Shown one piece after another: positions 1 through 64,000 of a DNA stretch of 64,000 nt. The position numbers and the translations under genes were made by a program. The notes under the pieces are model-generated. The model did no database searches and had not been told where the DNA came from. It saw only the letters and a program-made list of their open reading frames with translations. How positions within the stretch are numbered: the first letter of the stretch is position 1; each line of letters opens with the position of its first letter. The stretch is from Candidatus Nanoarchaeia archaeon (GTDB lineage: Archaea > Nanobdellota > Nanobdellia > SCGC-AAA011-G17 > JAFCDX01). Where the stretch lies: NCBI GenBank assembly GCA_041651575.1, contig JBAZJB010000001.1:546096-610095 (forward strand). The letters are read 5' to 3'.

Positions 1-765
1 CAATCATTACAAGGAGCCGATATGGTTTTCATTACTTGTGGTTTAGGTGGAGGAACAGGAACTGGAAGTGCGCCTGTTGTTGCTGATATTGCTAAAAAAA
101 TGGGTATTCTTACTGTGGCTATTGTTACTTTACCTTTCTCAATGGAAGGACAAAGAAGATATGAAAATGCTATTATGGGTCTTGAAAAATTAGAAAATAT
201 TGTTGATACTTTAATTGTAATTCCTAACGATAAATTATTAGAATTAGCTCCTGATTTACCATTACAAACTGCATTCAAAGTTGCAGATGAAATCTTAACC
301 AATGCTGTTAAAGGCATTACAGAGCTTGTAACTAAAGCAGGACTAGTTAATCTTGACTTTGCAGATATAAGAACTGTAATGGGTAAAGGAGGAGTTGCAG
401 TAATAGGCTTAGGAGAATCTGATACTGAAAACAGAGCTCTTGAATCTGTAGAAAAAGCATTAAACAATCCTTTATTGGATGTTGAAATTTCTGGTGCAGA
501 AGGTGCTTTAGTAAACATTACTGGAGGACCTGACTTTACATTAGATGAAGCAAGAAAAATAGTTGAAAGTATATCAGAAAAATTAGACGAAGATGCAAGA
601 ATCATATGGGGAGCTCAAATTTCAGAAGATCTTGATAAAACAATAAGAACAATGTTAATAATTACAGGTGTATCAAGTCCTCAAATTTTTGGTCCTAAAA
701 GATCTATCCAAACACGTAAAAAGAAAGAAATAGAAGATGAATTGGGTATAGAATTCTTGGATTAA
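1..765 (+). CDS. ftsZ: Cell division GTPase FtsZ, 5'-truncated by window edge (frame open from base 1)
   Basis: Tubulin/FtsZ signature GGGTGTG right after the window start; remaining sequence fits the FtsZ C-terminal domain (NxDFAD, GxAxxGxG). Confidence 0.85.
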
Positions 766-803
766 AACAAAATCTTTTTAAATACTTAAAATGCTTTATT
801 TTT

Positions 804-989
804 ATGAATATTAAAGATCTACTTGTTAAACTAAAAACCTTTATCTTAGAATGTAAAAGGGTTTGGACAATAACAAAAAAACCAGGAAGAGTAGAATATA
901 TGAGTATAGTAAAAGTTACTGGAATCGGAATATTAATAATAGGGTTAATAGGTTTTATTATACACCTAATTTGGCAATTTATACAATAA
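804..989 (+). CDS. secE: Preprotein translocase subunit SecE / Sec61-gamma
   Basis: 61 aa with a single C-terminal TM helix (KVTGIGILIIGLIGFIIHLI). Sits directly upstream of nusG-rplK, the conserved secE-nusG-L11 arrangement. Confidence 0.7.
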   Translation: MNIKDLLVKLKTFILECKRVWTITKKPGRVEYMSIVKVTGIGILIIGLIGFIIHLIWQFIQ

Positions 990-990
990 A

Positions 991-1458
991 ATGGTAATAT
1001 ATATTTTAAAAACAACTGCAAACAGAGAAGATCAAGTAATGGATTTTGTAGAATCTAATATAGAAAAAAAGAATTTGGATGTTTATGCTGTTGTAAGACC
1101 TCATGGTTGGAGAGGATATATTATAATTGAAGCAGCAACAAAACAAGACGCTGAAGAAGCTTTTACAGGTGTTCCATATGCTAAAGGAGTTTTACCAAAA
1201 CCTACAATTTATTCAGAAATAGAAAATGTTCTAGAACAAATTAAAGTACAAGTTAATATTGAAAAAAATGATATTGTTGAAATAATTTCTGGACCTTTTA
1301 AAAGAGAAAAAGCTAAAGTTAAAAAGATTGATGAAGTAAAAGAAGAAGTTATTGTTGAATTATTAGAAGCAACAGTTCCTATCCCAATTACTGTAAAATT
1401 GGATGCCGTTAAAGTTATAAGGAGAGAAGGCGAAGCAGAAGAACCTAAAGAAGACTAA
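991..1458 (+). CDS. spt5: Transcription elongation factor Spt5/NusG
   Basis: NGN-like N-terminus (YAVVRPHGWRGYIIIEA) and a KOW motif (ISGPFKREKAKVKKID); lies between secE and rplK. Confidence 0.75.
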   Translation: MVIYILKTTANREDQVMDFVESNIEKKNLDVYAVVRPHGWRGYIIIEAATKQDAEEAFTGVPYAKGVLPKPTIYSEIENVLEQIKVQVNIEKNDIVEIISGPFKREKAKVKKIDEVKEEVIVELLEATVPIPITVKLDAVKVIRREGEAEEPKED

Positions 1459-1459
1459 A

Positions 1460-2152
1460 ATGGCAGATAAAATTAAATTAATGGTTGAAGGCGGAAAAGT
1501 TAGTGCTAATGCAACAATGGCACAAGCACTTGGTCCTAAAGGAATTAATATTCAAGAAGTTCTAAAAAAATTAAATGAAAAAACTGCAGATATGAAAGGA
1601 ATGCAAGTTCCTGTTGAAATTTTAATTAATAAAGATAAAACTTACGATATTACTGTTGGAACACCACCAACTTCAGAATTAATTAAAAAAGAAGCTTCAG
1701 CAGAAAAAGGATCAAGTTTTCCAAGTAAAGAATATGTTGGAAATTTAGCAATGGAGCAAGTAATTAAAATTTCTAATATCAAAAAAGATTCTGTATTAAA
1801 TAAAGATATAAAAGCAGTAATTAATAGTATTCTTGGAACATGTAATCAAATGGGTGTAATGGTAGAAAATGAAAATGCAAAAGATATTATTAAAAAAGTA
1901 AAAAAAGGAGACTTTGATAATTTAATAAAAAACAATAAAACCGATGTTGATTCTGAGAAAAAAGAAATATTAAAAAAAGGTTTAGAAGATATTCAAGCTA
2001 AATTTAAATCAGAAGTTGAATCATTAAAAGCTAAAGCTAAGAAAGAACCTGGTGCAGCAGCTCCAGCAGCAGAAGGAGCAGCCCCTGGTGCAGCAGCTCC
2101 AGCAGCGGCTAAAAAAGAAGAGCCTAAAAAAGAAGCTAAAGCTAAAAAGTAA
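1460..2152 (+). CDS. rpl11: 50S ribosomal protein L11 (uL11) with an unusual ~80-aa C-terminal extension (Ala/Pro linker plus Lys-rich tail)
   Basis: N-terminal 150 aa match the L11 consensus (GGKVSANATMAQALGPKGINI...MQVPVEI...GTPPTSELIKKEA). C-terminal tail is KKEPGAAAPAAEGAAPGAAAPAAAKKEEPKKEAKAKK. Confidence 0.85.
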   Translation: MADKIKLMVEGGKVSANATMAQALGPKGINIQEVLKKLNEKTADMKGMQVPVEILINKDKTYDITVGTPPTSELIKKEASAEKGSSFPSKEYVGNLAMEQVIKISNIKKDSVLNKDIKAVINSILGTCNQMGVMVENENAKDIIKKVKKGDFDNLIKNNKTDVDSEKKEILKKGLEDIQAKFKSEVESLKAKAKKEPGAAAPAAEGAAPGAAAPAAAKKEEPKKEAKAKK

Positions 2153-2205
2153 AGAATTCTATAAAGAGCAATCTTTAAATATTTAGAATAAAGAAATTTT
2201 ATAAT

Positions 2206-2279
2206 GGGGTTATGGTCCAGCTTGGTTATGATTCGAGGTTTGGGACCTCGCGACCCCGGTTCAAATCCGGGTAGCCCCA
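2206..2279 (+). tRNA. tRNA-Pro (anticodon TGG)
   Basis: Hand-folded cloverleaf: 7-bp acceptor GGGGTTA/TAGCCCC, anticodon stem CGAGG/CCTCG with loop TTTGGGA, T-arm CCCGG-TTCAAAT-CCGGG, discriminator A. Confidence 0.75.
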
Positions 2280-2318
2280 TTCAATAAAATTTATAAAGAA
2301 GTTGTTTTTAGTTAAAAA

Positions 2319-2537
2319 GTGGTAAAGACAAAAAAAGTTGGATCAACAGGCCGTTTTGGCGCTAGATATGGTAGAGGAATCAAGCAAAGAGTTTTAGATG
2401 TCGAAGTTAGACAAAAAGCAAAAAAAACTTGTCCTTACTGCGGAAAACATGGAAGAGTAAAAAGAATTGCAGTTGGTATTTGGCATTGCAAAAAATGTTT
2501 AAAAAAATTCACAGGAAAAGCTTATACAATTGAATAA
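2319..2537 (+). CDS. rpl37ae: 50S ribosomal protein L37Ae (eL43)
   Basis: C4 zinc ribbon (CPYCG...CKKC) and strong similarity to eL43 (GARYGRGIKQRV). Confidence 0.9.
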   Translation: MVKTKKVGSTGRFGARYGRGIKQRVLDVEVRQKAKKTCPYCGKHGRVKRIAVGIWHCKKCLKKFTGKAYTIE

Positions 2538-2539
2538 AA

Positions 2540-2677
2540 ATGGCAGTCTATAAATGTTTCAAATGTGGAAAACAAGTAAAAGAGGAATACGCAAAAAGGA
2601 AAATAAGATGTCCTTATTGCGATAGCAAAATTTTATATAAACCTAGAACCATAAGTTCGAAGGTTAAAGCAATTTAA
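2540..2677 (+). CDS. rpoP: DNA-directed RNA polymerase subunit P (Rpo12/RpoP); below the 60-aa cutoff of the ORF track
   Basis: 45-aa protein MAVYKCFKCGKQ...RCPYCDSKILYKPR, a typical RpoP zinc ribbon. Sits in the conserved position after rpl37ae. Confidence 0.7.
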   Translation: MAVYKCFKCGKQVKEEYAKRKIRCPYCDSKILYKPRTISSKVKAI

Positions 2678-2715
2678 ATTTTACGGGAGGGAAGTAATTT
2701 TAAATTAATTATAAA

Positions 2716-3048
2716 ATGGAAAATTCAGATACTGAAAAGAAGATAATGGAATTGCAGATGATGGAGCAAAATATGCAGAATTTTGCAATACAAAAGCAAA
2801 GATTCCAAGCAGCTTTAACAGAAATTGATAATGCTTTAGATGAAATTAAAAAAACTAAAGATTCTCCTTACAAAATTATAGGAAATATTATGATTAATGT
2901 TAAAAAAGAAGATCTAGAAAAAGATTTGAAAGAAAAAAAGAATGTTCTTGAAATAAGATTAAAAAATATAGAAAAACAAGAAGTCAGTATTAAAGAAAAA
3001 TCTAAAGAAGCACAACAAGAAATAATGAAAAAATTAAATAAAAAATGA
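2716..3048 (+). CDS. pfdB: Prefoldin beta subunit
   Basis: 110-aa coiled-coil protein with the beta-hairpin core; conserved rpl37ae-rpoP-pfdB synteny. Confidence 0.7.
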   Translation: MENSDTEKKIMELQMMEQNMQNFAIQKQRFQAALTEIDNALDEIKKTKDSPYKIIGNIMINVKKEDLEKDLKEKKNVLEIRLKNIEKQEVSIKEKSKEAQQEIMKKLNKK

Positions 3049-3320
3049 CAAAAACAACTACAAACGACAGAGAAAAAATTGAAAATATAGTTTCTTTGTT
3101 AAATCAAATTGAAAAAGAGGATACATTACCTAAAAGTATAAAAATAAAGCTTCAGGAAATTGTTTGTTCTATGAATGATTGTAAAAATCCTAATATAAAT
3201 ATGACGATAGATAAGGCTATTCAAGAGTTAGATGGTGTAGTAGAAGACCCTAATTTACCAAGTTATGCTAAAATGCAGATTTGGAATGTGGTTAGTTTAC
3301 TTGAGAGCAGTAATAAATAA
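3045..3320 (+). CDS. UPF0147-family small archaeal protein
   Basis: 91 aa; resembles the conserved archaeal family usually found downstream of prefoldin beta (motif DPNLP...IWNVVSLLE). Confidence 0.5.
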   Translation: MTKTTTNDREKIENIVSLLNQIEKEDTLPKSIKIKLQEIVCSMNDCKNPNINMTIDKAIQELDGVVEDPNLPSYAKMQIWNVVSLLESSNK

Positions 3321-3370
3321 CTTTTAGAAATATTTATATATTTGATACTGTAACAATTGGATAGGAGAAA

Positions 3371-3790
3371 ATGGCAAGTTTCATTTCAAAACTAAAAGAG
3401 AGATTCGGAAGTAATTCTGGTTTTCCAAATGATTTCACAGAAGATTATGTTGAGATTGATACAGTTAAATCAGCTAGTGCAAAATCAAAGATAGTTATAA
3501 GACCATTTTTCATTGAAGATTTTCCAGATATTAAACCAGTATTAGACACTTTAAGAGAAGGTTATACTGTTGCTTTAGTTAATATTAGAACATTAAAAGA
3601 TAAAGATTTAGTTGAATTAAAAAGAGCTGTTAGTAAATTAAAGAAAACCTGTGATGCTATTGAAGGAGATATTGCAGGATTTGGAGAAGATTGGATTGTA
3701 GCAACTCCTAACTTCGCTAAAGTTTACAGAGCAGCAGAACCTGCAGAAGATGTAGGTACAGCTCCAAAACCACAACTAGAACCATTCTAA
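3371..3790 (+). CDS. sepF: Cell division protein SepF (FtsZ anchor)
   Basis: SepF/DUF552 core (IVIRPFFIEDFPDIKPVLDTLREGYTVALVNIRTL...DAIEGDIAGFGEDW) with an N-terminal amphipathic helix. Confidence 0.75.
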   Translation: MASFISKLKERFGSNSGFPNDFTEDYVEIDTVKSASAKSKIVIRPFFIEDFPDIKPVLDTLREGYTVALVNIRTLKDKDLVELKRAVSKLKKTCDAIEGDIAGFGEDWIVATPNFAKVYRAAEPAEDVGTAPKPQLEPF

Positions 3791-3867
3791 ATTCTTGATT
3801 ATATTAGATTAATACATATATTTAGTAGTAAGATAAATTTTATAAATGGTTAAATTCTAAAATAATT

Positions 3868-4392
3868 ATGGAAGAATTAAAAAAACAGGAATGTCCTTTG
3901 TGTAAAACTAAAAATTTAACACTAAGTGAAGAAGAAAAAGAAGTTCCTCATTTTGGAAAAGTATTTTTATTTTCTATGGTTTGTTCTAATTGTAATTATA
4001 AAGTATCCGATGTAGAATCTGCAGATGTTAAAGAACCTATCAAAGTAACATTTACTGTTGAAAATGTAAAAGATCTTAATGTTAAAGTTGTAAAATCAAG
4101 TACTGCGTCTGTTAAATTAGTTGAATTAAGAATGGATATGACTCCAGGTCCTGCTTCAATTGGATTTATTTCTAATATAGAAGGATTAATCACTAAATTC
4201 GAAGAAGTTTTAAAAGCTCAAAAAGAAACTGCAGAAGAAGACGAAGACAAGACAAAAGCAAAAAATTTACTTAAAAAAATCTGGAAAATAAAATGTGGAG
4301 ATATTCCTTTGAAAATAGTAATTGAAGATCCTTCTGGAAATTCTGCCATATTATCTGATAAAGCTAAAGTTGAGAAATTAAAGATTAAATAA
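3868..4392 (+). CDS. ZPR1-type zinc finger protein
   Basis: CPLC...CSNC zinc ribbon followed by the ZPR1 A-domain motif EDPSGNSAI. Confidence 0.7.
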   Translation: MEELKKQECPLCKTKNLTLSEEEKEVPHFGKVFLFSMVCSNCNYKVSDVESADVKEPIKVTFTVENVKDLNVKVVKSSTASVKLVELRMDMTPGPASIGFISNIEGLITKFEEVLKAQKETAEEDEDKTKAKNLLKKIWKIKCGDIPLKIVIEDPSGNSAILSDKAKVEKLKIK

Positions 4393-4394
4393 AT

Positions 4395-5180
4395 TTATTT
4401 TCTATCGTCATCAAAAAATTCGTAGTAAGACAAAATTGCTATTGCTGTCAATATCATCCAAAAAAATAGTTCTTCAAATGGAAAATTTATCCCAAAAATA
4501 TTTATCCATCCTATAAATTGTTTGCTTGGAAATGCCCATTGCCCCAATTTAAGTGCAGTTATTTCATAAATAAAAGAAAAGTAAAAGAAATAGGCTATTA
4601 TTTTAGAAATTTTAGTATATAAATTTGGACATTTTAAAAAAACTAAAAGTACGGGAAGTAGAACTAAAACAATTCCCATTTTTAAATAGAAATATGAAAC
4701 ATTTAAAATTATTGGATTTATAATTAAAAAGATTAAAAAGAGAAATATAGCTAAACAAGATATTATTATAAGATATTTTAAATTAGGGGAATATAATTTA
4801 TCTTTAAATTTATGTTCTATAAAATATTCATAATACATAACTATAAAATAAGAATATAAAAAACCCCACAAAAATTGTTCTATCACTATGACATTAAATA
4901 ATTTTGGAAATAAAGAGAATGGAACAACCCAGGTTTTTGTTATTTCTGCCATATATTCAACAATTATAGTTACAGGTATTGTAAGAATAATTGAAAATAA
5001 AGCCGCTTTTTTAATTAATTTTTTATCTAAAAAGGAAAATATTAAACAAGGCCCTCCAAAAAAGATTAAGGTTGAAACTAAAAAATTAGCTTTTAATAAA
5101 AAAGATAAAAAACATGCAAAAATAGGATATAATAACAAAATTACCCTAATCTCTTTTTTGTTCATATACAAAAGAGGCAT
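4395..5180 (-). CDS. Polytopic membrane protein, unknown function
   Basis: 261 aa with about 7 predicted TM helices; no recognisable catalytic motif. Confidence 0.5.
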   Translation of the reverse strand: MPLLYMNKKEIRVILLLYPIFACFLSFLLKANFLVSTLIFFGGPCLIFSFLDKKLIKKAALFSIILTIPVTIIVEYMAEITKTWVVPFSLFPKLFNVIVIEQFLWGFLYSYFIVMYYEYFIEHKFKDKLYSPNLKYLIIISCLAIFLFLIFLIINPIILNVSYFYLKMGIVLVLLPVLLVFLKCPNLYTKISKIIAYFFYFSFIYEITALKLGQWAFPSKQFIGWINIFGINFPFEELFFWMILTAIAILSYYEFFDDDRK

Positions 5181-5247
5181 ATATTATATTTAAGGTTTTT
5201 TATTTATAAATAATTAAATTTAAATATCCTTTCCTTACTAACTAATT

Positions 5248-5850
5248 ATGAAAACATTATTTATTGAAGCAAGATCAAAAGAAAAGATAGATGAAGTTCT
5301 AAAGAAAGTAAATATTCCTGGAAAAGTTGGTTTAATTACTACAATACAATTTCTTGACCAAGTTAAACAAATTAAAAATAAAAATTATATTTTTGCAGGA
5401 CAAGTTCTTGGTTGCAAAGCAGACAATGCAATTAAAATACAAAAAAAAGTTGATTCTTATTTGTATATTGGCTCTGGAAAGTTTCATCCAATTTGGGTTG
5501 CTCTAAAAACAAAAAAACCAGTTTACATTGCTAATCCAAACACAAATGAATTTTCTAAATTAGATGAAAATGAAATCATTGAATATGAAAAAAAATTAAA
5601 AGGAAAATTAAATAAATTTTATGCAGCAAATTCTTATGGGATTTTAGTTTCTGTAAAACCCGGACAATATAATTTAAAAAAAGCTTTGGAATTAAAAAAC
5701 AAACTAAAAAATTCTTATATTTTCATGTTTAATACCTTAAATGAACTAGAATTCGAGAATTTTAATAAAATAGACCTCTGGATTAACGCTGCCTGCCCTA
5801 GAATTGAAGGCAAAAACATTATAAATCTAGAAGATTTACCTAAATTATGA
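5248..5850 (+). CDS. dph2: Dph2-like protein (diphthamide synthesis), N-terminally truncated version lacking domain 1
   Basis: GQVLGC, YIGSGKFHP, VSVKPGQ and AACPRI motifs line up with domains 2-3 of archaeal Dph2. In-frame stops lie upstream, so the N-terminal third (first Cys ligand) is absent. Confidence 0.55.
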   Translation: MKTLFIEARSKEKIDEVLKKVNIPGKVGLITTIQFLDQVKQIKNKNYIFAGQVLGCKADNAIKIQKKVDSYLYIGSGKFHPIWVALKTKKPVYIANPNTNEFSKLDENEIIEYEKKLKGKLNKFYAANSYGILVSVKPGQYNLKKALELKNKLKNSYIFMFNTLNELEFENFNKIDLWINAACPRIEGKNIINLEDLPKL

Positions 5851-7304
5851 TTACAATAGAGGAATTAGCTACATTCTGTAAAAAAAAGGGTTTTGTTTAT
5901 CCTTCTTCTGAAATATATGGAGGATTAGCAGGATTTTGGGATTTTGGTCCTTTAGGTATTGAATTATTTAATAATCTTAAAAAAGAATGGTGGAATTATT
6001 TTGTTTATCAAAAAGATAATATTGTAGGTATTGATGCAAGTATAATATCTAATCCAAAAATATGGAAAGCTTCTGGGCATATTGCAAATTTTTCAGATGT
6101 AGCAGTGGTATGTAAAAAATGTAAGCTTTCTACTAAGATGGATAAAAGCGAAGTTGGAAAAGTAAAATGTCCTTGCGGTGGAGACTATGAAGTAAAAGGA
6201 GAATTTAATTTAATGTTCAAAACAACAGTTGGTGCTTTAAATCCTACAGAAGTTTATTTACGTGGTGAAACTGCCCAAGGAATGTTTACAGATTTTAAAT
6301 TAGTACAACAGACTTCTAGAATGCAGTTACCTTTTGGTATTGCACAAATTGGAAGATGCTTAAGAAATGAAATTGCTCCAAGAGATTTTTTATTTAGAAG
6401 CAGAGAATTCCATATTGGAGAATTTGAATTCTTTATAAATCCTGAAGAGAAAAAATGTGATTTACTTACTAAAACTCATTTAAATTTGAAATTAAAAATT
6501 TTAGATGCAGGAACACAAACTGCTAAAAAAGATACTCTTAAACAAATTACAATTGGAAAAATGCTACAAGAGAAAAAATTAGAAGAGTGGCATGCTTACT
6601 GGTTAGCAGAACAGATTTTATTCTTTAAGTCTATAGGATTAGAAGAAATAAAAGTTAGAGAACATACAAAAGAAGCATTAAGCCATTATTCAAGCGCTAC
6701 TTTTGATATTGATTATGAGTTTTCAATAGGAAGCCAAGAAATTGCAGGTAATGCTAATAGAGGTCAATTTGATTTAACACAACATATGAAAAATAGTGGG
6801 GAAAAAATGGAAATCTTTGATGAAAAATATAAAAATAAAATAATTCCTAAAGTTATTGAACCTACATTTGGTATGGAAAGAGTTTTCTTAGCAATATTAA
6901 CAAAAGCATATAATTATGATAAAAAAAGAGAAAATGTTGTTTTAAAATTACCTGCAAAATTAGCTCCAATAAAAGCAGCAGTATTTCCAATAATAAAAGA
7001 TAAAAAATATGAAAAATTATCTTTAGAAATTGTAAAAGATTTGAAAAAAGAATTTAATGTTGTTTACGATGAGTCTGGTTCTATTGGTAAAAGATATGCA
7101 AGAAATGATGAATCTGGAACACCTTATTGTATCACTATAGATGAAAAATCTCCTTCAAAAAAAGATATTACAATTAGAGATAGAGATTCTACAAAACAAA
7201 TTAGAGTTAAAATAAAAGATTTAAAAGAAACTTTAAAGAAATTAATTAATTCTGAAATTAAATTTGAGAAAGCAGGAAAATTAGTTAGTACGAGAGTAAA
7301 ATAA
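5847..7304 (+). CDS. glyS: Glycine--tRNA ligase (archaeal/eukaryotic type)
   Basis: Class II aaRS motifs and a GlyRS-specific N-terminus (FVYPSSEIYGGLAGFWDFGPLG...FRSREFHIGEFEFF). Confidence 0.9.
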   Translation: MITIEELATFCKKKGFVYPSSEIYGGLAGFWDFGPLGIELFNNLKKEWWNYFVYQKDNIVGIDASIISNPKIWKASGHIANFSDVAVVCKKCKLSTKMDKSEVGKVKCPCGGDYEVKGEFNLMFKTTVGALNPTEVYLRGETAQGMFTDFKLVQQTSRMQLPFGIAQIGRCLRNEIAPRDFLFRSREFHIGEFEFFINPEEKKCDLLTKTHLNLKLKILDAGTQTAKKDTLKQITIGKMLQEKKLEEWHAYWLAEQILFFKSIGLEEIKVREHTKEALSHYSSATFDIDYEFSIGSQEIAGNANRGQFDLTQHMKNSGEKMEIFDEKYKNKIIPKVIEPTFGMERVFLAILTKAYNYDKKRENVVLKLPAKLAPIKAAVFPIIKDKKYEKLSLEIVKDLKKEFNVVYDESGSIGKRYARNDESGTPYCITIDEKSPSKKDITIRDRDSTKQIRVKIKDLKETLKKLINSEIKFEKAGKLVSTRVK

Positions 7305-7913
7305 TTAAACATTAGGCATACAAACCTTTTCAAATAGTTTTTCAAGCATTTCTACATCTTGTTTGCAGTGTTCATTTATAATATCCCAATTATTTTCATG
7401 ATATAATCTTTCTACATCCTTCCCAAAGAATCTTTTATCAGGAACTTCTATTCCATGCATCCTACATAAAACATCCAAATTAGGATTTATAAAATTTCCA
7501 TTAAAAGAGAAAAATTGTATTGTATCAAAATGATTTGAAGCTTTCATAGAATAAACATTTGTATTAATTTGTGTTTCTCTTGGAATTTGAATTCCATTTG
7601 AATAAGATCTTATTAAAATAAAAGGAATATCAAATTTATATCCGTTATGTGTAACTATTTTGTAAATTGGATGTTTCATGACAAAATCTTTAATAAAATC
7701 CCAGAATTTAGTTAATAATTCTTTTTCATTTTCTCCAGATAATATTTTAGTAGGTTCATTTGTAACTTTCAAGCCAATTGTAATTATTTTAGAATAATTT
7801 GGATCAAGACTTCTCGCTTCTTTAGAAATTTTTTTATCCATCAAATATTCTTTTATATGTTCATTTTCTATCTTAAAAGGTACAGTTTCTATGTCTAAAT
7901 AAAGAAATTTCAT
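7305..7913 (-). CDS. RNase H-like 3'-5' exonuclease (DEDD / PolB-exo-like)
   Basis: Exo I motif YLDIETVP and Exo II-like HNGYKFDIPFI. Confidence 0.5.
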   Translation of the reverse strand: MKFLYLDIETVPFKIENEHIKEYLMDKKISKEARSLDPNYSKIITIGLKVTNEPTKILSGENEKELLTKFWDFIKDFVMKHPIYKIVTHNGYKFDIPFILIRSYSNGIQIPRETQINTNVYSMKASNHFDTIQFFSFNGNFINPNLDVLCRMHGIEVPDKRFFGKDVERLYHENNWDIINEHCKQDVEMLEKLFEKVCMPNV

Positions 7914-8000
7914 AGATTATTATACATTTAATAAGTTTATATATATTTATGGTTTAAAGTATATAAAAATCTTTATAAATGCGTATACCACATAGTAAAT

Positions 8001-10478
8001 ATGCATAAAAAGAGGGTTAGAGACAGTTTTTATTATTATACAACCAAAAGGGAAGGTAATAAAACTAAAAGTATCTATCTTGGAAGAAATTTAATAGAAG
8101 CTAAGAAAAAAGAAGCTAAAATTCTTGGTTTTAATTCAAATATACCACATAGAAACGTTTTTTTAATTCCTTTAGTATTAATTTTATTATTTTTTGGATT
8201 TTATTTTATTGGAAGTTATACTGGATTCTTTATTTCTAATGAAAATGAAAGTTTTTTTGTTGAACCTGTAATTGATGAAAATATTATTGTATCTGAATCA
8301 ATTAATTCTACTGAAACAATAGAAGAAACCAATTTAACAGAAATTCCTGTAGAAGAACCTATAACTATTCCAACTGAAGAAAATGTTAATGAGACAAATA
8401 TAACAGAACCAAATGAAGAAATAATTTTAGAAGATAATACCACTTTAGAAACTCAAAAAAATCCTTTAATGGGGGGATTTGATTTAATGGCAACTTCAGT
8501 AACTCAATGTATTCAATTAGATACATCAGGAACAGAATATCAATTAGCCAATAATGTTAATGCTTCCGGAACTTGTTTTAACATTACTGCAGATGATATT
8601 ACTTTAGATTGTCAAGGTTATAAAATTAATTTTTCTGCTAAATCAGTTGGATATGCTATTAATGATTCTTCTGGTTTTAATAATCTTACTGTTAAGAATT
8701 GTAATATGACCACCGGTTCTAATCAAAATCTTGCTTGGGCAATGGTTCTGAAAGGAGCAAATCATACTATTATTAACAATACTATGTTTAGTCAGGGATA
8801 TGGATTAACCGGAGTTAATATGAATAATTCTTATATTATAAATAATACAATTGTAATTTCTGCAACAAGTCGTATTGCTATTTATCTTCAAGCAACAAGT
8901 GAGAATAATACAATTATAGGAAATACTCTAAAAGGTACTGGAGTACAACACTATATGATGTATTCAGCCTTCTCAAAGAATAATATTTTTAAGAAAAATA
9001 CTATAAATGCTTCAAGGTCGTTTGGATTTTATTTTGCGGCAACAGAAAATAGACTACAACAATTTAATCATTCCATAGATGATACTAATTTAGTACAAGG
9101 AAAACCAGTTAATTTTACTTTTAATGTAAGTAATACAGTTTATGATGGAATTAATTATTCAAATTATGGGCAAGTTATTTTTGCTGCATGTCATAATATT
9201 ACATTAAATTATAGTAACTTTACAAACCACAGTTTATATTTATTAAATTCATATAACTGGACAATAGATAATAATAATTTTACAAGCGGAGATGCTTATG
9301 CAAATCTTTATGCTTATCTTTCAAGAGATATTAATATTAGTAACAATTGGTTTAATGGAGGAACTACTGGAGCTTATGAAAATATATATGCAGATACTGG
9401 AGCGAGTTTTAATATAATTAATAATACGCTTAATAAAGCAGTAACTTATAATTTATATTTATATAATACTCCTTACAGCCTAATAAAAAATAATAATGTT
9501 ACTGCAGTTATTGGTGGTGCAATAGGTATGTATAATTATTGGTCTATCGATGATGAATATTCAAACAATTCTATTTATTCTTCTACAGGTGCAGGTTATG
9601 GTATTGTTGGAAGATATGAAAAAGGAACAAGACAGTATAATAATACGATTTTCATGTATGGTAATAATTCTTATGGATATTATCATGCAAGCAGTACAAC
9701 TCAATGGGGGGATAATGTAACTTTAAAAGGAAATAATATACAAATGAGGGGAGTAAATTCTACTGGGGTTGGAATTAGTACAAATCTCAATATTTCTTTA
9801 GAAGATAATATAATTAATGTATCAAGATATGCTTATTCTGCAGGAAGGGATATTAACATTACTACACCAACAACTAATCCTGGAACTCAAGGTACAGTGA
9901 ATGTAACCAATTGTACAAATTCTTATGGAATTTTAAATGTAACTGTTATTGGAGGAAGTAGAAATAATATTACTGTGAATATACATCATTATTTAGATGT
10001 CCTTGTTTATGATACCTCAACAAGTTTATTTGTAAATTTAGCAAATGTTTCAACCTTTAATAGAACAGATACATTATATAAAAATGGAACAACAAATTCT
10101 AACGGAAACATTACATTTACTTTACAAGAATATATGATGAATGGTACTGGAACTTATTATTTTACTAATTATACAATAAATGCTACTTATGGAGAATTTA
10201 TTTCACAAACAGAATCTGTAAATATTACTAATTTTACAACTATTTTATTAAATATAACTTCAATTACGAGTACTTGTACTTATTCTTCTGGTGATTGGAA
10301 TATAAATTGTGCAGATAATTGTGATTTAACTACAAATTACGATTTAAGTGGAAATAATATTTATTTTACTGGTGCTGGAAGTTTCTATCTAAAAGCAAAT
10401 GTAACTAATTTTGGATTATTAAGTTTAAGTAACGATTGTAATATTATTTTATATGACTCTTCTTTAGCCCCTAGCTAA
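8001..10478 (+). CDS. Large secreted/surface protein with right-handed parallel beta-helix repeats and many N-glycosylation sequons
   Basis: N-terminal TM anchor, then repeated NxT/NxS sequons and PbH1-like repeats (NNTI..G, IINNT...). Confidence 0.6.
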   Translation: MHKKRVRDSFYYYTTKREGNKTKSIYLGRNLIEAKKKEAKILGFNSNIPHRNVFLIPLVLILLFFGFYFIGSYTGFFISNENESFFVEPVIDENIIVSESINSTETIEETNLTEIPVEEPITIPTEENVNETNITEPNEEIILEDNTTLETQKNPLMGGFDLMATSVTQCIQLDTSGTEYQLANNVNASGTCFNITADDITLDCQGYKINFSAKSVGYAINDSSGFNNLTVKNCNMTTGSNQNLAWAMVLKGANHTIINNTMFSQGYGLTGVNMNNSYIINNTIVISATSRIAIYLQATSENNTIIGNTLKGTGVQHYMMYSAFSKNNIFKKNTINASRSFGFYFAATENRLQQFNHSIDDTNLVQGKPVNFTFNVSNTVYDGINYSNYGQVIFAACHNITLNYSNFTNHSLYLLNSYNWTIDNNNFTSGDAYANLYAYLSRDINISNNWFNGGTTGAYENIYADTGASFNIINNTLNKAVTYNLYLYNTPYSLIKNNNVTAVIGGAIGMYNYWSIDDEYSNNSIYSSTGAGYGIVGRYEKGTRQYNNTIFMYGNNSYGYYHASSTTQWGDNVTLKGNNIQMRGVNSTGVGISTNLNISLEDNIINVSRYAYSAGRDINITTPTTNPGTQGTVNVTNCTNSYGILNVTVIGGSRNNITVNIHHYLDVLVYDTSTSLFVNLANVSTFNRTDTLYKNGTTNSNGNITFTLQEYMMNGTGTYYFTNYTINATYGEFISQTESVNITNFTTILLNITSITSTCTYSSGDWNINCADNCDLTTNYDLSGNNIYFTGAGSFYLKANVTNFGLLSLSNDCNIILYDSSLAPS

Positions 10479-10611
10479 AAATGAAAAATTAAGTGGAATA
10501 AACACTATTTAGAGTTATAAAAATGTTTATAAATATAAATACCCCAATAGATATGTATGAAAAGAGGTTAGATATAATTTCTATACCTAAAAAAAGAGCC
10601 ATGATTAACAA

Positions 10612-12006
10612 ATGAAAAAAAATATTTTTTTATTGAGTCTGATATTCTTATTATTAAGTGGAATAGTCTTTGCAGATAGTTTCCCTATATATGTTAAACC
10701 TTTAAGTGGAGGATCTGTTCAGCCAAGTACAGCTTTTGATTATAGATTTGATTTTACCTCTGATCAAGCTTGTGCAAGTGTATTACATTCTGTTACAAAA
10801 ACTATAACCACAGATAAATATGGGATTGGTTTTGCTGAATTAGATATAAGTCCGTTAAATGACACTCCTTCTTATTTATGTGAATATAGGGCAGCAAGCG
10901 GAGGTGCAGTAACTTTAAGACAAACACATAATATAAGCACCGGACTTTTTAACAGGACTTTAGGAAAAGATATTAAATATAATTATGTCAATGTAACTGG
11001 AAATGTAACTTTAGGTCAACAAATTTCTTTCAAACTCGGTTCAATTATAAAAGAAATCTCAAGTTGGGTCATATCAACTACATCTTTGGCTATCCAAGGA
11101 GATTTAAATGTAACTGGAAATGTAAATGTTACAGGATATGTAAATGCTTCAACAGTTTATTCTGGAGGAATAAATCTAAGTGAATTAGGAACTTATGCTT
11201 ACAATCAAACTACATATGCTTTAGTTGTAATTAGTACAAATATTAGCGCTTTAAACGAATCATTATTAACTTATATTAATTCTAATATTACAAACTTAAA
11301 TGCCTCTATAAATTATAATTATAATGAATCAAATTATGTTCTTACAATAACAAATACAAATTTTACAGCATTAAATGAATCAGTAACAAAATGGCTTTAT
11401 AATATGAGTGATGGAGGAGCAGATGGTTCTTACAATGCAACTTACGAATGGATCAATACTACTTATAATAAATATTGGTATAACATGAGTGATGGGAGCT
11501 ACAATGTTAGTTATGCAGAAGGAGATATTAATTTACAGTCTAATATTTCTGCAGTCAATACTTCTTTAATGAGTTATATTAATTCTAATATTACTTCTTT
11601 GAATAATTCTATTGTTACAAATTATATTACTGATTTTATTAAATATTGGTATAATCAAACTTTAGCTACCCTTACCTATTTAACTGAATCTTCTAATAAT
11701 TTACAAACAAATATTTCTGCAGTCAATACTTCTTTAATGAGTTATATTAATAATAATATTACAAACTTAAATGCATCATTAATTTATAATTATAATACTA
11801 CGACTTATGCTCTAACCACATTAGCAACTAATATTACAAACTTAAATGCGTCTGTAACAAAATATTTGTATAATCAAACATGGTTGAATATAGATTATTT
11901 AAATGTAACAAATAATTTTAATGCCACAAATATAACAACAACAAATATCTCTATAGGAAATGGAGTAATATTCTGGAATGGAAGTAATTTAATAATTAGT
12001 GGTTAA
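10612..12006 (+). CDS. Secreted sequon-rich surface protein with internal tandem repeats
   Basis: Sec signal peptide (cleavage near VFA/DS) and three ~50-aa repeats (NISAVNTSLMSYINSNIT.LN.S). Contains a perfect 43-bp DNA repeat. Confidence 0.6.
   Translation: MKKNIFLLSLIFLLLSGIVFADSFPIYVKPLSGGSVQPSTAFDYRFDFTSDQACASVLHSVTKTITTDKYGIGFAELDISPLNDTPSYLCEYRAASGGAVTLRQTHNISTGLFNRTLGKDIKYNYVNVTGNVTLGQQISFKLGSIIKEISSWVISTTSLAIQGDLNVTGNVNVTGYVNASTVYSGGINLSELGTYAYNQTTYALVVISTNISALNESLLTYINSNITNLNASINYNYNESNYVLTITNTNFTALNESVTKWLYNMSDGGADGSYNATYEWINTTYNKYWYNMSDGSYNVSYAEGDINLQSNISAVNTSLMSYINSNITSLNNSIVTNYITDFIKYWYNQTLATLTYLTESSNNLQTNISAVNTSLMSYINNNITNLNASLIYNYNTTTYALTTLATNITNLNASVTKYLYNQTWLNIDYLNVTNNFNATNITTTNISIGNGVIFWNGSNLIISG
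11541..11583. repeat. 43-bp perfect direct repeat, copy 1 (inside surface-protein CDS)
   Basis: aatatttctgcagtcaatacttctttaatgagttatattaat occurs again at 11710-11752. Confidence 0.8.
11710..11752. repeat. 43-bp perfect direct repeat, copy 2
   Basis: Identical to 11541-11583. Confidence 0.8.
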
Positions 12007-13087
12007 TATGAAAAAAGTTTTAATTTGGGGCCCCATCTTCTTTTTATTAATTATAACTATAGCCTTAGCCGATGAAGAATTATTTATTCCTGCCTTAGGT
12101 GATCAAGAAATGAATGGAGAAATGTTTGTTGGAGATGAACAATTAGGAGTTGGTCCAGCATTAGATTCATCAATCACAGTTACTCCTACGCCTCCTAGCG
12201 GTCCATCTGGCGGTGGAGGAGGTGCAGGTGGTGGAGCAGCAGCACCCAAAGTTATATTCAGTATGTATCCTCAATTAATACAAACCTATTTACCAATAGA
12301 AAAAGATGAAATAAAAACAGTAACAATAAATAATGAAGGAGAAACACAATTAATACTAGAATTAAAATTAATTAATTTAGAAGAAATTGTTAAAATAGAA
12401 ACAACTAATTTAGTAATACCCCCAAAACAAGAAAGAACAATAGAATTAAAGATATTCAATGGAACCCAAAAACCAGGAATTTATTCTGGACAGTTGCAAT
12501 TAATTTCAAAAACTTTAGTAAAAATGATTCCTATAATTATAGAAATAGAATCTGAAAAGCCATTATTTGATGCAAGCATAGAAATACCAAAAGAATCTTA
12601 TGAAATAGAAGAAAATGGTCCTTTAACTTCAAAAATAACTTTAATCAATAAAGCAAACACAGGAAAAGAAGTAAACGCAGAAGTAACATATACTATAAAA
12701 GACTTTGAAGGAAATGATCTTTACACAGAAAAAGAATCTGTTACAGTTTTAGATACAATAACTTATGATAAAAAATTAAATATAAACTTAAAAGAAGGAG
12801 AATATATTCTTGCTATAAAAGTTGATTATGGAGAAACTACTGCAGTTTCAAGTTCAACATTTAAAGTACTTCCAAAGACAATAAAAGGTATGCAAAAATC
12901 AGAATTATACTTAATAATAGGAATAGCAGCAATTTTAATAACAATGTTAATAATTGGTATTTTAAATTATGTAAAAATAATAAATATTAAAATTAAAAAA
13001 CCAAGATTGCCTGTAAAAGAAGATTTGTCTGATAAATTAAAATTAATTAAAAAGGCCTACAAAGAAGGGATATTAAAGAAGAAATAG
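11999..13087 (+). CDS. Secreted Gly-rich surface protein with C-terminal TM anchor
   Basis: Signal peptide, GGGGAGGGAAAP linker, C-terminal TM segment plus basic tail; overlaps the upstream gene by 8 nt. Confidence 0.55.
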   Translation: MVNMKKVLIWGPIFFLLIITIALADEELFIPALGDQEMNGEMFVGDEQLGVGPALDSSITVTPTPPSGPSGGGGGAGGGAAAPKVIFSMYPQLIQTYLPIEKDEIKTVTINNEGETQLILELKLINLEEIVKIETTNLVIPPKQERTIELKIFNGTQKPGIYSGQLQLISKTLVKMIPIIIEIESEKPLFDASIEIPKESYEIEENGPLTSKITLINKANTGKEVNAEVTYTIKDFEGNDLYTEKESVTVLDTITYDKKLNINLKEGEYILAIKVDYGETTAVSSSTFKVLPKTIKGMQKSELYLIIGIAAILITMLIIGILNYVKIINIKIKKPRLPVKEDLSDKLKLIKKAYKEGILKKK

Positions 13088-13097
13088 TAAGATTTAA

Positions 13098-13826
13098 ATG
13101 AATATAAACCATAACAAACTTATGAAAAGAGGATTATTAATATTTTTATTACTAATTCCTATAGTATTTTCTAGCGAAATTATTATGAATCAAAAAGAGG
13201 GCATAATTACTTACAATGTAGAATTAACTTTAGAAAACACATCACTAACCCAAGATTCTTTTGTAAATGCAAATGTGAGAATAAGTGGTTTACCTGATAC
13301 ACAAAAAAGACAATTTATTATTAATTTTTATATAAAAGATCTTAATGACAAAATAATAGCAAAAGACACAAAAACAATTGTTATAGAAAAGGAATTAAAT
13401 GTTAAAAAAGAATTTTATTTAACTAAAAGATTAGAACCAGGAAAATATAATTTTATAGCAGAAGCAATATATCAAGATACCCTTGTTTCTGATTCAAAAC
13501 CCTTTAATGTGGAACTAAAATTAGATAAAAAAAGTTATTTCTCTTATAGTTTATACTCTCTAATTATTATAGCAATACTAGTAATCTCCTTTTTAATTAT
13601 CTTTGAAAGAAACAAGCTAAAAGATATAGAAAAGAAGCTTCCAGAACAATTAAGAAAAATATGTGGAGATTATAGAAAAAACAAGAAAAAACAAGAAACT
13701 TTAATAAAACTAAAAAAACAACTAAGATTGATTAATGAAGCAAAAGATTTAAGGGTAATTTCAGACGAATCTTATGAAAAAGCTTCAAATTCTATAAAAA
13801 AGGTAATAAATAAGATAAATCGATAA
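13098..13826 (+). CDS. Secreted protein with C-terminal TM anchor
   Basis: Signal peptide, then a C-terminal hydrophobic helix followed by a basic coiled tail. Confidence 0.5.
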   Translation: MNINHNKLMKRGLLIFLLLIPIVFSSEIIMNQKEGIITYNVELTLENTSLTQDSFVNANVRISGLPDTQKRQFIINFYIKDLNDKIIAKDTKTIVIEKELNVKKEFYLTKRLEPGKYNFIAEAIYQDTLVSDSKPFNVELKLDKKSYFSYSLYSLIIIAILVISFLIIFERNKLKDIEKKLPEQLRKICGDYRKNKKKQETLIKLKKQLRLINEAKDLRVISDESYEKASNSIKKVINKINR

Positions 13827-13864
13827 ATAGAAAGTTTTATAAATATAAATTTTTATTATTATTT

Positions 13865-14161
13865 ATGGTTAAAAAAGATAAGAAAGCTATTGACCAAGCT
13901 TTAAACGATATAAAAAAAGAGCTGAATATTCTTAAAAAGGATAAAAGCGGTGTAGAAAAGAAATTAGGGGATTTAAAAACTTCTTTAGCTTATACAAGAG
14001 ATAGAGAAGTAGAACTAAGAAATAAGATTTCTGAATTAATATCAAGAGAAACAAAATTAAACGAAAACAAAGATAGAGTTCAAACTCAATTAGAAACACT
14101 TAACGACAAGCTTGAAAAAGTAAAGAAGATAAGTGAAGAACTAAAAGATGTAGAAGAATAA
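13865..14161 (+). CDS. Small coiled-coil protein
   Basis: 98 aa, heptad-rich and charged. Confidence 0.4.
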   Translation: MVKKDKKAIDQALNDIKKELNILKKDKSGVEKKLGDLKTSLAYTRDREVELRNKISELISRETKLNENKDRVQTQLETLNDKLEKVKKISEELKDVEE

Positions 14162-14191
14162 ATTTATATAATTCTTTATTAGATTTTTTAT

Positions 14192-14935
14192 ATGCAAAAG
14201 AAAGTATATTTTAATAATCAAGTTGGAGAAAAGATAGTAGGAATACTACATACCCCTAATAAAAATACCAAAAAAGCAATTATAATGGTACATGGTTTTA
14301 CTGGTCATAAAGAAGGTTATTTTACTTTAGGATTATCAAATTTATTAGAAAAAAATTATAATTTGTTAAGATATGACTTTTCTGGAAATAAAGAATCTGA
14401 AGGAAAGTTTGAAGATCAATCTTATTCAAAATATATAGAAGAGCTACATTTAGCAATTGAATTTATGAAGAATAAAGGATTTAAAGAAATTATTTTAGTC
14501 GGGCATAGTTTAGGTGCAACAATCTCTTTGTTTGAATATCAAAAATACAAAGATTCAGATAAAATTATATTTATTGCTCCTGCATTTTACTTAAAGAAAA
14601 AATTTATGTTAAGTATGGTTTTAAGATTTTTTATAACTTTAATCAAAGGAAAAATAAATTATAAAGATGCTTTTGGAAATGAAATAACTCTTAAAAGAAA
14701 ATTCTTCACAGAACGATTGTTTGTTTATAAAAAACATAAAGCCTTGAAAATTTTAAATATTCCTTCATTAGGAATCTTAGCTGAAAAAGATAAGTCCATA
14801 AATAATAAAAAATGTGAAAAGTTATTTAAAAAATATAATCTTAAATATTATATAATAAAAGAAGCAGCACATAATTTTAGAGAAGAAAAATATTTAAAGG
14901 AAGTTAGTAGTTATATATTAAAATGGCTGAAGTAA
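14192..14935 (+). CDS. Alpha/beta-fold hydrolase
   Basis: HGFTGHKEG oxyanion region and the GHSLG nucleophile elbow. Confidence 0.75.
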   Translation: MQKKVYFNNQVGEKIVGILHTPNKNTKKAIIMVHGFTGHKEGYFTLGLSNLLEKNYNLLRYDFSGNKESEGKFEDQSYSKYIEELHLAIEFMKNKGFKEIILVGHSLGATISLFEYQKYKDSDKIIFIAPAFYLKKKFMLSMVLRFFITLIKGKINYKDAFGNEITLKRKFFTERLFVYKKHKALKILNIPSLGILAEKDKSINNKKCEKLFKKYNLKYYIIKEAAHNFREEKYLKEVSSYILKWLK

Positions 14936-15351
14936 AAGATTGTATTTTCTGTAAAATAATAAAAGGAGAAATTCCTTGTACTAAAATATATGAAGATAAA
15001 GATACTTTTGTAATGTTAGATATAAGTCCTGCAAGCCCGCAAGGAGGCCATACTTTAGTTATGCCAAAAAAGCATTATGAATTAATTACAGACATACCTG
15101 ATAAAGAATTATGTGAATTAACTAAGATTGTTAAAAAAATGTCTAAAGTTTTACTAAAATATGGTCAAGGATTAAATATAATTCAAAACAACAAAAAAAT
15201 AGCAGGCCAATTTGTTCCTCATGTTCATTTTCATTTAATACCCAGGTTTGAAAAAGATGGTGTCTTAATAGAGAAGTGGGCTACTCATAAATACCCAGAT
15301 GGAGAAATGATTAGGGTAGCAGATAGAATAAAAAAGCTTTTAAAAGCTTAA
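14923..15351 (+). CDS. HIT-family (histidine triad) nucleotide hydrolase
   Basis: Histidine triad HVHFHLIPR; CIFCKII zinc-binding N-terminus. Confidence 0.85.
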   Translation: MAEVKDCIFCKIIKGEIPCTKIYEDKDTFVMLDISPASPQGGHTLVMPKKHYELITDIPDKELCELTKIVKKMSKVLLKYGQGLNIIQNNKKIAGQFVPHVHFHLIPRFEKDGVLIEKWATHKYPDGEMIRVADRIKKLLKA

Positions 15352-15369
15352 TTTCATCAATTCTCTTAA

Positions 15370-15441
15370 GGCACCTTAGCTCAGCGGTAGAGTACGAGTC
15401 TCATGAGCTCGACGTCGCCGGTTCAAATCCGGCAGGTGCCA
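15370..15441 (+). tRNA. tRNA-Met (anticodon CAT), elongator type (or Ile2 CAU)
   Basis: Acceptor GGCACCT/AGGTGCC, D-arm GCTC-AGCGGTA-GAGT, anticodon loop CTCATGA, T-arm GCCGG-TTCAAAT-CCGGC. G1:C72 rules out the initiator. Confidence 0.75.
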
Positions 15442-15448
15442 TTTTACA

Positions 15449-16027
15449 ATGAAAAGAGGATACAAAAAACATTTACACAGATTAAAACATCCAAAGACTT
15501 TGCTCTTATTAGGAACAATTATTCTAGCTTATATTATATTTGAAGGAAGAAATTTTGGTCCATTTCATCAATTTTTAATAGATATTGGTTATTTAGGTTA
15601 TTTGATTGCAGGAGGGTTCTATGCTTATGGATTTACAGCAGCTCCAGCAACAGCAGTTTTATTAGCAATAGCAAAAGAACATAATTTATTTTTTGGTGCA
15701 TTAATAGCAGGTATTGGGGCTTTAATTGGAGATCTAATAATATTTTTCTTAATAAGATATCCATTGAAAAAAGAACTTAAAAGTTTAGAAAAAGAAAAAG
15801 TAGTAAAATTCTTAGAAAAGGAAGAAGAAAAGGTTTTTGGAAAATATAAAAAATATTTCTTAGCCACATTTGCAGGATTTATAATTGCTACACCTTTACC
15901 ATCGGAAATAGGAATTGCATTAATGTCTTCTATAAAAAGAATGTCATTGAAAAAATTTGTAATAATTGCTTATATTTTACATACTTTGGGAATCTTCATA
16001 ATACTGTCTATAGGAAATTTAATATAA
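15449..16027 (+). CDS. Membrane protein, unknown function
   Basis: 192 aa with 4-5 TM helices. Confidence 0.45.
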   Translation: MKRGYKKHLHRLKHPKTLLLLGTIILAYIIFEGRNFGPFHQFLIDIGYLGYLIAGGFYAYGFTAAPATAVLLAIAKEHNLFFGALIAGIGALIGDLIIFFLIRYPLKKELKSLEKEKVVKFLEKEEEKVFGKYKKYFLATFAGFIIATPLPSEIGIALMSSIKRMSLKKFVIIAYILHTLGIFIILSIGNLI

Positions 16028-16040
16028 AAAAAAGAAATAA

Positions 16041-16352
16041 TTATTTTTTTGTTAGGTCTATTTCTATAGTAGAAACTCTTACTGTCTTCCCTTCTTCGTT
16101 TTTAAATTGCTCTGAGTTTATTCTTATATTGTTTACAACAACTTGATTTTCTAAGAATCTCTTTGTTGCTACTTCTGCTATATCTACTGCTCTGCTAATA
16201 AATTTCCCTCTTGCCCTAATACTTACTTCTGCTGCTCCTTGGGTTGTAAACTGCATAACCAATCCAGTAACATAATTCATAAAAGGTTTGTTACCTACGA
16301 AAATTACGTGCGAGTCCTTATCTTTTGGTTTTTCTGTTTGATTTTCTGCCAT
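16041..16352 (-). CDS. albA: DNA/RNA-binding protein Alba
   Basis: VIFVGNKPFMNYVTGLVMQF...VSIRARGKFISRAVDIAEV matches the Alba consensus. Confidence 0.9.
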   Translation of the reverse strand: MAENQTEKPKDKDSHVIFVGNKPFMNYVTGLVMQFTTQGAAEVSIRARGKFISRAVDIAEVATKRFLENQVVVNNIRINSEQFKNEEGKTVRVSTIEIDLTKK

Positions 16353-16454
16353 TTTAACCCTCCAAATCGTTATTTCTGTTATAAGGTTATTAGCCTATAA
16401 ACTCCTAAAAGAAAACATATATATAAAATTTACGTATTATAAGTCTATTAAACC

Positions 16455-16649
16455 CTATTTTAAAGCACTTTTCTTAACTAACTTAGAAATATGACCTGCT
16501 ATAACATTTCTTAGTTTTTTTGAAGGAATATGTGCTAATTCATCAGATAATTTTTTATTAGCTTCGAAATTATTTCCAAATCTTCCTTTACCTGCTTTAA
16601 ATATATCCATCGCATTTCTCTTAATTAACTTAGTTTTTATTCTTCCCAT
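16455..16649 (-). CDS. rps17e: 30S ribosomal protein S17e
   Basis: MGRIKTKLIKR...NKKL...LRNVIAGHISKLVKK matches eS17. Confidence 0.85.
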   Translation of the reverse strand: MGRIKTKLIKRNAMDIFKAGKGRFGNNFEANKKLSDELAHIPSKKLRNVIAGHISKLVKKSALK

Positions 16650-16694
16650 GATTTAAACCACTTATTTTATTTTATAAAGCTTGCTATTTTAGAA

Positions 16695-17663
16695 TTATAA
16701 GGTCTTTATGATAACCCTATTCCTTAGCTGTTTTTCTATATATTCTTGTATTTTCTTTGTAGGCTCTCCATTTGTTATGTATAATAAAGGTAAGTTAGAT
16801 TGGGCAGCTTCATTAAATGCCAAAGAAATATCTGCTATAGATAGTTTCTTCTTATTTTGTGCTTTTGCAAAGAAAGTCATATTTCCTATTTTAGTAGGAA
16901 CTTTAACAATATAATTAGATTCTTTTCCTTTCTTTATTATCTTTGATTCCATTGCATCTATTTCATGATCTTTTAAAAATGAAAGAACTTTCTCTTCAAA
17001 TTCTCCTTTTTCTATAACTTTTGTTTCATTCTTTTTTCTTTCAACTTTAGGTTTTTTTATTTTTTCTTCTATTATTGGTTCTTCTTTCTTAACTTCTTGT
17101 TTAATTTCTTGTATTATTTCTTTTGGAAGTTCTTTTTCAACTTCTTTTTCAACTATTTTTTCTTCTTTGACTCCAAGATTACTCATTATTCTACTTTTGG
17201 CTTCAGAATCAGGATACATATACCATTTCCAAAATCTTTCTGTAATATCATTATCATTTACATCTATAGGTATAGCAAAATCTTTTATTTCTCTTAATGC
17301 CACTCTTATTGCAGGTTGCATTTCTTTATCTCTAAGAACTAATTTTTGTTTTAATAAATCAAAAGCTTCTCTTTCTTTTTCTTTTAGATGTTTATATAAA
17401 GTTTGTATTTTGTGTTCTTGACCTATGACATAATATAAAGGACTTCCACCAAATTTAGCATTTGTGAATAATACTTTTTTAGATCTAACTAAATCCGATA
17501 AAAAAGCAGAAGCATAAAAAGTATCTCTTCCTATTTCTTTTCCTACTTGAATTGGTAAAACAGGACCGTTCTTTCTAATAAAAGCAAATGCTTTTTCTTT
17601 TAGATCTTGTGAATTCTTTAATTGATCTGCACCACTCACTTTATTTGGATTTATATTAAACAT
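16695..17663 (-). CDS. Hypothetical protein with N-terminal winged-helix-like region and Glu/Lys-rich linker
   Basis: 322 aa; no confident family assignment. Confidence 0.4.
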   Translation of the reverse strand: MFNINPNKVSGADQLKNSQDLKEKAFAFIRKNGPVLPIQVGKEIGRDTFYASAFLSDLVRSKKVLFTNAKFGGSPLYYVIGQEHKIQTLYKHLKEKEREAFDLLKQKLVLRDKEMQPAIRVALREIKDFAIPIDVNDNDITERFWKWYMYPDSEAKSRIMSNLGVKEEKIVEKEVEKELPKEIIQEIKQEVKKEEPIIEEKIKKPKVERKKNETKVIEKGEFEEKVLSFLKDHEIDAMESKIIKKGKESNYIVKVPTKIGNMTFFAKAQNKKKLSIADISLAFNEAAQSNLPLLYITNGEPTKKIQEYIEKQLRNRVIIKTL

Positions 17664-17764
17664 GGTTTTAGAACTATACTAAGCTATAAATAAGTTTTGT
17701 TTATGGTTTTAACTTAGATAAAGTAATAATTAAATTTAAATAGTTTAAAGTTTAATAAGTAAAT

Positions 17765-18049
17765 ATGTATCCAATTGAAAGAATTAGAGATATACATGAA
17801 TTAGAGTTATTTTTAGGACATTCTACTTCAGGAGCTATTTGTGAAGATCATGGAAGTAATCGTTTACCTCAAAATAGACAATCTGAACCACAACATAAAC
17901 CCAGAAGTTATGAAGATCAAGAAACAATTAGGGTAGAATGTTTTGGATTAAATGATAAAGGCGAGCTTTACTCTAAACTATGTGATAAATGTGAACATCC
18001 ACAACCTAATTGTGTATATTCCATCAGAAAAAAAGAAACTAAATCTTAA
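17765..18049 (+). CDS. Hypothetical small Cys-containing protein (doubtful)
   Basis: 94-aa ORF lying between two minus-strand genes, with atypical composition. May be non-coding. Confidence 0.2.
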   Translation: MYPIERIRDIHELELFLGHSTSGAICEDHGSNRLPQNRQSEPQHKPRSYEDQETIRVECFGLNDKGELYSKLCDKCEHPQPNCVYSIRKKETKS

Positions 18050-18050
18050 T

Positions 18051-18635
18051 TTAAGGTCTTACCCAATTTACTTCATAATAAGTGACATCAGATTCTTCAT
18101 CAGCTATACCTAAAAGTAATCTTTTTTTTGTAGAATGAGCTACTCTGTTTTTAGCTGCAAATTCATACCAAGTCATTGTTTCTGATTCATGCACAGGATA
18201 TACTATCCATTTAGCATGTTCATCTCCTGGTTTAACTCCACGATCATAAACTCTGAAATCTGCTCCAAATTTTAAAGCAGTTTTAACAATATATCCACGT
18301 TTTCTTAAATCTCTATAAACACAATATCTTGTCCAAAAATTAGGTTCGAATTTTCTTGCTTTTTTTATAAATTCATTTACCTTCATTTTCTTATCTTTTT
18401 CATAAACATCGAGTCTTTCTCTCTCAATTAAATAAAGAGCTTCGATTAAAGCATATTGGAATCTTCCTTTTTCATTAACTTCTCCAAATCTTGATTTATC
18501 ATACAATTCTCTAGAAACATTATTTTCTTCTGCAAGAACATTTTGTCCTACAAACAAACCTACAAACTTCTCATTAGAAGAGTCTATAATTTCTAATTTA
18601 GTTTCAATTTTCTTAGGTTCTACCTTTTTTATCAT
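18051..18635 (-). CDS. endA: tRNA-splicing endonuclease EndA
   Basis: C-terminal catalytic domain motifs KFGADFRVY and AHSTKK. Likely start is the internal Met (MIKKVEPKK); the ORF extends to 18719. Confidence 0.75.
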   Translation of the reverse strand: MIKKVEPKKIETKLEIIDSSNEKFVGLFVGQNVLAEENNVSRELYDKSRFGEVNEKGRFQYALIEALYLIERERLDVYEKDKKMKVNEFIKKARKFEPNFWTRYCVYRDLRKRGYIVKTALKFGADFRVYDRGVKPGDEHAKWIVYPVHESETMTWYEFAAKNRVAHSTKKRLLLGIADEESDVTYYEVNWVRP

Positions 18636-18696
18636 ATAATACTCTTTGAAAAGGAGTATAAAAAGTTTTTTATATACTAAAATTGGACTTATTAAA

Positions 18697-19590
18697 ATGA
18701 AAATCATATTTTTAGGCACTGCAGCAATGCAACCTACAAAGGATAGAAGTTTATTTTCAATTATATTAAATTATAATGAAGAAAGCATTATGATAGATTG
18801 TGGAGAAGGAACTCAAAGGCAAATGAAAATTGCTGGATTAAAACCAACTAAATTAACTAAAATTTTAATTTCACATATGCATGGAGATCACTTATTTGGG
18901 TTACCTGGATTAATGCAATATCTTAGAGCAAATGATTATCAAAAAACTCTTGAAATTTATGGTCCTTCAAAATTAAAAGACTTTTTATCTTGTGTTATTA
19001 AAACAGGAACCATTGAAGAAAATATAAAATATAATATTAATGAAATTAAAGAAGGAATTATTTATTCCGGTAAAGATTTTTCTATAAAAGCCTTGAAATT
19101 AGATCATACTGGAATTTGTTATGGATTCCAATTCATAGAACACGATAAAAGAAAAATAGATTTAAGTTACTTAAAAAAATTTGGATTGAAACAACATCCT
19201 ATTTTAAAAAATTTACAACAAGGAAAAGATATTATTTGGGATGGAAAGAAAATTTCTGCTAATAAAGCAACTAAATTAATTAAAGGTAAAAAAATTGCAT
19301 TTATTTTAGATACAAAACTTTGTAAAAATTGTTATGAATTAGCAAAGGATTCAGATGTTTTAATATCTGAAGCAACTTATCTTGATGAATTAAAAGATAG
19401 AGCAGAATTATACAAACATATGACAGTAAAACAAGTAGCTGAAATAGCTAAAAAAGCAAATATTCAAAAATTAATTTTAACACACTTTTCCCAACGATAT
19501 AAAGATACAAAAGAGCTTGAAAACGAAGCAAAAAAATACTTTAAAAAACAAGTTATTTGTGCAAAAGACTTTTTAGAAATTGAAATTTAA
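18697..19590 (+). CDS. rnz: Ribonuclease Z (tRNA 3'-end processing), metallo-beta-lactamase fold
   Basis: HxHxDH motif (ISHMHGDH), MKIIFLGT start and a C-terminal His; transcribed divergently from endA. Confidence 0.8.
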   Translation: MKIIFLGTAAMQPTKDRSLFSIILNYNEESIMIDCGEGTQRQMKIAGLKPTKLTKILISHMHGDHLFGLPGLMQYLRANDYQKTLEIYGPSKLKDFLSCVIKTGTIEENIKYNINEIKEGIIYSGKDFSIKALKLDHTGICYGFQFIEHDKRKIDLSYLKKFGLKQHPILKNLQQGKDIIWDGKKISANKATKLIKGKKIAFILDTKLCKNCYELAKDSDVLISEATYLDELKDRAELYKHMTVKQVAEIAKKANIQKLILTHFSQRYKDTKELENEAKKYFKKQVICAKDFLEIEI

Positions 19591-19785
19591 TTACTTTTCT
19601 TGTGATTCTTCTATAAGAAATTCTATAACTTTTGGACCTCTTCCATTACCAGAAAGATATTTTACTTGCACTTTATTGTAATTTTCATCTGCTTTTTCAT
19701 CTGGCTCATTTAATAATTCAAAACCTTCTCTCATAGCAATCCCCTTATGAGATTTCAATAAATATAATTCTTGATATAAATCCAT
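19591..19785 (-). CDS. Small hypothetical protein downstream of tfb
   Basis: 64 aa with a 1-nt gap to tfb; no family recognised. Confidence 0.35.
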   Translation of the reverse strand: MDLYQELYLLKSHKGIAMREGFELLNEPDEKADENYNKVQVKYLSGNGRGPKVIEFLIEESQEK

Positions 19786-19786
19786 T

Positions 19787-20707
19787 TTATTTTTCTTCTA
19801 ATTTTTTTTCTTTTAATTTATCTTTTAAATTCAACTCTTTTAATAATTCTTTGTATCTGTTTCTGATTGTAACTTCGGTAACACCTGCAACATCTGCAAC
19901 CTCTCTTTGTGTTCTTTTTTCATTATTCAATAAAGCTGCAACATATAATGCTGCTGCTGCAATTCCAGTAGGACCTCTACCAGAAGTTAATTCTGCTTTT
20001 GTTGCTTTTTGTAATAATTCTACTGCTTTTGATTGTGCATCTGCACTTAATTTCAATGCTGAAACGAATCTTGGTAAATAATCAACAGGATCTGAAGGTA
20101 ATATTCTAATTCCTAATTCTCTTGTAATAAATCTGTAAGTTCTTCCAACTTCTTTCTTTTCTATACCTGAAGCTTCGGATAATTCATCTAATGTTCTTGG
20201 AACTTCATTTCTTCTACATGCAGCATATAATGCTCCTGCAACAACAGATTCCATAGATCTTCCACGAACTAAACCTCTTTGAACAGCCATATGATAAATT
20301 CTTGCTGCTTCTTCGTCAACTGATTTTGGTAATTTTAAGAATGAAGATACTCTTTTTAATTCTGCTAATGCTAATTTTAAATTTCTTTCAATTGCAGTTG
20401 ATACTCTGTATTGCCATTTTCTTAATCTGAAGAATTTATTTCTTTCTTTTCCGCCTAATTGGAATATATCTCCTGTTTGACCAATAGAAGTTCCTAAACC
20501 TTTATCATATTTAGTATAAGTTAAAGCTTGACCTGTTCTACGCCTTGATTCTGCCTTGTCTTCAAATTCACGCCATTCTTGGCCGAAATCAACCATTTTT
20601 TCTTCTATAACAAGACCACAATCACGACAAATAACTTCACCTCTATCTTTCTCTATACTCAAATTATTAGAACCACATTCGGGACATTTTTCAACATAAT
20701 GAGGCAT
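19787..20707 (-). CDS. tfb: Transcription initiation factor IIB (TFB)
   Basis: N-terminal zinc ribbon CPECGS...CRDCG and two cyclin-fold repeats. Confidence 0.9.
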   Translation of the reverse strand: MPHYVEKCPECGSNNLSIEKDRGEVICRDCGLVIEEKMVDFGQEWREFEDKAESRRRTGQALTYTKYDKGLGTSIGQTGDIFQLGGKERNKFFRLRKWQYRVSTAIERNLKLALAELKRVSSFLKLPKSVDEEAARIYHMAVQRGLVRGRSMESVVAGALYAACRRNEVPRTLDELSEASGIEKKEVGRTYRFITRELGIRILPSDPVDYLPRFVSALKLSADAQSKAVELLQKATKAELTSGRGPTGIAAAALYVAALLNNEKRTQREVADVAGVTEVTIRNRYKELLKELNLKDKLKEKKLEEK

Positions 20708-20945
20708 TTTTAGTTACCATCCTGCAATGCTATAACAAGATTTATAAATAGTGTCTAAATCGCATATATAAACGTTTTCATTTATCTTTTAAAAGCTTCT
20801 AATGCCCACTAAATAGGTTTAAAATTTTAAAATTATTAGTTTTAGTTTCATTCTAACATAAATATTGCAGAATATAGGTTTTTAGTATTTTTATTGAAAT
20901 CGAAGTCTAAGAAAGATTTAAATCTCAAATCAGTTTATTATTTAT

Positions 20946-21203
20946 ATGCAAAAAAATTATTTAATTGTTTTAATTATTTTTTTATTATTGTTAGCTATAT
21001 TTTTCTTCCCAAAACCTTGTAAAGAAGGGTTTGTGCAAGAAGATGCTATTCAAAAAGATTGTAAATGTTTAGGTATAAAACATGCTTTCTCCTCCATAAA
21101 TAAATGGGCATGTTCAGGATGTGGTTGGAAAACTTATTGTTTAGGAATACCTTATTCTTATTCTTGTGAAAGTATGAGTAAAGGTATAGTTCCTTGTAAT
21201 TAA
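20946..21203 (+). CDS. Small secreted Cys-rich protein
   Basis: Signal peptide plus 10 Cys in 85 aa. Confidence 0.35.
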   Translation: MQKNYLIVLIIFLLLLAIFFFPKPCKEGFVQEDAIQKDCKCLGIKHAFSSINKWACSGCGWKTYCLGIPYSYSCESMSKGIVPCN

Positions 21204-21691
21204 AAATTAATTATCCCTAATGCAGGCAATATTCCACCGAAAATTAAAATTAGTAAAACCATTGTATCTCTTATTGTTCTATCTGGTTTTCTTATTTCTA
21301 AATGGAAAAATGCAGTATACAATTCGTAAGCAAGATATAAACTAAAAAAAGCAAGTCCTATTGGAAGAGAAATATATCTTACTGTTAATAATCCTAAAGT
21401 ATTATATAAAAAAGCTAGAGCAACTCCAGAAGAAATTTTATTTAAAGTATAATATTTTCTTAAACTTTCAAAATCTACTATTTTTGATTGCGAAACTAAA
21501 GCTGCTATCCAAAAAGGTATTGATAAAACTAATTGACCTGCAATTAAATTTGATTCTAATAATTCAGATTTTACAGTAAGCATTAAAATAAAAATAGTAA
21601 TAGTTACTCCTAAAAATCTAGCATCAACAGTAACATATTGAGGAGAACGTTTTAATCTCTGAATTTCCTCTCTCCTATCCTCTTTTTTCAT
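21200..21691 (-). CDS. Membrane protein, unknown function
   Basis: 163 aa, 4 TM helices. Confidence 0.45.
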   Translation of the reverse strand: MKKEDRREEIQRLKRSPQYVTVDARFLGVTITIFILMLTVKSELLESNLIAGQLVLSIPFWIAALVSQSKIVDFESLRKYYTLNKISSGVALAFLYNTLGLLTVRYISLPIGLAFFSLYLAYELYTAFFHLEIRKPDRTIRDTMVLLILIFGGILPALGIINF

Positions 21692-21725
21692 AAATTTAAT
21701 AAGGTTATAGAATTTAAAAAGTTTG

Positions 21726-22103
21726 TTATATCAAAACTGCGTTTAAAGTTCCTTCTTGCCCAGGTCTTGAAGTTACTTTTGCTTTTCCTAATTCAGTATC
21801 AATTATAGCTCCTTTTGTCATAATGTTTCTTCTAACATAATGTCTATTTGCAGGATTTTCTACAATGGTTTTTATTTTTACAACTTTAGATTTTTTTGTT
21901 TTTGGATTAAATACATTTGCTACATTTGCAGTTAACATTTTTTGTTTTTGACAACCACTTCTTGCTCTTACTGATTTTTTCTTAGTTTCTTGTAAAGAAG
22001 TTAGAATAGGATTTCCTGCTAATTCAGAAATTTTTTTCTTTCTAAAATTAATATATTTTCCACTAGTTATTTTCCTTTTTGCTCTTAAATGCGATCTTAC
22101 CAT
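21726..22103 (-). CDS. rps8e: 30S ribosomal protein S8e
   Basis: Basic N-terminus MVRSHLRAKRKITSG and C-terminal ...TKGAIIDT typical of eS8. Confidence 0.8.
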   Translation of the reverse strand: MVRSHLRAKRKITSGKYINFRKKKISELAGNPILTSLQETKKKSVRARSGCQKQKMLTANVANVFNPKTKKSKVVKIKTIVENPANRHYVRRNIMTKGAIIDTELGKAKVTSRPGQEGTLNAVLI

Positions 22104-22201
22104 AGAAAAAATGGAGTATTTTCATTTAAAAATCTTTTCCTTTTCAAAAACCGAATAGTTTAAATACTATAAATTAAACAAAATTCTAGGGGGTTTTAAA
22201 T

Positions 22202-22429
22202 ATGCCTGAATCTGAAAGACCTTTAGATGCATTGAATAATGCAAGAAACAAGAAAATAATTGTAGAACTAAAAAATGGTAAACAATTAATAGGAAAGCTA
22301 AAAGCTTTTGATATTCATATTAATGTTGTTCTAGACGATACAGAAGAACGTGAAGCTGGAGAAATAAAAAGGAAGCTTGGAACAACTTTTGTAAGAGGAG
22401 ATACAATAATACTTATTTCACCACAATAA
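22202..22429 (+). CDS. Sm-like archaeal protein (SmAP/LSm)
   Basis: Sm1/Sm2 motifs (IIVELKNGKQLIGKLKAFDIHINVVLDD...FVRGDTIILI). Confidence 0.85.
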   Translation: MPESERPLDALNNARNKKIIVELKNGKQLIGKLKAFDIHINVVLDDTEEREAGEIKRKLGTTFVRGDTIILISPQ

Positions 22430-22442
22430 GTGAGGATTTAAA

Positions 22443-22640
22443 ATGGGAACTGGAACTCCTTCTATGGGTAGAAAATCTGGTAAAAGAAGATTAGTTACTA
22501 GATGCAGACGTTGTGGAAAAAGATCTTATCATGTTAGACATAAGAAATGTTCTTCTTGTGGTTTTGGTAGATCAGCTAAATTAAGAGGCTATAATTGGCA
22601 AAAACCAAATAAAAAGTATATAAAAAAAAGAGCTAAATAA
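22443..22640 (+). CDS. rpl37e: 50S ribosomal protein L37e
   Basis: C4 zinc ribbon [11 protein letters not shown]...CSSCG; conserved Sm-L37e pairing. Confidence 0.85.
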
Positions 22641-22680
22641 TTCAAAACCTTTTTAAAATAGATTTCTTTTATATTTGTAT

Positions 22681-22762
22681 GCGGGAATGCCGGAGCGGTC
22701 AAACGGGCTAGGTTTAGGCCCTAGTGCTTAGTGCTACGCAGGTTCGAGTCCTGTTTCCCGCA
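22681..22762 (+). tRNA. tRNA-Leu (anticodon TAG), type II with long variable arm
   Basis: Perfect 7-bp acceptor GCGGGAA/TTCCCGC, anticodon stem CTAGG/CCTAG with loop TTTAGGC, 13-nt variable arm, T-loop TTCGAGT. Confidence 0.75.
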
Positions 22763-22812
22763 CTTATTTTTCAATAGAAAAATTTATATACTATAACCAA
22801 CTATAGTTTGAT

Positions 22813-23031
22813 ATGGCAACAACAATTCAAATAACAGAAAATCTTCAAGGAGAACTAAACAAAAAAAAGATTTTTGATAGAGAAACTTATGAAGAAGTTA
22901 TATGGGATTTAATAGAAGATACTAAAGAACTTTCTGAAGAGACAAAAAAAGAACTTGCTCAATCTCGTGAAGAAATTAAAAAAGGAAAAATTCATACTCT
23001 TGAACAAGTTAAAAAAGAGTTAAGATTATAA
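22813..23031 (+). CDS. Putative antitoxin of a type II toxin-antitoxin pair
   Basis: 72-aa acidic protein; its stop overlaps the start of the downstream RelE/ParE toxin (TAATG). Confidence 0.5.
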   Translation: MATTIQITENLQGELNKKKIFDRETYEEVIWDLIEDTKELSEETKKELAQSREEIKKGKIHTLEQVKKELRL

Positions 23032-23279
23032 TGTATGAAATAATATTTTCAGATACTGCTAAAAAACAGCTTGAAAAATTAGAAAAGAGCGTTCAAGAAA
23101 GAATAATTAAAGCACTTGAAAGAATTAAAATACGCCCAGAATCATATATCACCAAACTTATAGGAGATCCTGGATATAAATTTCGTGTTGGAGATTATCG
23201 TTTAATTTTAGATGTGAATAGAGATAAACTACAAATTCTTGTAATTAAAGTCGGTCATCGTAAAAATGTTTATAATTAA
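23031..23279 (+). CDS. RelE/ParE-family toxin
   Basis: C-terminal motif FRVGDYRLILDVNRDKLQILVIKVGHRKNVY, the hallmark of RelE/ParE. Confidence 0.8.
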   Translation: MYEIIFSDTAKKQLEKLEKSVQERIIKALERIKIRPESYITKLIGDPGYKFRVGDYRLILDVNRDKLQILVIKVGHRKNVYN

Positions 23280-24007
23280 TTAAGAATTGCTTTAAATTTC
23301 ATTTCTATTAAAATAATTAAAGAAATTATAATTATTAATACTAAAAAAGAGATTAAGATTGGAACTATTAAAAAAGCCAGAGTATAAATTCCTAAGAAGA
23401 AACAAGCAGTTAGATAAGATATTATTAAAAGAATTAAAACAAAATATAATAAAATTAATTTCCAATTTTTTGCTGATTTTAATATATTTTTAATAGAATT
23501 TATATTTAGATAAGATAATAATAAGAAATATGGAAGTATTAATAATATAATTAAATATATTATTGAAAAAATTAATGAAAATTCTGATAATTGGTTAAAT
23601 AACTTTGATAGTATAAAAATTATTATTAAATAAAAAGGAATTGTTATTATTGAAAATCTTAATAGATATTTTTTAAAATTCTTTTCTTTTGAAAGAGTAT
23701 AAAAATTATAGGATTGGAATATACACCAAATTATAAAAAAAGATAAAGGTATGAATATATACCAAAAATATACCATATTTGATATCATTGAATTTAAATC
23801 TGTTAATTGGGTATTTGCTGCTGCTATATTAGAAGTTATATTTTCTTGTAAAGATTGTTGTATATTTTGTATTTGGTAAGAAACTAAAGTTAATTTTTGA
23901 ATATAAGAGGACATTTGTTTTTTTATAAATAAAGAAATTGAGATTAAAAATACTGTAAAAAGTATGTTAATTGTGAATAGTTTTTTGAATTTAGTTTTTT
24001 TAATCAT
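23276..24007 (-). CDS. Polytopic membrane protein, last gene of the giant-protein operon
   Basis: 243 aa with 6-7 TM helices; 4-nt overlap with the upstream giant gene. Confidence 0.5.
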   Translation of the reverse strand: MIKKTKFKKLFTINILFTVFLISISLFIKKQMSSYIQKLTLVSYQIQNIQQSLQENITSNIAAANTQLTDLNSMISNMVYFWYIFIPLSFFIIWCIFQSYNFYTLSKEKNFKKYLLRFSIITIPFYLIIIFILSKLFNQLSEFSLIFSIIYLIILLILPYFLLLSYLNINSIKNILKSAKNWKLILLYFVLILLIISYLTACFFLGIYTLAFLIVPILISFLVLIIIISLIILIEMKFKAILN

Positions 24008-27000
24008 TTTATTAAGGCATTATATGCTCCGATAATTAACCACTTATCTATATCTTTTTTTTCTGTTACTCCAGTTAATGTATTATCTTGTTTTGCAAAA
24101 TTTTTTCTAGTAGTATCATCTCCTTCTTTTTCTATTTGAATAATTCTACAATGTTCATCAGCATTACACATTTTTACTATTTGAGTTATACCATTTTTAA
24201 AATCTTTTGTAAAGGTTATTCTTTTACTATTACCTAAAAATATCCACCCTTGATTTGTATTATAAGTATAACTTTCTAAAACAGTATTTTCAAATGTTCT
24301 AATCAAAATGTTTATTCCTTTCAAAGCAATAGTATTACATCTATTGTCCCTCCAAGTACATTTTTCTTTACATTTAGAGATGCATTCAGATTTTGATAAA
24401 CTATAACAAACATCACATTGATCTAGTGGAGTAATAGGCTTGCATTTATTATTTTCCAAAATACAAGTTTTATCACATTGCATACAAAGAAGTTTAGTTT
24501 CTTCTAAATTATTTAAATCATTAAAACTTTCACACTTTCCACCACAATCACTACAAAAGAAATTATAACTTCCGAAGACACTATAAGTAGCATAGCAATC
24601 TGATCCCTTTTTTTCATTGTTACATTCTTCTTTATCACAAGTGTTTAAAGCACCATTTCCACAATCTGAACATTTAGAAATTAATCCCGGAAGTGTAGTT
24701 GATGCTAAATACTTTACTTCTATGGTGGCGGTATTATCTGTTAATCCTTTTAAATTTAATTGCACTCTTTTATTATATTCCTTACAATATACCTCCACAG
24801 GGGTATCTTTATATAATATTTCTCTTACACTTATACCGGTGAAACAAGTTTTTGGTAAAATTATGCTAGCCGTAGTTGGAATAGGTTCTCCTACTCTTTT
24901 TATTTCTTCAACTATTTCTTGCTCACTATCAGATATTACTGAAAGTTTTCTTTCTTTTGCGGTTGTTGTTCCTATACTCTCTAATTTTATCCAAAATTCT
25001 GGAAAATCTTTTAATATTCCTTTTTGCATTTCTCCTTCTTTAATTGTTATTTTTTGTGTATTTGATAAAACAGTTTGTGTAGCAGGATTATTACATGTAT
25101 TTACCTTCCAAATACAAGGGAATAGACAAGCAGCAGGATCAAAAACTTTTGTACAATCGCTCTCTGTTGTTTCACTTCCTCCTCCACCCTTATTATTTAC
25201 ATTTATGGTTTCTTCCACACATTTCTTCTCTACACATCTAAACCCTTTAAGACATTCGTTAACATTATCTCCGCATTCAACTCTTTCAATAGATGTTTTA
25301 ATTGTATCTCCAAGCAACATATAAATTTCTCCAACTCTTATTTGAGACCATATTTTTATAGAAGTATCTAAAGAATATTGTGATAATTCTACATAATTTA
25401 TTACTGCTTCATTATTTGAAGGAATATCTTTTTCTGTTTTTTCTTTATTAAAACCTTTAAAATCATTTCCAGATAATAAACCAATCAAAATTTCTTTTTT
25501 GCTTTCTAAATTTTTATTTTCTTTAGCAAGACTTAATTTAGATTCTAATTCTGCAAAATAAGCTTTACTTTTTTGTACATCAAATAAACCCGCTAAAATT
25601 TCATTATATTTTGCTGTTCCTTCATCCATTTGTTTCTTATTCAAAGCAAAGGCATTCATTACATCCTCTCTTTTTTCTTTATTTTTTATATCAATTGTCT
25701 TTGTATTTATCCAACAAATACCTAAATCATTTCCAGATTTATCTTTTCCACAAGTACTTCCTGCAATTGGACTCCAATCATTTGCATTGGTTCCAGAACC
25801 AGGATTTATAGTAGAACAAGTTCTTACAATTCCAGTACTTATTGCACCATATTCTTCTGGTAAAACTACACTTCCCAAACTCGTACTTAAGGTAGGAGAA
25901 TCAGGAACACATTGTTTTTGAGAAGTTATTTTTCTAGCTGCTTCGTTTTGTACAATCTCATCATTTAATGCATTCAAAGCATAATTGGTAGTTACTTTTC
26001 CAAATCCACATTCTGTACTTCCACTTATAGAAACACAAATTTTAGTCATTCCAGGTTTATCAAATACTTTATTATTTTTATCAGCATATTTTCCATATTC
26101 AATTATTTCATAAGCAGATCCTCTCTGTTCTGAAGTTACTGGTATAGAATATCCTTGATCATCCACCAAATAAACAGCATATTTTACTCCTTTTGAATTT
26201 ACTCCTGTTCTTAATGCTTCAGGAATACTTCCTGCATATATGTGGAAATAAACATTATACAAAGACATTTCTTGTAAATTTCCTAGTTTATTTGTTCCAG
26301 TTGAAGGAATATTTCCTGCTTCTGTTATATAAGGAGATTCATCAAATTCAGCATAAAATTGTGGAGGATTTTCTGGCTCAGAAATTTGATCTAATAAACT
26401 TCCTACTTCGGCAAACTTTCCAAATATTGCAGCCTTACAAATTTTTGTACCAAATTCTTGTGTGCTCATTGCATTATAAGCACTAAATGCACTTGAGGCA
26501 TATTCTTTTGTAAAGTAATTAACCATATTAGAGGTTGTTTCCATATTTGTAGTAAAGTCTAAATATTCAGAACCTCCAGAATTTATTCCAAACATTTTTT
26601 CTGAAATAAAGTTTATCAATCCTCCCTGCATATTAAAAGTATTAATTATTTCTTTCCATAATAATTCACATATTCCTAAGGATCTTATTTTATCACAAAT
26701 TCCGATATTTTCATGATTTATTTTTGAAGTATGTAGACATTGAACAAATCCTTCTAACAAAGACCTTATACTTTTTAATCCAGCAGAAATTCCAGGCAAG
26801 CAAATAGGTAAAGGGGTTTCTGGATAATTTGGCATTCCTAAAACCAATGAACCAATAATTCCTGTTTCTACAACACTTCCAGAAACTTCATAATTGCCTC
26901 CTAAATTAAATCTTGAATTAGGACACATTACAGGATCACAAACTGCAAACAAAGTCTTACAATCATCTGGATCCATAAAATCTTGACAATTTGCATTTGT

Positions 27001-30000
27001 ACTTGATTGTGCTAATTTATATCCTTGCATACTACACAAGAAAGGTCTATTTGTATTTGGATTTAAAGAACCCATTAAAGAACCTCCTTCTGTACAAGTA
27101 CTTGATTTATATTTTGCTACCAAGTTTTGACACAATCCCTTTGTATCTTCTCTGGTATTGATTACATCTTTTCCTGCAATTAATCTATCTTCTCCAGAAC
27201 AAAGTAATCCATCTGCTCCAACATTCCAATATTCACAATCATTAGGAGTTCCATATTCATACCAACTTAATATTTTTACAAAATTACCATTAGAACCTGT
27301 TGGAAGACAGAAAGGTTTTCCTTTTTCTATAAATTCTGCTTTTGCATTTTGAGCATATTTATCATTTAATCCAGAATCAGCCGATTTTAATGATTGAAGT
27401 GCAATTATATATTTATCATCCTTAGTAGTATCTTTATAAACATTATATCCTTGGAATTTCCATTCAGAGTCTAAACATGTTTTTTTAGTTGATTCAGAAG
27501 AACATATTATATTTTTAACATTTTCCGGTGCATCACTTACCTTAAGTAATTTATAAGTTCCAGAATCTGTTATTGTTACTTTTCCAGTAGTGGAATCTAT
27601 ATTTGTAGAATAAGTAGTTGCGGTAATTCCAGTCTCAATATTAGTTTCAGATACTAAAGGTTCTATTTTTACATTTTTAGCATCTATCCCGAATTCGTTA
27701 TTAAATTGATTAATATATCTCTTTTCATCCTCAGGACTGATTTTAGCATTTGTATCTAAAACTCCCAATGCCAGGTTGTATAAATATTGGAATCTGCTAG
27801 TTGCTTCTGTTTTTTTATTTGCAGATAATTCATTAAAATTTGTTGTTCCTATATTAGATTTCTCATATGCTGCATCATATGCATTTAATTTATTTTTAAT
27901 AGAATTTTTTGCATCATCACATTTATCTTCTCTATATTCATCTATTCCTAAATTTTCATTTTTCATATCCACACAATAAAATTGATAATCTAAAAATTGA
28001 GCTTTATCAACAGGATTTGCTATTAAAGCATTTTTATTTAATTCTGCTGCATTTTCAATTATTTTTTTATTTTCATCATTATCATAAAGGTCAATTCCAC
28101 TTAAACAAGAATTATCTTTTGAAGTAAGGCAATCATTTCTTTTACCTACCAAACCTTCTGCAACATTTAATGTAGATTCAATTTCATCAGCTTTATCAGT
28201 AAGACATTGACTCATTGTTTTTTTCTCAGGACTGCTTAAAATTTCTTTCTTACATTCATCATTATACATCGGCATTACTTCTTTTCTTGCTAAGGCTCTA
28301 TCTGCTGCACCTGCAGTAAAAGCATTTTTAACAATTAATAAACCATAAGTAACCATACATACATTCTTCCAAACTTTTATTATATCATCAAGTTGTTTTA
28401 TAAATTTACTAAGTTGGTCTATTTGTTTTTGAGTTGCATTTATCATTTTATCAATCTGTTCTGGAGTCCATTCTATCATTCTTTTATCTACACCTAAATG
28501 AACTTGGAAATTTGAAGTAGAATATGCTTCTCCTGTTCCAGGATAAACTGTAACATATGCTCTTTTCTTTGAATTTATTTTTTTAAGAGAAATATCCACT
28601 ATAGAATTTTGTACTGGTTTTCCATCGGTCCCTATATCTTTATAAATTGTAGTTGCTTTTCCAGGATTAATATATACTGTTTGTTCAGAAACCTCTGAGG
28701 TTACACCTAAGGTGGATTTTGTCTGACGTTTTCTGGATAAATAAACTGTATTACTATCTATTTTATCTATATACCAAATTAATTTCTCTCCTACAGAATT
28801 AAATTGATAACTTGTTCCATCAAGTATAGATATAGGTTCTCCTTCTCTATAAATACCTGATACTCCTCCAATAGTTAATTCTGCAGTAGATTTATCTGCT
28901 TCAGCCACAGGAATTATATCTACTAAACTGACAAATGCTCCTTCATCTTCTAAATAAACCATCTCTGATTTTGAATTTGTATAAAGATCATTTTTTAATT
29001 GGGCTATTTTTGTTGTAATTTCATTTGTCTGTTCTGCATGGCCATAATAATAAATTGCTATTTTTTTTGCATTAAATGAATCTGTATTTACAGGAAGTAT
29101 ATCTGACAATCTTTCATAATTTTGTCCAATTAAATCATAAGCATAATAAGTATATTTTTGATTATCTCCTGCATCTTTTATTGAGTCTTTTAATTTTTGT
29201 ATAGAAGTACAATATAATTTCATTGCATTATCATTATCATTTTTATCGTTATTACTTTTAACTAAATCATTTAAAGTTGGAGTTTCTTGTAATATATTTT
29301 TATCACAAAGATTATTTTCTATTCCTTCAACTTGAACTTTATCAGATAAAATAAGAGTTTCTGTCTCTCCTGTAGCTTTATCATTATATGTTCTATATAA
29401 AATTTTTATATCTCCATAAGAATTTCTTATTATTACTTGTTGAGTTGTTAATTTTTGAGCACTTCCTGCAGATACACATTTTCCACTATAACACGTTAAT
29501 CCACTTGGACAATTAGCATCAGTCTTACAACTTATTTCAGTAGTATCATTAGAAATTGAATCTATTATCCAATTTGAACCAGAATAAATTTTCATTCCTC
29601 TTGCAATTGTTTTTGTAGTTTGTTCTCCATTAACTGTAACTTTTAGCTGAGCAGTATCTTCTGGTTCACTTACTTCATTTAATTTTAAAGTAAACCTATC
29701 ATTAAAAAATGAAGAAGAACCAGGTAAAGACATTGTTCTTGAATCTCCTTTGGTTAAAACAACAATTCCTCTTCTTTCTAATTCACTTGCGTCTCCAATT
29801 CCCAATAATCCAAAACCAGAACCATAAACTTGTATATAGGCCCTATTCCCTTCAATTTTAGTAACTCTCAAATAACCTTTTCCATTCCAAAAAGAATTTG
29901 AAATAGAATCTGTTTTTTTCCAATCCTCTTCAACAGAAGATTCTTTTAAAATTAAATCCTGTGCAGATACATCTCCAAAACCTCTATTAAAATCAAAATA

Positions 30001-30510
30001 TAATTTTAAAGTTAAATTTAAATCTATTTTTTCTGGAACTTTTGTCTCATCTTTTACTTGTTTTAATAATAAATAAATATATCCCATATTATCTAAACTT
30101 CTTGCATAAGTTTGTGGCATTATAAATTGTGGTTGAGAAGCTAAATATTCTGTAGAACCAGAAACAGAAACGTACCCTGATTTTATTATTGGTTGTCCTA
30201 TAAATGGTTCGGATTCAGGAGAATTTTCTTGCATAAATAAAGAACCCAATGTACTTCCTTCAAGATAAACAACAACAGGAACATTTCTTGATTCTATAAG
30301 TGAAGAAGCAATTACTGGAGGTTGATAGTTTACTACATTAACAATTATAGCTTCTCCTAAATCTTGATTATCTAAATTATTTTCAATTGCAGAAGTTGGG
30401 AAAGTTGGATTTATAGTCATATCTTCTACAGAATAAACAGAAGCAGGAACAATCAAAATAGTTATCACTATCATAAACATTGCTATTATTATTTTATTTA
30501 TTTCTTTCAT
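24004..30510 (-). CDS. Giant secreted Cys-rich surface protein (2168 aa)
   Basis: N-terminal signal/TM segment; many Cys clusters (EGF-like CxxxxC spacing, especially in the C-terminal 400 aa); sequon-rich. No known catalytic motif found. Confidence 0.6.
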   Translation of the reverse strand: MKEINKIIIAMFMIVITILIVPASVYSVEDMTINPTFPTSAIENNLDNQDLGEAIIVNVVNYQPPVIASSLIESRNVPVVVYLEGSTLGSLFMQENSPESEPFIGQPIIKSGYVSVSGSTEYLASQPQFIMPQTYARSLDNMGYIYLLLKQVKDETKVPEKIDLNLTLKLYFDFNRGFGDVSAQDLILKESSVEEDWKKTDSISNSFWNGKGYLRVTKIEGNRAYIQVYGSGFGLLGIGDASELERRGIVVLTKGDSRTMSLPGSSSFFNDRFTLKLNEVSEPEDTAQLKVTVNGEQTTKTIARGMKIYSGSNWIIDSISNDTTEISCKTDANCPSGLTCYSGKCVSAGSAQKLTTQQVIIRNSYGDIKILYRTYNDKATGETETLILSDKVQVEGIENNLCDKNILQETPTLNDLVKSNNDKNDNDNAMKLYCTSIQKLKDSIKDAGDNQKYTYYAYDLIGQNYERLSDILPVNTDSFNAKKIAIYYYGHAEQTNEITTKIAQLKNDLYTNSKSEMVYLEDEGAFVSLVDIIPVAEADKSTAELTIGGVSGIYREGEPISILDGTSYQFNSVGEKLIWYIDKIDSNTVYLSRKRQTKSTLGVTSEVSEQTVYINPGKATTIYKDIGTDGKPVQNSIVDISLKKINSKKRAYVTVYPGTGEAYSTSNFQVHLGVDKRMIEWTPEQIDKMINATQKQIDQLSKFIKQLDDIIKVWKNVCMVTYGLLIVKNAFTAGAADRALARKEVMPMYNDECKKEILSSPEKKTMSQCLTDKADEIESTLNVAEGLVGKRNDCLTSKDNSCLSGIDLYDNDENKKIIENAAELNKNALIANPVDKAQFLDYQFYCVDMKNENLGIDEYREDKCDDAKNSIKNKLNAYDAAYEKSNIGTTNFNELSANKKTEATSRFQYLYNLALGVLDTNAKISPEDEKRYINQFNNEFGIDAKNVKIEPLVSETNIETGITATTYSTNIDSTTGKVTITDSGTYKLLKVSDAPENVKNIICSSESTKKTCLDSEWKFQGYNVYKDTTKDDKYIIALQSLKSADSGLNDKYAQNAKAEFIEKGKPFCLPTGSNGNFVKILSWYEYGTPNDCEYWNVGADGLLCSGEDRLIAGKDVINTREDTKGLCQNLVAKYKSSTCTEGGSLMGSLNPNTNRPFLCSMQGYKLAQSSTNANCQDFMDPDDCKTLFAVCDPVMCPNSRFNLGGNYEVSGSVVETGIIGSLVLGMPNYPETPLPICLPGISAGLKSIRSLLEGFVQCLHTSKINHENIGICDKIRSLGICELLWKEIINTFNMQGGLINFISEKMFGINSGGSEYLDFTTNMETTSNMVNYFTKEYASSAFSAYNAMSTQEFGTKICKAAIFGKFAEVGSLLDQISEPENPPQFYAEFDESPYITEAGNIPSTGTNKLGNLQEMSLYNVYFHIYAGSIPEALRTGVNSKGVKYAVYLVDDQGYSIPVTSEQRGSAYEIIEYGKYADKNNKVFDKPGMTKICVSISGSTECGFGKVTTNYALNALNDEIVQNEAARKITSQKQCVPDSPTLSTSLGSVVLPEEYGAISTGIVRTCSTINPGSGTNANDWSPIAGSTCGKDKSGNDLGICWINTKTIDIKNKEKREDVMNAFALNKKQMDEGTAKYNEILAGLFDVQKSKAYFAELESKLSLAKENKNLESKKEILIGLLSGNDFKGFNKEKTEKDIPSNNEAVINYVELSQYSLDTSIKIWSQIRVGEIYMLLGDTIKTSIERVECGDNVNECLKGFRCVEKKCVEETINVNNKGGGGSETTESDCTKVFDPAACLFPCIWKVNTCNNPATQTVLSNTQKITIKEGEMQKGILKDFPEFWIKLESIGTTTAKERKLSVISDSEQEIVEEIKRVGEPIPTTASIILPKTCFTGISVREILYKDTPVEVYCKEYNKRVQLNLKGLTDNTATIEVKYLASTTLPGLISKCSDCGNGALNTCDKEECNNEKKGSDCYATYSVFGSYNFFCSDCGGKCESFNDLNNLEETKLLCMQCDKTCILENNKCKPITPLDQCDVCYSLSKSECISKCKEKCTWRDNRCNTIALKGINILIRTFENTVLESYTYNTNQGWIFLGNSKRITFTKDFKNGITQIVKMCNADEHCRIIQIEKEGDDTTRKNFAKQDNTLTGVTEKKDIDKWLIIGAYNALIK

Positions 30511-30511
30511 T

Positions 30512-32536
30512 TTATTCTGGATATCTAAACATAGGTAAACCTGCGTTTTCCTGTATTGAATTATAAATGATATTCATATTTTCCTGGGTTGAAGGTATTT
30601 GATCAACAATAGTATAAAAGTTCATTACATTTTTCTCTGCAATTTGTTCTCTTTCCAAATCAAATTCAAATTCTGCTCCACCCTTTATTGCTTGCTCTAC
30701 AATTATATCTTCAATTTTTACAGAATAACATTTTTCTTCTTCTCCAAACAAGTTCCAAATTGCTGGCTTTGATACTTTTACACATTTATTTATTTCTCCC
30801 CCTTGTAGTTTTATTGGCCAAGTACTACTTCCCATAATATAAGATTTAACTTCATATCTTCCTGGAATTAAATCAATTTGTGCAGCAGGTTCTTTTATTG
30901 AATAAGCAAAAGAAGCTGTAAAATCATTATCCATATTTTTCAATTCAAAAATAACAGTTTCAGATTCATAAGGATCTCTTACTTGCCCAGTACTTTTTTC
31001 TATTAATTTAACTGTAGGAGTTATTTTATAGATAGGTTCTAAGATTAATGAAATACTTTTTTCTTCGTTTGTAGATACTATTTGTTTTGCTTTGTAATAA
31101 CCTTCTTTTTCTCCAATTATTGCTCCATTAATACAAGAAGGGAATAATCCAGATAAGTAAGCTCCTTCATCTGTCATTTTTATATCACATTGTGTAGTAA
31201 AGCATTTGAATTTTATATTTGTTTCTGGAAGAGGAATCATATTTCCATAATTATCTGAAGCAAAAGTATAAACATCTATTTTTGTTGAAGGATTTTTACA
31301 TATTCTCGATTCAAATTCTGGTTGATCATAAGTTCCATAAATATTTTTCTTTGGTTGATTATTATCAATTATAACTTGCGAAGCAAATTGGAAAGTATAA
31401 CCTTCTCCATCCAAAGCAGCTGTATCTGTTAAAATAACTAAAATAGGATATTTTAAATCATAAATAAAATGATAATTATAAATGCACATTAAATAAGCAA
31501 TTGGTCCTGCATATTCGCTTAATTTCTCGGTAAGAGAAGTTCCCTGCATCAAATCTCCGTCACTTGGATAAACATCTACAATTGTAGGCCAAGTATTTGA
31601 ATACATAAAATTTATATCCAAATTTGCAGCGCTTGTTTTTGGATCCAACATAAAATAAGAAGCGTCTTGGTTTACTGAAGAAAACTTCGAACCTTTAACA
31701 AGATAAGCAGGAGTATTAATTGATAAAGCATCTTTTATATTATTTGTAACTTCTTGCTTTGACCAGAATTTAGGTTTACAATCAAAATCGGTTCCAGAAA
31801 AAGGAATATTTTCATAAGCAACTAACATATCAATAGTTTTTTCTTCAAAGAAATTTAATTCTTGTTGTTTCATAATACCGGAAGAAACCTTATACATTTT
31901 TCCTAAAGGAACGTCTAATTTTGCTTGATGCTCTTTCAAATTAAAATTAAAATCTTTTAAAGTAAATGAAACAGGCATTTCTAAATTAATTAAAACAGAA
32001 TTATCTAAAATAGAAACATCATATTTTCTTTCAGTAGTTACTATGAAAGAATATCCTTGATTAGTAAGTCCTTCCAATCCACTTATACATTCTGCCATAT
32101 TATTAGCAACATATTCTCCAATCTCTTTTTCCATAGATTCAATAGTTGGAATTTGTTCTTGTTGTATTCCATTTGAAGTTTCATAAAACCAATAAGCTGT
32201 TTTCAATCCAGGAAAAGATTCTAATTTATTTGAAAAAGGAGTTACAGGTGTAACTGGAAGATTATCCACTGGAATTTGTATATAGCCTCCTTGAATACCC
32301 ATTGTAACTATTGCTTTTTTTGCAAGTTCATAAACACAAGAATCAATATACTCTTTTACAGGAACAGCTTGATCTGGCACAGTTCCGGCCTTTAAAATAT
32401 TAGTGTCTGTTCTACTTTGAATAAAATATTGTCTTACAAAAAAGGCAGAAATAATTATCAATAATATAATAAAACCCAAGATTATATAAATCGTTACCTG
32501 GCCCCTTTTTTCCATATAAATACTATTAAAAGTCAA
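30512..32536 (-). CDS. Large extracellular protein with pilin-like class III signal peptide (674 aa)
   Basis: N-terminus MEKRGQ/VTIYIILGFIILLIIISAFF fits the archaeal prepilin (FlaK/PibD) motif. The true start may be the internal Met at 32515. Ends 1 nt before the giant gene. Confidence 0.55.
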   Translation of the reverse strand: MTFNSIYMEKRGQVTIYIILGFIILLIIISAFFVRQYFIQSRTDTNILKAGTVPDQAVPVKEYIDSCVYELAKKAIVTMGIQGGYIQIPVDNLPVTPVTPFSNKLESFPGLKTAYWFYETSNGIQQEQIPTIESMEKEIGEYVANNMAECISGLEGLTNQGYSFIVTTERKYDVSILDNSVLINLEMPVSFTLKDFNFNLKEHQAKLDVPLGKMYKVSSGIMKQQELNFFEEKTIDMLVAYENIPFSGTDFDCKPKFWSKQEVTNNIKDALSINTPAYLVKGSKFSSVNQDASYFMLDPKTSAANLDINFMYSNTWPTIVDVYPSDGDLMQGTSLTEKLSEYAGPIAYLMCIYNYHFIYDLKYPILVILTDTAALDGEGYTFQFASQVIIDNNQPKKNIYGTYDQPEFESRICKNPSTKIDVYTFASDNYGNMIPLPETNIKFKCFTTQCDIKMTDEGAYLSGLFPSCINGAIIGEKEGYYKAKQIVSTNEEKSISLILEPIYKITPTVKLIEKSTGQVRDPYESETVIFELKNMDNDFTASFAYSIKEPAAQIDLIPGRYEVKSYIMGSSTWPIKLQGGEINKCVKVSKPAIWNLFGEEEKCYSVKIEDIIVEQAIKGGAEFEFDLEREQIAEKNVMNFYTIVDQIPSTQENMNIIYNSIQENAGLPMFRYPE

Positions 32537-32587
32537 TATATAAAGTTTTTGAATACGTTTAAATATCTAAAATTTACAGTATAAAAC

Positions 32588-33781
32588 ATGAAAAACAAAC
32601 CAGAATTATTAAGTCCTGTATCTGACTTTACAAGTCTTACTTCTGCTATAAAATCTGGTTGTAATGCTATATATTTTGGTGTAAAAGAACTAAATATGAG
32701 AATAACTGCAAATAATTTTAAATTAAATGAATTAAAAAAAGTTGTGGATATATGCCACAAAAATAAAGTCAAGGCTTATCTAACTTTAAACACAATAATC
32801 TATAATAATGAATTAAATAAAATTAAAAAAATATTAAAAACTGCTAAAAAAGCAAAAATAGATGCAATAATTTGTTGGGATTTTTCTGTTATACAAGAAG
32901 TTAAAAAATTAAAATTACCTTTTCATATAAGTACACAAGCTTCTGTTTCAAATATAGAATCTGCTAAATTTTATAAAAGTCTTGGAGCTGAAAGAATTAT
33001 TTTAGCTAGAGAATTGAGTTTAGAACAAATAAAAGAAATAAAGAAAAAAGTAAATATTCAGGTTGAATGTTTTATTCATGGTGCAATGTGTGTTGCATTA
33101 TCTGGAAGATGTTTTACAAGCCAATTTGTTTTTGGAAGATCTGCAAATCGTGGTGATTGCTTACAACCTTGCAGAAGAAATTACATTGTTAAAGATAAAA
33201 GAATTGGTTATGAATTAGAACTAGAAAATGATGCTGTTTTAAGTCCAAAAGATTTGTGCACTTTACCTTTTATAGAAAAATTAATTGAATCTGGAATAAA
33301 CTCTTTTAAAATTGAAGGACGTGCAAGAAGCCCAGATTATGTTTCTACTGTTACAAAAGTTTATAGAAAAGCTATTGATGCTTATTTTGAAAATAAATTA
33401 ACAAATAATTTGAAACAAGAATTAATTTCTGAATTAAAAATAGTTTATAATAGAGATTTTAGTTCTGGATTTTACTTAGGTAAACCAATAAATGAATTTA
33501 CAAGTCCAGATAATCAAGCAACAAGAAAAAAAGTCCAAATTGGAATAATAAAAAATTATTATAAAAATATAAACGTGGCTGAAATAAAATTATTAACAAG
33601 AGATTTAAAATTAAACGATTTAATTATGATTCAAGGTCCAACAACAGGAGTAATAGAACAAAAAGTAAACTCTATGGAATTAAACAATAAAAAAATTGAT
33701 ATTGGAAAGAAAGGAACAATTATTGGAATTAAAATTAATAACTTAGTAAGAAAAAACGATAAAGTTTTCTTGATAATTTAG
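32588..33781 (+). CDS. Peptidase U32-family protein (RlhA/TrhP-like RNA hydroxylation family)
   Basis: U32 motifs: TIM-barrel N-domain, E-x-F-x-H-G-A-x-C and the Cys cluster CFTSQ...GDCLQPCRR. Confidence 0.8.
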   Translation: MKNKPELLSPVSDFTSLTSAIKSGCNAIYFGVKELNMRITANNFKLNELKKVVDICHKNKVKAYLTLNTIIYNNELNKIKKILKTAKKAKIDAIICWDFSVIQEVKKLKLPFHISTQASVSNIESAKFYKSLGAERIILARELSLEQIKEIKKKVNIQVECFIHGAMCVALSGRCFTSQFVFGRSANRGDCLQPCRRNYIVKDKRIGYELELENDAVLSPKDLCTLPFIEKLIESGINSFKIEGRARSPDYVSTVTKVYRKAIDAYFENKLTNNLKQELISELKIVYNRDFSSGFYLGKPINEFTSPDNQATRKKVQIGIIKNYYKNINVAEIKLLTRDLKLNDLIMIQGPTTGVIEQKVNSMELNNKKIDIGKKGTIIGIKINNLVRKNDKVFLII

Positions 33782-33853
33782 TGGACCCAAAGGGAATCGA
33801 ACCCTTGATCTTCGCTAAGTCAAAGCGACGTCGTACCACTAGACTATGGGTCC
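33782..33853 (-). tRNA. tRNA-Val (anticodon GAC)
   Basis: Reverse-complement fold: acceptor GGACCCA/TGGGTCC, anticodon stem TCGCT/AGCGA with loop TTGACTT, T-arm AAGGG-TTCGATT-CCCTT. Confidence 0.7.
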
Positions 33854-33867
33854 TTAAAATAAAAATG

Positions 33868-33939
33868 AGCCTCAGGGGAGAGTTGAACTCCCGACCTGCT
33901 GATTACAAGTCAGCTGCTCCACCACTGAGCTACTGAGGC
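33868..33939 (-). tRNA. tRNA-Thr (anticodon TGT)
   Basis: Acceptor GCCTCAG/CTGAGGC, D-arm GCTC-AGTGGTG-GAGC, anticodon loop CTTGTAA, T-arm GGGAG-TTCAACT-CTCCC, discriminator U. Confidence 0.75.
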
Positions 33940-33976
33940 ATAAGAATCAATTCCAGAACTAAATTTAAATACGTTT

Positions 33977-34549
33977 CTATTCTAACTTTTTAAAGGTTTT
34001 AACAACTAAATAAGATAAAGGATATATCTTTTTAAGGTCTTTTTGAAGGTCTTTTTGTAATCTAAAAGAGATTATAGCATCTATCAATTCTTGATAATTT
34101 GAATTTTTAACAAATTCTTTTACATCTTCATCTAGTTTTTTTCTTACGGCAGTTAAAACTGCGTTTTGTGGTTTATGTTTTGAAAGAGCCAATATCTTTA
34201 GTATTACTTTTACATTATCTTTTGTCTTTAAATTCTTAGTTTCATCTATTTTTCCTTTAGACATTTTTGTTAATCTTCTTGAATAAGCTTTAACAATTTC
34301 ATACCCCATTATTTCTGTTGCACCTTTATTCTCTTTTATTTCTTTAACTTTGAATATGACTTTAAAATTCTGTTTTTTAGGATCTCCTGTAAGCATGGAT
34401 AAATTTGCATCTATTACTTTTCCAACTAATTGAGAAACATCATAAACATGGGATTCTCCAAGTTCTACATTAGTAAACTCTTTAGAGGCCATTAAAGGCA
34501 CCCAAATTTTTTTCAAATTTTTCTTGCTTATTGTTGTCTGTTCTGCCAT
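33977..34549 (-). CDS. rps3ae: 30S ribosomal protein S3Ae (eS1)
   Basis: 190-aa basic protein with an eS1-like N-terminus (KKIWVPLMA). Confidence 0.75.
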   Translation of the reverse strand: MAEQTTISKKNLKKIWVPLMASKEFTNVELGESHVYDVSQLVGKVIDANLSMLTGDPKKQNFKVIFKVKEIKENKGATEIMGYEIVKAYSRRLTKMSKGKIDETKNLKTKDNVKVILKILALSKHKPQNAVLTAVRKKLDEDVKEFVKNSNYQELIDAIISFRLQKDLQKDLKKIYPLSYLVVKTFKKLE

Positions 34550-34591
34550 TTTAATTTAGATTTTTTTGAGAGATTAATTTAATAAAGCTTT

Positions 34592-36034
34592 CTATTTAGC
34601 TTCTTTTAAAACTTGTATAGCTGTACTTAAAAAGTCTTTTTCTTGCTCTAAAGAGAGTATACAACCTGCTGCTTCTCCATGACCTCCGAATTCTGCATCT
34701 TTTAAAGGCAATTTTTCAGAAATACTTTCTACTAATTTCCTAAGATCCTTTTTAGTGTCTATCCCCCTTATAGAAGCTTTTAAACATCCATCCAAGGTAT
34801 GCCCTACAGTCATTATAATTGTTCCATTGGGATACAAATTAGACTTAGTAATCATAGAAGTTAGAGTTCCTATCATAGTATCTTTCAAATTATCTTCTGA
34901 ATTTATCAAAACATAACCAGGTCCTTCTTGAATAGTTTCTGTTTTTCTTTTCGAATAAAACCAATTTAATGCTTTAATAATTTCTTTTTTATAATCCAAT
35001 AATAATAAATTTGCTTTTTCTTTGGAAATAGAATCATTCAAACATACTCCAATACCTAAAGAAGGTTTTCCCATTTTACTACAAGCATTTAATAAAGTTG
35101 CAAATTCTTTTGCATTTCTTGTTACAGAATCTTCTGCTTCATCTACTAAAGTATAAATATCTCCTAAAACATCGTCTGGATTTTTTTCACTACCCATTCT
35201 TTTTAAGATTATAGCAGTAGTTAATTTTTTAATTTCTTCATCTGATAAATCACATAATCTTCTAAATTTGTTTTCTGGATTTTTTGCAGGAATTCCTAAT
35301 TCATTTAAAAGTTGTGATGCATTTTCTTCTGATCCAGTAATACCTGGAATATAAGGATCTGTACTATACTCCAATAATCTATGTAAGGGTTTTGTCTGAG
35401 CTCCAAACATTCTAAGTCCTCTCTCAACTTTAATTTTTTTAACAGAAATTGCATCTTCTAAAATTCTTTGATTTAAATAACTGAATTTATCTTCATTATA
35501 TTCATTTGTGTCATATGCTTGAATATCTCCTAAGGCACCAATTAAAGCTAAATGAGCCAAATCAATATTTTTTTCATTCAAATTTTTAAAAAAGATGTAA
35601 GTAACTCCTGCTCCAGAAACTTCAAAAGAACCGTCGATATCAAATAAATGTGGATTCACTATAAAAATATTTTCTGAATTTTCTTTTAAAAGTTCTTTAT
35701 CTATTATATGATGATCTAAAATAAAGATTATTTTTTCTTTTAATATTTCTTTCATAAAATGTATACTTCCAGAACCTAAATCTGTAAAAAAATAAACTTT
35801 ATAATCTTCGTTTTTTAATTCTTCTAATTTTTTCTTAGTAAGTTGTTTTACTGTTGAAATAGAAAATTTTAAACCCTCTCTTTTAAAAGCTGCACTTGCT
35901 ATTGCTGCAGAACAAATCCCATCTGCATCTCTGTGAGAAATTAATTTTATTGGTTCTTCTTTTAAGTTTTCTAAATTTTTAAATTTAGCTACGATATCAT
36001 TTACATAATTAACAAAAGTTTCATAATTATCCAT
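34592..36034 (-). CDS. DHH-family RecJ-like nuclease (GAN/Cdc45-RecJ homolog)
   Basis: DHH motifs ISHRDADGICSAAI and ILDHH, plus a DHHA1-like C-terminal GGHGEAAG. Confidence 0.8.
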   Translation of the reverse strand: MDNYETFVNYVNDIVAKFKNLENLKEEPIKLISHRDADGICSAAIASAAFKREGLKFSISTVKQLTKKKLEELKNEDYKVYFFTDLGSGSIHFMKEILKEKIIFILDHHIIDKELLKENSENIFIVNPHLFDIDGSFEVSGAGVTYIFFKNLNEKNIDLAHLALIGALGDIQAYDTNEYNEDKFSYLNQRILEDAISVKKIKVERGLRMFGAQTKPLHRLLEYSTDPYIPGITGSEENASQLLNELGIPAKNPENKFRRLCDLSDEEIKKLTTAIILKRMGSEKNPDDVLGDIYTLVDEAEDSVTRNAKEFATLLNACSKMGKPSLGIGVCLNDSISKEKANLLLLDYKKEIIKALNWFYSKRKTETIQEGPGYVLINSEDNLKDTMIGTLTSMITKSNLYPNGTIIMTVGHTLDGCLKASIRGIDTKKDLRKLVESISEKLPLKDAEFGGHGEAAGCILSLEQEKDFLSTAIQVLKEAK

Positions 36035-36050
36035 TTTAAAAATAAAAGGC

Positions 36051-36509
36051 TTATCCGCCCATAATTAATTTAACTGCTTCTTGGCTGTATTTCCAATCTT
36101 TTGGAAGTCTTCCAATTTTTTTGTAATAATTTACAAGCCTATTAATCTTTGATTCTGCTAATATTAAACCACGTTTAGCAGACATATCTTTCTTATTTTT
36201 TTCTACATGTTTATTAAGTTTAATTTGAGTCTTAATTAAAGCAGTTAAATCTTCAGGTAATTTTGTTAATAAATCGTGTTCTTTTAAAACTTGCAATAAT
36301 TTCTTTTTTAATATTACAGAAACATCTGGGATACCATAAACATCTCTTAAAACAATTCCAATTTGACTTGGAGTTTTTTCTTCTTTGAATAATTTGATTA
36401 TAATTTGTTCAACTTCTTTTGAATCATATTTTAACCAAGTAGGTTTAACTTTTTTAAAGGGCTTTTTAGATCCACTTTGTCCTTTGATATGTCCATACAT
36501 TCTTGCCAT
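36051..36509 (-). CDS. rps15: 30S ribosomal protein S15 (uS15 / S13e type)
   Basis: N-terminus MARMYGHIKGQSGSKKP followed by the S15 helical domain. Confidence 0.8.
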   Translation of the reverse strand: MARMYGHIKGQSGSKKPFKKVKPTWLKYDSKEVEQIIIKLFKEEKTPSQIGIVLRDVYGIPDVSVILKKKLLQVLKEHDLLTKLPEDLTALIKTQIKLNKHVEKNKKDMSAKRGLILAESKINRLVNYYKKIGRLPKDWKYSQEAVKLIMGG

Positions 36510-36645
36510 TTTGTATTTTAACCGAGAATAAGCTTAGTTTAATGGTATAAACAAGCCGTAACCGGTCTATCCTAATTTCATTGCTTTTAACTTATTTATA
36601 AAGGTTTGTATAGCCCTAGGAGGATTCGAACCTCCGTCAGAAGAT

Positions 36646-36658
36646 TTCTTTTCGAAAT
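36646..36658 (-). other. Putative canonical (37/38) tRNA intron, 13 nt
   Basis: Intron ATTTCGAAAAGAA. Removing it gives anticodon loop CTTTGGA. Both splice sites fall 2 nt into 3-nt bulges separated by a 4-bp helix. Confidence 0.55.
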
Positions 36659-36674
36659 CCAAAGTCTCCTATCC

Positions 36675-36695
36675 CTAGCCTTGGTTTTAACCAAT
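36675..36695 (-). other. Putative non-canonical D-loop tRNA intron, 21 nt
   Basis: Intron ATTGGTTAAAACCAAGGCTAG. Bulges AAA and AGG flank the 4-bp helix GGCC/GGCT. The intron's own 4-bp stem is TTGG/CCAA with loop TTAAAA. The remaining D-arm is GTCT-AGTGGCCAA-GGAT. Confidence 0.45.
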
Positions 36696-36754
36696 TTGGC
36701 CACTAGACTATAGGGCTGTATAAAGATTGAGAACTAAAGCTTTTAAAAAACTTT

Positions 36755-37216
36755 CTAAAAGATTAATTTAAACAAATAGAATGCATCCAATCCCAATAAA
36801 GCTACAAATAACAAGATTTCAAAGATAGAACCTGTTTTGATAAAACCAGATACTCTAAAAGTAAGGATTGGATTCAAAAAATTTATTCCAGAAACAGTTA
36901 GAGCATCTAATATTAAATGTGAAAAATAACCTATTAAAATTGCAAAACCCATTAAATTTAAGTTTAAAATATAATTAAATATTAAAAATAATAATATTGG
37001 GATATAAATTGAATGGAAAATTCCTCTGTGTGAAAATAACTTTGCTATAAACCATAATTTTTTACCTAATTTAGATCCTGCTTCATCTACATCTGGAATT
37101 ACAGAAACTAAACAAACTAGTAAAATAAAAATATATTTGTTTGAAATATCAGGTAAATATTTTAAAGAAAATAATGAACATAAAAGTCCAAAAGCTAAAT
37201 GGGTATAAAACATCAT
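36755..37216 (-). CDS. Membrane-bound metal-dependent hydrolase, YdjM/DUF457 family
   Basis: HRGIFHS motif and HLILD in a 4-TM scaffold. Confidence 0.65.
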   Translation of the reverse strand: MMFYTHLAFGLLCSLFSLKYLPDISNKYIFILLVCLVSVIPDVDEAGSKLGKKLWFIAKLFSHRGIFHSIYIPILLFLIFNYILNLNLMGFAILIGYFSHLILDALTVSGINFLNPILTFRVSGFIKTGSIFEILLFVALLGLDAFYLFKLIF

Positions 37217-38199
37217 TTTAATAACACTTCTGCTAATTTTACATAATCAACTGCTTCTGCTTCATTTGCAGCAAATTCTAATCTATTCATCATTTCATTT
37301 CTATTTACTTTTCCTTTTAATAAAAATTGTTTACCAAGAACAGAACTTTTTAATTCTTCAAATTTTTCAAGATTATTTTTCATTTCTACTAATTCTGTTT
37401 CATTTCTTTCTAATATCAACTCTGCTTGATTTCTAAATGCTACAACACGAATATTTGCTGAACCATCATCAAAAAAGAAATTAACAAAAGGAATTAATTT
37501 TGGTTCTACTACACTATGTTCTTTACAAGCGAAAACTCCATCTTCAATTCTTACTCTAGAGCCACATAAAGGACAAACTTCAAAAAATCTTGGTTCAAAC
37601 ATTTGTACTATTGTTCCAAGAACTTCTGCATAATCATTTTCTTGTAATTCTGATATCTTTTTTCTTATCAAAGTAGGTTTTACGAGTACATTTGAAATAG
37701 TTTCTCCTTCTGGGTTTATTATTAATTGAGATTTACTTGCTAAGTGTAATTCTTTATAACCTTGATTTTCTCTGCATGAAGCTCCCCTTATTTTAACAAT
37801 ATCATTTTCTTTCAAATTTTGTTTTAATATTTCATTTATTACGACTTCGTCCCAAATAACCAATCTTGTTGTTGCAGTTTCATCCCCAATCAACATAGTA
37901 GCTAATCTTGCTTTTCTTCCATCTTTATTAAATTCTCTAACTCCATAAAAATTAATTACTTTTCCAGCCAAATTAATCAATCTCATTCCAGGTAAAACGT
38001 CTTTAATTTTTAGAACTTTAGGAACATCCATTAATTTTACATTTAATTCATTTGCAATAATATGTGCTGCTCCTTCTCTGCTAATTAAATTAGAAAGCTC
38101 TTTTAGTTTTGCATTAATTCTATCTTGAAGTTCTTCTTTTGTTATAGTTGTATTTTCTAAAATAGTAGAAATTATTTGTTCATAACTTAAATTCAGCAA
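37213..38199 (-). CDS. rpa: Replication protein A (ssDNA-binding, OB fold plus zinc ribbon)
   Basis: OB-fold signature (GKVINFYGVREFNKDGRKARLATMLIGDETATTRLVIWDE) followed by CPLCGSRV...C. Confidence 0.75.
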   Translation of the reverse strand: MLNLSYEQIISTILENTTITKEELQDRINAKLKELSNLISREGAAHIIANELNVKLMDVPKVLKIKDVLPGMRLINLAGKVINFYGVREFNKDGRKARLATMLIGDETATTRLVIWDEVVINEILKQNLKENDIVKIRGASCRENQGYKELHLASKSQLIINPEGETISNVLVKPTLIRKKISELQENDYAEVLGTIVQMFEPRFFEVCPLCGSRVRIEDGVFACKEHSVVEPKLIPFVNFFFDDGSANIRVVAFRNQAELILERNETELVEMKNNLEKFEELKSSVLGKQFLLKGKVNRNEMMNRLEFAANEAEAVDYVKLAEVLLK

Positions 38200-38214
38200 C
38201 TTTTTTACCCCCGA

Positions 38215-38937
38215 TTAACTTATTTGATTTGAACTTTTTAATGCAAATACAAATGCAATGTTTTCATTAGTACATGGATTTTTAATATTTTGCACATTAC
38301 ACTTTATTAAACTATCGCTTTGTATACATTGTAAGTTACTACTCTGAGAACATACTTCAAAAGATTTGGAAGATAAACAGGTTTTAAGTTTATATGCCTC
38401 ATCTATAATCTCTTGTATTTTGGTTGTATCTGCATTAATTTCTGTATTAAAGTTTATGTTTAATTTGTAAGTTATATCCATTTTTTCTTTCATTTCTTGT
38501 AAAGTTAATGAATCTGCAACGGCTTTAATTTTAATTTTATTTCCATAATCTAAAGTAAAAGTATATTTATAATCTGTTTTAACTCTTTCTTTGAAATTAT
38601 TTTTAAATTCTGATTCGAAATATTCGCTAAAAATAGGGTTGCAATTAGGAGTAAAATCCCAAACCATATGATTTCCTACAAGACAATTTGGATTATTTAA
38701 CAAACCTTTTTCTAAACTTATTTGTAAAGCATTACAAGCAGCAAGTTTTGCATTTTCTTGTATTGAAAAAACCATATTTTCTTTTTCTGTATAAAAATTA
38801 ATTAATTCTGTAGAAAACATACCTACGTTTTTTTGTTCATCTTTTATAATATCACTATAAAAAATCCCCAAAAATATTACTGTAAAAAGAAAAGCAAATA
38901 TTGCTAATAGGGGTAAAAATATTCCTTTCTTATTCAT
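38215..38937 (-). CDS. Pilin-like protein (class III signal peptide)
   Basis: N-terminus MNKKG/IFLPLLAIFAFLFTVIFLGIF; last gene of the pilus-like operon. Confidence 0.5.
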   Translation of the reverse strand: MNKKGIFLPLLAIFAFLFTVIFLGIFYSDIIKDEQKNVGMFSTELINFYTEKENMVFSIQENAKLAACNALQISLEKGLLNNPNCLVGNHMVWDFTPNCNPIFSEYFESEFKNNFKERVKTDYKYTFTLDYGNKIKIKAVADSLTLQEMKEKMDITYKLNINFNTEINADTTKIQEIIDEAYKLKTCLSSKSFEVCSQSSNLQCIQSDSLIKCNVQNIKNPCTNENIAFVFALKSSNQIS

Positions 38938-39434
38938 TCTATCACCAACTTTATTTTTATTTCTTTATCAAAATCGGGTAAATTGAATTCAGAAGAAGTT
39001 GTTTTATCTGTTTCTATTATTCCGCCTAATTCTGCAGGTGTTCCAAAATCTTCGCTCATTGCTACTTTTCCCTGAGAAATTATTTGATTATCTATGTACA
39101 AGTTATATTGATCAAATAGTTTATTGAATATCTTCTGGTTTATACCTTCTAAATTTGTTCTATATTTTTCTTTGTTTTTAACATACATTCTTATTAAATC
39201 GGAAACTAAAACTTCTTGTCCTTCAACATTTACCGGTGTTCTTAAATAATTTAATAAAATACTGTTAACATCTATTTTTTCTTTAGCAAGAATTTCTTGT
39301 TTAACAGAATCAATTCCAAAAGAGAATATAAAAAATATAATTAGTGTAACAAATATTAAAATTATAGCTCCAAGATTATAAAAAATCATACCTATTCCTT
39401 TTTTCCCAATTTTATCAAGTTTAAACATTTTCAA
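38934..39434 (-). CDS. Pilin-like protein (class III signal peptide)
   Basis: ...GKKG/IGMIFYNLGAIILIFVTLIIFFIF; overlapping gene boundaries. Confidence 0.5.
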   Translation of the reverse strand: MKMFKLDKIGKKGIGMIFYNLGAIILIFVTLIIFFIFSFGIDSVKQEILAKEKIDVNSILLNYLRTPVNVEGQEVLVSDLIRMYVKNKEKYRTNLEGINQKIFNKLFDQYNLYIDNQIISQGKVAMSEDFGTPAELGGIIETDKTTSSEFNLPDFDKEIKIKLVIE

Positions 39435-39897
39435 ATATCACGTCATAATTTAAAATAGCCCCTTGTTTTTTATTATCTTTTACTAAAAGAACATAATCCT
39501 TTTTTTCATAAAAAGTATATTTCTCGTTTTTTATTTTTATATTTTTTAAATTTTTATTTAAATCATATTCTTTTTTATTATAATAAGTATCAATTTTTTC
39601 TCCGTTAAGAGTTTCTATAGTTATATTTAGTTGCAGATCTTCATTATTGAAACAAGATTCTATTAAAGGAAATTTATTTGCATCTATTATTCCAAAATTA
39701 TTTCTTTCATCTTCATAAGATAAACAAGAATAAGCTTTATACAAAACAAGTTGGGGTTCATATTCAGAAACATCTATATTTCTTGTTAAAAAAGTCCAAG
39801 TTATTGAAGCAAATATTACTAAAATTACTGCTAAAACCAATATATTAAATGCCCATACAGGAATATCTATATCTAAGGAATCTCCTTTTTTATTCAT
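39421..39897 (-). CDS. Pilin-like protein (class III signal peptide)
   Basis: MNKKG/DSLDIDIPVWAFNILVLAVILVIF. Confidence 0.5.
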   Translation of the reverse strand: MNKKGDSLDIDIPVWAFNILVLAVILVIFASITWTFLTRNIDVSEYEPQLVLYKAYSCLSYEDERNNFGIIDANKFPLIESCFNNEDLQLNITIETLNGEKIDTYYNKKEYDLNKNLKNIKIKNEKYTFYEKKDYVLLVKDNKKQGAILNYDVIFENV

Positions 39898-40283
39898 GAT
39901 ATTGAAACCTCGTTATTTTCTTTTTTAATGGTTATAATAGGAGTTTTAGCTTCTTTTTCAACATTGGAATTAAAAAAACATTTATATGAAGAAGGAGTTC
40001 TTGAATAAACTTTTTCACTTGATTCATAAATTTGAAGCAAACATGGTTTTTTTATGTTCAAAACATAATCTGAACTATCAAAATTAATTTTTATAGAAAT
40101 ATCATTTGGACTTGCTGAAACTGCATCCAAAGCAAAAGCAGATTCTATAGCTAAATATTTTTGTTTAAATAATTGATCTTCTGCTATTTTCACTGATAAT
40201 CCCACAAATGCTCCAAGAATTAATATTGCAAGAAACATGTACGACAGCCACAAGTACTGCATCTCATACCCTCTTTTATTCAT
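39894..40283 (-). CDS. Pilin-like protein (class III signal peptide); start taken at internal Met MNKRG
   Basis: MNKRG/YEMQYLWLSYMFLAILILGAFVGL. The listed ORF extends to 40349 and would overlap the upstream gene. Confidence 0.5.
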   Translation of the reverse strand: MNKRGYEMQYLWLSYMFLAILILGAFVGLSVKIAEDQLFKQKYLAIESAFALDAVSASPNDISIKINFDSSDYVLNIKKPCLLQIYESSEKVYSRTPSSYKCFFNSNVEKEAKTPIITIKKENNEVSIS

Positions 40284-40326
40284 AAAAAGAAAAAGATTTG
40301 TTAATTTATAATGGTTTTGATTACAC

Positions 40327-41982
40327 CTAACCAAAATATTGATTTGCATATTTTGTTCTTATTCCGATATCTCTCTCGGGCTTAGCTGGATTTTCTATGT
40401 TTATCACAAACCAAGCCACCCATTCATTTCTAGTTTTTTGTTTTACTATTTCAGTGCCATAAAAAGTTTTTAAATAAAATACCATAAATTCAATTTGTTT
40501 ATTATAATCTAAAAGAGCATTTAATTTATCTTGACTATTTGCATTTTCTAGAGTATAATATTTTAAGAATTGTCTTCCCAAGGCGGTTTTTCCACAAATA
40601 TTATATTGCCATAATCCATAAGAACAATAGTTAGTTGAACCTATTGGACTAGGATCTCCCATATTATTATAAGAAAGAGCAGATTCTCCAACAGCATTTG
40701 CAACCATAGCTTCTGCTAAATTAATATTATTAAATCTAGCATTTATATCATCCCTTAATTGGTTTGCAGAAACATATAATAATTTTGGTTTTTTCACATT
40801 TATGGCCCCGCTACTTTGAGTTTGTGATGAACCTATTTGTGATTGTTCAATTGTAGAAGGAACATAAGTTGTTGAAGAAGCTTGTTGATTTTGTATAGCT
40901 GTAAGTGTTGGAGAATTTTCACAATTAGTACAACTAGGAGAAATTTCATAACCGGAATGAGGCAAATAATTTAATGGATCTCTTTCATAATTAGGTTTAC
41001 CAATATCTGCAGAAAAATCTTGAGATAAATAAACTTTAAAATCTAAATGAGGTCCTTCTGAAAATCCAGTATTTCCTGACAATCCAATAATATCTCCTTT
41101 CGTAACTTGTTGTCCTTCTGTAACTTTAATTTCGGATAAATGATCATATCTTGTGTATAAATTTTCATTGTGTTTAATTATAATATATCTACCATAGCCT
41201 CTGCAAAGTTCTTTATAATCAATATCCTCTTTACCACATATTTCTATTACTGTTCCATCTTCAACAGTTTTAATTTCTGTACCTATAGGAGTTGTAAAAT
41301 CTACACCATCATGCCAATCATTAGTTCTTTGACCATAAGCAGAAAAAATAATTGGATTAGCTAAAGGAAATATACTGAATATTGAAGAGGTAGAAAGAGT
41401 CTCTTCAACAGGTTTTTCTTTATATATAATTAAAACTCCATTTTCTTTTTTGAAATAAATTGTTTTAGAATCTTTGTTATTTTCTGCAGAAATGTAATTA
41501 TCTCCAAAACCAACAAAATCTATTTTTTGTATATTTTTTAAAATATCTACTAATTCTTTTTTTCCACAATAATAATTATCTGTACAATAATATCCCTCTC
41601 CTTTTTTCTCAACTTCACAAACACAAAGTTTAGATTTACCTAAAATTTCATTACTCATTTCAGTAGAAGTTATCTGTAAAGAAAGGTCTGCTTTAGAAGG
41701 ATAAAAACCAGCAAGAATGCACTCTTTATTTTCAAAATATACTATTGTCTCTTTTATTTTATTTTCTTCAAGAATATTTATATCATTTAAAAGAATATTT
41801 AAAGCACTTGTTGTTTGATCATCCATGCATGCTTGAAAAGGTATTGTTGTTTTGTATAAATTACAAGAAGTAGTAATAAAAAATAATAAGAGTATAAGTC
41901 CTAAAATTAATCCAACTGGAACCTCTTGAAAATTCAATCCTTTTTTCATTTTAATTTTTTGGTATAGTATCTGCTGTTCCAA
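40327..41982 (-). CDS. Pilin-like protein fused to M23-family peptidase and lytic-transglycosylase-like (SLT) domains
   Basis: N-terminus MKKG/LNFQEVPVGLILGLILLLFF (likely start at 41949). M23 core: WHDGVDF (HxxxD)...GNTGFSEGPHLDF. C-terminus GESALSYN...SYGLWQ resembles the SLT catalytic motif E-S...G-L-M-Q. Confidence 0.6.
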   Translation of the reverse strand: MEQQILYQKIKMKKGLNFQEVPVGLILGLILLLFFITTSCNLYKTTIPFQACMDDQTTSALNILLNDINILEENKIKETIVYFENKECILAGFYPSKADLSLQITSTEMSNEILGKSKLCVCEVEKKGEGYYCTDNYYCGKKELVDILKNIQKIDFVGFGDNYISAENNKDSKTIYFKKENGVLIIYKEKPVEETLSTSSIFSIFPLANPIIFSAYGQRTNDWHDGVDFTTPIGTEIKTVEDGTVIEICGKEDIDYKELCRGYGRYIIIKHNENLYTRYDHLSEIKVTEGQQVTKGDIIGLSGNTGFSEGPHLDFKVYLSQDFSADIGKPNYERDPLNYLPHSGYEISPSCTNCENSPTLTAIQNQQASSTTYVPSTIEQSQIGSSQTQSSGAINVKKPKLLYVSANQLRDDINARFNNINLAEAMVANAVGESALSYNNMGDPSPIGSTNYCSYGLWQYNICGKTALGRQFLKYYTLENANSQDKLNALLDYNKQIEFMVFYLKTFYGTEIVKQKTRNEWVAWFVINIENPAKPERDIGIRTKYANQYFG

Positions 41983-42127
41983 TAATGTCTTTTACAATAT
42001 TTCCTAGTTTTAAAATTAATTTAGAAATATTTCCTCCAAAAAATATTATAACTATTGCTAAAACAATTAAAAAAAGAATTACAACAACTATAGTATTAAT
42101 TGGTAATTCCTGTGATTTTTTATTCAT
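41951..42127 (-). CDS. Small pilin-like protein (58 aa, below ORF-track cutoff)
   Basis: MNKKSQELPINTIVVVILFLIVLAIVIIFFGG... Its stop lies 2 nt before the MKKG start of the downstream gene. Confidence 0.4.
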   Translation of the reverse strand: MNKKSQELPINTIVVVILFLIVLAIVIIFFGGNISKLILKLGNIVKDIIGTADTIPKN

Positions 42128-42145
42128 TTTAAAAATAAAAAGGAA

Positions 42146-42505
42146 TTAACAAGCGCCTTCTGCTTCTATTACAGGACAACTCATTCCTAATTTCTTGCAA
42201 GTCAATCCTTTTTCATCAGATCCAATGTTTCCATTACCATTTAAGTCTACATTGAATTTTTGGTTACAGAAGTTATCTCTATAAGCAGTTATTGGATTGT
42301 TTTCGTACTGCATACAATAATTATTACATCTGTTTGTTGCTTCTGGAACATCTGTTAGTTGACTACCAAATAAAGCCTTTATTTTAGTAGTTAAACTTGC
42401 CATCCCACCTGTGAAAAATATTGCAACTATAACTAAAACTATAATTACTATGATAGTTATAATTATAACATCCATAGAAATTCCTTGTCCTCTCTTATTT
42501 TTCAT
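42146..42505 (-). CDS. Pilin-like protein (class III signal peptide), Cys-rich C-terminal domain
   Basis: MKNKRGQ/GISMDVIIITIIVIIVLVIVAIFF; 8 Cys in the globular part. Confidence 0.6.
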   Translation of the reverse strand: MKNKRGQGISMDVIIITIIVIIVLVIVAIFFTGGMASLTTKIKALFGSQLTDVPEATNRCNNYCMQYENNPITAYRDNFCNQKFNVDLNGNGNIGSDEKGLTCKKLGMSCPVIEAEGAC

Positions 42506-42571
42506 TTAATCACCTAAATAAAGACAAAATATAAATATTTAAATGTTTTGATTACACAAAATCAATAAAAA

Positions 42572-43237
42572 TTAGGTACAATAAGGTAATCTACTTGTTG
42601 TAATATAGTTACTTAAATCCTCATCTGCGATAAATTCCCCTGATTGAGATCTACTTACAACAAAACAAATCTGATTATCTTTTTTATAAAAGATTATATT
42701 ATTATAAAAAAAGTAATATTTATCAAATAATCCAGAATCAGTATTTACATTTTCTCTATCTTCTAAGGCTCTTGTAACTTCGTAAGATAAAATAGCTGCA
42801 TTTCCTTTTAAATCTTTTATAGTGCCTTTTTTATCTATATCATAAGATTCTAGATAACAATTCATCGTTTTTCCAGTAAAAAGATTTTTTCCATTTACAA
42901 CAGAACTTTCTAATTGTTCCCATTGACTTCCTTTTCTTTTTTCTAGAGAAAGTATTCCTTTAGTTACAACAATTCTATAATTTATAGAAAAACTCGGGCC
43001 TACAATTTTACAAACACAATCACTATTTTTAGAATCAAAACAAGTTTTATAATTATTTTTTAAAACTGAAAAATCACTTATAACTTGGGAATCTGTTTTT
43101 GAATCTCCCCCAAGAATTTTATCATAAGCCGTTGTTAATTTGTTAATTAAATTAATAGGACCAAGTAAGCTAACACCTACGATTAAAAGTAATAAAAATC
43201 CCGCCATTATTGTTTTTAGAGTAAAACTCGTTGCCAT
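42572..43237 (-). CDS. Pilus-associated secreted protein (N-terminal hydrophobic helix)
   Basis: MATSFTLKTIMAGFLLLLIVGVSLLG; ATG start at 43237 (the ORF track extends to 43246 via a non-ATG codon). Confidence 0.45.
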   Translation of the reverse strand: MATSFTLKTIMAGFLLLLIVGVSLLGPINLINKLTTAYDKILGGDSKTDSQVISDFSVLKNNYKTCFDSKNSDCVCKIVGPSFSINYRIVVTKGILSLEKRKGSQWEQLESSVVNGKNLFTGKTMNCYLESYDIDKKGTIKDLKGNAAILSYEVTRALEDRENVNTDSGLFDKYYFFYNNIIFYKKDNQICFVVSRSQSGEFIADEDLSNYITTSRLPYCT

Positions 43238-43238
43238 T

Positions 43239-43391
43239 TTATCCAAACCCTAATTTTGTAAATATCATTTCAATTATATTATATATTTTTTCTTTTCCCA
43301 TCCAAACCAAACCCAATAAAATAAAAAAAATTATTAAGGCTAAAACTAATTTTACTAATTCAGATACTTCAATTTCTCCTTTTTTGTTCAT
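43239..43391 (-). CDS. Small pilin-like protein (50 aa, below ORF-track cutoff)
   Basis: MNKKG/EIEVSELVKLVLALIIFFILLGLVW. ATGA overlap with the upstream gene stop; 1-nt gap to the downstream start. Confidence 0.45.
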   Translation of the reverse strand: MNKKGEIEVSELVKLVLALIIFFILLGLVWMGKEKIYNIIEMIFTKLGFG

Positions 43392-44212
43392 TGACATATT
43401 TTTTTAACCTCTTCAGAATTAAAAATAAATACTCCTTGATAAGCTTTTTCATGGTATATTGTTGTTCCAATAGCTGTAGGTATTGCTGCCATAAAACCTC
43501 CCAAAATAGCTCCGGGTCCTGACCATGAAGTTGCTGCTGTTCCAGCAACAAAACCAGCAACAAAAGCTTCACCTAAAAATATTAATCCTTCTTTATTTGT
43601 TAATTGTTCCCAACCAGGATTAAGTTTTGCTATGTAATAAATATAAACAGGTTTATTCAAAGGAACTTTATCTAAGTTTCCAAGATCTTTTATATTTAAA
43701 TCTTGAGAAATTGGATTTTTTGAACTAGTAAAATATTGTAAATAAGTTTGGTCTCCTGCAGGAATTTTTGTATCTTTCAAATAATCCCATAAATTTACTT
43801 GTCCATTTGTTAAATCTTCAGAAAAATCAATTTTTGAACATAAAAAACAATTAAGACCATAACGATTAAAACTAAATTTTTTTAAGAAGTTTATTTTTCC
43901 TTCCCCAAATTGATACCAACAATTATACATTTCAGTAGCAATCGTCTTTTCTACTTTATGTGGAGTAGATATTTTATCTATAAACACTGGATTTGATTTA
44001 CAAAATAAAGGAGTATTCATAAATTGCCCAACACCTACACTATTTAATCTTGCCTTAAACTCTACGCTTATTTTACATAATGCCACATTGGAAACTGAAA
44101 AAAGTCTTGGTCCTAAAGTTACAGTTAAAACAAGAATTAAAATAACTGTTGCCATTAAAAGCACGGCTAATTTTACTACAGTTTCATGAGTCATCCCTTT
44201 TTTATTCAACAT
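43388..44212 (-). CDS. Pilin-like protein (class III signal peptide), 274 aa
   Basis: MLNKKG/MTHETVVKLAVLLMATVILILVLTV. Confidence 0.55.
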   Translation of the reverse strand: MLNKKGMTHETVVKLAVLLMATVILILVLTVTLGPRLFSVSNVALCKISVEFKARLNSVGVGQFMNTPLFCKSNPVFIDKISTPHKVEKTIATEMYNCWYQFGEGKINFLKKFSFNRYGLNCFLCSKIDFSEDLTNGQVNLWDYLKDTKIPAGDQTYLQYFTSSKNPISQDLNIKDLGNLDKVPLNKPVYIYYIAKLNPGWEQLTNKEGLIFLGEAFVAGFVAGTAATSWSGPGAILGGFMAAIPTAIGTTIYHEKAYQGVFIFNSEEVKKICQ

Positions 44213-44331
44213 TAATTTCCCCCCAAAAAAAGAGTAGATATATCTGTTTTATACATCATCAATATTATTATTCCTGCTATAACTATTAAAAACACTAATA
44301 AAAATATTAAAAATAATAAAGTATCATTCAT
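44212..44331 (-). CDS. Tiny single-TM peptide (39 aa), doubtful
   Basis: MNDTLLFLIFLLVFLIVIAGIIILMMYK...; TAATG overlap with the downstream pilin gene. Confidence 0.25.
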   Translation of the reverse strand: MNDTLLFLIFLLVFLIVIAGIIILMMYKTDISTLFLGGN

Positions 44332-44365
44332 AATTATTCATAAGTTTATTAATATATAAACTTTG

Positions 44366-46426
44366 TTAACCTCCAGAGGTTATTGAACTTGCTATTGCTG
44401 AACTAGATAATATTGTTGAAGATAATAAATTAAATATTAAAATAACTATCAAAGCCAATATGAAGTATAGCATAGTCCCTCTTAACAAATTTTTACCTAG
44501 CAAATATTTTTCATTTAATTTATCTGGACCATTTTCAATACCATTTGCTAATATTGTTAAAATAAATATAACTTCTACAACATAAACACCAACAACTAAT
44601 TGGAAATAAAATGAAGGAATTATATCTTGTACTTTAAATAAATTAGCAACCATAGCAATATTTCCACCCATAGTTTCTTGTGTAGCACCTGCACCGACTT
44701 TAGTAAACAATTTTTCCATGTTTACAATTATTCCAGTAATCATAGATCCAATACCGACAACAATTCCAGCTATAACTGGGGCCATAAAAGAAATTTGAGA
44801 TTTCATAGAAGAAACTATTTCTGTTAATAAATCTTTTAATCTTTCATTTACTCTATGGATTTCATCAACGTAATTTGAAATGCTAATCAAAGATCTTGCA
44901 GCAACTCTTGGACCTTTTTTAACACTCTCTAATAAAACCTCCATAGAAGATTGAACTAATGTTGAAGGATAAGATAAAATTGCTCCTGTTTTTTCATTGA
45001 AAATTGCTTCTTTTAAATTCATTCCTAAATTTCTTATATTAACGCTTACTATTCTGAAAAAATCTCCTGTTGGAGTATTAGACATATTTTGTGCTACTGT
45101 ACCTACTGCCAATTCTGCAGGAATTCCATCTTCAAGTCTATTTCCTAATTGGAATAATGAAGAAGCAAATTCTTTTTCAAGAGATTTAGTTTCTTCTCTC
45201 ATTTTAACTAAATCTTTTGCTTGATTTTTATAATAAATTGATAAACCAAATGCTAATCCTAATGGGAAAAATAAACTCATTAATGCTGCACCTAAACCAA
45301 ATGGCCCACAAGCACCATCGCATCTATAATCCAAAACATTTCCCATTTTTTCTGTAATTAAATAATCTTGTTCTGGAGAAATATAATGTAAAAACAAAGG
45401 TAATATTCCTATAAAACAGAATAAAATTATAATAATTGCTGGAAAGAATTTTGATTTTTTTTCTTTCAACATATCTTGTTCTATTGAAGATTCTCCATAA
45501 CCTGTAGGTCTTTTACTAAGAATATCATAACCAAAAGTAAATACTGCTAAAGGCAATATAATGTTGTAAAGTAAAGCTAGATGATACCATTTTACTATTC
45601 CTCCCATAAAAGAAGAAACTAATGGAAATATCACCAGCCCTAAAATTGGTAAAATTACCCCAAGCATATGTAACATTGTAATTGGATTTTTTAATTCTTG
45701 AGCATAATGCAACATTTTTTCATAAGTTCCGTTTAACATTACTTCAAGAGCTTTGTCAAGTAATTGTATTCTTCTTTCTTCAGAAGGTTCTAATAAAGAA
45801 GATTCAATTAAATGGAATGAATTTACAAATTCTAAATTATAATCTCTCCAATTTTCTAAATAAGAATTTAAAGATTCTTTTATTGTAGAATATCTTCCTG
45901 TTTCAATATCCCAAAAAACTTTTCTAAAATCTAAAGATAATGGTGACCCTATATGTTCTGTTGCGAATTTAATTGCGTGTTCCAAATTTGAAGTATGACG
46001 CATGTACATAACAATATATAAAACACAAAGAACCATTTGATTAGAAGCTTTTAATCTCCATCTATTTGCAAGATAAATTGGAGCATTTGATAAGGGTTTT
46101 AAAATAACTGCGGCAAATATAATTAATATCAATGGAAAAAATACCATTGTTGTTCCTGCTTCTTCAGATAATCCTGTTTCTTCATCAATGGCTCCTTCTG
46201 AAGGATTTGATAATAAATAAGAACCTGCCATTAAAGTAATTGCAAACAATACAAGAATTATTGCAGCCAAAACAGCCAAACTTGTTGCACCATTTGGACT
46301 AATGTTTAAATGAGTTGTTTCTATTGCTTTTTCTAATTTTGGTCTAGTTTCTTCATTAGGTTTTATTGTAATTATTTTTTCTGCAATATTACATAAAGAC
46401 TCGTATCTAGAAGAAGTTTTTGGCAT
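44366..46426 (-). CDS. Type IV pilus / archaellum platform membrane protein (TadC/FlaJ/GspF-like)
   Basis: 686-aa polytopic membrane protein with two cytoplasmic helical domains; sits between the ATPase and the pilins. Confidence 0.65.
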   Translation of the reverse strand: MPKTSSRYESLCNIAEKIITIKPNEETRPKLEKAIETTHLNISPNGATSLAVLAAIILVLFAITLMAGSYLLSNPSEGAIDEETGLSEEAGTTMVFFPLILIIFAAVILKPLSNAPIYLANRWRLKASNQMVLCVLYIVMYMRHTSNLEHAIKFATEHIGSPLSLDFRKVFWDIETGRYSTIKESLNSYLENWRDYNLEFVNSFHLIESSLLEPSEERRIQLLDKALEVMLNGTYEKMLHYAQELKNPITMLHMLGVILPILGLVIFPLVSSFMGGIVKWYHLALLYNIILPLAVFTFGYDILSKRPTGYGESSIEQDMLKEKKSKFFPAIIIILFCFIGILPLFLHYISPEQDYLITEKMGNVLDYRCDGACGPFGLGAALMSLFFPLGLAFGLSIYYKNQAKDLVKMREETKSLEKEFASSLFQLGNRLEDGIPAELAVGTVAQNMSNTPTGDFFRIVSVNIRNLGMNLKEAIFNEKTGAILSYPSTLVQSSMEVLLESVKKGPRVAARSLISISNYVDEIHRVNERLKDLLTEIVSSMKSQISFMAPVIAGIVVGIGSMITGIIVNMEKLFTKVGAGATQETMGGNIAMVANLFKVQDIIPSFYFQLVVGVYVVEVIFILTILANGIENGPDKLNEKYLLGKNLLRGTMLYFILALIVILIFNLLSSTILSSSAIASSITSGG

Positions 46427-46566
46427 TAATTCCGCTCTAAATTCTTGGTATTCATGAGAAAATTTTATAGGAGTATCAACATCTTCTGTTTCTATTTTTC
46501 CTTTTAATAATTCTTCATATCTTTCAATTATCTTTTCTGTTTCTTTATCCGCTATACTCCCACCTC

Positions 46567-48873
46567 TTATATCTCAGACTTTTCAAATGTTTTTTGTTTA
46601 ATATACTTTTTCAATTCATCTTCCCATCTAAAAAATATTTTTTTATCATCTAATTTTCCAGTTTCTGTTCTTACGTCGCTTGAAATCTTATGAAATATAT
46701 CATTAAATAAAACTACTGTTTCTGATTCTAATAAATCAGGCATATTGGTTATTTTAGAATATTTGACTAAGGTTTCTTTTAATTTTGCTCTTAATAAAAT
46801 ATTATTCCACACCGCATCCCAATTGCCTGCCCATTCTTTTATGTTTCCAGCTATTGCTTTTACAATTTCAGATTCTCCATTTATCAAAGCATCTGTTGGT
46901 TGCAAAGAATCTGTTTTTGAATCATATTTCATTAAATCTACAAATCCATTTTCTTTTAGAGGATCATCTTCCCATTCTTTTCTTACTTCAGTAATTTGAG
47001 TTATTCTTCTCCATTTATGCATTCCATCTGGGCTCCTTATTGGATTACAAATAATTATTATATCTGTAGCTTTGAAACTAGTTCTAGGAACTTTTAAATC
47101 ATTTACAACTCTATCAAAAACACCATAAGGACTATCTCCATGAATTGTTCCTGCTACAACATTAGCAAGAGCACCGACACGCATTGCTTCATACAAAGCT
47201 AAAGCTTCTGTGCTTCTAATTTCTCCAACTATCAAAGAAGAATCTCCCATTCTTAATGAAGTTCTTATACCTTCATCTGCTGCAATTTCAGAAGATTTTC
47301 CCATTAAAGCAGCTCTAACTTTCATAGGTTGAATATTATATCCTAAATCTCTTAATTTATCTGTGCTCAATTCAAAAGTATCTTCAACAGTAATTATTCT
47401 AAATTTTCTCATTATTTCTAATAAACAAGAATCTAAAAAACTAGTTTTACCAGAACCTCTTGTACCTGCAACTATCATTGTCCTTGCTCCATCAATTAAA
47501 AAACTAATTAAACCAGCTGCCAAAGGAGATAACATTCTATTTTCAATATACAAAGGTAAAGTCCAAGGCTTATCTCTGTGTCTTCTTAATGAAAATGCTA
47601 GACCAGATGGATTTAAAGGTCTAGTAATTATTGCTACTCTGTTTCTTGAATTTGGAAGAGTTAATTCTGTATCTAAAACAGGATTTGCTTCATCCAAAGG
47701 TCTTCCAGATAATAATCTAAATTTAGTTGCCCAACCTTCTCCATCATCTAAACTAGGATAAATATTTGTAACACATTCATCATAATCTGAATGAACGATA
47801 AAAATTGGAGTTTGTCCTATAGGCCCATTAATAGAAATATCTTGAACTTTTTTATCATTCAATAAAATTTCTATTAATCCAAATCCTACAGTATATCTAA
47901 CTAAAATATCTGCAAGCTCTTCTATTTCATTATAAGAAATCTCTATTCCTCTATGAGTCGCTAATTCAGTAAGTAAATCTTTTCCTATATTGAAAAAAGT
48001 TTTTCTTATTCTTTCTGGATCTACGAATTCTTCTGCTTTTGGTTTGTGTTCTGACAAAACAGATTTTGCTAAAGTTAATAACATATATTTATCTTCAGAA
48101 ATTTTAAATTCTGGAGGTTCTAAATGATATAATAATTTTATATCTCCAGGAGTTCTAAAAATTGTTACATTTGTTTTTGCATCCACAGAATAAGCATCTA
48201 TTTCTTCTCCATTCAAAGGAGGATCTGCCATTAATCTTGTATACATAAAATCAGGAGTGATAACTGCTCTGAAAATTTTTCTATAAACATCTCTCGTACC
48301 TACTTGATATCCATCAATGTAAGGTTTTGCCATTGCAATTAATTTTGTTTTGTCTAAAAAATTCTTTACTAAATTCAGTAAATTCATATAATGTTGTCTA
48401 CATTCCGAACATTTTGGAATAGTTGTTTTTCCTTGTAAAATTGTTTCTTCTCTAACTAACCTTTTTAATTCTACGTAAGCACCTATTGGATCTGATCTTA
48501 ATAAATTAAGAATAATATACTGAACTTGGGATAATCTTTCAGGCAAGCAAGTTGTACATTCTAAACTAGTTCCCATCGCACCTAAAGATAATATTTTTTT
48601 CTGTTTTAAAAAATAATTATGTATTGTAGCAATTTCTAATAACATTGAAGTATTATCAAAACTATATTCGTAATTTTTTCCATATTGAGAAAAAACAATT
48701 TTGTGCACGCTAGGATTTTGCATTAAATATTCTATTGTTTTAGACATACAAATATCACTATCTTCAATTGAAGGAGAAAAAGGATAATTATTATAATTCA
48801 TCCATATAATTTCTTCATTACCTTCTTTTATTACTTCGTAATCACCTGGTTTTGTTTTCTTGCTAAATAACAT
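46567..48873 (-). CDS. Type II/IV secretion-system ATPase (FlaI/TadA/VirB11 family) with ~250-aa N-terminal extension
   Basis: Walker A AGTRGSGKTSF, Asp/Walker B box SSLIVGEIRSTEA, and a His box. Confidence 0.85.
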   Translation of the reverse strand: MLFSKKTKPGDYEVIKEGNEEIIWMNYNNYPFSPSIEDSDICMSKTIEYLMQNPSVHKIVFSQYGKNYEYSFDNTSMLLEIATIHNYFLKQKKILSLGAMGTSLECTTCLPERLSQVQYIILNLLRSDPIGAYVELKRLVREETILQGKTTIPKCSECRQHYMNLLNLVKNFLDKTKLIAMAKPYIDGYQVGTRDVYRKIFRAVITPDFMYTRLMADPPLNGEEIDAYSVDAKTNVTIFRTPGDIKLLYHLEPPEFKISEDKYMLLTLAKSVLSEHKPKAEEFVDPERIRKTFFNIGKDLLTELATHRGIEISYNEIEELADILVRYTVGFGLIEILLNDKKVQDISINGPIGQTPIFIVHSDYDECVTNIYPSLDDGEGWATKFRLLSGRPLDEANPVLDTELTLPNSRNRVAIITRPLNPSGLAFSLRRHRDKPWTLPLYIENRMLSPLAAGLISFLIDGARTMIVAGTRGSGKTSFLDSCLLEIMRKFRIITVEDTFELSTDKLRDLGYNIQPMKVRAALMGKSSEIAADEGIRTSLRMGDSSLIVGEIRSTEALALYEAMRVGALANVVAGTIHGDSPYGVFDRVVNDLKVPRTSFKATDIIIICNPIRSPDGMHKWRRITQITEVRKEWEDDPLKENGFVDLMKYDSKTDSLQPTDALINGESEIVKAIAGNIKEWAGNWDAVWNNILLRAKLKETLVKYSKITNMPDLLESETVVLFNDIFHKISSDVRTETGKLDDKKIFFRWEDELKKYIKQKTFEKSEI

Positions 48874-48946
48874 TTTATCTATAAATACATTTATATAGGG
48901 GTTTATATACTTTAATAAATATAACTATTAAAACTTTCGATTTAAA

Positions 48947-49300
48947 ATGCCTGAGGTGACCATAACAGCAGAAAATGTTCTAGCAGATTTAAATGCTAGA
49001 ATAAGAGTTCTAGAAGAAAAGCAGAACATTTTAAGAGAGAAATTACTTGTAGTTAATCAAAATATGCTAGAAGAATATAAAAGGCTTATACAAGAAATAA
49101 AGATTATAAACACCGATTTAAGAGATTTAAAAGAAGATTTATCAAATAATAAAGAAATGATGAGGCATTTTATAAAAGAAATGGAAAATTTCGCTAGAAA
49201 AGAAAATTTATTAATTTTAGAAAAGTATATTAAGTTGTGGGACCCTATGAAATTTGTAACTGAAGAAGAGGTTATAAAACTAGTAAAAGAAAAGAGGTAA
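48947..49300 (+). CDS. Coiled-coil protein, divergent from pilus ATPase
   Basis: 117 aa, heptad-rich. Confidence 0.4.
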   Translation: MPEVTITAENVLADLNARIRVLEEKQNILREKLLVVNQNMLEEYKRLIQEIKIINTDLRDLKEDLSNNKEMMRHFIKEMENFARKENLLILEKYIKLWDPMKFVTEEEVIKLVKEKR

Positions 49301-49303
49301 ATA

Positions 49304-49876
49304 ATGGCAAACGAATTCAGGGACATAAAAGAAGGTGTAGCAAGAAGTTCTGATAATCCTGGAATTAGTGGAATGCAACCATCTATGTTACCTAAAGAAG
49401 AAATTACAATGGCTGAAGAAGAAGCACCTTCTGCAGAACCAGAACTTCCAGAAGAAGAAGTTGAACAACCTATTGAAGAAGATATTCCAAATACTCCTTT
49501 GATACCTACAACCTCTGTTCCAATGGTTGAACAACCAAGAAGAGATTTCCAAGAACAAATAGAAGAAATTACAGAAGCAGTAGTTAATGAAAAATGGGAA
49601 GAGTTAATGACCAATGTTGGAAATATTGCCATATGGAGAGAAAAAATTAATACAGATGTAAGATCAATAAAACAAGAAATAATAAGAATTGAAGAAAGAT
49701 TTGGAAGTTTACAAAATGCAGTCATTGGAAAAGTAGAAGATTATCATCAAACTATGACAAATGTTGGAGCAGAAATGAAAGCTCTTGAAAAAGTTCTTGA
49801 AAGAATAATGCAACCTTTAGCAACAAACATCAGAGAATTAAATAAAATAACAGAAGATTTAAAGAAGAAAAAATAA
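49304..49876 (+). CDS. Acidic coiled-coil protein
   Basis: 190 aa, Glu/Pro-rich N-terminus then a coiled-coil C-terminus. The antisense ORF 49057-49725 is judged spurious. Confidence 0.4.
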   Translation: MANEFRDIKEGVARSSDNPGISGMQPSMLPKEEITMAEEEAPSAEPELPEEEVEQPIEEDIPNTPLIPTTSVPMVEQPRRDFQEQIEEITEAVVNEKWEELMTNVGNIAIWREKINTDVRSIKQEIIRIEERFGSLQNAVIGKVEDYHQTMTNVGAEMKALEKVLERIMQPLATNIRELNKITEDLKKKK

Positions 49877-50401
49877 TTATTTACTTCCTATTTGATGTCC
49901 GACAAATCTTACAGTTAAAGAAGCAATTATTAATAAAAATATAGCTCCAAGGGTTCTTGGGTGAAATAATGTTCTTAAGGTTTCAGAACCGATAGTTTTA
50001 GTTGTATTTCCTACAGTTTGATAAGGAGTAAAAACATCTCCAAATACTTGGGTTAATCCAATTAATAAAATTAAAAAAGCAATTATCATTACTGTCCATA
50101 CACTCAAATTATTCCAAATATCTTGTTCTTTTATTCCAAAGTGCATTAACACTCCAAATAATAAAATTAAAAATATTGCAATGAAAACAAACCAAGGAAT
50201 AACATAATTAATTAAATCAACTATTGAAGCAGTAAATAAAGTTATCATAGCGACAGAAAATGCAGCTATAAATTTTAATGCATTATTTTCTCCAAGGATT
50301 TTTGTTTTATCCAATAAAGCATACAATCCTGCAAATATAAACAAGAAAGTAAAAATTGGTAAAAAATAATTCAATAATCCCATATCCATTAAGGTTGCCA
50401 T
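49877..50401 (-). CDS. Paralogous membrane protein 1 of 3 (tandem family)
   Basis: Shares an N-terminal motif (YLLPFLLVF.I.FALLEK.KILG) with the next two genes. Confidence 0.5.
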   Translation of the reverse strand: MATLMDMGLLNYFLPIFTFLFIFAGLYALLDKTKILGENNALKFIAAFSVAMITLFTASIVDLINYVIPWFVFIAIFLILLFGVLMHFGIKEQDIWNNLSVWTVMIIAFLILLIGLTQVFGDVFTPYQTVGNTTKTIGSETLRTLFHPRTLGAIFLLIIASLTVRFVGHQIGSK

Positions 50402-50404
50402 TTT

Positions 50405-50950
50405 TTAACTTTTTCCAAAGAAAGCTTTTACCATATCTTTTGCTGGACTTTCGTTTTTTGGTTTTCTAGTGAACATTGCTACAACGACTACAATAGTAAC
50501 TATTAAAATTATCCAAGCTTTATCTTCATCTGTTGGATGGAACCAAGTAGGCATATATATTCCTGCACTTGGTGAAATTGCCCAAATTATTCCAAGAATA
50601 CAAACTATTAAAGCAATTATCATTGCTATTCCACCCCAATCTCCTGCATAATCAGAACCAAACATTCCCAATACTAATAAAAACATTAAAATAACTATTA
50701 TCATCAAAGAAACTTTTGGTAAAAATTGATTAATTAAATAAACTATTTGTGGTTGTGCTATTAACAATGCACCCATTGCAAAAGAAACAACAACATTAAT
50801 ATTTGTTTTTGGATTTTCTTCTTTATCTTTTCCCAAAATTTTTAATTTTTCTAATAAAGCAAAAATAATTGAGAATACTAATAGGAAAGGAAGTAAATAT
50901 TCGTATACTCCCATTGCTTGTAATGATTGAAGTGTTGAAGCTATGCTCAT
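50405..50950 (-). CDS. Paralogous membrane protein 2 of 3
   Basis: See paralog 1. Confidence 0.5.
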   Translation of the reverse strand: MSIASTLQSLQAMGVYEYLLPFLLVFSIIFALLEKLKILGKDKEENPKTNINVVVSFAMGALLIAQPQIVYLINQFLPKVSLMIIVILMFLLVLGMFGSDYAGDWGGIAMIIALIVCILGIIWAISPSAGIYMPTWFHPTDEDKAWIILIVTIVVVVAMFTRKPKNESPAKDMVKAFFGKS

Positions 50951-50961
50951 TTTTCCTCTTT

Positions 50962-51540
50962 TTAATCTTCTTTTTTATTTGGCTTAAAACCAGTTACATA
51001 TAAGATTGCTCCTATAATAACGGCTAATAAGATTATACTTGAAACTGCTGATCCTCCCCAATTTCCCATAACATAATTATATGCTTGTTCAAGCCAAGAA
51101 CATTCTTGACCAGAAGTACAATAAGGAGATTCACCTAATATTGAAGACATAAATATAATTATAACTCCTGCAAACATCCCTATTGTAAAAATATAATAAA
51201 AGGTTGTATGTTTCTTTTTCAAATCAAATTCATCTGTAGTTGCAAATACTCCAATCATCAATAAGAAACTAATTGAAATCATAACTAATAAAATTATGTT
51301 TGGTAAAGCTAAATTTAATGCAGTTACAACTCTATTGCTTGCAACAACTAATAAAGCAATAACAAAAGCAACCATAGAATCAAGATTTTTCTTTGGTTTC
51401 TTATCTTCTGCACCTAAAATCATAGTTTTTTCTAAAATTGCAAATACAATTGTGAAAACTAATAAGAAAGGTAATAATATATCAAATAAGCCAAATGATT
51501 TAAAAAATTCAATGGCTCCTGCCAAAGGTGAATCTGCCAT
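50962..51540 (-). CDS. Paralogous membrane protein 3 of 3
   Basis: See paralog 1. Confidence 0.5.
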   Translation of the reverse strand: MADSPLAGAIEFFKSFGLFDILLPFLLVFTIVFAILEKTMILGAEDKKPKKNLDSMVAFVIALLVVASNRVVTALNLALPNIILLVMISISFLLMIGVFATTDEFDLKKKHTTFYYIFTIGMFAGVIIIFMSSILGESPYCTSGQECSWLEQAYNYVMGNWGGSAVSSIILLAVIIGAILYVTGFKPNKKED

Positions 51541-51624
51541 ACATTTTTATAGGATATATTATTTATAAAGCTTATTGTTTAATAATATAAAGAAAAAAAT
51601 AATATTTTAAGAAAAAATTAAAAT

Positions 51625-51960
51625 TTAATCCAAATCTTCTTTTATTTCAGAATTTCCGCCGTCTTCCATCGATGGAATTGCTGTTTTTGAAATTATCATT
51701 ACTTGATCTATTGCTTTAACAAGTGGATGTGGAACTATAACTCCTTTTGCACCACCAAGCATTTTAGTCAATAATGAACCTTTTGTTGCTCTTACACGCC
51801 AACCAGCAATTTTATTTCCTTGTAAAATTGATTCTTCTACAACTCCAAAGAAAGAACCTTCATCAGTGTAAACTCCCATTTCAAAAAGTTCTGTTACGTT
51901 TCTGACTCTTAACATTTTATTCCTCCTTATTAATCCTTTATGAGTGGATACTAATGGCAA
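51625..51960 (-). CDS. PRC-barrel domain protein
   Basis: Small beta-barrel protein; the start may be the internal Met (MLRVRNV) at 51915. Confidence 0.45.
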   Translation of the reverse strand: MPLVSTHKGLIRRNKMLRVRNVTELFEMGVYTDEGSFFGVVEESILQGNKIAGWRVRATKGSLLTKMLGGAKGVIVPHPLVKAIDQVMIISKTAIPSMEDGGNSEIKEDLD

Positions 51961-51991
51961 ACTTTTTAAGTTTATATAATTTTCCTTTTTA

Positions 51992-52672
51992 ATGATAACT
52001 TACAAAAATCTGACTTTAATTGGTACTTCACATATTGCTATACAAAGTGTAAACCAAGTTAGAACTTTAATTCAAGAAGAAAAACCAGAGATTGTAGCTT
52101 TAGAACTAGATAAACCTAGATTTGAAGCTTTAATGTCAAGAAAAAAATATAAATTAAGATTAAGAGATATTAACAGATTTGGATTAAAAGGATTCTTATT
52201 TAATTTTTTTGGAGCACTTGCAGAAAAAAAACTTGGAAATTTAGTTGGAAGCAAACCTGGAACTGAAATGAGGGTAGCTACAGAAGAAGCAAGAGCAATA
52301 AATGCAAAAATTGCTTTAATAGACCAAGATATCTCTATTACTTTAAGAAGATTATCTCAAAAATTAACTTGGAAAGAAAAATTTAGATTTATAATAGATA
52401 TTATAAAAAGTTTATTTGTTAAAGAGAGGATAAATTTTGATTTAAAAAAAGTTCCAAGTCAAAAAATTATAGATAAATTAACAAAAACAGTTAAAAAAAG
52501 ATATCCAAATTTCTATTTAGTTCTTGTAGATGAAAGAAATAAGTACATGGCAAAAAATTTATATAATCTAATGCAACAAGATAATAAGATAATTGCGGTT
52601 GTTGGTGCAGGTCACGAACAAGAAATAATTAGTGAAATTAAAAAATGGGAATATTTAGTAAAAAAGAGGTAA
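51992..52672 (+). CDS. TraB/PrgY-family protein
   Basis: N-terminal GTSHIA motif, conserved E...RN and a C-terminal GAGH motif. Confidence 0.6.
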   Translation: MITYKNLTLIGTSHIAIQSVNQVRTLIQEEKPEIVALELDKPRFEALMSRKKYKLRLRDINRFGLKGFLFNFFGALAEKKLGNLVGSKPGTEMRVATEEARAINAKIALIDQDISITLRRLSQKLTWKEKFRFIIDIIKSLFVKERINFDLKKVPSQKIIDKLTKTVKKRYPNFYLVLVDERNKYMAKNLYNLMQQDNKIIAVVGAGHEQEIISEIKKWEYLVKKR

Positions 52673-53406
52673 ATAAATTAATTATTGCTATTCTTATATT
52701 AAGTTTTATTTTTGGTTATAATGATAAAGCTACAGCTTTTAATTGGAATCATTGGTTAACAAATTTCTTTTTGGTTTTAATTGTTGTTTGTTTTTCATTT
52801 TTATTACATCAAATAGTTCAAAAATTAGTTGCAAAAAAATATGGATGTCAAACTGAATTTGATTTATGGAAAATAAAAAGATATGGATATAGAGCAAAAG
52901 ATAAATTTCCAAAAAAGTTTGGACCTTGGACAATTAGCGGACTTCCAATATATCTCTTCTCTATTTTTATTACTTTAATTTCAAATGGATTATGGTTTTT
53001 TGCTGTAGTAGGAACTACGATTATAGAAGCAAATGAATCAAAAAGAATAGGAAAGGTTTTTCCAAAAATAACTGGAATTGAAAAAGCAATTGTAATGTTT
53101 TCTGGAGCATTAGTAAATTTACTTTTGGTTTTAATATTTTCAAATTTAGCGACTTGGACTGGAATAAATTTTGACTTATTTATTATAATAAATCTGTGGA
53201 TATGTGTTTTTAGTTTAGTTCCTTTACCAGGACTAGAAGGTTTAGAAATTTTATTTGGTTCTTTACCATTTTATATTTTTAGTATTGCTTTTTTTGCATT
53301 TTCTTTAGCTTTAGTTCAAGTGAATTTTATTTTAGCAACAGTAACTACAATATTAATTTCATTTGCAATAATGATGTTTTACATTTATATTTATGAAAAG
53401 AAGTGA
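52645..53406 (+). CDS. Site-2-protease (M50)-like membrane protein with degenerate active site
   Basis: M50 C-terminal signature INLWICVFSLVPLPGLEGLE (LNxxLxxFNLLPxxPLDGG). HExxH is replaced by HQIVQ. Confidence 0.5.
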   Translation: MGIFSKKEVNKLIIAILILSFIFGYNDKATAFNWNHWLTNFFLVLIVVCFSFLLHQIVQKLVAKKYGCQTEFDLWKIKRYGYRAKDKFPKKFGPWTISGLPIYLFSIFITLISNGLWFFAVVGTTIIEANESKRIGKVFPKITGIEKAIVMFSGALVNLLLVLIFSNLATWTGINFDLFIIINLWICVFSLVPLPGLEGLEILFGSLPFYIFSIAFFAFSLALVQVNFILATVTTILISFAIMMFYIYIYEKK

Positions 53407-53648
53407 TAAATATGGGATTAAAAGGATTAACAGAAGATAAGTTCGATGATTGGGCAAAACAAAAAATTGCAGAACATGCCGGACATGGATATTTAGCATA
53501 TTGTTGGGATGCTATAGAAATAAGGGGTGAAATAAAATTATATTATGCTCTCTTTAAAATATGTGGAGATGGGAATAGGAACGGAACTTTAATTACTTAT
53601 TTAAGACCAAAACCTCCAGAAGAGACACAACAAAAGAAAGATATATAA
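53403..53648 (+). CDS. Hypothetical protein
   Basis: 81 aa; start overlaps the upstream stop. Confidence 0.35.
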   Translation: MINMGLKGLTEDKFDDWAKQKIAEHAGHGYLAYCWDAIEIRGEIKLYYALFKICGDGNRNGTLITYLRPKPPEETQQKKDI

Positions 53649-53670
53649 ACAACCATATAAAGAATTTTTT

Positions 53671-54054
53671 ATGATAACTCTTCACAAAACCGGCGGATTT
53701 AATGCAATAGAAGAAAATAAAGTAATTAAATTTTTAAATGTAACAAAGAGTTTAGAAGAGCATTTTAAAGAGGATCCTCATTATATACAAGAACAATTTA
53801 AATCATTTGAACCACACCTCTTAGGAAAACTTTCTAGAACTTATAGAGATATGATAACTTTAAATGAAGATATTAGAAACTTAAATCAATATTCTGAAAA
53901 TTATAAAAAGAAATCTAAAAAATTAGTAGATTTACATTCAGAATTTATGGGTTTACTTTTAATGTATAAAAAAATTTGTCCTTCTGAAGAAAATAATTCT
54001 AAAGAAATTATTGATGATTATATGAAAAGAGATTGGCTTCTTAAAAAAAACTGA
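53671..54054 (+). CDS. Hypothetical protein
   Basis: 127 aa. Confidence 0.35.
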   Translation: MITLHKTGGFNAIEENKVIKFLNVTKSLEEHFKEDPHYIQEQFKSFEPHLLGKLSRTYRDMITLNEDIRNLNQYSENYKKKSKKLVDLHSEFMGLLLMYKKICPSEENNSKEIIDDYMKRDWLLKKN

Positions 54055-54093
54055 ATTAAAAAGGTTTAAATAATAATGTTCGTATAAGAATAT

Positions 54094-54927
54094 ATGGATA
54101 AAAAAGCGGTTTTGGAAAAAATCAATACCGAATTACAAATTCAGGGGAAATCAAAACAAACACAAAAAGCTTATTGCTTCTATAATGAAATGTTTCTTAA
54201 TTTTATAAAAAAAGATTGTTCTAAAATCACCGAAGACGACGTGAAAAAATTCTTAGCATATTTATTATCAGAAAAAAATTATGATTGTTCTTCTGCTGCA
54301 TTGGCAAAAGCTTCTTTGAAATTTTTTTATGATGGATTATTAAAGAAAAAAATAATGGATGATATAAAAACTCCAAAAAAAGTAAGAAAATTGCCAGATG
54401 TTTTAACTAAAGAAGAAATAAAAGTTCTAATAAATAATTCAAAAACCTTAAGAAACAAATTAATGATCGAAATTATGTATTCTTCTGGATTAAGAGTAAG
54501 TGAATGTTCTAAGATAAGAATGGCAGATATTAATATTGAAGATAAAACTGGATTATTAAAATCTGGAAAAGGTGGAAAAGATAGATTTTTTATTTTATCT
54601 GAAACACTAATAAAAGATTTAAAAGAATATATGAAAGAAGAGCCAAATTTAACTTATATTTTTTATGGAAAAAATAGGGATGAACCTATAAGCGTTAGGG
54701 CAATTCAAAGAGTTGTAAGTAGAGTTGCAAAAAGATCTGGAATAAAAAAACATGTTTATTGTCATTTACTTAGACATGCTTTTGCTACACATTTGCTAGA
54801 GTATGGAGTAGATATCAGATTAATTCAAGAATTATTAGCTCACACTAATTTACAAACAACACAATTCTATACCAAAGTCAGTAAAACCCAATTAAAGAAG
54901 GTTAAAAGCCCTTTAGATACTTTATAA
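54094..54927 (+). CDS. Tyrosine recombinase (XerA-like / phage-integrase family)
   Basis: Catalytic box HLLRHAFATHLLEYGVDIRLIQELLAHTNLQTTQFYTKV (R..HxxR..Y). Confidence 0.8.
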   Translation: MDKKAVLEKINTELQIQGKSKQTQKAYCFYNEMFLNFIKKDCSKITEDDVKKFLAYLLSEKNYDCSSAALAKASLKFFYDGLLKKKIMDDIKTPKKVRKLPDVLTKEEIKVLINNSKTLRNKLMIEIMYSSGLRVSECSKIRMADINIEDKTGLLKSGKGGKDRFFILSETLIKDLKEYMKEEPNLTYIFYGKNRDEPISVRAIQRVVSRVAKRSGIKKHVYCHLLRHAFATHLLEYGVDIRLIQELLAHTNLQTTQFYTKVSKTQLKKVKSPLDTL

Positions 54928-54988
54928 GTAATTACTATTAAGTGATTAAAATAGAAAGGTTTATAAATAATATTTGAATAGCTAAGTT

Positions 54989-55792
54989 ATGACATCAATC
55001 GAAGAATTAGGGGATAAGTTAGTCTTGAATCCAGAAGAAGCATTAGAAAGATCTCCTGGAATTTTTGCAATATATAATGCTTTAAGGAAAAAAAGTTCTG
55101 AAACTGCGGTTTCTGTAGAAAAAGGTTTATTTAAAAAAACAAAAGTAAGGGCATTTGAAAAAACACTTTATGAATTTTTAAGTTTAGAATTATGGCATAA
55201 TGTGCTTAAAAATTATTCTGAAACAAATAATCTTAAATTCAGAGCCCCTGAACCAAAATTTATAATTGAAGAGGATATAAATTATCAACCAATACATAGT
55301 TTGATAATGGAATATATCGAAGGTTATGAAGTTAGTTTATTATTAAAAAGAAAAATTCCTTTAAAATCAAATGGAGATAATCCTTCAGTCAAACTTTATC
55401 CTGCATGTGCTCTTCATTTAGGGGCATTAAACAGAATTAAAGAAATGGAAGGATTTTTACATTCAGATTACGATGAAAGACATATAAAATTTATTCCTTT
55501 TAAAGATGTTGCTATGGCAATAGTAGATTTAGAAAATTCTATAAATGATAGTTCAGAAATGGTAAAGGTAGAATCAAATAAAATATATGAAAATTTTATA
55601 AAAAAGACCAATGTTCCAAATAAAGAAAAACAGAATTTAAGAAATAAATATGAACAAGGTTTTGAAAGTATAAGAACACCTATAGATGGAATTCAATTTT
55701 TTAAAGAACTAGAAGCTATTAATAAAAAATATGGAATAAAATTAGATCCAATAAATGGATATATTAATGAAATTAGAGTTAATATAAAATAA
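54989..55792 (+). CDS. Hypothetical protein
   Basis: 267 aa. Confidence 0.4.
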   Translation: MTSIEELGDKLVLNPEEALERSPGIFAIYNALRKKSSETAVSVEKGLFKKTKVRAFEKTLYEFLSLELWHNVLKNYSETNNLKFRAPEPKFIIEEDINYQPIHSLIMEYIEGYEVSLLLKRKIPLKSNGDNPSVKLYPACALHLGALNRIKEMEGFLHSDYDERHIKFIPFKDVAMAIVDLENSINDSSEMVKVESNKIYENFIKKTNVPNKEKQNLRNKYEQGFESIRTPIDGIQFFKELEAINKKYGIKLDPINGYINEIRVNIK

Positions 55793-55807
55793 AAAAAGAG
55801 AAAAGAA

Positions 55808-55927
55808 TTTATCTTTTCTTTTTTCCTCCACGAGCCATTTGAGCTTCGCAGACGTTACCTTTACCATCTACATAGTAAAGAAAACCTTTTTTTCTTTGAA
55901 CTACATTTTTTACTAAAATTTTTCCCA
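55808..55927 (-). CDS. Small basic protein (39 aa), possibly nucleic-acid-binding
   Basis: MGKILVKNVVQRKKGFLYYVDGKGNVCEAQMARGGKKKR; not in the ORF track. Confidence 0.3.
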
Positions 55928-56090
55928 TTTATTTTCACCTCACATAATTTTTTTATTAATTATTACATTTAATCTGATTAGTTTATTTATAAATCTTTTT
56001 ATATCGACGGTAAATTTAGATTTTCCGAAGAAAAGTTTAGAAATTTTATTTTATTAAAAGTTTTAAGTAATGCTTAAAATATCTAAGCTG

Positions 56091-56146
56091 TATTGCGCTT
56101 AAAAGCTTTAAGAATTGATTAAAGGTTTTGTTCTATCTCAAAAGAA
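56091..56146. promoter_or_regulatory. Palindromic CTTAAAAG-n-CTTTAAG motif block, copy A
   Basis: attgcgcttaaaagctttaagaattgattaaagg; a related ttaaaagttttaag lies 40 bp upstream. About 85% identical to copy B at 62235-62288. Confidence 0.4.
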
Positions 56147-56155
56147 ATATCTTTT

Positions 56156-56644
56156 TTATTTTTCAAAGTCTACAATAATTTCTAAATCTTTAAATTCTAA
56201 TTTTTTAGCTTCATCGTCGGAAAAATATAGATGATAAGCATTTAAATCTCCATCGTGATATAATAAAAAGAAGGTTTTGTTCTGATAATATAATCTTTCA
56301 GATAAATGTTCAAAAGCATCTTCTCCTCTTTCAAAATAAGATATAAGTGGAAGTTTTTCTTCGATAGAAGATCCATTATTTGCAACTACATAAACTTCAA
56401 GTTCTATAACTCTACAATCTTTTAAATCTTTAAATCTTGCATTTAATGTACTTTGGGTTATTGGAATATGCTCTTCTTTTAGCAATTTGGCTCTTTTTCC
56501 GAAGATAATCCTATATTCTTTATTGCATAACCAGGCATACGGATTAATTAAAAAACTATTATTATAATAAAATTTTTCTTCAAAAATACCATATTTCAAT
56601 AAATTTTTTTTAATCTTTCTTTGTTTTTCTTCTAAAGTTTCCAT
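56156..56644 (-). CDS. Hypothetical protein
   Basis: 162 aa. Confidence 0.4.
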   Translation of the reverse strand: METLEEKQRKIKKNLLKYGIFEEKFYYNNSFLINPYAWLCNKEYRIIFGKRAKLLKEEHIPITQSTLNARFKDLKDCRVIELEVYVVANNGSSIEEKLPLISYFERGEDAFEHLSERLYYQNKTFFLLYHDGDLNAYHLYFSDDEAKKLEFKDLEIIVDFEK

Positions 56645-56955
56645 ATTTTTGCAGAATAAACTTAATATTTAAGCATAGTTGTCTAAAAACATATAAATTA
56701 AGGAGAATAAATAAATTTATAAATCGATTTTGCATTAATTTTATATGCCTACAAAAGAAAAATTGCTAAAAATAATGTGCAATTATTGTAATTGGTATAT
56801 TAAAACCCTTGGAAATGCACCAGGTTATCCTACACTGATTATATTTGCTTTGGTTTTATTATTAGGTTCTAATTAAATTCTCGTCGATAATTACTTCATT
56901 TAATCGTTCTTATACGAACAGAAAGAGATATAAGTTTCTTTTATTTGAATAATTT

Positions 56956-57423
56956 ATGAAAAAGGTGTTGATTATTCTCTTAGTATTATTAATAAGTTTT
57001 GTTTTAATTTGGGGTTGTACTAAACAACAAGTTAATTGCTGTAAATATGGTTTAGGTTGCCCTGAAAAAGAAATTGATAAAATAGTAAAAAACCAAGATA
57101 TAAACTCTTGTAAAAATATAAAACCCGAAGCAATAGGAAATCCTTATTATGGTAATTACTGTGAAGCAGAGTGTATTTCCCACATAGCTTCTTTAAAAGA
57201 GGATCCAACTCTTTGTGAATTAATTCTAGTTAAAAATATATCTGAGGTAAAAGGATGGGAAAACCCTTGGGAAACTGGATCTATTAAAGATTATTGTTAT
57301 AAAGAATTGGCTTTAAAATTAAATGATTCTTCTTTATGTAAAAAGGTTATAGCTTCTCCTCAAAAAGAAATGTGTTATACTCATTTAGGATTATCCCCAA
57401 CAATAGAAATTAATAAAGAATAA
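56956..57423 (+). CDS. Secreted Cys-rich protein (lipobox-like signal)
   Basis: Signal peptide ending LIWGC; 12 Cys. Confidence 0.4.
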   Translation: MKKVLIILLVLLISFVLIWGCTKQQVNCCKYGLGCPEKEIDKIVKNQDINSCKNIKPEAIGNPYYGNYCEAECISHIASLKEDPTLCELILVKNISEVKGWENPWETGSIKDYCYKELALKLNDSSLCKKVIASPQKEMCYTHLGLSPTIEINKE

Positions 57424-57490
57424 TTATCATATGTTCGTTTAAGCTTCGTTATATGGATAGTTTTATTAATTCTCTCGTATTCTGTCAAGT

Positions 57491-57697
57491 ATGCCTAAGA
57501 GAACTGATGAATTTACAAAAAAGCTTGAAGAAGCCTTAGGTGATCCTGCTTTTGAAGTAATTATAGATTTTAAGAATAATCCTCACCATAAAGATGTTGT
57601 AAATTTCTTAAAAGAACTTGCTGAATATGAAAAAGCCGATAAAGATATTCATTTTGTAGTTAAATATCAACATAAACCAACATATGATTCTGCGTAA
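57491..57697 (+). CDS. Hypothetical small protein
   Basis: 68 aa. Confidence 0.3.
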   Translation: MPKRTDEFTKKLEEALGDPAFEVIIDFKNNPHHKDVVNFLKELAEYEKADKDIHFVVKYQHKPTYDSA

Positions 57698-57728
57698 GAT
57701 TTATTAATTCTTTAATTTTATTATAAAT

Positions 57729-58079
57729 ATGATATCCTGGCTAATTTTAGGTGTTTTAATATTAGTGGGTATAATAGCGATAAGTTTAATAGTTTATAGA
57801 AAGAGAAAAGGTCTAAAGCAAGAAACAGACTATAAAGCCTTCTTTATTTTAGGTATTTTTTGGATAATTGTGGGTATTATCCCAGGCAATTTATCCTTTT
57901 TAATAATGGGTATTGCTTTTATGGTAATTGGATTAGTTAATAAAAAGAAATGGAAGAAATACAAACCTTGGAATAAATTAAGCAAAGCAGAAAGGCAATA
58001 TAGGAAAGTAGTGATGATTATTGTAGGTTTATTGATATTAAGTTGCTTAGTTCTAGTTATTTTGAATTTGTTAAAGTAG
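57729..58079 (+). CDS. Small membrane protein
   Basis: 116 aa, 3 TM helices. Confidence 0.4.
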   Translation: MISWLILGVLILVGIIAISLIVYRKRKGLKQETDYKAFFILGIFWIIVGIIPGNLSFLIMGIAFMVIGLVNKKKWKKYKPWNKLSKAERQYRKVVMIIVGLLILSCLVLVILNLLK

Positions 58080-58514
58080 TTATGCTATTTCTTTAAGTTT
58101 CTTTTGTATCTGGGCTTTAATTTCTTGTCCATATTTGTCAGTATGCAACATTTTATGATGATTAGGACATAATCCTATTAAATTATTAGGATCTTTATTC
58201 TTATGATTTTCATCTAAGTGATGTAAGTCAACTACTTTATCAAAACCACAAACTAAACACTTTTTAGTTTTTTCTCTGTATAGTTCTAATGAAATTTCAT
58301 GCCATTTGTTATAATTATATCTTTTAACATTATCATAATGATGTAATTTGATATGGCAAGTACCACAAAGGCCAAATGCTTTATGTTTTAATTTTCTTCC
58401 ACAATTTTTACAAATGATTAGATTTGGGGCAAGAGTTTTTCTATAGCAATTAAAACACATCTTTTTTGCATGATGTTCTTTTTCCTTTCCACAAGATTTA
58501 CATTTAACTAACAT
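58080..58514 (-). CDS. HNH endonuclease with tandem zinc ribbons
   Basis: Three CxxC pairs followed by the HNH core DLHHLD...N...LCPNHH. Confidence 0.75.
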   Translation of the reverse strand: MLVKCKSCGKEKEHHAKKMCFNCYRKTLAPNLIICKNCGRKLKHKAFGLCGTCHIKLHHYDNVKRYNYNKWHEISLELYREKTKKCLVCGFDKVVDLHHLDENHKNKDPNNLIGLCPNHHKMLHTDKYGQEIKAQIQKKLKEIA

Positions 58515-58693
58515 ACTCTATTAATGATATTTATATATTAAAACTTTTAGAATCACTACGAAGTGTACGTATTTATTTTTTAAACGTAGCGTCTTATAAT
58601 GAATATTATATGAACACTATGCTTCAGATGCCTTTAGAAGGGGTTATTTATGGTAAAAAGGTAGGTATTTCACAATAAATTTCCTATTTTCTT

Positions 58694-59176
58694 TCATTTT
58701 TTAAAACTTTTAATATAAAACCAAATACAATAAGGGATAGTATAAACTATTCCAAAAATAATAATGAATAATATTAAACAGAGGATTAAAAAAATAACAT
58801 TCATTATATCCGGTAATCCAGCAGTTGCAACAAATTTCAGGGTGGGAGGAATATAAAAAATAATTCCATAAAAAGAGAGTAAAGCGGTTATGATACTATA
58901 AATAAATGTTCCTAAAGCAAACCATTTAGGAAAAAACATCTTTTCTTTCTTTTTAGGATTAATACTTCCTTTAATATAAAATATTACAAAGTATATTATA
59001 ATAAATAAAAAAATGAAATCTAGGATAGGTTTGATTACTACAGCCCAAGAATTTGATTTATCTAAATATAAAAACCGAAATGCATAAGAAATGATACTTA
59101 TTAAAGCAAAAATTAAAGTTATCCAAGCTAACCATTTAGGAACTTTTGGGAATTTAAATTTCTTCTTTGTAGTCAT
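58694..59176 (-). CDS. Membrane protein
   Basis: 160 aa, 4 TM helices. Confidence 0.4.
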   Translation of the reverse strand: MTTKKKFKFPKVPKWLAWITLIFALISIISYAFRFLYLDKSNSWAVVIKPILDFIFLFIIIYFVIFYIKGSINPKKKEKMFFPKWFALGTFIYSIITALLSFYGIIFYIPPTLKFVATAGLPDIMNVIFLILCLILFIIIFGIVYTIPYCIWFYIKSFKK

Positions 59177-59200
59177 TTTAACAATAAAGTAACCTTCTTT

Positions 59201-59815
59201 TTAACCCTTTCTAAATTCAACTAACTTGCCTGCTTTAATTTCTATCTTATCTGCTTTACGTAAATTAGCTATCTGTTTCTCATCTAAAATAGAATAATGC
59301 TTAACACTATCAAGATAATCATGAATATACCATAAATCTTCTTTATCTGTTGCCCAGTTTTTATCATCAAATACTGAAAGATCTACTGGATTAGAAAAGC
59401 TTCTTAATGTTTTCTTGCCATTATCCATAAAATACTCATGGAAATAACTCATCACTAATTCTCTTATATCTCTATAAATTGGTTCTCTATATCTCAATAC
59501 AGCATGATTTGTTTTTGTTATAGCCCCCCATTTGCCGTTTTTTTGAAATACGGCCAGTACATGTTCATAATCTTCTTTTGTCGTCTTTAAATCAACTAGT
59601 AAAGGTTTTTCACCTTGTATTCTTAATGCTAAAGCAGCTAATATTGCTCCTTCTATACAATGAGCTTTTTTTGTTTTAAGAACCATTCTCGGAGACATAC
59701 ATGTATCTCCTTGTTCTTCAAAGTTTATTTTAATTTTATTTAAAAAATTCTGAATCTTTTTAGGAGTATCTAGTTTCTTTAGAACTTTTAACTCTTTTTC
59801 ATTTAAATTTAACAT
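59201..59815 (-). CDS. Putative transglutaminase-like / papain-fold Cys peptidase superfamily protein
   Basis: Candidate Cys-His-Asp arrangement (KKAHCIEGAILAALAL...EHVLAV...). Confidence 0.3.
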   Translation of the reverse strand: MLNLNEKELKVLKKLDTPKKIQNFLNKIKINFEEQGDTCMSPRMVLKTKKAHCIEGAILAALALRIQGEKPLLVDLKTTKEDYEHVLAVFQKNGKWGAITKTNHAVLRYREPIYRDIRELVMSYFHEYFMDNGKKTLRSFSNPVDLSVFDDKNWATDKEDLWYIHDYLDSVKHYSILDEKQIANLRKADKIEIKAGKLVEFRKG

Positions 59816-59816
59816 T

Positions 59817-60191
59817 TTAACTACCTTTTTTAAAAGATTTACTCATTTCTGCTCTTGCTAATCTAAATTCCATTAACTCTTTTTCTAAAGAGTCTGTTTT
59901 AAAACCTAATCTTTTAAGATCTTGTATGTGCCCTTTCATAGATATTATTAATTGTAATGCTTTTTCTAATTCTTGCTTTTTAAGTAAATACCTTGTTTCT
60001 TTAATTAAAGGGGCAAGGATTTCAGAAGTATTAGAAAAATATTCTGAATCTTCTTCAGAAAGGGGTTTTATATTTTTTCTTTCTATTTCTTCTTCTGAAA
60101 GAGTTCTATCTGGATAAGGATCAGAAGACATTAACAAAGTTAATCTTTCTAAAAAGGCATTTGCTTTTTTAATTAGTTTAGAGATATCCAT
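59817..60191 (-). CDS. Hypothetical protein
   Basis: 124 aa. Confidence 0.35.
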   Translation of the reverse strand: MDISKLIKKANAFLERLTLLMSSDPYPDRTLSEEEIERKNIKPLSEEDSEYFSNTSEILAPLIKETRYLLKKQELEKALQLIISMKGHIQDLKRLGFKTDSLEKELMEFRLARAEMSKSFKKGS

Positions 60192-60237
60192 AGTATACTA
60201 AGGAATAATGAGAAATATTTAATTGTTTCTAAAAGAA

Positions 60238-60627
60238 TTATCCTGGATAGAGAGTTTGTATTGTTCGTTCAAGTGCTTTAGCGTCTTCTTCAGGACTTAC
60301 TGGCTTAATTTTTGCTCTTTCTTCCATAATTTTATTTTTTTCTTGAGGAGTTAAAAAAGTTACTTTTGGTTCAACTGCCTCTAAAATTCTATGATATTCA
60401 ATTAAATGTTCTAAAAATAAACGTGCTTCTTTTGAGGTTTTAAGATAAGAAGTCAGAGAAACATTAGATTGATACCAATGACATAATTTTAAGTATTCTC
60501 CTTGAAAAACTTCTTTATTTGATTCTTTTCTAACTCTTTCTAATAGTTTTGGCATATATTTATTTATAAAAGTTAATTGTTGTGAAAAATCTCCTTTTTT
60601 ATTTAAGTATTGTTCTAAGGTAACCAT
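60238..60627 (-). CDS. Hypothetical protein
   Basis: 129 aa. Confidence 0.35.
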   Translation of the reverse strand: MVTLEQYLNKKGDFSQQLTFINKYMPKLLERVRKESNKEVFQGEYLKLCHWYQSNVSLTSYLKTSKEARLFLEHLIEYHRILEAVEPKVTFLTPQEKNKIMEERAKIKPVSPEEDAKALERTIQTLYPG

Positions 60628-60666
60628 AGTTTTAATGAAGAAGGATAAATATTTAATCCTTTCTTT

Positions 60667-61035
60667 TTAGAATTTAAACTCTCTTTTAAAAAGTTTTGTA
60701 TCAGTGTGGTCATCAATCATAGTAAAAAAGTTTGCAAGCCACCCATTTGAATCTTTTACTTCTTTACCTTTTTCATCTAAAATAAACATTTCTTTTTTCA
60801 TAAAAACTTCTAAAACCAACATAAATTTGTCAGGAAGTAATTCAAAGCCATATGATCCTTCTATTTTAGTAACTCTAAAAACTTTAGAAGTAATTCCGCT
60901 GCCATAATTTTCAGGTCTAACTTTTGAATAAATCTCATCTTTTCTTAATTCAGGTATCTCTTTTTCATATCCCATAAACTTAAGCATAGAATAAGTTTGT
61001 TTTTCATTTAATGCTTGCCAAGATTTTATTGTCAT
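60667..61035 (-). CDS. Hypothetical protein
   Basis: 122 aa. Confidence 0.35.
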   Translation of the reverse strand: MTIKSWQALNEKQTYSMLKFMGYEKEIPELRKDEIYSKVRPENYGSGITSKVFRVTKIEGSYGFELLPDKFMLVLEVFMKKEMFILDEKGKEVKDSNGWLANFFTMIDDHTDTKLFKREFKF

Positions 61036-61069
61036 AAGAAAAATATAATGAGGATATATTTAAACATTA

Positions 61070-62200
61070 TTATTTTTTATTTAATAAATTATAAACATAA
61101 ACGTACATTCCACAAGACCAAGCAAAAGGATAATCTGCTTTAAAGAACATTTTCTTTACAGGTTTTTTATTAAAATATACTTCATAGACTTCTTTTTCTG
61201 CGTTAATAACTTCTGCGATTTGATTAAAGGTTTTAAGCGCTTCTTTTTTCCTTCCTAGTTTATTCAAAGCCAAAACATTAAAGCAGCCTATCCATAACCA
61301 AGAAAAACCATTGTGATATAATACTTTTCCTCTTAAAAAATTTAAAGGAGCTCTTCTCCATAATGGATAAATAGGATAAGAATTGGGCAAAGGAGTTTTA
61401 TCTTTTAATCTATCTAAAATATAATTTTCTATCCTTTCTGCTTGATCTTTATTTGCAACCCCAAGTAAAATAGCCAAGGCATTTCCTGCAGTACAACAAT
61501 AAAAATCTTTTTTAGTTGTCCAGGAACTATAAAAATTTCCTTTCCAGAATTTATTATTAATTTCTTCTCGTAATAAACGCGCTTTTTCCTTGTAATCTGC
61601 ACAATCTAACTCTAAAAGGTGTGAAAGTACTACAAAAGCATTTAATGCGCCATAATGCAATACATTTGTGTATAAAACATGTCCTCGTTTTATCGTTGTA
61701 TCTTCCCAATTTGCAAAAAATCCTTCTCTAATTAAATTATTTTTGTAATGTAAAAAATTCCAATCAATTATTTTCTTTATTTTTTGATAATTTCTTTGTA
61801 AATATTCCAAATCTTTTGTTTCTTGAATATAAGCAAGTAAAATAATTAAAAAAATTGAGTTTTGATCTAATGCTTTTGTTAAAAATAAGGAGGTTGAATA
61901 TCTTATTCCTAATTCTTTTCTTTTTATTTTAATTCCTAAATATTTTAAACCGACATGATAACGATCTATTCTCCTAGGTATTTGCCCATTTTCATCTAAA
62001 TTTGATAAAAATAAATTTAAATTTGTCCTTACGATATCAGAATCTCCTGCTTTTAATGCTCCCAATGATGCAAATAAAGAATCTCTTGCCCAATAATCAT
62101 CAAATCTATGTAATCCTGCTACAATTCCAGAATCAGAATAACATTCTTTTAATCCTTTTAATGAAATATTGTAGGCTTCTTTTATTGAGTTTTTTTCCAT
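61070..62200 (-). CDS. Six-hairpin glycoside hydrolase (amylo-alpha-1,6-glucosidase / glycogen-debranching-like)
   Basis: GLHRFDDYWARDS and later YHNGFSWLW motifs typical of the (alpha/alpha)6 GDE_C/GH63-like fold. Confidence 0.55.
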   Translation of the reverse strand: MEKNSIKEAYNISLKGLKECYSDSGIVAGLHRFDDYWARDSLFASLGALKAGDSDIVRTNLNLFLSNLDENGQIPRRIDRYHVGLKYLGIKIKRKELGIRYSTSLFLTKALDQNSIFLIILLAYIQETKDLEYLQRNYQKIKKIIDWNFLHYKNNLIREGFFANWEDTTIKRGHVLYTNVLHYGALNAFVVLSHLLELDCADYKEKARLLREEINNKFWKGNFYSSWTTKKDFYCCTAGNALAILLGVANKDQAERIENYILDRLKDKTPLPNSYPIYPLWRRAPLNFLRGKVLYHNGFSWLWIGCFNVLALNKLGRKKEALKTFNQIAEVINAEKEVYEVYFNKKPVKKMFFKADYPFAWSCGMYVYVYNLLNKK

Positions 62201-62234
62201 TAAAATTTGAGAAATGAGTAGATATTTAAGATTT

Positions 62235-62288
62235 ATTGCGCTTAAAAGTTTTAAGCGTTGCTTAAAGATTTTGTTATTCTATTTATTA
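62235..62288. promoter_or_regulatory. Palindromic GCGCTTAAAAGTTTTAAGCG motif block, copy B
   Basis: Near-perfect palindrome CGCTTAAAA-G-TTTTAAGCG in the divergent promoter region between 61070-62200 (minus) and 62327-62668 (plus). Confidence 0.4.
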
Positions 62289-62326
62289 TACAAATATTTA
62301 TATATTTTAATTACAAATTATAAGAT

Positions 62327-62668
62327 ATGGTAGAAACAAGGGAAGACTTAGTTAAAAAAGAACTAAGGGAAATAAGAGTAGCCATTATTAAGTATCAAAA
62401 TGAAAAAAGAGATTATGAAAAACATTTTGGAAGCTTATCTGAAATAAAGGGTAAAAATAAAGGTATGTGGAAAGAATTCTCTTTAATTATCCCAGAAATA
62501 CTTATAAAAATAGAAAAAGCCCTCAAATATAAAGATCGATTTAAAAATATCATTGAAGAGATGGATGCAAGAGAAAAGGATTTTTATTTAGTTGTATTTG
62601 GTGAATTAAAAAAATATAGAAGAAAATTAAATAGGGATTGGAATATTTTAAAAGAAGAGCAAATTTAA
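62327..62668 (+). CDS. Hypothetical protein
   Basis: 113 aa, charged. Confidence 0.35.
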   Translation: MVETREDLVKKELREIRVAIIKYQNEKRDYEKHFGSLSEIKGKNKGMWKEFSLIIPEILIKIEKALKYKDRFKNIIEEMDAREKDFYLVVFGELKKYRRKLNRDWNILKEEQI

Positions 62669-63165
62669 AGTTTTTCTTTTATTAAATAAACCTCTGAATC
62701 TGCTTTTTTTTCTAAGAAATAAACTCCTTTCCCTAAGCCAGGGTAAGTTGTTCCATTCATAGACTGTTGTATTATAAGGTTACGTTCTTTGATTAAAGAA
62801 GCTTCAACTTCTAAATGAGATTTACCAATGATAGCAATCAAATTTTTATTAAAATCTGTTAAATAAGAACAGATAAATTCTGCCATTTTATTTAAATAAT
62901 CAAATTCTGGAATACCTTTAAATTGCTTTACTAAAGGTAAACAATTCTTTTGAGAGGTTATCTCTTTAAATTCTTTATAACTATCTTCTATTCCTTCCTT
63001 AGGATCTTCTAATGCAAGCATAAATGAATCTTTATTTAAATTATTTAGAATTAATTTTTGATTATCGCTCCATTTTTTATCTCCATGAAAATCTCCTATA
63101 AATGTTAATGGAGTAGATTGTATTTTTTCTATTAAATCACTAAAATTTACTCTTCTTATTTCCAT
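62665..63165 (-). CDS. Hypothetical protein
   Basis: 166 aa; FIGDFHGD motif of unknown significance. Confidence 0.35.
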   Translation of the reverse strand: MEIRRVNFSDLIEKIQSTPLTFIGDFHGDKKWSDNQKLILNNLNKDSFMLALEDPKEGIEDSYKEFKEITSQKNCLPLVKQFKGIPEFDYLNKMAEFICSYLTDFNKNLIAIIGKSHLEVEASLIKERNLIIQQSMNGTTYPGLGKGVYFLEKKADSEVYLIKEKL

Positions 63166-63284
63166 TTTATGTCACAGATTAAGAAAGAGAGTAGATTTAT
63201 AAATCTTTCTTATTGTCACCACTTAGGAGTACAACCTTTTCCAAACAAAAGATTTAAATTCTAAGGAGTTACCCAGTATAAAGC

Positions 63285-63884
63285 ATGTTATCGTGGTTAT
63301 TCAAAAAAGCAGGTGTTCAAGGTGATCAGGTTAAATTAGACACCAAATTGCATGAATCTTTTTCTAATATAAAAGTAGATATAAAAGAAATTGGAAACTG
63401 GATAAATCATTTTAAGCAAAAGCACGACGAGAATGATGAAAAACATGAGAGTCATGAGAAAAATATTATTAATTTATCGCGAAGAATTAGTGCTATTGAA
63501 GATACCCTAGAAAATTTAAGTGTTCAATCGTTCATGAACGTTCATGAACGCTCACCTAAAATAGGTTTAAACGAGGCAACTCCTTCGAATTCAGGTAGTC
63601 AACTGTTCATGAACGTTCAATCGTTCATGAACGTTCAAACTATCGAAAAATTGACTCCTGCACAGAAAAATATACTTGGTTTGTTAGTTTATGCAGGTGG
63701 TCCGCTAGGTTATGATGATATTTCAAAAAAGTTAGGGTTGAGTACAGTCACAGTTAGAAGACATATCAATGATATAAAAAAAGTTGGATTCAAATTAGAA
63801 GAAAAAAACAGTGCTAAAGGGAGAAAAAAATTATTTTATTTTGGTGAAAAAGAAAAAAGAGCCATATTAAAAGAAGCAAAGTGA
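63285..63884 (+). CDS. Winged-helix (HTH) DNA-binding protein; the N-terminal half contains palindromic repeats and may be non-coding
   Basis: C-terminal HTH (LTPAQKNILGLLVYAGGPLGYDDISKKLGLSTVTVRRHINDIKK). An in-frame ATG at 63627 just after the repeats would give an 85-aa regulator. Confidence 0.5.
   Translation: MLSWLFKKAGVQGDQVKLDTKLHESFSNIKVDIKEIGNWINHFKQKHDENDEKHESHEKNIINLSRRISAIEDTLENLSVQSFMNVHERSPKIGLNEATPSNSGSQLFMNVQSFMNVQTIEKLTPAQKNILGLLVYAGGPLGYDDISKKLGLSTVTVRRHINDIKKVGFKLEEKNSAKGRKKLFYFGEKEKRAILKEAK
63522..63640. repeat. Cluster of four palindromic TTCATGAACG decamers, including a duplicated 19-mer GTTCAATCGTTCATGAACG
   Basis: Copies at 63531-63540, 63541-63550, 63606-63615 and 63624-63633; the 19-mer occurs at 63522-63540 and 63615-63633. 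Confidence 0.8.
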
Positions 63885-64000
63885 GAGTTCTGATAGATCT
63901 AAAAGATTAATTAAAAGTTAAAAAAGAGATAAGATTTTTAATAAAAAAGTGAGTTTTTGTAGCAAAAATTTCATAGTTTTGGGTAGGTAAAAACCTCAAA

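What the first reader, a model, noticed from the sequence alone, without database searches (positions are those of the whole stretch)
23276..32536. Three-gene operon built around a 2168-aa Cys-rich secreted giant protein and a pilin-signal-bearing 674-aa protein
The three genes are translationally coupled: boundaries at 30510/30512 and a 4-nt overlap at 24004-24007. The first protein begins MEKRGQ/VTIYIILGFIILLII, a class III prepilin-like signal. The 2168-aa protein has an N-terminal signal/anchor, dozens of Cys arranged in EGF-like clusters and many N-glycosylation sequons, with no recognisable enzyme motif. The last protein is a 6-7 TM membrane protein. Giant surface proteins of this kind are typical of small-genome episymbiotic archaea and are prime candidates for host-recognition adhesins. 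The pairing with a pilin-like partner suggests a second surface fibre or an adhesin presented on a pilin stalk. The operon is flanked by a tRNA-Leu gene and a RelE/ParE module, so it may be laterally acquired.
Basis: partly seen in the sequence, partly recalled or inferred. Interest (0 to 1): 0.6.

Follow-up and report, generated by a model that had tools for sequence, protein, structure and literature searches.

The report
Conserved giant surface-protein operon of Woesearchaeota
This is a real three-gene operon of a tiny symbiotic (DPANN) archaeon, pairing a pilin-like protein with a fast-evolving 2168-residue secreted giant; relatives of the giant often carry enzymes that cut bacterial cell walls, so it is probably the tool these archaea use to grip or breach other cells, and the giant family was already noted in the literature.

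Summary
The three ORFs are real and tightly coupled on the minus strand. A is 30512-32515 (667 aa), B is 24004-30510 (2168 aa) and C is 23276-24007 (243 aa). The organism is an AT-rich DPANN archaeon of the Nanoarchaeia/Woesearchaeota type.

B belongs to a very large family of 2-3.8 kaa secreted giants, found in at least 579 species genomes. About half carry peptidoglycan hydrolase domains. [quoted passage not shown] The window's copy has no hydrolase domain. Its conserved disulfide-rich core matches no known fold.

A sits directly upstream on the same strand in 58 of 59 loci. It has a conserved KRGQ class-III (prepilin) signal and beta-sandwich, adhesin-like domains. C follows in about 44% of loci.

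The operon sits among ribosomal-protein genes in conserved synteny, so it is not an island. The ParE toxin-antitoxin module is the insertion.

Against a sister genome, B is 48% identical while its neighbours are 90-100% identical.

The best reading is a pilin-anchored apparatus for attaching to, or breaching, host or prey cells. This function is inferred, not shown.

The parts
32537..32544 (-). TATA-like box (TTTATATA) about 26 nt upstream of A's ATG. It lies in the 72-bp divergent spacer shared with the U32 peptidase gene. It implies a leaderless or very short-leader operon mRNA.
   Evidence: Read directly from the sequence. Promoter function is inferred, not tested.
30512..32515 (-). Gene A: a 667-aa pilin-like (class-III signal) secreted protein with 10 conserved Cys. 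It has an N-terminal long helix followed by alpha/beta and beta-sandwich domains.
   Evidence: ORF. 76 full-length homologs. Invariant Cys and the consensus MxKRGQVTxFIILGI. AF2 model with pLDDT 85.7. Foldseek hits to pilus-tip and ancillary adhesin beta-sandwiches at low TM.
32435..32515 (-). A residues 1-27: MEKRGQ followed by the hydrophobic helix VTIYIILGFIILLIIISAFFV. This is a putative prepilin-peptidase site and pilin-type N-terminal helix.
   Evidence: 57 of 64 homologs keep the motif. The helix spans residues 5-42 in the model. Cleavage is not tested.
24004..30510 (-). Gene B: a 2168-aa Sec-secreted giant with 66 Cys.
   Evidence: Family found.
29581..30510 (-). B residues 1-310: signal peptide (about 1-27) plus conserved N-terminal module.
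   Evidence: BLAST and MAFFT conservation. Sec-type N-termini in 112 of 119 full-length representatives.
28594..29580 (-). B residues 311-639: variable slot 1. AR20 carries SLT here and P0006 carries Phage_lysozyme2. In the window it holds only a 4-Cys mini-knot (328-345) and no enzyme.
   Evidence: dN/dS of about 0.7-1.1 against L001.
28111..28593 (-). B residues 640-800: conserved mid module with long helices and invariant C718, C753 and C769.
25711..27363 (-). B residues 1050-1600: the family-defining disulfide-rich core with 15 invariant or near-invariant Cys and a Gly-rich hydrophobic helical segment at 1205-1260.
   Evidence: A profile of this core finds 1130 cluster representatives. No fold match in PDB or BFVD.
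26911..26940 (-). Signature motif C-D-P-V-M-C-P-N-S-R (B residues 1191-1200).
   Evidence: Invariant columns. Used as the search pattern CDPV[IML]CPxSR.
24004..25710 (-). B residues 1601-2168: variable C-terminal region. Here it is Cys-rich (CxxC-type clusters at 1947-2058) with no Pfam domain. Homologs carry SLT, Amidase_3, Glucosaminidase, DUF1615 or ankyrin repeats here.
23276..24007 (-). Gene C: a 243-aa polytopic membrane protein (about 6-7 TM). It has an N-terminal TM, a polar Q-rich helix of about 50 aa, and then a TM bundle.
   Evidence: 91% identical in L001. A C-like gene lies directly after B in 25 of 57 loci, and jackhmmer recognises 19 of them.
38215..48873 (-). Separate type-IV-filament-like cluster, 5.7 kb away. 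It has about 7 small proteins with KKG/KRGQ pilin-type N-termini, a 551-aa pilin-type protein with M23 DD-endopeptidase plus phage-lysozyme domains (40327-41982), and a FlaI/TadA-like ATPase (46567-48873). The link to the operon is inferred: it is the likely assembly machinery for A and a peptidoglycan hydrolase supplied in trans.
   Evidence: The functional link is inferred only.

Best explanation
The locus is the A-B(-C) operon that Woese-/Pace-/Nanoarchaeia-type DPANN archaea inherit vertically. It probably encodes a surface apparatus for contacting other cells.

B leaves the cell through Sec. It is a modular giant built on three conserved scaffolds: an N module, a helical mid module and a disulfide-locked core of unknown fold. 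Between and after these scaffolds lie two fast-evolving slots. In many relatives the slots hold murein hydrolases (SLT, amidase, glucosaminidase, phage lysozyme). In this genome they hold only Cys-rich modules.

A is made with a class-III (prepilin) signal. It would be processed like a pilin and held in the membrane, or at the base or tip of a type-IV-like filament, by its N-terminal helix. Its beta-sandwich domains would then retain or present B. C, a polytopic membrane protein, would serve as an accessory anchor or assembly factor.

Together the complex would bind the envelope of a host or prey cell, probably a bacterium, and help to open it. Here the wall-cutting activity would come in trans from the pilin-type M23/lysozyme protein of the neighbouring filament cluster.

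Shown: gene structure, homology, synteny, modularity, export signals and rapid divergence. Inferred: the A-B interaction, surface location, target and mechanism.
For: - Archaeal, DPANN context (names).
- B family: 26 close hits and 1130 cluster representatives, with the core always at about aa 1050-1700 of 2-3.8 kaa proteins. At least 579 GTDB species genomes carry it.
- Hydrolase domains occur in about 40-55% of sampled members, at the C-terminus or in slot 1.
- A lies directly upstream on the same strand in 58 of 59 loci, often with a 4-8 nt overlap.
- A has a conserved KRGQ-plus-helix N-terminus and 10 conserved Cys. Its adhesin-like beta-sandwiches are seen.
- B has Sec signal peptides across the family.
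- B's dN is 8-40 times that of flanking genes, with dN/dS of about 1 or more in the slots.
- Sequon avoidance is shared by the A family, the B family and the exported proteins of the filament cluster. Two other exported proteins in the window are sequon-rich.
- The neighbouring filament cluster encodes a pilin-type M23/lysozyme protein and a FlaI/TadA-like ATPase.
- The literature independently proposes a bacterial-wall-binding or degrading role for these giants (PMC8204110, PMC9723730, PMC12352652).
Against: - There is no experimental or expression data.
- The window's B has no hydrolase or lectin domain, so the family's common function cannot depend on one.
- The conserved core has no recognisable fold, and the B model is of only moderate confidence (pLDDT 71).
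- The A-B physical interaction is inferred from adjacency alone.
- A class-III signal does not prove filament incorporation. Archaeal bindosome substrate-binding proteins also carry one (general knowledge).
- No prepilin peptidase was identified in the window.
- Universal, syntenic placement among housekeeping genes also fits a self-directed envelope role.
- The hosts of these archaea are unknown.
Confidence: 0.5

Rival explanations
1. B (with A and C) is a structural or biogenesis component of the archaeon's own envelope. It could be an S-layer-associated scaffold or a cell-shape or division protein, and would not be a tool directed at other cells. Hydrolase domains in relatives would be secondary add-ons.
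For: - Near-universal presence and fixed position among ribosomal-protein and replication genes.
- About half of the family lacks any hydrolase.
- The conserved scaffolds are under purifying selection, with dN/dS of 0.14-0.21 in the core.
Against: - Archaea have no murein, so repeated acquisition of four or five different murein hydrolase types is hard to explain for a self-directed protein.
- B diverges 8-40 times faster than its neighbours.
- B avoids glycosylation sequons, whereas likelier envelope glycoproteins in the same window (8001-10478, 10612-12006) are strongly sequon-enriched.
Confidence: 0.2
2. B is a freely released, polymorphic antibacterial toxin or bacteriolysin. It would have a conserved delivery scaffold plus variable C-terminal 'warheads'. 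C would act as an export or immunity factor and A as a secretion helper. It would be used to lyse bacteria for nutrients rather than for stable attachment.
For: - The architecture, conserved N-terminal and core regions with variable enzymatic ends, resembles polymorphic toxins.
- A small membrane-protein gene directly follows B in 44% of loci.
- The literature proposes 'vampiristic' or antagonistic lifestyles for these archaea (PMC9723730, PMC12352652).
Against: - C stays 91% identical while B's C-terminus is almost unalignable between sister genomes. C therefore does not co-vary as a cognate immunity protein would.
- An archaeon needs no immunity to murein hydrolases.
- The window's B has no recognisable toxin domain.
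- The strict A-B coupling with a pilin-type partner suggests cell-bound presentation.
Confidence: 0.15
3. The operon is a laterally acquired island or an element derived from a mobile element or virus, inserted next to tRNA-Leu.
For: - tRNA-Leu and a ParE toxin-antitoxin pair lie next to C.
- The lysozyme and M23 domains elsewhere in the window are phage-like.
Against: - GC content and skew are unremarkable.
- The same A-B pair lies in the same housekeeping neighbourhood in relatives down to about 25-30% identity.
- Alignment with the sister genome shows that only the 507-bp ParE module is an indel.
- A, B and C have no PHROG, PADLOC or viral-fold hits.
Confidence: 0.03

Closest known systems
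[quoted passage not shown] 2021, PMC8204110; the AR20 protein of Castelle 2015; GH23 proteins of Vigneron 2022, PMC9723730)
   Same: - Same lineage, size class and Sec signal.
- Direct sequence homology through the N module, mid module and core to SLT-bearing members. These include P0005, P0025, the L008 giant and the AR20 giant (CP010426), which has SLT at aa 380-482.
- AR20 has the same A-B-C operon.
   Different: - The window's protein lacks the SLT or any other hydrolase domain.
- The papers define the family by that domain. In the passages I read, they do not describe the conserved core, the pilin-like partner, the synteny, the hypervariability or the sequon depletion.
Bacterial type IV pilus / T2SS tip complexes: large minor pilins (GspK, CofB/TcpB) with a non-pilin adhesin or effector (PilY1/PilC, CofJ/TcpF); archaeal TFF loci that encode large adhesin-like proteins (bioRxiv 10.64898/2026.04.22.720090)
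   Same: - A large protein with a pilin-type N-terminus encoded next to a much larger Sec-secreted protein.
- A type-IV-filament-like cluster with many small pilin-like proteins and a FlaI/TadA-like ATPase lies in the same window.
   Different: - No sequence or fold homology of A or B to GspK, CofB or PilY1 was detected.
- The A-B operon lies outside the filament cluster.
- Assembly into a filament is untested.
- The resemblance to the bacterial systems is recalled from general knowledge. It is an analogy, not a membership claim.
Gram-positive sortase-pilus tip/ancillary adhesins (PitA, SpaC, streptococcal ancillary pilin)
   Same: The C-terminal half of the A model consists of stacked beta-sandwich domains. 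These give the best Foldseek matches to these adhesins (E of 1e-5 to 1e-3).
   Different: TM-scores are only 0.1-0.2, so the matches are at domain level only. The anchoring chemistry is different (class-III signal rather than LPXTG). No sequence similarity was found.
Phage tape-measure and virion-associated lysins / polymorphic toxins with variable C-terminal enzymatic domains
   Same: Very long, helix-rich proteins with optional SLT, M23, lysozyme or amidase modules and variable ends.
   Different: No PHROG hit for B. No significant BFVD fold match. The gene is chromosomal, syntenic and vertically inherited.

Membership tests
Pace-/Woesearchaeota giant 'murein-like lytic transglycosylase' protein family (fam00969-type) | Sequence homology to SLT-bearing giants of these lineages | tested here: met
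   E = 0 to 1e-72 to giants of 1.9-2.5 kaa, eight of which carry PF01464. The three conserved modules are collinear. The AR20 giant is recovered by the core profile and carries SLT. Identity with 'fam00969' itself could not be checked because its member list was not available.
Pace-/Woesearchaeota giant 'murein-like lytic transglycosylase' protein family (fam00969-type) | Presence of a lytic transglycosylase (SLT/GH23) domain | tested here: not met
   No SLT or other hydrolase domain in the window's B at E <= 1 in Pfam or NCBIfam. About half of the homologs also lack one.
Pace-/Woesearchaeota giant 'murein-like lytic transglycosylase' protein family (fam00969-type) | Very large, extracellular (signal peptide), and restricted to Woese-/Pace-/Nanoarchaeota | tested here: met
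   2168 aa with an N-terminal hydrophobic signal. All named sources are Woese-/Nano-/Pacearchaeota.
Archaeal type IV pilin-like proteins (class-III signal peptide substrates) | N-terminal [KR]-G/A-x cleavage motif followed by a hydrophobic helix of about 20 residues | tested here: met
   MEKRGQ | VTIYIILGFIILLIIISAFFV. Conserved in 57 of 64 homologs. Helix at residues 5-42 in the AF2 model.
Archaeal type IV pilin-like proteins (class-III signal peptide substrates) | Processing by a prepilin peptidase (PibD/EppA/FlaK type) and assembly by a TFF ATPase and platform | not testable with these tools
   A FlaI/TadA-like ATPase and many pilin-like genes are in the window. No Peptidase_A24 hit was found among the window ORFs scanned. 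Cleavage and assembly need experiment.
Archaeal type IV pilin-like proteins (class-III signal peptide substrates) | Match to a curated pilin/archaellin family model | tested here: not met
   No Pfam or NCBIfam family at E <= 1 apart from noise. No PDB sequence relative.
   Pfam at E <= 1 gives only a sub-threshold CCL2-lectin hit (14.7 bits against a cut-off of 27).
Genomic island / mobile element | Variable presence, atypical composition, insertion at a tRNA with integrase or direct repeats | tested here: not met
   Conserved synteny. Ordinary GC content. Only the ParE module is an indel relative to L001.

The most novel reading that the evidence does not exclude
A-B(-C) is the lineage-defining machine that Woese-/Pacearchaeota use to contact other cells. 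A pilin-anchored giant would carry a previously unseen disulfide-locked helical core, with its Gly-rich hydrophobic helices. That core would engage or insert into the partner's membrane to form a conduit. Two hypervariable 'warhead/receptor' slots would be swapped in an arms race. The whole apparatus would be kept free of N-glycans for function. If so, B's variable slots would encode host specificity and could be used to predict the unknown hosts of these archaea.
Probability: 0.2. Interest if true: 0.8.

Novelty: new member of a known kind. Interest (0 to 1): 0.5.

Why it matters
Woese- and Pacearchaeota are among the most abundant uncultured archaea. Neither their hosts nor the way they attach to them are known.

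This analysis shows that the previously noted 'giant transglycosylase' proteins are one face of a near-universal, syntenic module. That module consists of a pilin-like protein, a giant and a membrane protein. It has a conserved core of unknown fold and two fast-evolving slots.

This gives concrete handles for experiment: antibodies or tags against A and B, recombinant slot domains for binding screens, and co-variation with candidate hosts. It also offers a marker (CDPVxCPxSR) for finding the system.

The family-wide avoidance of N-glycosylation sequons is a new and testable oddity. So is the presence of hydrolase-less members such as this one, with the hydrolase moved to a pilin-type protein.

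Tried and rejected
- Pfam, NCBIfam, PHROGs and PADLOC scans of A, B and C found nothing significant.
- phmmer and profile hmmsearch against PDB sequences for A, B, the B core and full-length giants found nothing.
- Foldseek of the B 620-1700 model against PDB and BFVD gave no match at E <= 1e-3. The weak long-helix hits to Tc toxins, ClyA and BAR domains were dismissed.
- Foldseek of the A model against PDB gave only generic beta-sandwich adhesin hits at TM 0.1-0.2.
- The island/HGT reading was rejected on synteny.
- The reading of C as a cognate immunity protein was rejected because C is conserved while B's ends diverge.
- I first concluded that C was lineage-restricted, based on 5 loci. I revised this after the 57-locus survey.
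Full report
**1. The observation**

The minus strand carries three consecutive ORFs:
- A: 30512-32536 as listed, starting at a TTG.
- B: 24004-30510, 2168 aa.
- C: 23276-24007, 243 aa.

A's TAA stop is followed by one base and then B's ATG. B's TGA stop overlaps C's ATG as ATGA. Homologs of A start at MEKRGQ, and the listed TTG lies inside a TTTATATA box about 26 nt upstream of the ATG at 32515. The real A is therefore 667 aa, probably translated from a leaderless or short-leader operon mRNA; this last point is an inference.

At 28% GC, a 2168-codon open frame has a chance probability of about 1e-81.

B has 66 Cys (3.0%) and one N-terminal hydrophobic segment. A has one N-terminal hydrophobic helix and 10 Cys. 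C has about 6-7 hydrophobic segments. None of the three matches a Pfam or NCBIfam family.

- The sequons are not 'many'. B has 3 NxS/T where shuffles give 25 (z = -4.6), and A has 0 where shuffles give 5.
- No EGF-type model matches.

**2. The organism and the neighbourhood**

Flanking genes encode TFIIB, S8e, an Sm-like protein, L37e, S3Ae, S15, a DHH/Cdc45-like protein and RPA. This is an archaeon. The databases name the identical B protein as coming from a 'Candidatus Nanoarchaeia archaeon' MAG, on a contig of 766 kb. GC content and skew across the operon are ordinary.

**3. B belongs to a huge family of giants**

The word-indexed search found 26 relatives of 1.5-2.5 kaa, all from Nano-/Woese-/Pacearchaeota. 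Ten of the 25 homologs carry murein hydrolase domains: SLT, Amidase_3, Glucosaminidase or Phage_lysozyme2. These lie at the C-terminus, or at aa 368-506 in P0006.

Local BLAST and MAFFT resolve three collinear conserved modules:
- aa 1-310;
- aa 640-800;
- aa 1050-1600.

These are separated by poorly conserved stretches and followed by a variable C-terminal region of about 500 aa. The core has 15 invariant or near-invariant Cys, the motif C-D-P-V-x-C-P-x-S-R (1191-1200) and a Gly-rich hydrophobic helical stretch.

An exhaustive profile search with the core found 1130 representatives of 50%-identity clusters (958 at E < 1e-30). In the listed hits the core lies at about residues 1050-1700 of 2-3.8 kaa proteins, apart from truncated entries.

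All of the 80 loci listed carry Woese- or Nanoarchaeota-type names, or are labelled only 'archaeon'. They include the complete genome AR20. The AR20 giant (2165 aa) has SLT at aa 380-482, that is, in the first variable slot.

In a sample of 19 further giants, the domains found were DUF1615 (5), SLT (4), Amidase_3 (2), Glucosaminidase (1) and ankyrin repeats (2).

This family includes the giant of AR20, the genome for which a murein-transglycosylase gene was reported. [quoted passage not shown] PMC12352652 notes that peptidoglycan hydrolases are prominent in Nanoarchaeota. The window's protein is a hydrolase-less member.

**4. The partners**

A has 76 full-length homologs of 620-740 aa. Their consensus N-terminus is MxKRGQVTxFIILGI, and the ten Cys are invariant or nearly so. 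57 of 64 keep [KR][GAS]Q plus a hydrophobic 20-mer.

The AF2 model is good (pLDDT 85.7). It shows a long N-terminal helix (5-42), an alpha/beta region and stacked beta-sandwiches. Foldseek gives only domain-level matches to pilus-tip and ancillary adhesins (PitA, SpaC, streptococcal ancillary pilin), teneurin and carboxypeptidase-regulatory-like domains, at TM 0.1-0.2.

In eight loci fetched by protein identity, A directly precedes B, often with a 4-8 nt overlap. In the GTDB loci with enough upstream sequence, 59 of 59 have A, and in 58 it is on the same strand upstream.

C is 91% identical in the sister genome. A multi-TM gene of 218-275 aa with the same layout starts within -19 to +116 nt of B's stop in 25 of 57 loci. 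jackhmmer recognises 19 of these, although compositional bias is high. In other loci the next gene encodes a secreted protein, often Cys-rich.

The conserved unit is therefore A-B, with C as a frequent third member. AR20 has all three.

**5. Not an island**

The pair lies beside S3Ae, S15, DHH, LSM, S8e and TFIIB in relatives down to about 25-30% identity. Alignment with the sister genome L001 is continuous through tRNA-Leu and resumes at C's 3' end. Only window 22775-23281, the antitoxin-ParE pair, is missing from L001. The toxin-antitoxin module is the insertion, not the operon.

**6. Hypervariability**

Between the window and L001, 17 flanking proteins are 83-100% identical, most of them at least 90%. 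In the ten flanking genes tested, dN is 0 to 0.05 and dS is 0.02 to 0.53. The operon genes compare as follows:

| Gene | Identity to L001 | dN | dS | dN/dS |
|---|---|---|---|---|
| B | 48-52% | 0.41 | 0.73 | 0.56 |
| A | 75% | 0.16 | 0.59 | 0.27 |
| C | 91% | 0.05 | 0.15 | 0.36 |

Within B, the core windows have dN/dS of 0.14-0.21. The slot and C-terminal windows reach 0.9-1.24.

The somewhat higher dS in B leaves open allele replacement by recombination as an alternative to in-situ positive selection. This is one pair of genomes analysed with Nei-Gojobori counts, so it is indicative only.

**7. Sequon avoidance**

Observed-over-expected NxS/T is 0.31 for 26 B homologs, 0.33 for 76 A homologs and 0.37 for 144 B representatives. 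The eight exported proteins of the filament cluster at 38215-44212 together have 1 sequon against about 19 expected.

Two other exported proteins in the window are 2.3-2.6 times enriched: 8001-10478 (a beta-helix protein, 55 against 24) and 10612-12006 (40 against 15). N-glycosylation therefore seems to be in use, and this apparatus is kept free of it. I have no tested explanation.

**8. Structure of B**

The model of residues 620-1700 has pLDDT 71 and pTM 0.46. It shows:
- long helices at about 683-940;
- beta domains at about 947-1160;
- a helical, disulfide-rich core at about 1162-1362;
- more beta structure at about 1384-1507;
- long helices at about 1611-1680.

Nothing in PDB or BFVD matches at E <= 1e-3. 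Profile searches of PDB sequences are also empty. The core is either a new fold or too poorly modelled to be recognised.

**9. The neighbouring filament cluster**

About 5.7 kb away lie seven or eight small proteins with KKG or KRGQ pilin-type N-termini. With them are a 551-aa protein with the same kind of N-terminus plus M23 DD-endopeptidase and phage-lysozyme domains, a 686-aa protein with no hit, and a FlaI/TadA-like ATPase.

This genome therefore does encode murein hydrolases, but on a pilin-type carrier rather than on the giant. [quoted passage not shown]

**10. Interpretation**

The best-supported reading (confidence about 0.5) is a cell-surface apparatus for contact with other cells, probably bacteria. 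In this reading:
- pilin-like A holds or presents Sec-secreted B;
- C is an accessory membrane component;
- the variable slots carry wall-cutting or binding modules that evolve quickly.

The specific picture of A sitting at a filament tip is less certain (about 0.25).

The rivals are a self-envelope role (0.2), a freely released polymorphic lysin with C as helper or immunity factor (0.15), and a mobile island (0.03). None of the functional steps has been shown. They rest on domain content in homologs, export signals, gene order, rates of evolution and analogy.

**11. Verdict**

The locus is real, and it is more interesting than a lone 'giant adhesin'. However, it is a member of a family already flagged in the DPANN literature. 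Four findings were not mentioned in the passages I read:
- the conserved core and signature motif;
- the obligatory pilin-like partner and frequent membrane partner;
- the fixed chromosomal position;
- the hypervariable slots and the sequon depletion.

I rate the novelty as a new member of a known kind, and the interest as 0.5.

Noticed in passing
window 38215-48873 (minus strand): Type-IV-filament-like cluster with seven or eight small proteins that have KKG/KRGQ pilin-type N-termini. It also has a 551-aa pilin-type protein with M23 DD-endopeptidase and phage tail-lysozyme domains (40327-41982), a 686-aa protein with no family hit, and a 768-aa FlaI/TadA-like ATPase. A murein hydrolase on a pilin-type carrier in an archaeon is itself worth a look.
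   Followed up: partly
window 8001-10478 and 10612-12006 (plus strand): Two exported proteins strongly enriched in N-glycosylation sequons (55 against 24 expected, and 40 against 15 expected). The first has right-handed beta-helix hits. They are likely S-layer or surface glycoproteins, in contrast with the sequon-free A, B and filament-cluster proteins.
   Followed up: partly
window 22775-23281: A 507-bp antitoxin-ParE module is present here but absent from the otherwise collinear sister genome (L001). It sits exactly between tRNA-Leu and the 3' end of gene C. ParE's stop overlaps C's stop by 4 bp, convergently.
   Followed up: yes
A-family proteins P0057, P0067, P0068, P0070, P0076, P0078, P0079, P0087; L046 353-2500: Some A homologs (about 700-740 aa) carry an N-terminal extension of about 45 aa (…FIKSKDFVNFSLIAKHFNIKNTTVSDLIKD…) ahead of the KRGQ motif. 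This could be mis-called starts or a fused small HTH-like gene. The AR20 ORF is likewise listed from an upstream TTG.
   Followed up: no
window 49877-51540 (minus strand): Three tandem paralogous small membrane proteins (174, 181 and 192 aa) with similar N-termini (…LLPFLLVF…). No convincing family was found.
   Followed up: no
window 56956-57423 and 58080-58514: Two small, very Cys-rich proteins (11 Cys in 155 aa with a signal or lipobox-like N-terminus; 11 Cys in 144 aa with CxxC pairs). Function unknown.
   Followed up: no
window 23276-24007 compared with L001 16472-17212: Gene C is 91% identical to its sister-genome ortholog, and the C-terminal part of about 180 aa is identical. Its dS is only 0.15, although the adjacent B is only 48% identical. 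This is a very sharp boundary in evolutionary rate at the B/C junction.
   Followed up: partly
L034, L041, L048, L064, L065, L067, L072-L078 (downstream of B): In loci that lack a C-like gene, B is followed on the same strand by a secreted protein of 140-1269 aa, often Cys-rich. This suggests an alternative third component.
   Followed up: no

Follow-up and report, generated by a model that had tools for sequence, protein, structure and literature searches.

Archaeal tRNA genes that carry two or three introns of the bulge-helix-bulge (BHB) type have been described in Thermoproteales and other Crenarchaeota, at the canonical position 37/38 and at non-canonical sites such as 20/21, 22/23, 25/26, 30/31 and others (Sugahara 2007/2008; PMC4090602, PMC4033280). 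Cleavage of an intron at a non-standard position in the D-loop by the splicing endonuclease EndA was demonstrated biochemically for pre-tRNA-Thr(UGU) of Aeropyrum pernix (Hirata et al. 2011, PMC3241643). [quoted passage not shown] 2018, PMC5829648). Among the DPANN, the ultrasmall archaea group that includes Nanoarchaeia, Nanoarchaeum equitans has split tRNA genes and ARMAN-2 has non-canonical introns (PMC3239211), and a survey covering Woese- and Pacearchaeota found that disruption of tRNA genes is increased in lineages of DPANN and linked it to their alpha4-type EndAs (PMC5829648).

The window analyzed here, a 64-kb stretch of the genome of an uncultured Nanoarchaeia/Woesearchaeota-type archaeon (27% GC, AT-rich), contains a real tRNA-Gln(UUG) gene with two short BHB-type introns, the splicing of which is predicted from the sequence. 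An archaeal tRNA with several introns is a known kind, to which the locus adds a new case. The initial annotation had presented multi-intron tRNAs with D-loop introns as restricted to a few archaeal lineages, a rarity that has to be toned down, as the kind is already documented in several lineages, the DPANN survey included (PMC5829648). The locus comprises the following features.

36611 to 36717, minus strand: tRNA-Gln(UUG) gene, 107 nt, three exons and two introns, CCA not encoded; from 36717 to 36611 it reads, in order, AGCCCTATAGTCTAGTGGCCAA, ATTGGTTAAAACCAAGGCTAG, GGATAGGAGACTTTGG, ATTTCGAAAAGAA and ATCTTCTGACGGAGGTTCGAATCCTCCTAGGGCTA.
36696 to 36717, minus strand: exon 1, pre-tRNA 1-22, with the acceptor 5' strand, U8, A9, D-stem 5' strand GUCU and D-loop AGUGGCCAA.
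36675 to 36695, minus strand: intron 1, 21 nt, ATTGGTTAAAACCAAGGCTAG, at position 21/22, the D-loop/D-stem junction; pre-tRNA 23-43.
36659 to 36674, minus strand: exon 2, pre-tRNA 44-59, with the D-stem 3' strand GGAU, A26, anticodon-stem 5' strand GGAGA and loop CUUUGG.
36660 to 36662, minus strand: anticodon UUG, within exon 2.
36646 to 36658, minus strand: intron 2, 13 nt, ATTTCGAAAAGAA, at the canonical position 37/38; pre-tRNA 60-72.
36611 to 36645, minus strand: exon 3, pre-tRNA 73-107, with A38, the anticodon-stem 3' strand, variable loop UGAC (4 nt), T-arm, acceptor 3' strand and A73.
36741 to 36750, minus strand: putative archaeal promoter, a TATA-box-like element TTTTTTAAAA, 24-33 nt upstream of tRNA position 1 and right after the YdjM stop codon.

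The acceptor stem (AGCCCTA/TAGGGCT), which pairs perfectly over 7 bp, includes A1:U72 and is followed by a discriminator A, and the T-arm (GGAGG-TTCGAAT-CCTCC) noted earlier are both present in the sequence. Each of the two inserts occurs once in the locus and, as had been proposed, their excision gives a 73-nt cloverleaf, called by ARAGORN as tRNA-Gln(ttg) with all arms paired and the anticodon loop CTTTGGA. This spliced form has a 7-bp acceptor stem, a 4-bp D-stem, a 5-bp anticodon stem and a 5-bp T-stem, with U33, a purine at 37 and the conserved core (U8, A14, G18 G19, T-loop UUCRAAU and G53:C61) present. Its D-arm, GTCT-AGTGGCCAA-GGAT, is the same as in intron-free relatives and agrees with the consensus drawn from about 50 tRNA-Gln genes without introns in Woese-, Pace- and Nanoarchaeota. 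The consensus of 32 intron-free DPANN tRNA-Gln matches the 5' 26 nt of the spliced product, and the locus matches every column that is invariant in the alignment of these 32 relatives, including A1, U72 and A73, which are common to all of them. The A1:U72 pair together with the discriminator A73 is the archaeal tRNA-Gln signature and an identity feature for GatDE. In the 13 long ORFs counted, CAA (222 codons) outnumbered CAG (25 codons), and the gene probably supplies the tRNA reading CAA, the main glutamine codon.

The expectation that default scans would miss or miscall the gene was borne out for ARAGORN and Rfam. ARAGORN at default settings found five tRNAs in the window and the tRNA-Gln locus was absent from its calls; Rfam at the gathering threshold gave no match at the locus. 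In E-value mode, RF00005 reached 21.9 bits on the unspliced locus against a cut-off of 29 bits, with a wrong alignment. The window contains six perfect T-arm motifs, those of the tRNA-Gln locus and the five tRNAs already called, and this motif search yielded no hidden tRNAs beyond the six. The tRNA-Gln gene of a sister genome was likewise missed by both ARAGORN and Rfam, and a relative with one intron was miscalled tRNA-Lys by ARAGORN. ARAGORN with intron search after removal of one intron returned tRNA-Leu(caa), which was rejected as an artefact. Because routine annotation drops or mislabels such genes, statements on completeness and "missing tRNAs" for DPANN genomes are biased.

The junctions were fixed by homology, independently of the splice-site geometry. 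A clade covariance model (R1), built solely from tRNA-Gln genes of intron-free relatives, matched the unspliced locus at 36619-36708 on the minus strand with 28.8 bits (E 5e-6 over 96 kb). Exactly at the predicted sites, its alignment opened two inserts, of 22 and 14 residues; as each takes the place of one model position, they amount to 21 and 13 extra residues. A sequence profile derived from the relatives scored the spliced form at 64.4 bits and the unspliced precursor at 41.4 bits; removal of only the D-intron gave 55.4 bits and removal of only the 37/38 intron 50.5 bits. The chosen D junction had the top profile score among 25 shifted junction variants. The D-loop intron of the initial annotation is therefore present, with its position refined to 21/22, the D-loop/D-stem boundary.

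Intron 1 is of the HBh' type, with helix H (GGCC/GGCU, 4/4 paired), 5' bulge AA↓A (the arrow marks the predicted cut), h' (UUGGU/ACCAA, 5 bp), 3' bulge AG↓G and an h of 1 bp (a G.U pair). Its local minimum-energy fold has the same hairpin with the AAA bulge, and the hairpin is more stable than 500 of 500 shuffles (z = -3.4). Intron 2 is of the hBH type, in which h is the anticodon stem (7 bp), H is CUUU/AAAG (4/4 paired), the 5' bulge GG↓A is followed by an h' of 1 bp closing UUCG, and the 3' bulge is AA↓A. In all four cases the cut would separate the second from the third base of a formal 3-nt bulge that lies beside the fully paired helix H. Of the claim that both excisions obey the BHB rule, cuts 2 nt into 3-nt bulges and 4-bp helices hold, whereas the strict form hBHBh' is found in neither intron. 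The motifs are relaxed, HBh' and hBH, because the 3' site of the D-intron and the 5' site of the 37/38 intron each lack two good flanking helices; such motifs are a recognised subclass of BHB introns (PMC4090602). In the stable conformer the D-intron 3' site sits in an internal loop, and a strict-BHB conformer with an alternative outer helix is disfavoured, being about 9 kcal/mol worse.

The same cutting rule, a 4-bp H and a cut 2 nt into a 3-nt bulge, held for eight of the eight introns examined in this small clade, namely the two in the window, L126 A and L126 B, that of tRNA-Val and two of tRNA-Thr in the sister genome L137, and that of L131. The junctions of the six outside the window were independently set by homology, and for the second tRNA-Thr intron the fit was verified manually. 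Spliced by this rule, the L137 tRNA-Val is identical at 72 of 72 positions to the intron-free tRNA-Val of the window. For L126 intron B, the register GA↓A ... TA↓A was rejected, giving an 11-nt D-loop; the register with H = GCCA/UGGU restores the consensus instead. D-loop introns of the same design occur in relatives at 15/16, 21/22 and 22/23, and rule-based cutting always restores the consensus. The shared design of these D-loop cassettes runs from an A through a short hairpin, whose loop resembles TTAAAA, and 4 nt complementary to exon sequence to AA or AG.

The gene lies within a conserved tRNA-Gln-S15-RecJ/GAN block, preceded here by RPA and YdjM. Exon 1 (22 nt) is identical to the start of the orthologue with an intron-free D-arm in L131/L123, and over its 5' 26 nt the spliced sequence is the same as the syntenic orthologue of L123/L131/L132, a gene without a D-loop intron. 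Intron 1 is absent in L131/L123 and identical in L137; at 37/38, relatives have different introns or none. The sister genome L137 (GCA_028716945.1), a different species with flanking DNA 80-90% identical, carries the same 107-nt gene with 0 differences in the 34 intron nucleotides. The six exon differences all belong to three base pairs and preserve the pairing, one being U6:A67, which is C:G in L137, and the other two lying in the T-stem; part of the differences may stem from recombination with an inserted element, not from stepwise compensation. Because the sole other copy is identical, the intron helices are without covariation support. The element GAAAGTTTTTTAAAA is conserved in L137, where the 60 nt upstream are identical at 48 positions, and A/T boxes resembling TTTTTTAAAA also stand upstream of other tRNAs of the window, which is consistent with a promoter function of the TATA-box-like element. 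A metagenome scan with the exact 3' half found only three loci. Around more distant S15 neighbours (P0011, P0026, P0004 and P0019), synteny was lost or tRNA-Gln was intron-free, and no further D-loop introns were found.

These comparisons bear on the view that the locus is a decaying pseudogene, a tRNA-Gln disabled by two insertions while a working copy stands elsewhere in the genome. The rejection of the locus by default finders fits that view, and another tRNA-Gln(UUG) copy is possible elsewhere in the genome, which has a contig of up to 766 kb compared to the 64 kb of the window. Decay is nevertheless very improbable, with both insertions lying exactly where, by the geometry of 4-bp helix and bulge, a clean excision is predicted to restore the clade consensus, and with the sister species keeping both inserts and the promoter box while its flanks diverged by 10-20% and all its exon changes preserved pairing; the locus is, moreover, the conserved syntenic site of tRNA-Gln. 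The independent NCBI MAG of that different species, with the same 107-nt architecture, also led us to reject an assembly artefact or chimera, for which the origin of the sequence in a metagenome assembly could be cited and which we consider virtually impossible.

The locus could also be read as a one-intron gene of another identity. The ARAGORN intron search proposed as a check was run on the raw locus and reported tRNA-Pro(agg) with a 20-nt intron. This model is poor and explains the data worse; of the three D-stem positions only two are marked as paired, the anticodon stem is mismatched and the extra arm is very long. It ignores the match to the tRNA-Gln relatives, and a tRNA-Pro(UGG) is already present at 2205-2280. 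With the R1 and profile scores favouring a two-intron tRNA-Gln, such an identity was rejected and its probability is negligible. Closer to the preferred reading is the possibility that splicing is confined to the 37/38 intron and the mature tRNA keeps the 21-nt hairpin as an expanded D-loop. In favour of this, the insert folds into a hairpin of its own, its 3' site is relaxed, and the EndA of the window is without the known specificity insertion. If retained, however, the hairpin would come between A21 and the D-stem and disturb the core formed by D-loop and T-loop, and its helix H is built from G18 and G19 with the intron. The design recurs in relatives, in one case beside an otherwise identical sister gene that is intron-free, and D-loop HBh' introns of M. 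kandleri are spliced in vivo in a host whose EndA likewise has no specificity loop (PMC5829648), so that retention is very unlikely. A functional gene for tRNA-Gln(UUG) with two introns spliced by the EndA pathway is by far the most credible reading, with cleavage and ligation predicted.

The presence of an EndA gene in the same window, as initially annotated, was confirmed by Pfam and TIGR00324 matches, and a further processing enzyme is encoded next to it.

18051 to 18635, minus strand: EndA, tRNA-splicing endonuclease, 194 aa, a single alpha-type subunit with N and C domains.
18697 to 19590, plus strand: RNase Z (tRNA 3'-end processing), divergently adjacent to EndA; TIGR02651 316 bits, above the cut-off.

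EndA matches PF02778 and PF01974, and TIGR00324 with 125 bits (cut-off 59.6); its nearest solved relatives are the N. equitans alpha subunit 3iey_A (1e-40) and M. jannaschii 1a79 (2e-32). In the full-length alignment to 1a79 the Tyr/His/Lys triad is intact, and there is no insertion over the aligned 171 residues. The acidic L10-like loop ADEESD is conserved in homologues and shortened in N. equitans alpha. The loop from Tyr to His has 8 residues (DRGVKPGD) with one conserved Lys (KPG), compared to 14 in N. equitans. The Lys-rich C-domain insertion of N. equitans and ARMAN-2, probably the loop named L3 in PMC5829648, is absent from EndA and from its 120 closest homologues; in N. equitans this insertion is linked to relaxed substrates. 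No beta subunit or paralogue of EndA was found in the 64-kb window, and the enzyme looks like a one-subunit, alpha4-like EndA, although a second subunit may be encoded elsewhere in the genome. The only weak paralogue match, at 51992-52672 (E 0.003), looks by its sequence motifs, judged by eye, like a TraB-type protein and not like EndA. No RtcB was found among the large window ORFs checked.

In the proposed pathway, the 107-nt precursor would be transcribed from the A/T-box promoter about 24-33 nt upstream. It would carry the 21-nt intron between A21 and G22, folded into a 5-bp hairpin that an AAA bulge separates from a 4-bp helix, and the 13-nt intron predicted to pair with the anticodon-loop bases 32-35. 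EndA, probably a homotetramer, is presumed to make all four cuts, after the second base of each bulge, and the three exons would be joined by an RtcB-type ligase encoded outside the window. Trimming of the ends by RNase P and RNase Z and addition of CCA would give the 73-nt tRNA reading CAA. According to published enzymology, alpha4 and alpha'2 enzymes are poor at processing relaxed motifs of this sort when they have no specificity loop (PMC5829648, PMC6379350), which counts against splicing by the EndA of the window, without a Lys-rich insertion at the N. equitans site. With relaxed introns and an EndA without the insertion in one genome, the link between enzyme loop and relaxed substrates is directly testable.

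The locus is a clean, comparatively dated example of non-canonical intron gain and loss outside Crenarchaeota, paired with an EndA without the known broad-specificity insertion. More tentatively, and rather doubtfully as yet, this Nanoarchaeia genus might be in the midst of rapid intron turnover, its cassettes, all of them relaxed motifs, being processed by a one-subunit, alpha4-like EndA with none of the three loops that are at present considered necessary for relaxed, non-canonical introns. Minimal cassettes of 13-23 nt may then move in and out of D-loops (15/16, 21/22 and 22/23), anticodon stems (30/31) and position 37/38 between species diverged by just 10-20%. If this is so, the co-evolution model in which a specificity loop enables tRNA gene disruption would need revision, and the small-genome clade would be a natural system for studying the gain of BHB introns.

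In comparison to the multi-intron genes of Crenarchaeota, the locus shares the relaxed hBH and HBh' motifs, the rapid gain and loss between related species and the failure of simple tRNA finders to detect it. With 13-23 nt, the introns of the present clade belong to the lower part of the size range; they are very rich in A/T and reside in a mesophilic-type DPANN host of low GC content, and the crenarchaeal hosts differ in having an (alpha-beta)2 EndA with a Crenarchaea-specific loop. Lys44 of that loop is required by the A. pernix enzyme (PMC3241643), and no such loop is present in the EndA of the window. The disrupted tRNAs of N. equitans and ARMAN-2 belong to the same superphylum, but unlike the split tRNAs of N. 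equitans, the window gene is neither split nor permuted. M. kandleri tRNA-Glu(UUC) likewise has a short D-loop intron, on the 3' side of that loop, and its host has an EndA without the L1, L2 or L3 specificity loops, and its mature tRNA is made in vivo (PMC5829648). It differs in isoacceptor, in belonging to Euryarchaeota and not to DPANN, in the position 20b/21 in place of 21/22, and in its (alpha-beta)2 enzyme, compared to an EndA that appears alpha4-like here; the present locus, known from sequence alone, has in addition the second intron at 37/38, unlike the M. kandleri gene.

The minus-strand sequence at 36717 to 36611 is very probably a functional tRNA-Gln(UUG) gene with two introns, the splicing of which we infer. 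The gene and the tRNA-splicing endonuclease gene (EndA), located as stated in the initial annotation, are as follows.

36717 to 36611, minus strand: tRNA-Gln(UUG) gene, 107 nt, exon/intron/exon/intron/exon, AGCCCTATAGTCTAGTGGCCAA / ATTGGTTAAAACCAAGGCTAG / GGATAGGAGACTTTGG / ATTTCGAAAAGAA / ATCTTCTGACGGAGGTTCGAATCCTCCTAGGGCTA
18051-18635: EndA, 194 aa, both Pfam domains, TIGR00324 at 125 bits

The acceptor stem and T-arm were present as originally described, the former perfect (7 bp, A1:U72, discriminator A) and the latter textbook. A T-arm motif scan of the window found six perfect T-arms, five belonging to known tRNAs and one to this locus. The earlier expectation that default scans would miss the gene was borne out for ARAGORN and for Rfam at the gathering threshold, both of which called the same five other tRNAs in the window and not this one; Rfam in permissive mode reached 21.9 bits, short of the 29-bit cut-off, and misaligned the locus. 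Excision of both proposed introns in silico did yield the 73-nt cloverleaf, called by ARAGORN as a clean tRNA-Gln(ttg). A single intron was weighed as the alternative, and ARAGORN returned one-intron solutions for the raw sequence, which were malformed, no better an explanation, and rejected.

The window has a GC content of 27% and carries the archaeal genes for S15, S3Ae, RecJ/GAN, RPA, TFB, RNase Z, and EndA. In NCBI, the EndA protein is MFA5176262.1, which belongs to a metagenome-assembled genome (MAG) labelled 'Candidatus Nanoarchaeia archaeon', and S15 and EndA are also encoded on ENA ERZ27247363 k141_170452. The closest tRNA-Gln and S15 relatives come from MAGs of Woese-, Pace-, and Nanoarchaeota. 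The Nanoarchaeia belong to DPANN, a group of ultrasmall archaea.

The predicted splice junctions are backed by three independent lines of sequence evidence, namely, homology, a covariance model, and profile scoring. Scanning the genome collection with the 3' part of the tRNA retrieved about 50 DPANN tRNA-Gln genes, most of them intron-free 73-mers with the D-arm GTCT-AGYGGYCAA-GGAY; that of the in silico product is GTCT-AGTGGCCAA-GGAT. In a syntenic relative (L123/L131/L132, S15 65% identical), tRNA-Gln lacks the D-loop insertion, has its own, different 16-nt intron at 37/38, and is identical to the spliced locus over the first 26 nt, AGCCCTATAGTCTAGTGGCCAAGGAT. The clade covariance model, built from an alignment of 32 intron-free relatives only and run unfiltered, matched 36619-36708(-) with a score of 28.8 bits and an E-value of 5e-6 for the 96 kb searched. 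Its alignment has just two large inserts, one of 22 residues following GUCUAGUGGCCA and one of 14 following CUUUGG. Against a sequence profile from the same relatives, the form without either intron reached 64.4 bits, compared to 55.4 with only the D intron removed, 50.5 with only the 37/38 intron removed, and 41.4 for the precursor; the chosen D junction ranked best among 25 shifted variants.

The cutting rule for the bulge-helix-bulge (BHB) motif places a 4-bp central helix (H) between two bulges, the 5' one with two bases from the exon and one from the intron, the 3' one with two from the intron and one from the exon. With h the outer and h' the inner helix, and a slash within a bulge marking the cut, the two introns read as follows.

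Minus strand, D-loop intron at 21/22: H GGCC/GGCU (4/4); 5' bulge AA/A; 3' bulge AG/G; h' 5 bp (UUGGU/ACCAA); h one G.U pair
Minus strand, intron at 37/38: H CUUU/AAAG (4/4); 5' bulge GG/A; 3' bulge AA/A; h' 1 bp closing UUCG; h the anticodon stem

The local minimum-energy fold of the D region showed the same hairpin and AAA bulge as the rule predicts and was more stable than 500/500 shuffles (z = -3.4), with the 3' site of the D intron in a small internal loop adjoining the D-stem. Since the outer helix of the D intron and the inner helix of the 37/38 intron are each a single pair, and the D-region conformer with a proper outer helix is ~9 kcal/mol costlier, both motifs belong to the relaxed classes, HBh' and hBH, rather than to strict hBHBh'. 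The initial annotation's claim of a fit to the BHB rule therefore stands for the cuts, 2 nt into 3-nt bulges, and the 4-bp helices at both introns, and falls for the strict motif. With this sole correction to its wording, the interpretation is supported, and the observation of a two-intron locus is confirmed.

The rule was calibrated on introns of relatives. The sister genome GCA_028716945.1 (L137) is colinear, with S15 96% identical and flanking DNA 80-90% identical. The tRNA-Thr(UGU) and tRNA-Val(GAC) genes at 33781-33939 are intron-free in the window, and their orthologues (L137:12570-12774) carry introns, which implies intron gain or loss between genomes this similar. In sister tRNA-Val, the D-loop is interrupted at 15/16 by a 20-nt intron, GTCTAG/AATCTTAAAAAGATGGACAA/TGG, and the gene once cut by the rule was 72/72 identical to window tRNA-Val; sister tRNA-Thr has introns of 14 nt at 30/31 and 13 nt at 37/38, and once cut equalled the window gene save one pair-preserving T-arm difference. 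At the same RPA-YdjM-tRNA-S15 position in L126-L129 (S15 68% identical), a 118-nt tRNA-Gln(UUG) (L126:1788-1905), at which ARAGORN finds nothing, has two D-arm introns, one of 23 nt at 15/16 and one of 22 nt at 22/23, and lacks an intron at 37/38; each D-arm intron fits the rule, and excision restores the consensus. Within this small clade, 8/8 introns examined thus obeyed one rule; they occupy five positions, and homology set their junctions independently (the second sister tRNA-Thr intron was checked by hand, not by script). This is the strongest argument that the inserts are EndA substrates.

ARAGORN also misses a 110-nt tRNA-Glu(CUC) of a Woesearchaeota MAG (L061:3095-3204) with an apparent 16-nt D-loop intron (~20b/21) and a 19-nt 37/38 intron, isotype and junctions being parsed by eye, and because of a short 37/38 intron it labels the one-intron tRNA-Gln(UUG) at L131:1726-1817 as tRNA-Lys(ctt). 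Between YdjM and tRNA-Gln, that relative alone has an ORF of 287 aa that faintly matches LAGLIDADG_3 (L131/L132:772-1635).

Several signs point to a working gene. The 107-nt gene recurs at L137:7914-8020 in the sister genome with 0/34 intron positions changed, for which the chance expectation at roughly 15% divergence is, by our estimate, <1%. The six exon differences resolve into three changes that keep base pairing, U6:A67 to C6:G67 and, in the T-stem, G49:C65 and G50:C64 to C:G. The upstream A/T box GAAAGTTTTTTAAAA is kept, with the surrounding 60 nt 48/60 identical. The UUG anticodon is needed, as the 13 long ORFs use CAA 222 times versus CAG 25, and the tRNA-Gln-S15-RecJ/GAN block is kept in many relatives. 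Exactly at the tRNA-Gln 3' end, the sister genome has a 1.9-kb insertion (L137:8021-9907, corresponding to window 36603-36610) encoding an HTH protein of 322 aa and an unknown protein of 239 aa. Its 11-mer TAGGGCTATAC (L137:9770-9780) matches the window's tRNA 3' end and flank and is apparently left over from an integration into the tRNA gene, so part of the 3'-exon difference may reflect recombination with the element rather than stepwise compensation.

A tRNA-Gln(CUG) of Pacearchaeota UBA73 (L031:2003-2135) is followed ~35 nt on by a second tRNA-Gln 3' end (GGTTCGAATCCTGGTAGGGCTA) with no matching 5' half, an arrangement resembling a duplicated att site. In the interval from the tRNA to the start of S15, a stretch of ~75 nt upstream of rps15 (36510-36590, minus) is conserved far above its surroundings, with a TTTATAAATA box followed by AGGATARACCGGTTAAGGCTTGTTTATACC...TTCTCGGTT, also in relatives with S15 just 55-68% identical and even with a different upstream gene. 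RNAalifold predicted a hairpin of 11 bp in which two pairs covary (A-U to G-C in 4 sequences, C-G to U-A in 2), making this a candidate structured S15 leader, possibly autoregulatory. A 2168-aa ORF (24004-30510, minus) and a 674-aa ORF (30512-32536, minus), the latter without a Pfam match, have similar-sized orthologous ORFs in the sister genome.

The locus belongs to the already documented multi-intron and non-canonical archaeal tRNA genes, this particular gene being new. Two or three introns per tRNA gene are known chiefly from Crenarchaeota and Nanoarchaeota, with documented non-canonical sites at 20/21, 22/23, 25/26, 29/30, 30/31, 45/46, 53/54, 56/57, 59/60, and 3/4 (PMC4090602, PMC8450103), which 21/22 adjoins, and D-loop introns are known in tRNA-Glu of M. 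kandleri and tRNA-Thr of A. pernix (PMC5829648, PMC3241643). The survey by Kaneta et al. covered one Woesearchaeota and one Pacearchaeota genome, and its authors noted that gaps in tRNA sets indicate disrupted genes that went undetected (PMC5829648). The training data for the intron models of tRNAscan-SE 2 came from Cren-/Euryarchaeota and Thaumarchaeota (PMC8450103).

EndA and RNase Z (18051-19590), two tRNA-processing enzymes, are divergent neighbours ~60 nt apart; no EndA paralogue was found within the 64-kb window. The window EndA has the N. equitans alpha subunit (3iey_A, 1e-40) as its closest solved relative; its alignment with the homotetrameric M. jannaschii enzyme (1a79) runs from end to end and shows the Tyr/His/Lys triad to be conserved. 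N. equitans has six extra Lys-rich residues between the catalytic Tyr and His, YDIGVIPKKGKRSEREH, probably loop L3 of PMC5829648, whereas the window EndA reads YDRGVKPGDEH without them. The short Tyr-His form and conserved RGxKPG occur in 120/120 closest homologues, and an acidic L10-like loop (ADEESD in the window) in all 12 C-termini inspected. The window EndA would accordingly be alpha4-like, without the N. equitans-type insertion, and this, together with species-level intron turnover, is a more interesting thread than the locus itself. According to published work, loop-less alpha4/alpha'2 EndAs prefer strict BHB, and L1-L3 loops correlate with tRNA gene disruption (PMC5829648, PMC6379350, PMC3239211). 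The mismatch with the relaxed introns, as seen from the 64-kb window, is notable but not a contradiction. M. kandleri EndA has no such loop either, yet a D-loop HBh' intron (20b/21) is spliced in vivo in that species (PMC5829648).

What the first reader, a model, noticed from the sequence alone, without database searches (positions are those of the whole stretch)
38215..48873. Compact type IV pilus-like locus with about ten pilin-like genes, several below standard ORF cutoffs
The minus-strand operon opens with a FlaI/TadA-type ATPase (Walker A AGTRGSGKTSF, Asp box IVGEIR) that has an unusual ~250-aa N-terminal extension. Next comes a 686-aa TadC/FlaJ-like polytopic platform protein. After it lies a dense run of genes each starting with the [KR]G followed by a hydrophobic-stretch prepilin motif (MNKKG, MNKRG, KRGQ, MLNKKG). 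They are tightly coupled through ATGA/TAATG overlaps. Three tiny members (41951-42127, 43239-43391, 44212-44331) fall below the 60-aa ORF cutoff. No archaellum accessory genes (FlaC-H) are present, so this is an adhesion or interaction pilus rather than a motility organelle. In host-associated DPANN-type archaea such pili are candidates for partner attachment.
Basis: partly seen in the sequence, partly recalled or inferred. Interest (0 to 1): 0.7.

Follow-up and report, generated by a model that had tools for sequence, protein, structure and literature searches.

The report
Woesearchaeal pilus locus with wall-cutting pilins
This is a real type IV pilus-like gene cluster of a tiny DPANN (Woesearchaeota) archaeon. 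One of its pilin-like proteins carries enzymes that cut bacterial cell walls, which suggests the filament is used against bacteria.

Summary
The minus strand at 38215-48873 carries a 768-aa secretion ATPase, a 686-aa polytopic protein and eleven small proteins anchored at the N-terminus. Nine of these start with M-(N)-K-[KR]-[GAS] followed by a hydrophobic helix.

The organism is a Woesearchaeota/Nanoarchaeia archaeon. The ATPase, with its roughly 225-aa N-terminal domain found only in this lineage, is conserved at 57-79% identity in at least 576 species genomes.

The three tiny ORFs are conserved in position and form in relatives.

- The conserved unit extends upstream to 51540. It adds two divergently oriented coiled-coil genes and three paralogous membrane proteins.
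- The 540-aa "pilin" is a murein hydrolase: peptidase M23 plus a weak lysozyme-like tail, fused to a conserved minor-pilin-like module.

M23, SLT or glucosaminidase modules on pilin-like N-termini occur in 8 of the roughly 23 related clusters I looked at.

No prepilin peptidase was found in the 84 kb examined.

Coiled-coil-associated type IV pilus loci in DPANN are already published, as are murein hydrolases in Woesearchaeota. I did not find their physical fusion described.

Verdict: a new variant of a known kind, of moderate to high interest.

The parts
50962..51540 (-). Conserved accessory membrane protein (192 aa, about 5 TM), first of three tandem paralogues
   Evidence: tblastn hit in 49 of 80 related loci, always in the order m192-m181-m174 upstream of the ATPase. 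The three are paralogous. No Pfam family.
50405..50950 (-). Conserved accessory membrane protein (181 aa), second paralogue
49877..50401 (-). Conserved accessory membrane protein (174 aa), third paralogue
49304..49876 (+). Coiled-coil protein (190 aa), divergently oriented from the ATPase
   Evidence: Only weak coiled-coil family hits. Conserved next to the ATPase in 55 of 80 loci. Probably the 'CCP' genes of DPANN type IV pilus loci in PMC11291902.
48947..49300 (+). Coiled-coil protein (117 aa), divergently oriented from the ATPase
   Evidence: Conserved in 58 of 80 loci. The homologue in L072 gives a sub-threshold FlaC_arch hit, E 0.006.
46567..48873 (-). Long-form secretion ATPase (768 aa): lineage-specific N-terminal domain (aa 1-227), FlaI/GspE/TadA-like core (aa 228-704), C-terminal helical tail
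   Evidence: Pfam T2SSE 1.6e-15. NCBIfam FlaI 121 bits and TadA 112 bits, both far below cut-off. Profile against PDB: afGspE 2OAP 1.5e-29, CpaF 2.4e-27, FlaI 6e-16. The N-terminal domain folds confidently (pLDDT about 85) and has no PDB match. It occurs only at the N-terminus of this family: 291 clusters among 1.84 billion representatives. TATA-like box at -24.
44366..46426 (-). Platform protein (686 aa), a highly divergent GspF/PilC/TadC/FlaJ homologue with two cytoplasmic helical-bundle repeats (about aa 115-244 and 400-540)
44212..44331 (-). 39-aa single-helix micro-protein, first gene of the pilin cluster
   Evidence: Counterparts of 34-41 aa sit directly after the platform gene in many loci, most with an MKKG/MNKRA start and a G(V/G)LKNV(F/G)-like end. 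TATA-like box at -29.
43388..44212 (-). 274-aa pilin-like protein (MLNKKG) with an extra Gly-rich hydrophobic region near the C-terminus
   Evidence: tblastn hits in 23 loci at the same position. TM prediction.
43239..43397 (-). 50/52-aa pilin-like micro-protein (MNKKGEIEV...)
   Evidence: A 50-54-aa class with the motif 'KKG(D/E)xxWExI(A/G)K' is conserved at this position. Weak DUF7554 and Flp1_like hits.
42572..43246 (-). 224-aa N-terminally anchored protein
   Evidence: Counterparts of about 200 aa with an MNKKG/LNKKA start at the same position in L006, L009, L022 and L061.
42146..42505 (-). 119-aa candidate major pilin (MKNKRG|QGISMDVIII...), with six conserved Cys and a DxDxDG loop
   Evidence: In a 20-sequence alignment K4, G6 and several Cys are invariant. 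It has its own TATA-like box at -30 and an AGGTG at -10. In a profile search of PDB, three of the four hits are pilins, at non-significant E-values of 0.31-10.
41951..42127 (-). 58-aa pilin-like protein (MNKKS|QELPINT...), a short paralogue of the 119-aa gene
   Evidence: A 58-66-aa class lies directly after the p119 class in relatives.
40327..41949 (-). 540-aa modular pilin-like murein hydrolase: MKKG leader and helix, Cys-rich minor-pilin module (about aa 30-195), peptidase M23 (aa 205-320), Ser/Thr/Gln linker, possible lysozyme-like domain (aa about 410-540)
   Evidence: Pfam Peptidase_M23 9.6e-26; Phage_lysozyme2 4e-4, below cut-off. NCBIfam murein endopeptidases. PDB matches to ShyA, zoocin A, lysostaphin and LytM. 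The HxxxD motif and catalytic His are present. HxH is replaced by HLD, and this variant recurs in an archaeal clade. The N-terminal module is homologous to stand-alone 176-200-aa proteins at the same slot.
39894..40283 (-). 129-aa pilin-like protein (MNKRG start)
   Evidence: Counterparts of 129-132 aa at the same position. TATA-like box at -29.
39421..39897 (-). 158-aa pilin-like protein (MNKKG)
38934..39434 (-). 164/166-aa pilin-like protein (…IGKKG)
38215..38937 (-). 240-aa pilin-like protein (MNKKG|IFLPLL...), last gene of the cluster
   Evidence: Its class carries M23 domains in other lineages: P0248 at E 1e-5, and L082 and L083.

Best explanation
The locus encodes a type IV filament machine that is conserved across Woesearchaeota.

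Shown:
- A hexameric-type secretion ATPase with an N-terminal domain restricted to this lineage.
- A platform protein that is GspF/PilC-like in predicted fold.
- Eleven small genes whose products share a very short basic leader (consensus M-N-K-K-G) followed by one hydrophobic helix.
- One of them is fused to an M23 murein endopeptidase and a possible lysozyme-like domain.
- Comparable murein-hydrolase modules sit on pilin-like N-termini in about a third of the related clusters examined.

Inferred:
- A prepilin peptidase encoded elsewhere cuts after the Gly or Ala.
- The ATPase and platform extract the helices from the membrane and polymerise them into a surface filament or short pseudopilus. 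The 119-aa and 58-aa proteins are the bulk subunits.
- The larger proteins act as minor or tip subunits. The hydrolase is thereby held at the filament or cell surface, where it opens the peptidoglycan of a bacterial partner or prey during attachment.
- The two coiled-coil proteins and the three paralogous membrane proteins upstream are accessory parts of unknown role.
For: Core machine:
- ATPase family and motifs.

Synteny:
- The order m192-m181-m174 / cc190, cc117 / ATPase / platform is kept in 49-72 of 80 related genomes.
- Closer relatives, including the complete genome AR20, also keep the same order of pilin-like classes.

Pilin-like leader:
- 6-11 leader-bearing ORFs lie within 8 kb of the platform gene in 18 loci.
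- Over 167 ORFs the leader statistics are: -1 G 124, A 33, S 10; -2 K/R (required by the selection); -3 K 131, not imposed by the selection; leader mostly 4-7 aa.
- The motif is strongly enriched in the locus compared with the rest of the window.
- K and G are invariant in the 119-aa class at 32% mean identity.

Hydrolase:
- M23 scores 90 bits against a cut-off of 28.7, with catalytic residues present.
- The HLD variant is conserved in P0242-45, P0249 and P0250.

Pilin-like hydrolase fusions in related clusters:
- L084: glucosaminidase + M23, same slot.
- L011: SLT + M23.
- L052: M23.
- L082: M23.
- L083: SLT and M23.
- L002 and L010: degenerate M23.
- The hydrolase is an add-on to a conserved minor-pilin-like module.

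Literature:
- Coiled-coil-associated type IV pilus loci occur across cluster 2 DPANN, including Woesearchaeota, and several proteins of the Nanohaloarchaeum antarcticus loci, including the coiled-coil proteins, were detected in proteomic data (PMC11291902).
- Murein hydrolases are common in Nanoarchaeota and kill bacteria when tested in haloarchaea (PMC12352652).
- Bacterial hosts have been proposed for Woesearchaeota and Pacearchaeota (PMC8204110; PMC9723730).
Against: - No prepilin peptidase (Peptidase_A24) was found in the 64-kb window, in 20 kb of flanks or among polytopic ORFs of related loci.
- No pilin-like protein reaches the threshold of any pilin family: Class_IIIsignal in 1 of 20 at E 0.033, Flp1_like E about 0.1, Arch_flagellin E 3.5.
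- The residues after the putative cut are often polar (Q, E or D at +1; the hydrophobic run starts on average at about +4). This differs from the usual archaeal class III pattern.
- No structure was predicted for any pilin-like protein.
- The second Zn ligand of the M23 domain is Asp, not His, and activity is untested.
- The lysozyme-like assignment is below threshold (20.9 against 28.2 bits).
- Two relatives carry catalytically degenerate M23 domains, so binding rather than cutting may be the selected function there.
- About half of the related loci have no pilin genes next to the ATPase and platform.
Confidence: 0.65

Rival explanations
1. The machine is a surface-display or secretion device like a bindosome or a type II secretion pseudopilus, not a long pilus. 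It processes proteins with class III-like leaders and anchors or releases them at the envelope. The murein hydrolases then serve to digest free bacterial cell-wall debris for nutrients rather than to attack a living partner.
For: - Many different leader-bearing proteins with enzymatic or large globular domains, rather than one dominant pilin.
- Archaeal TFF machines functionalised with leader-bearing binding proteins are documented (bioRxiv 10.64898/2026.04.22.720090).
- Woesearchaeota are predicted scavengers of cell material (PMC9723730).
Against: - The 119-aa and 58-aa classes are small, strongly conserved and have their own promoter-like elements, as expected of bulk filament subunits.
- BasE is only a distant match: 57 bits against a cut-off of 1000.
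- No ABC transporter is linked to the locus.
Confidence: 0.2
2. The small proteins are ordinary membrane proteins with Sec-dependent signal anchors, and the MNKKG start reflects the positive-inside rule and A-rich start regions. The ATPase and platform then act on something else, such as DNA uptake or transfer, or membrane remodelling with the coiled-coil proteins.
For: - No peptidase found.
- No pilin family hit.
- There is a polar spacer after the Gly.
- In about half of the relatives the ATPase and platform stand without adjacent pilin-like genes.
- The ATPase is unusually conserved and hosts inteins in some lineages, as housekeeping genes do.
Against: - Gly/Ala/Ser at -1 and Lys at -3 are far more uniform than a positive-inside bias requires. 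They persist in a high-GC relative, L083.
- The motif is confined to this cluster within the window.
- Order and classes are conserved next to an ATPase-platform pair whose only known substrates are pilin-like proteins.
Confidence: 0.1
3. The locus encodes an archaellum, a rotary motility organelle.
For: - FlaI is the best-scoring NCBIfam model for the ATPase.
- One homologue of the 117-aa coiled-coil protein gives a weak FlaC_arch hit, E 0.006.
Against: - The FlaI score is 121 bits against a cut-off of 550.
- afGspE and CpaF score higher than FlaI in a profile search of solved structures.
- There is no archaellin, FlaF/G or FlaH in the locus or window.
Confidence: 0.03

Closest known systems
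Coiled-coil-protein-associated type IV pilus-like loci of cluster 2 DPANN (Hamm et al. 2024, PMC11291902)
   Same: A CpaF/FlaI-like ATPase and a TadC-like platform lie next to coiled-coil protein genes. These loci are reported in Woesearchaeota, Pacearchaeota, Nanoarchaeota and Nanohaloarchaeota. The window has exactly this core, conserved in 55-72 of 80 relatives.
   Different: The text I could read does not describe the eleven-gene pilin-like cluster, the three paralogous membrane proteins, the roughly 225-aa ATPase extension or any murein hydrolase fusion. Direct homology of the window's coiled-coil proteins to those of Nanohaloarchaeum was not tested.
Euryarchaeal Epd-type and other archaeal adhesion pili (Makarova et al. 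2016 clades, PMC4858521; Sivabalasarma and Albers 2026)
   Same: Several short pilins of about 60-130 aa with a [KR]G leader, an ATPase and a TadC-like platform. The peptidase is often encoded elsewhere.
   Different: - The platform is a single 686-aa protein invisible to T2SSF models.
- The ATPase is 250 aa longer.
- Pilin N-termini do not match Class_IIIsignal or Pilin_N models.
- Woesearchaeota were not in the 2016 census.
Modular type IV pilins and pilus-assisted predation or episymbiosis in bacteria (Streptococcus sanguinis modular pilins, from my own knowledge; Bdellovibrio, Vampirococcus and Saccharibacteria pili, cited and PMC11623550)
   Same: A pilin N-terminus carries a functional C-terminal module. 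Small-celled episymbionts or predators use type IV pili to engage a bacterial host.
   Different: Here the organism is an archaeon without murein of its own. The modules are murein hydrolases (M23, SLT, glucosaminidase, lysozyme-like) rather than adhesin domains.
Archaeal peptidoglycan hydrolases that kill bacteria (PMC12352652) and large SLT proteins of Woesearchaeota and Pacearchaeota (PMC8204110, PMC9723730)
   Same: M23 and SLT domains of bacterial type occur in Nanoarchaeia. The presumed target is bacterial peptidoglycan.
   Different: Those proteins are described as secreted modular enzymes with cell-wall-binding domains, or as giant extracellular proteins. They are not described as pilin-like fusions inside a type IV pilus locus.
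Lytic transglycosylases and M23 proteins encoded in bacterial pilus, secretion and flagellar loci (for example BfpH, VirB1, FlgJ; from my own knowledge)
   Same: A murein hydrolase gene embedded in a filament-assembly operon.
   Different: In bacteria the enzyme opens the cell's own wall for the machine. In an archaeon presumed to lack murein (not tested here) that role is not available.

Membership tests
Type IV filament (TFF) superfamily machinery | Secretion ATPase of the GspE/PilB/FlaI/TadA family with Walker A, Asp box, Walker B and His box | tested here: met
   Pfam T2SSE 57 bits against a cut-off of 24.9. The motifs GTRGSGKTS, ITVEDTFEL, DSSLIVGEIR and AGTIHGDSP can be read in the sequence. 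Profile against PDB gives afGspE 1.5e-29 and CpaF 2.4e-27.
Type IV filament (TFF) superfamily machinery | Polytopic platform protein with two GspF/PilC (T2SSF) cytoplasmic domains | tested here: met
Type IV filament (TFF) superfamily machinery | Filament subunits with a class III signal peptide: short basic leader, Gly/Ala at -1, then a hydrophobic helix of about 20 aa | tested here: inconclusive
   The pattern is present, conserved and specific to the locus. No pilin family threshold is reached. The PDB profile hits to pilins are not significant. No structure was predicted.
Type IV filament (TFF) superfamily machinery | Prepilin peptidase (Peptidase_A24: FlaK, PibD, EppA) | tested here: inconclusive
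   None in the window, in the 10-kb flanks on either side or in polytopic ORFs of 80 related loci. The remaining roughly 360-680 kb of the genome could not be read.
Type IV filament (TFF) superfamily machinery | An assembled extracellular filament | not testable with these tools
   Needs microscopy or proteomics.
Archaellum | FlaI equivalog together with archaellins (FlaA/B), FlaF, FlaG, FlaH and FlaJ | tested here: not met
   The FlaI model scores 121 bits against a cut-off of 550. Arch_flagellin E 3.5. No KaiC-like FlaH and no FlaF/G in the locus or window.
Tad/Flp pilus | TadA/CpaF equivalog, TadB and TadC, Flp pilin, TadV peptidase | tested here: not met
   TIGR03819 scores 112 bits against a cut-off of 373. 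Flp1_like gives only E 0.098 on the 52-aa protein. There is one fused platform protein, not a TadB/TadC pair.
Sulfolobus bindosome (Bas) | BasE ATPase and BasF, with leader-bearing sugar-binding proteins | tested here: not met
   BasE scores 57 bits against a cut-off of 1000. No substrate-binding protein or ABC transporter in the locus.
Peptidase M23 (LytM/lysostaphin-type murein endopeptidase) | M23 domain above the family threshold | tested here: met
   90.3 bits against a cut-off of 28.7. PDB matches to ShyA 4e-15, zoocin A 7e-14 and lysostaphin 1.6e-10.
Peptidase M23 (LytM/lysostaphin-type murein endopeptidase) | Zn-binding and catalytic motifs HxxxD, a middle His, and HxH | tested here: inconclusive
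   HDGVD and YDHL are present. HxH is HLD, so the Zn-ligand His is replaced by Asp. The same HLD occurs in six archaeal homologues, while two others keep HLH. This argues for a functional variant, but activity is untested.
Phage tail lysozyme (PF18013) | Domain above the family threshold | tested here: not met
   20.9 bits against a cut-off of 28.2, E 4e-4, covering profile positions 20-137 of 140. No PDB sequence match to this region. It remains a lead only.
DPANN cluster 2 CCP-associated type IV pilus-like locus (PMC11291902) | Coiled-coil protein genes adjacent to a CpaF-like ATPase and a TadC-like platform in a cluster 2 DPANN genome | tested here: met
   Architecture: two coiled-coil ORFs are divergently oriented from the ATPase and conserved in 55-58 of 80 Woesearchaeotal loci. 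Sequence homology to the published coiled-coil proteins was not tested.

The most novel reading that the evidence does not exclude
Woesearchaeota assemble a type IV filament whose minor subunits are modular pilins armed with murein hydrolases (M23, SLT, glucosaminidase, lysozyme-like). The filament would then be a contact-dependent tool for breaching the cell wall of bacterial hosts or prey. This would be the first pilus-borne cell-wall-degrading apparatus in archaea. It would also be direct genomic evidence that these DPANN archaea live on bacteria rather than on other archaea.
Probability: 0.35. Interest if true: 0.8.

Novelty: new variant of a known kind. Interest (0 to 1): 0.58.

Why it matters
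Woesearchaeota and Pacearchaeota are among the most abundant uncultivated archaea, and their hosts are unknown. All cultivated DPANN archaea live on other archaea.

A conserved surface machine that repeatedly recruits enzymes specific for bacterial peptidoglycan points to bacterial partners. It also names the proteins to test: the 119-aa and 58-aa subunits, and the M23 fusion.

The platform protein family has more than 4000 members, and none of those listed carries a domain annotation or a functional name. This work gives it a fold-level assignment. Current model-based censuses of archaeal type IV filament systems, which require a recognisable platform protein, may therefore miss this whole system.

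Tried and rejected
- Sequence-model identification of the platform failed with Pfam, NCBIfam, a PDB profile and per-member Pfam scans. Only structure prediction resolved it.
- The AlphaFold model of the ATPase from a 13-sequence alignment was poor in the catalytic core (pLDDT 59.7). I used it only for the N-terminal domain and for coarse matches.
- The afdb50 fold library was unavailable.
- Searches for a prepilin peptidase found nothing. I tried a GxGD-type regex over the window and over all loci, Pfam on polytopic ORFs, and extending 10 kb past each window edge.
- Local jackhmmer with the M23, middle and C-terminal parts of the hydrolase found only L011. A four-sequence HMM recovered L002, L010 and L052.
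- The shared 13-mer GTGTAATCAAAAC upstream of two pilin genes is not found in relatives, and matches with up to two mismatches are only marginally more frequent than chance. I kept it as a side note only.
- I considered the three upstream paralogous 5-TM proteins as possible peptidase substitutes. They have no conserved Asp pair and no A24 signal, so I dropped the idea.
- I rejected the archaellum reading (see rivals).

Full report
**1. What is in the sequence**

The window has about 27% G+C. On the minus strand between 38215 and 48873 the ORF list shows a 768-aa protein, a 686-aa protein and eleven smaller ORFs. These are packed with gaps of -8 to +66 nt.

Every small product has one predicted hydrophobic helix at its N-terminus. 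Nine have a [KR][GAS] dipeptide just ahead of it, typically as M-N-K-K-G.

A six-frame scan of the whole window for this leader plus a hydrophobic run returns 11 hits. Eight are these genes, one is internal to the 686-aa gene, and only two lie in the other 53 kb.

Minor corrections:
- 'IVGEIR' is the Walker B motif, not the Asp box.
- The 551-aa ORF most likely starts at MKKG (540 aa), as the gene caller on the source contig also has it.
- The 151-aa ORF most likely starts at MNKRG (129 aa).

**2. Source and relatives**

The ATPase occurs with exactly this sequence on a 447.5-kb contig of ENA assembly ERZ27247363. An identical platform protein is recorded in an NCBI 'Candidatus Nanoarchaeia archaeon' MAG on a 766-kb contig.

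Homologues of the ATPase, about 760 aa long and 57-79% identical over their full length, carry the source names Woesearchaeota, Nanoarchaeota or Pacearchaeota. A scan of one genome per species found at least 576 genomes with a relative, and the 80 best are almost all labelled Woesearchaeota or Nanoarchaeia. The flanks hold archaeal housekeeping genes: FtsZ, SepF, Spt5, ribosomal proteins and the PolD small subunit. The DPANN guess is right.

**3. The ATPase**

Pfam T2SSE matches aa 412-599. The NCBIfam FlaI model aligns to aa 228-704 at 121 bits, far below its cut-off of 550, and TadA scores 112 bits against 373. A profile of 13 family members against all PDB sequences ranks Archaeoglobus GspE (1.5e-29) and CpaF/TadA (2.4e-27) ahead of FlaI (6e-16). 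Foldseek on the model gives the same families.

The first 227 residues are extra. They are conserved in the family and fold confidently (pLDDT about 85), with no match in the PDB. A full HMMER pass over 1.84 billion representative proteins found this domain in only 291 clusters. It is always at the N-terminus, and the full-length hits are 730-915 aa or carry inteins. The extension is thus a hallmark of this ATPase family, not a peculiarity of this genome.

**4. The platform**

The 686-aa protein has no hit in Pfam, NCBIfam or PDB sequences, even as a profile. It has more than 4000 homologues. None of the 120 listed carries a Pfam domain, and those that a source names are called hypothetical. 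Per-member Pfam scans gave T2SSF in 2 of 18 at E 0.056. hhalign against a bona fide T2SSF protein from a second system in L072 gave 72% probability over 46 columns.

The model shows two helical-bundle repeats (about aa 115-244 and 400-540), each followed by transmembrane helices, as in PilC, GspF and FlaJ.

**5. The pilin-like genes and the tiny ORFs**

tblastn of the window proteins against the 80 related loci shows a conserved gene order: 274-aa, 52-aa, 224-aa, 119-aa and 58-aa classes, then a variable large gene, then 129-, 158-, 164- and 240-aa classes, then an RPA-like gene and YdjM. The closer relatives keep this order, including the closed genome AR20.

An independent motif search found 6-11 leader-bearing ORFs within 8 kb of the platform gene in 18 loci, and 0-2 in a second group of loci. 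Across 167 such ORFs:
- Position -1 is G in 124, A in 33 and S in 10.
- Position -3, which the selection did not constrain, is K in 131.
- Position -4 is N in 66.
- The leader is mostly 4-7 residues.

The three sub-60-aa ORFs have clear counterparts:
- A 34-41-aa gene directly after the platform gene.
- A 50-54-aa class with the motif 'KKG(D/E)xxWExI(A/G)K'.
- A 58-66-aa paralogue following the 119-aa class.

The 119-aa class keeps K and G of the leader, the helix up to 'FFxGG', six cysteines and a DxDxDG loop across 20 sequences of 32% mean identity. In the window it also has its own TATA-like box and an AGGTG. I take it as the candidate major subunit.

Its profile, searched against the PDB, returns four sequences, three of which are pilins: the archaeal 8FJS, the Geobacter 9EGP and the Pyrobaculum 6W8X. 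The E-values are only 0.31-10. No pilin-like protein reaches a pilin family threshold. The residues just after the Gly are more polar than in the usual archaeal class III pattern. 'Pilin-like' is therefore well supported by pattern, conservation and context, but it is not proven.

**6. The hydrolase fusion**

The 540-aa protein contains a peptidase M23 domain: Pfam 9.6e-26 at 90 bits, NCBIfam murein endopeptidases, and PDB matches to ShyA, zoocin A, lysostaphin and LytM. HxxxD and the middle His are present. The HxH motif reads HLD. The same HLD is found in six archaeal homologues, while two keep HLH, which suggests a functional variant. A C-terminal domain gives a sub-threshold match to phage tail lysozyme (E 4e-4).

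All close archaeal homologues start with the same kind of leader.

Related hydrolases occur inside related clusters:
- In L084, whose ATPase is 77% identical, the same slot holds a 713-aa glucosaminidase + M23 protein.
- L011 has SLT + M23.
- L052 has M23.
- L082 has an 806-aa M23 protein in the last slot before the RPA-like gene.
- L083 has a 499-aa SLT protein and a 795-aa M23 protein.
- L002 and L010 have M23 domains that have lost catalytic residues.

That makes 8 of roughly 23 clusters examined.

The first roughly 190 residues of the fusions align with stand-alone 176-200-aa proteins at the same slot in AR20 and others, sharing an 'LCxCE…C…C' motif. The 240-aa class is the N-terminal module of other M23 proteins (P0248, E 1e-5). 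The hydrolase modules are thus add-ons to at least two conserved minor-pilin-like classes.

**7. The locus is larger than reported**

Upstream, two coiled-coil ORFs on the plus strand (48947-49876) and three paralogous membrane proteins of about 180 aa (49877-51540) accompany the ATPase and platform in 49-58 of 80 loci. This holds even where no pilin genes are adjacent. None has a family assignment.

**8. The missing peptidase**

No Peptidase_A24 signal was found in the window, in 10 kb on either side or in polytopic ORFs of the related loci. In archaea the peptidase is commonly encoded apart from pilus loci (PMC4858521).

**9. Comparison with what is known**

- Hamm et al. 2024 reported two conserved type IV pilus-like loci with coiled-coil proteins, a CpaF-like ATPase and TadC across cluster 2 DPANN, including Woesearchaeota. 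Several proteins of the Nanohaloarchaeum antarcticus loci, including the coiled-coil proteins, were detected in proteomic data. The core of the present locus fits that description, so the core is known.
- The archaeal TFF classifications (PMC4858521; bioRxiv 10.64898/2026.04.22.720090) do not describe a Woesearchaeotal long-ATPase system in the text I could read.
- Murein hydrolases in Nanoarchaeota or Woesearchaeota, and the idea of bacterial hosts, are published.
- I did not find any description of these hydrolases as pilin-like fusions encoded inside the pilus locus.

**10. Verdict**

- Most likely this is a Woesearchaeota-wide type IV filament machine whose subunits include modular, murein-hydrolase-bearing minor pilins (confidence about 0.65 for the machine).
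- The use of the hydrolase against living bacterial partners is an inference (about 0.35).
- Novelty: a new variant of a known kind.
- Interest: 0.58.

Noticed in passing
window 23276-32536 (minus strand): A second protein with a class III-like start (MEKRGQVTIYIILGF..., 667/674 aa, 30512-32536) lies directly upstream of a 2168-aa giant protein (24004-30510) and a 243-aa multi-TM protein (23276-24007). None has a Pfam hit. This may be a leader-bearing adhesin module served by the same machine.
   Followed up: partly
homologues P0005, P0006, P0008, P0014, P0032, P0036; P0297, P0309, P0364: Some orthologues of the ATPase are 1264-1783 aa long and carry intein and LAGLIDADG domains (PF14890, PF14528). 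The window's copy has no intein.
   Followed up: no
window 40314-40326 and 42545-42557 (minus strand): The exact 13-mer GTGTAATCAAAAC sits immediately upstream of the TATA-like boxes of the 129-aa and 119-aa pilin-like genes, and occurs nowhere else in the window. It was not found in related loci. It could be a shared promoter or regulator site.
   Followed up: partly
window 51625-53406: A PRC-barrel ORF, a TraB/PrgY-family gene (51992-52672) and a 253-aa multi-TM protein (52645-53406) lie upstream of the machine. The 253-aa protein resembles a site-2 protease ('LVPLPGLEG') but has 'HQIVQ' in place of HExxH. Homologues of it are present in 31 related loci, about 4 kb upstream of the ATPase. 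No Pfam hit.
   Followed up: partly
L072 16300-21511: One relative carries a second, canonical type IV pilus core: a 510-aa ATPase with a PilB3_C domain and two separate T2SSF platform genes (268 and 440 aa), next to a coiled-coil/HTH protein.
   Followed up: partly
window 42146-42505; alignment A4: The candidate major pilin class has a conserved DxDxDG(x)xD loop, of the kind seen in calcium-binding motifs, between conserved cysteines.
   Followed up: no
L025, L034, L047, L051: Four related Woesearchaeotal loci encode prolipoprotein diacylglyceryl transferase (LGT, E down to 5e-79), a bacterial-type lipoprotein enzyme.
   Followed up: no
window 54094-63165: A tyrosine recombinase gene (54094-54927) is followed by about 8 kb of small ORFs with no family assignment. 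The same arrangement is found on a contig from another sample (L086). This could be an integrated element.
   Followed up: no
L010 15353-17674: The 773-aa leader-bearing protein with a degenerate M23 domain also contains a zincin-type 'HELGH' motif near its C-terminus.
   Followed up: no
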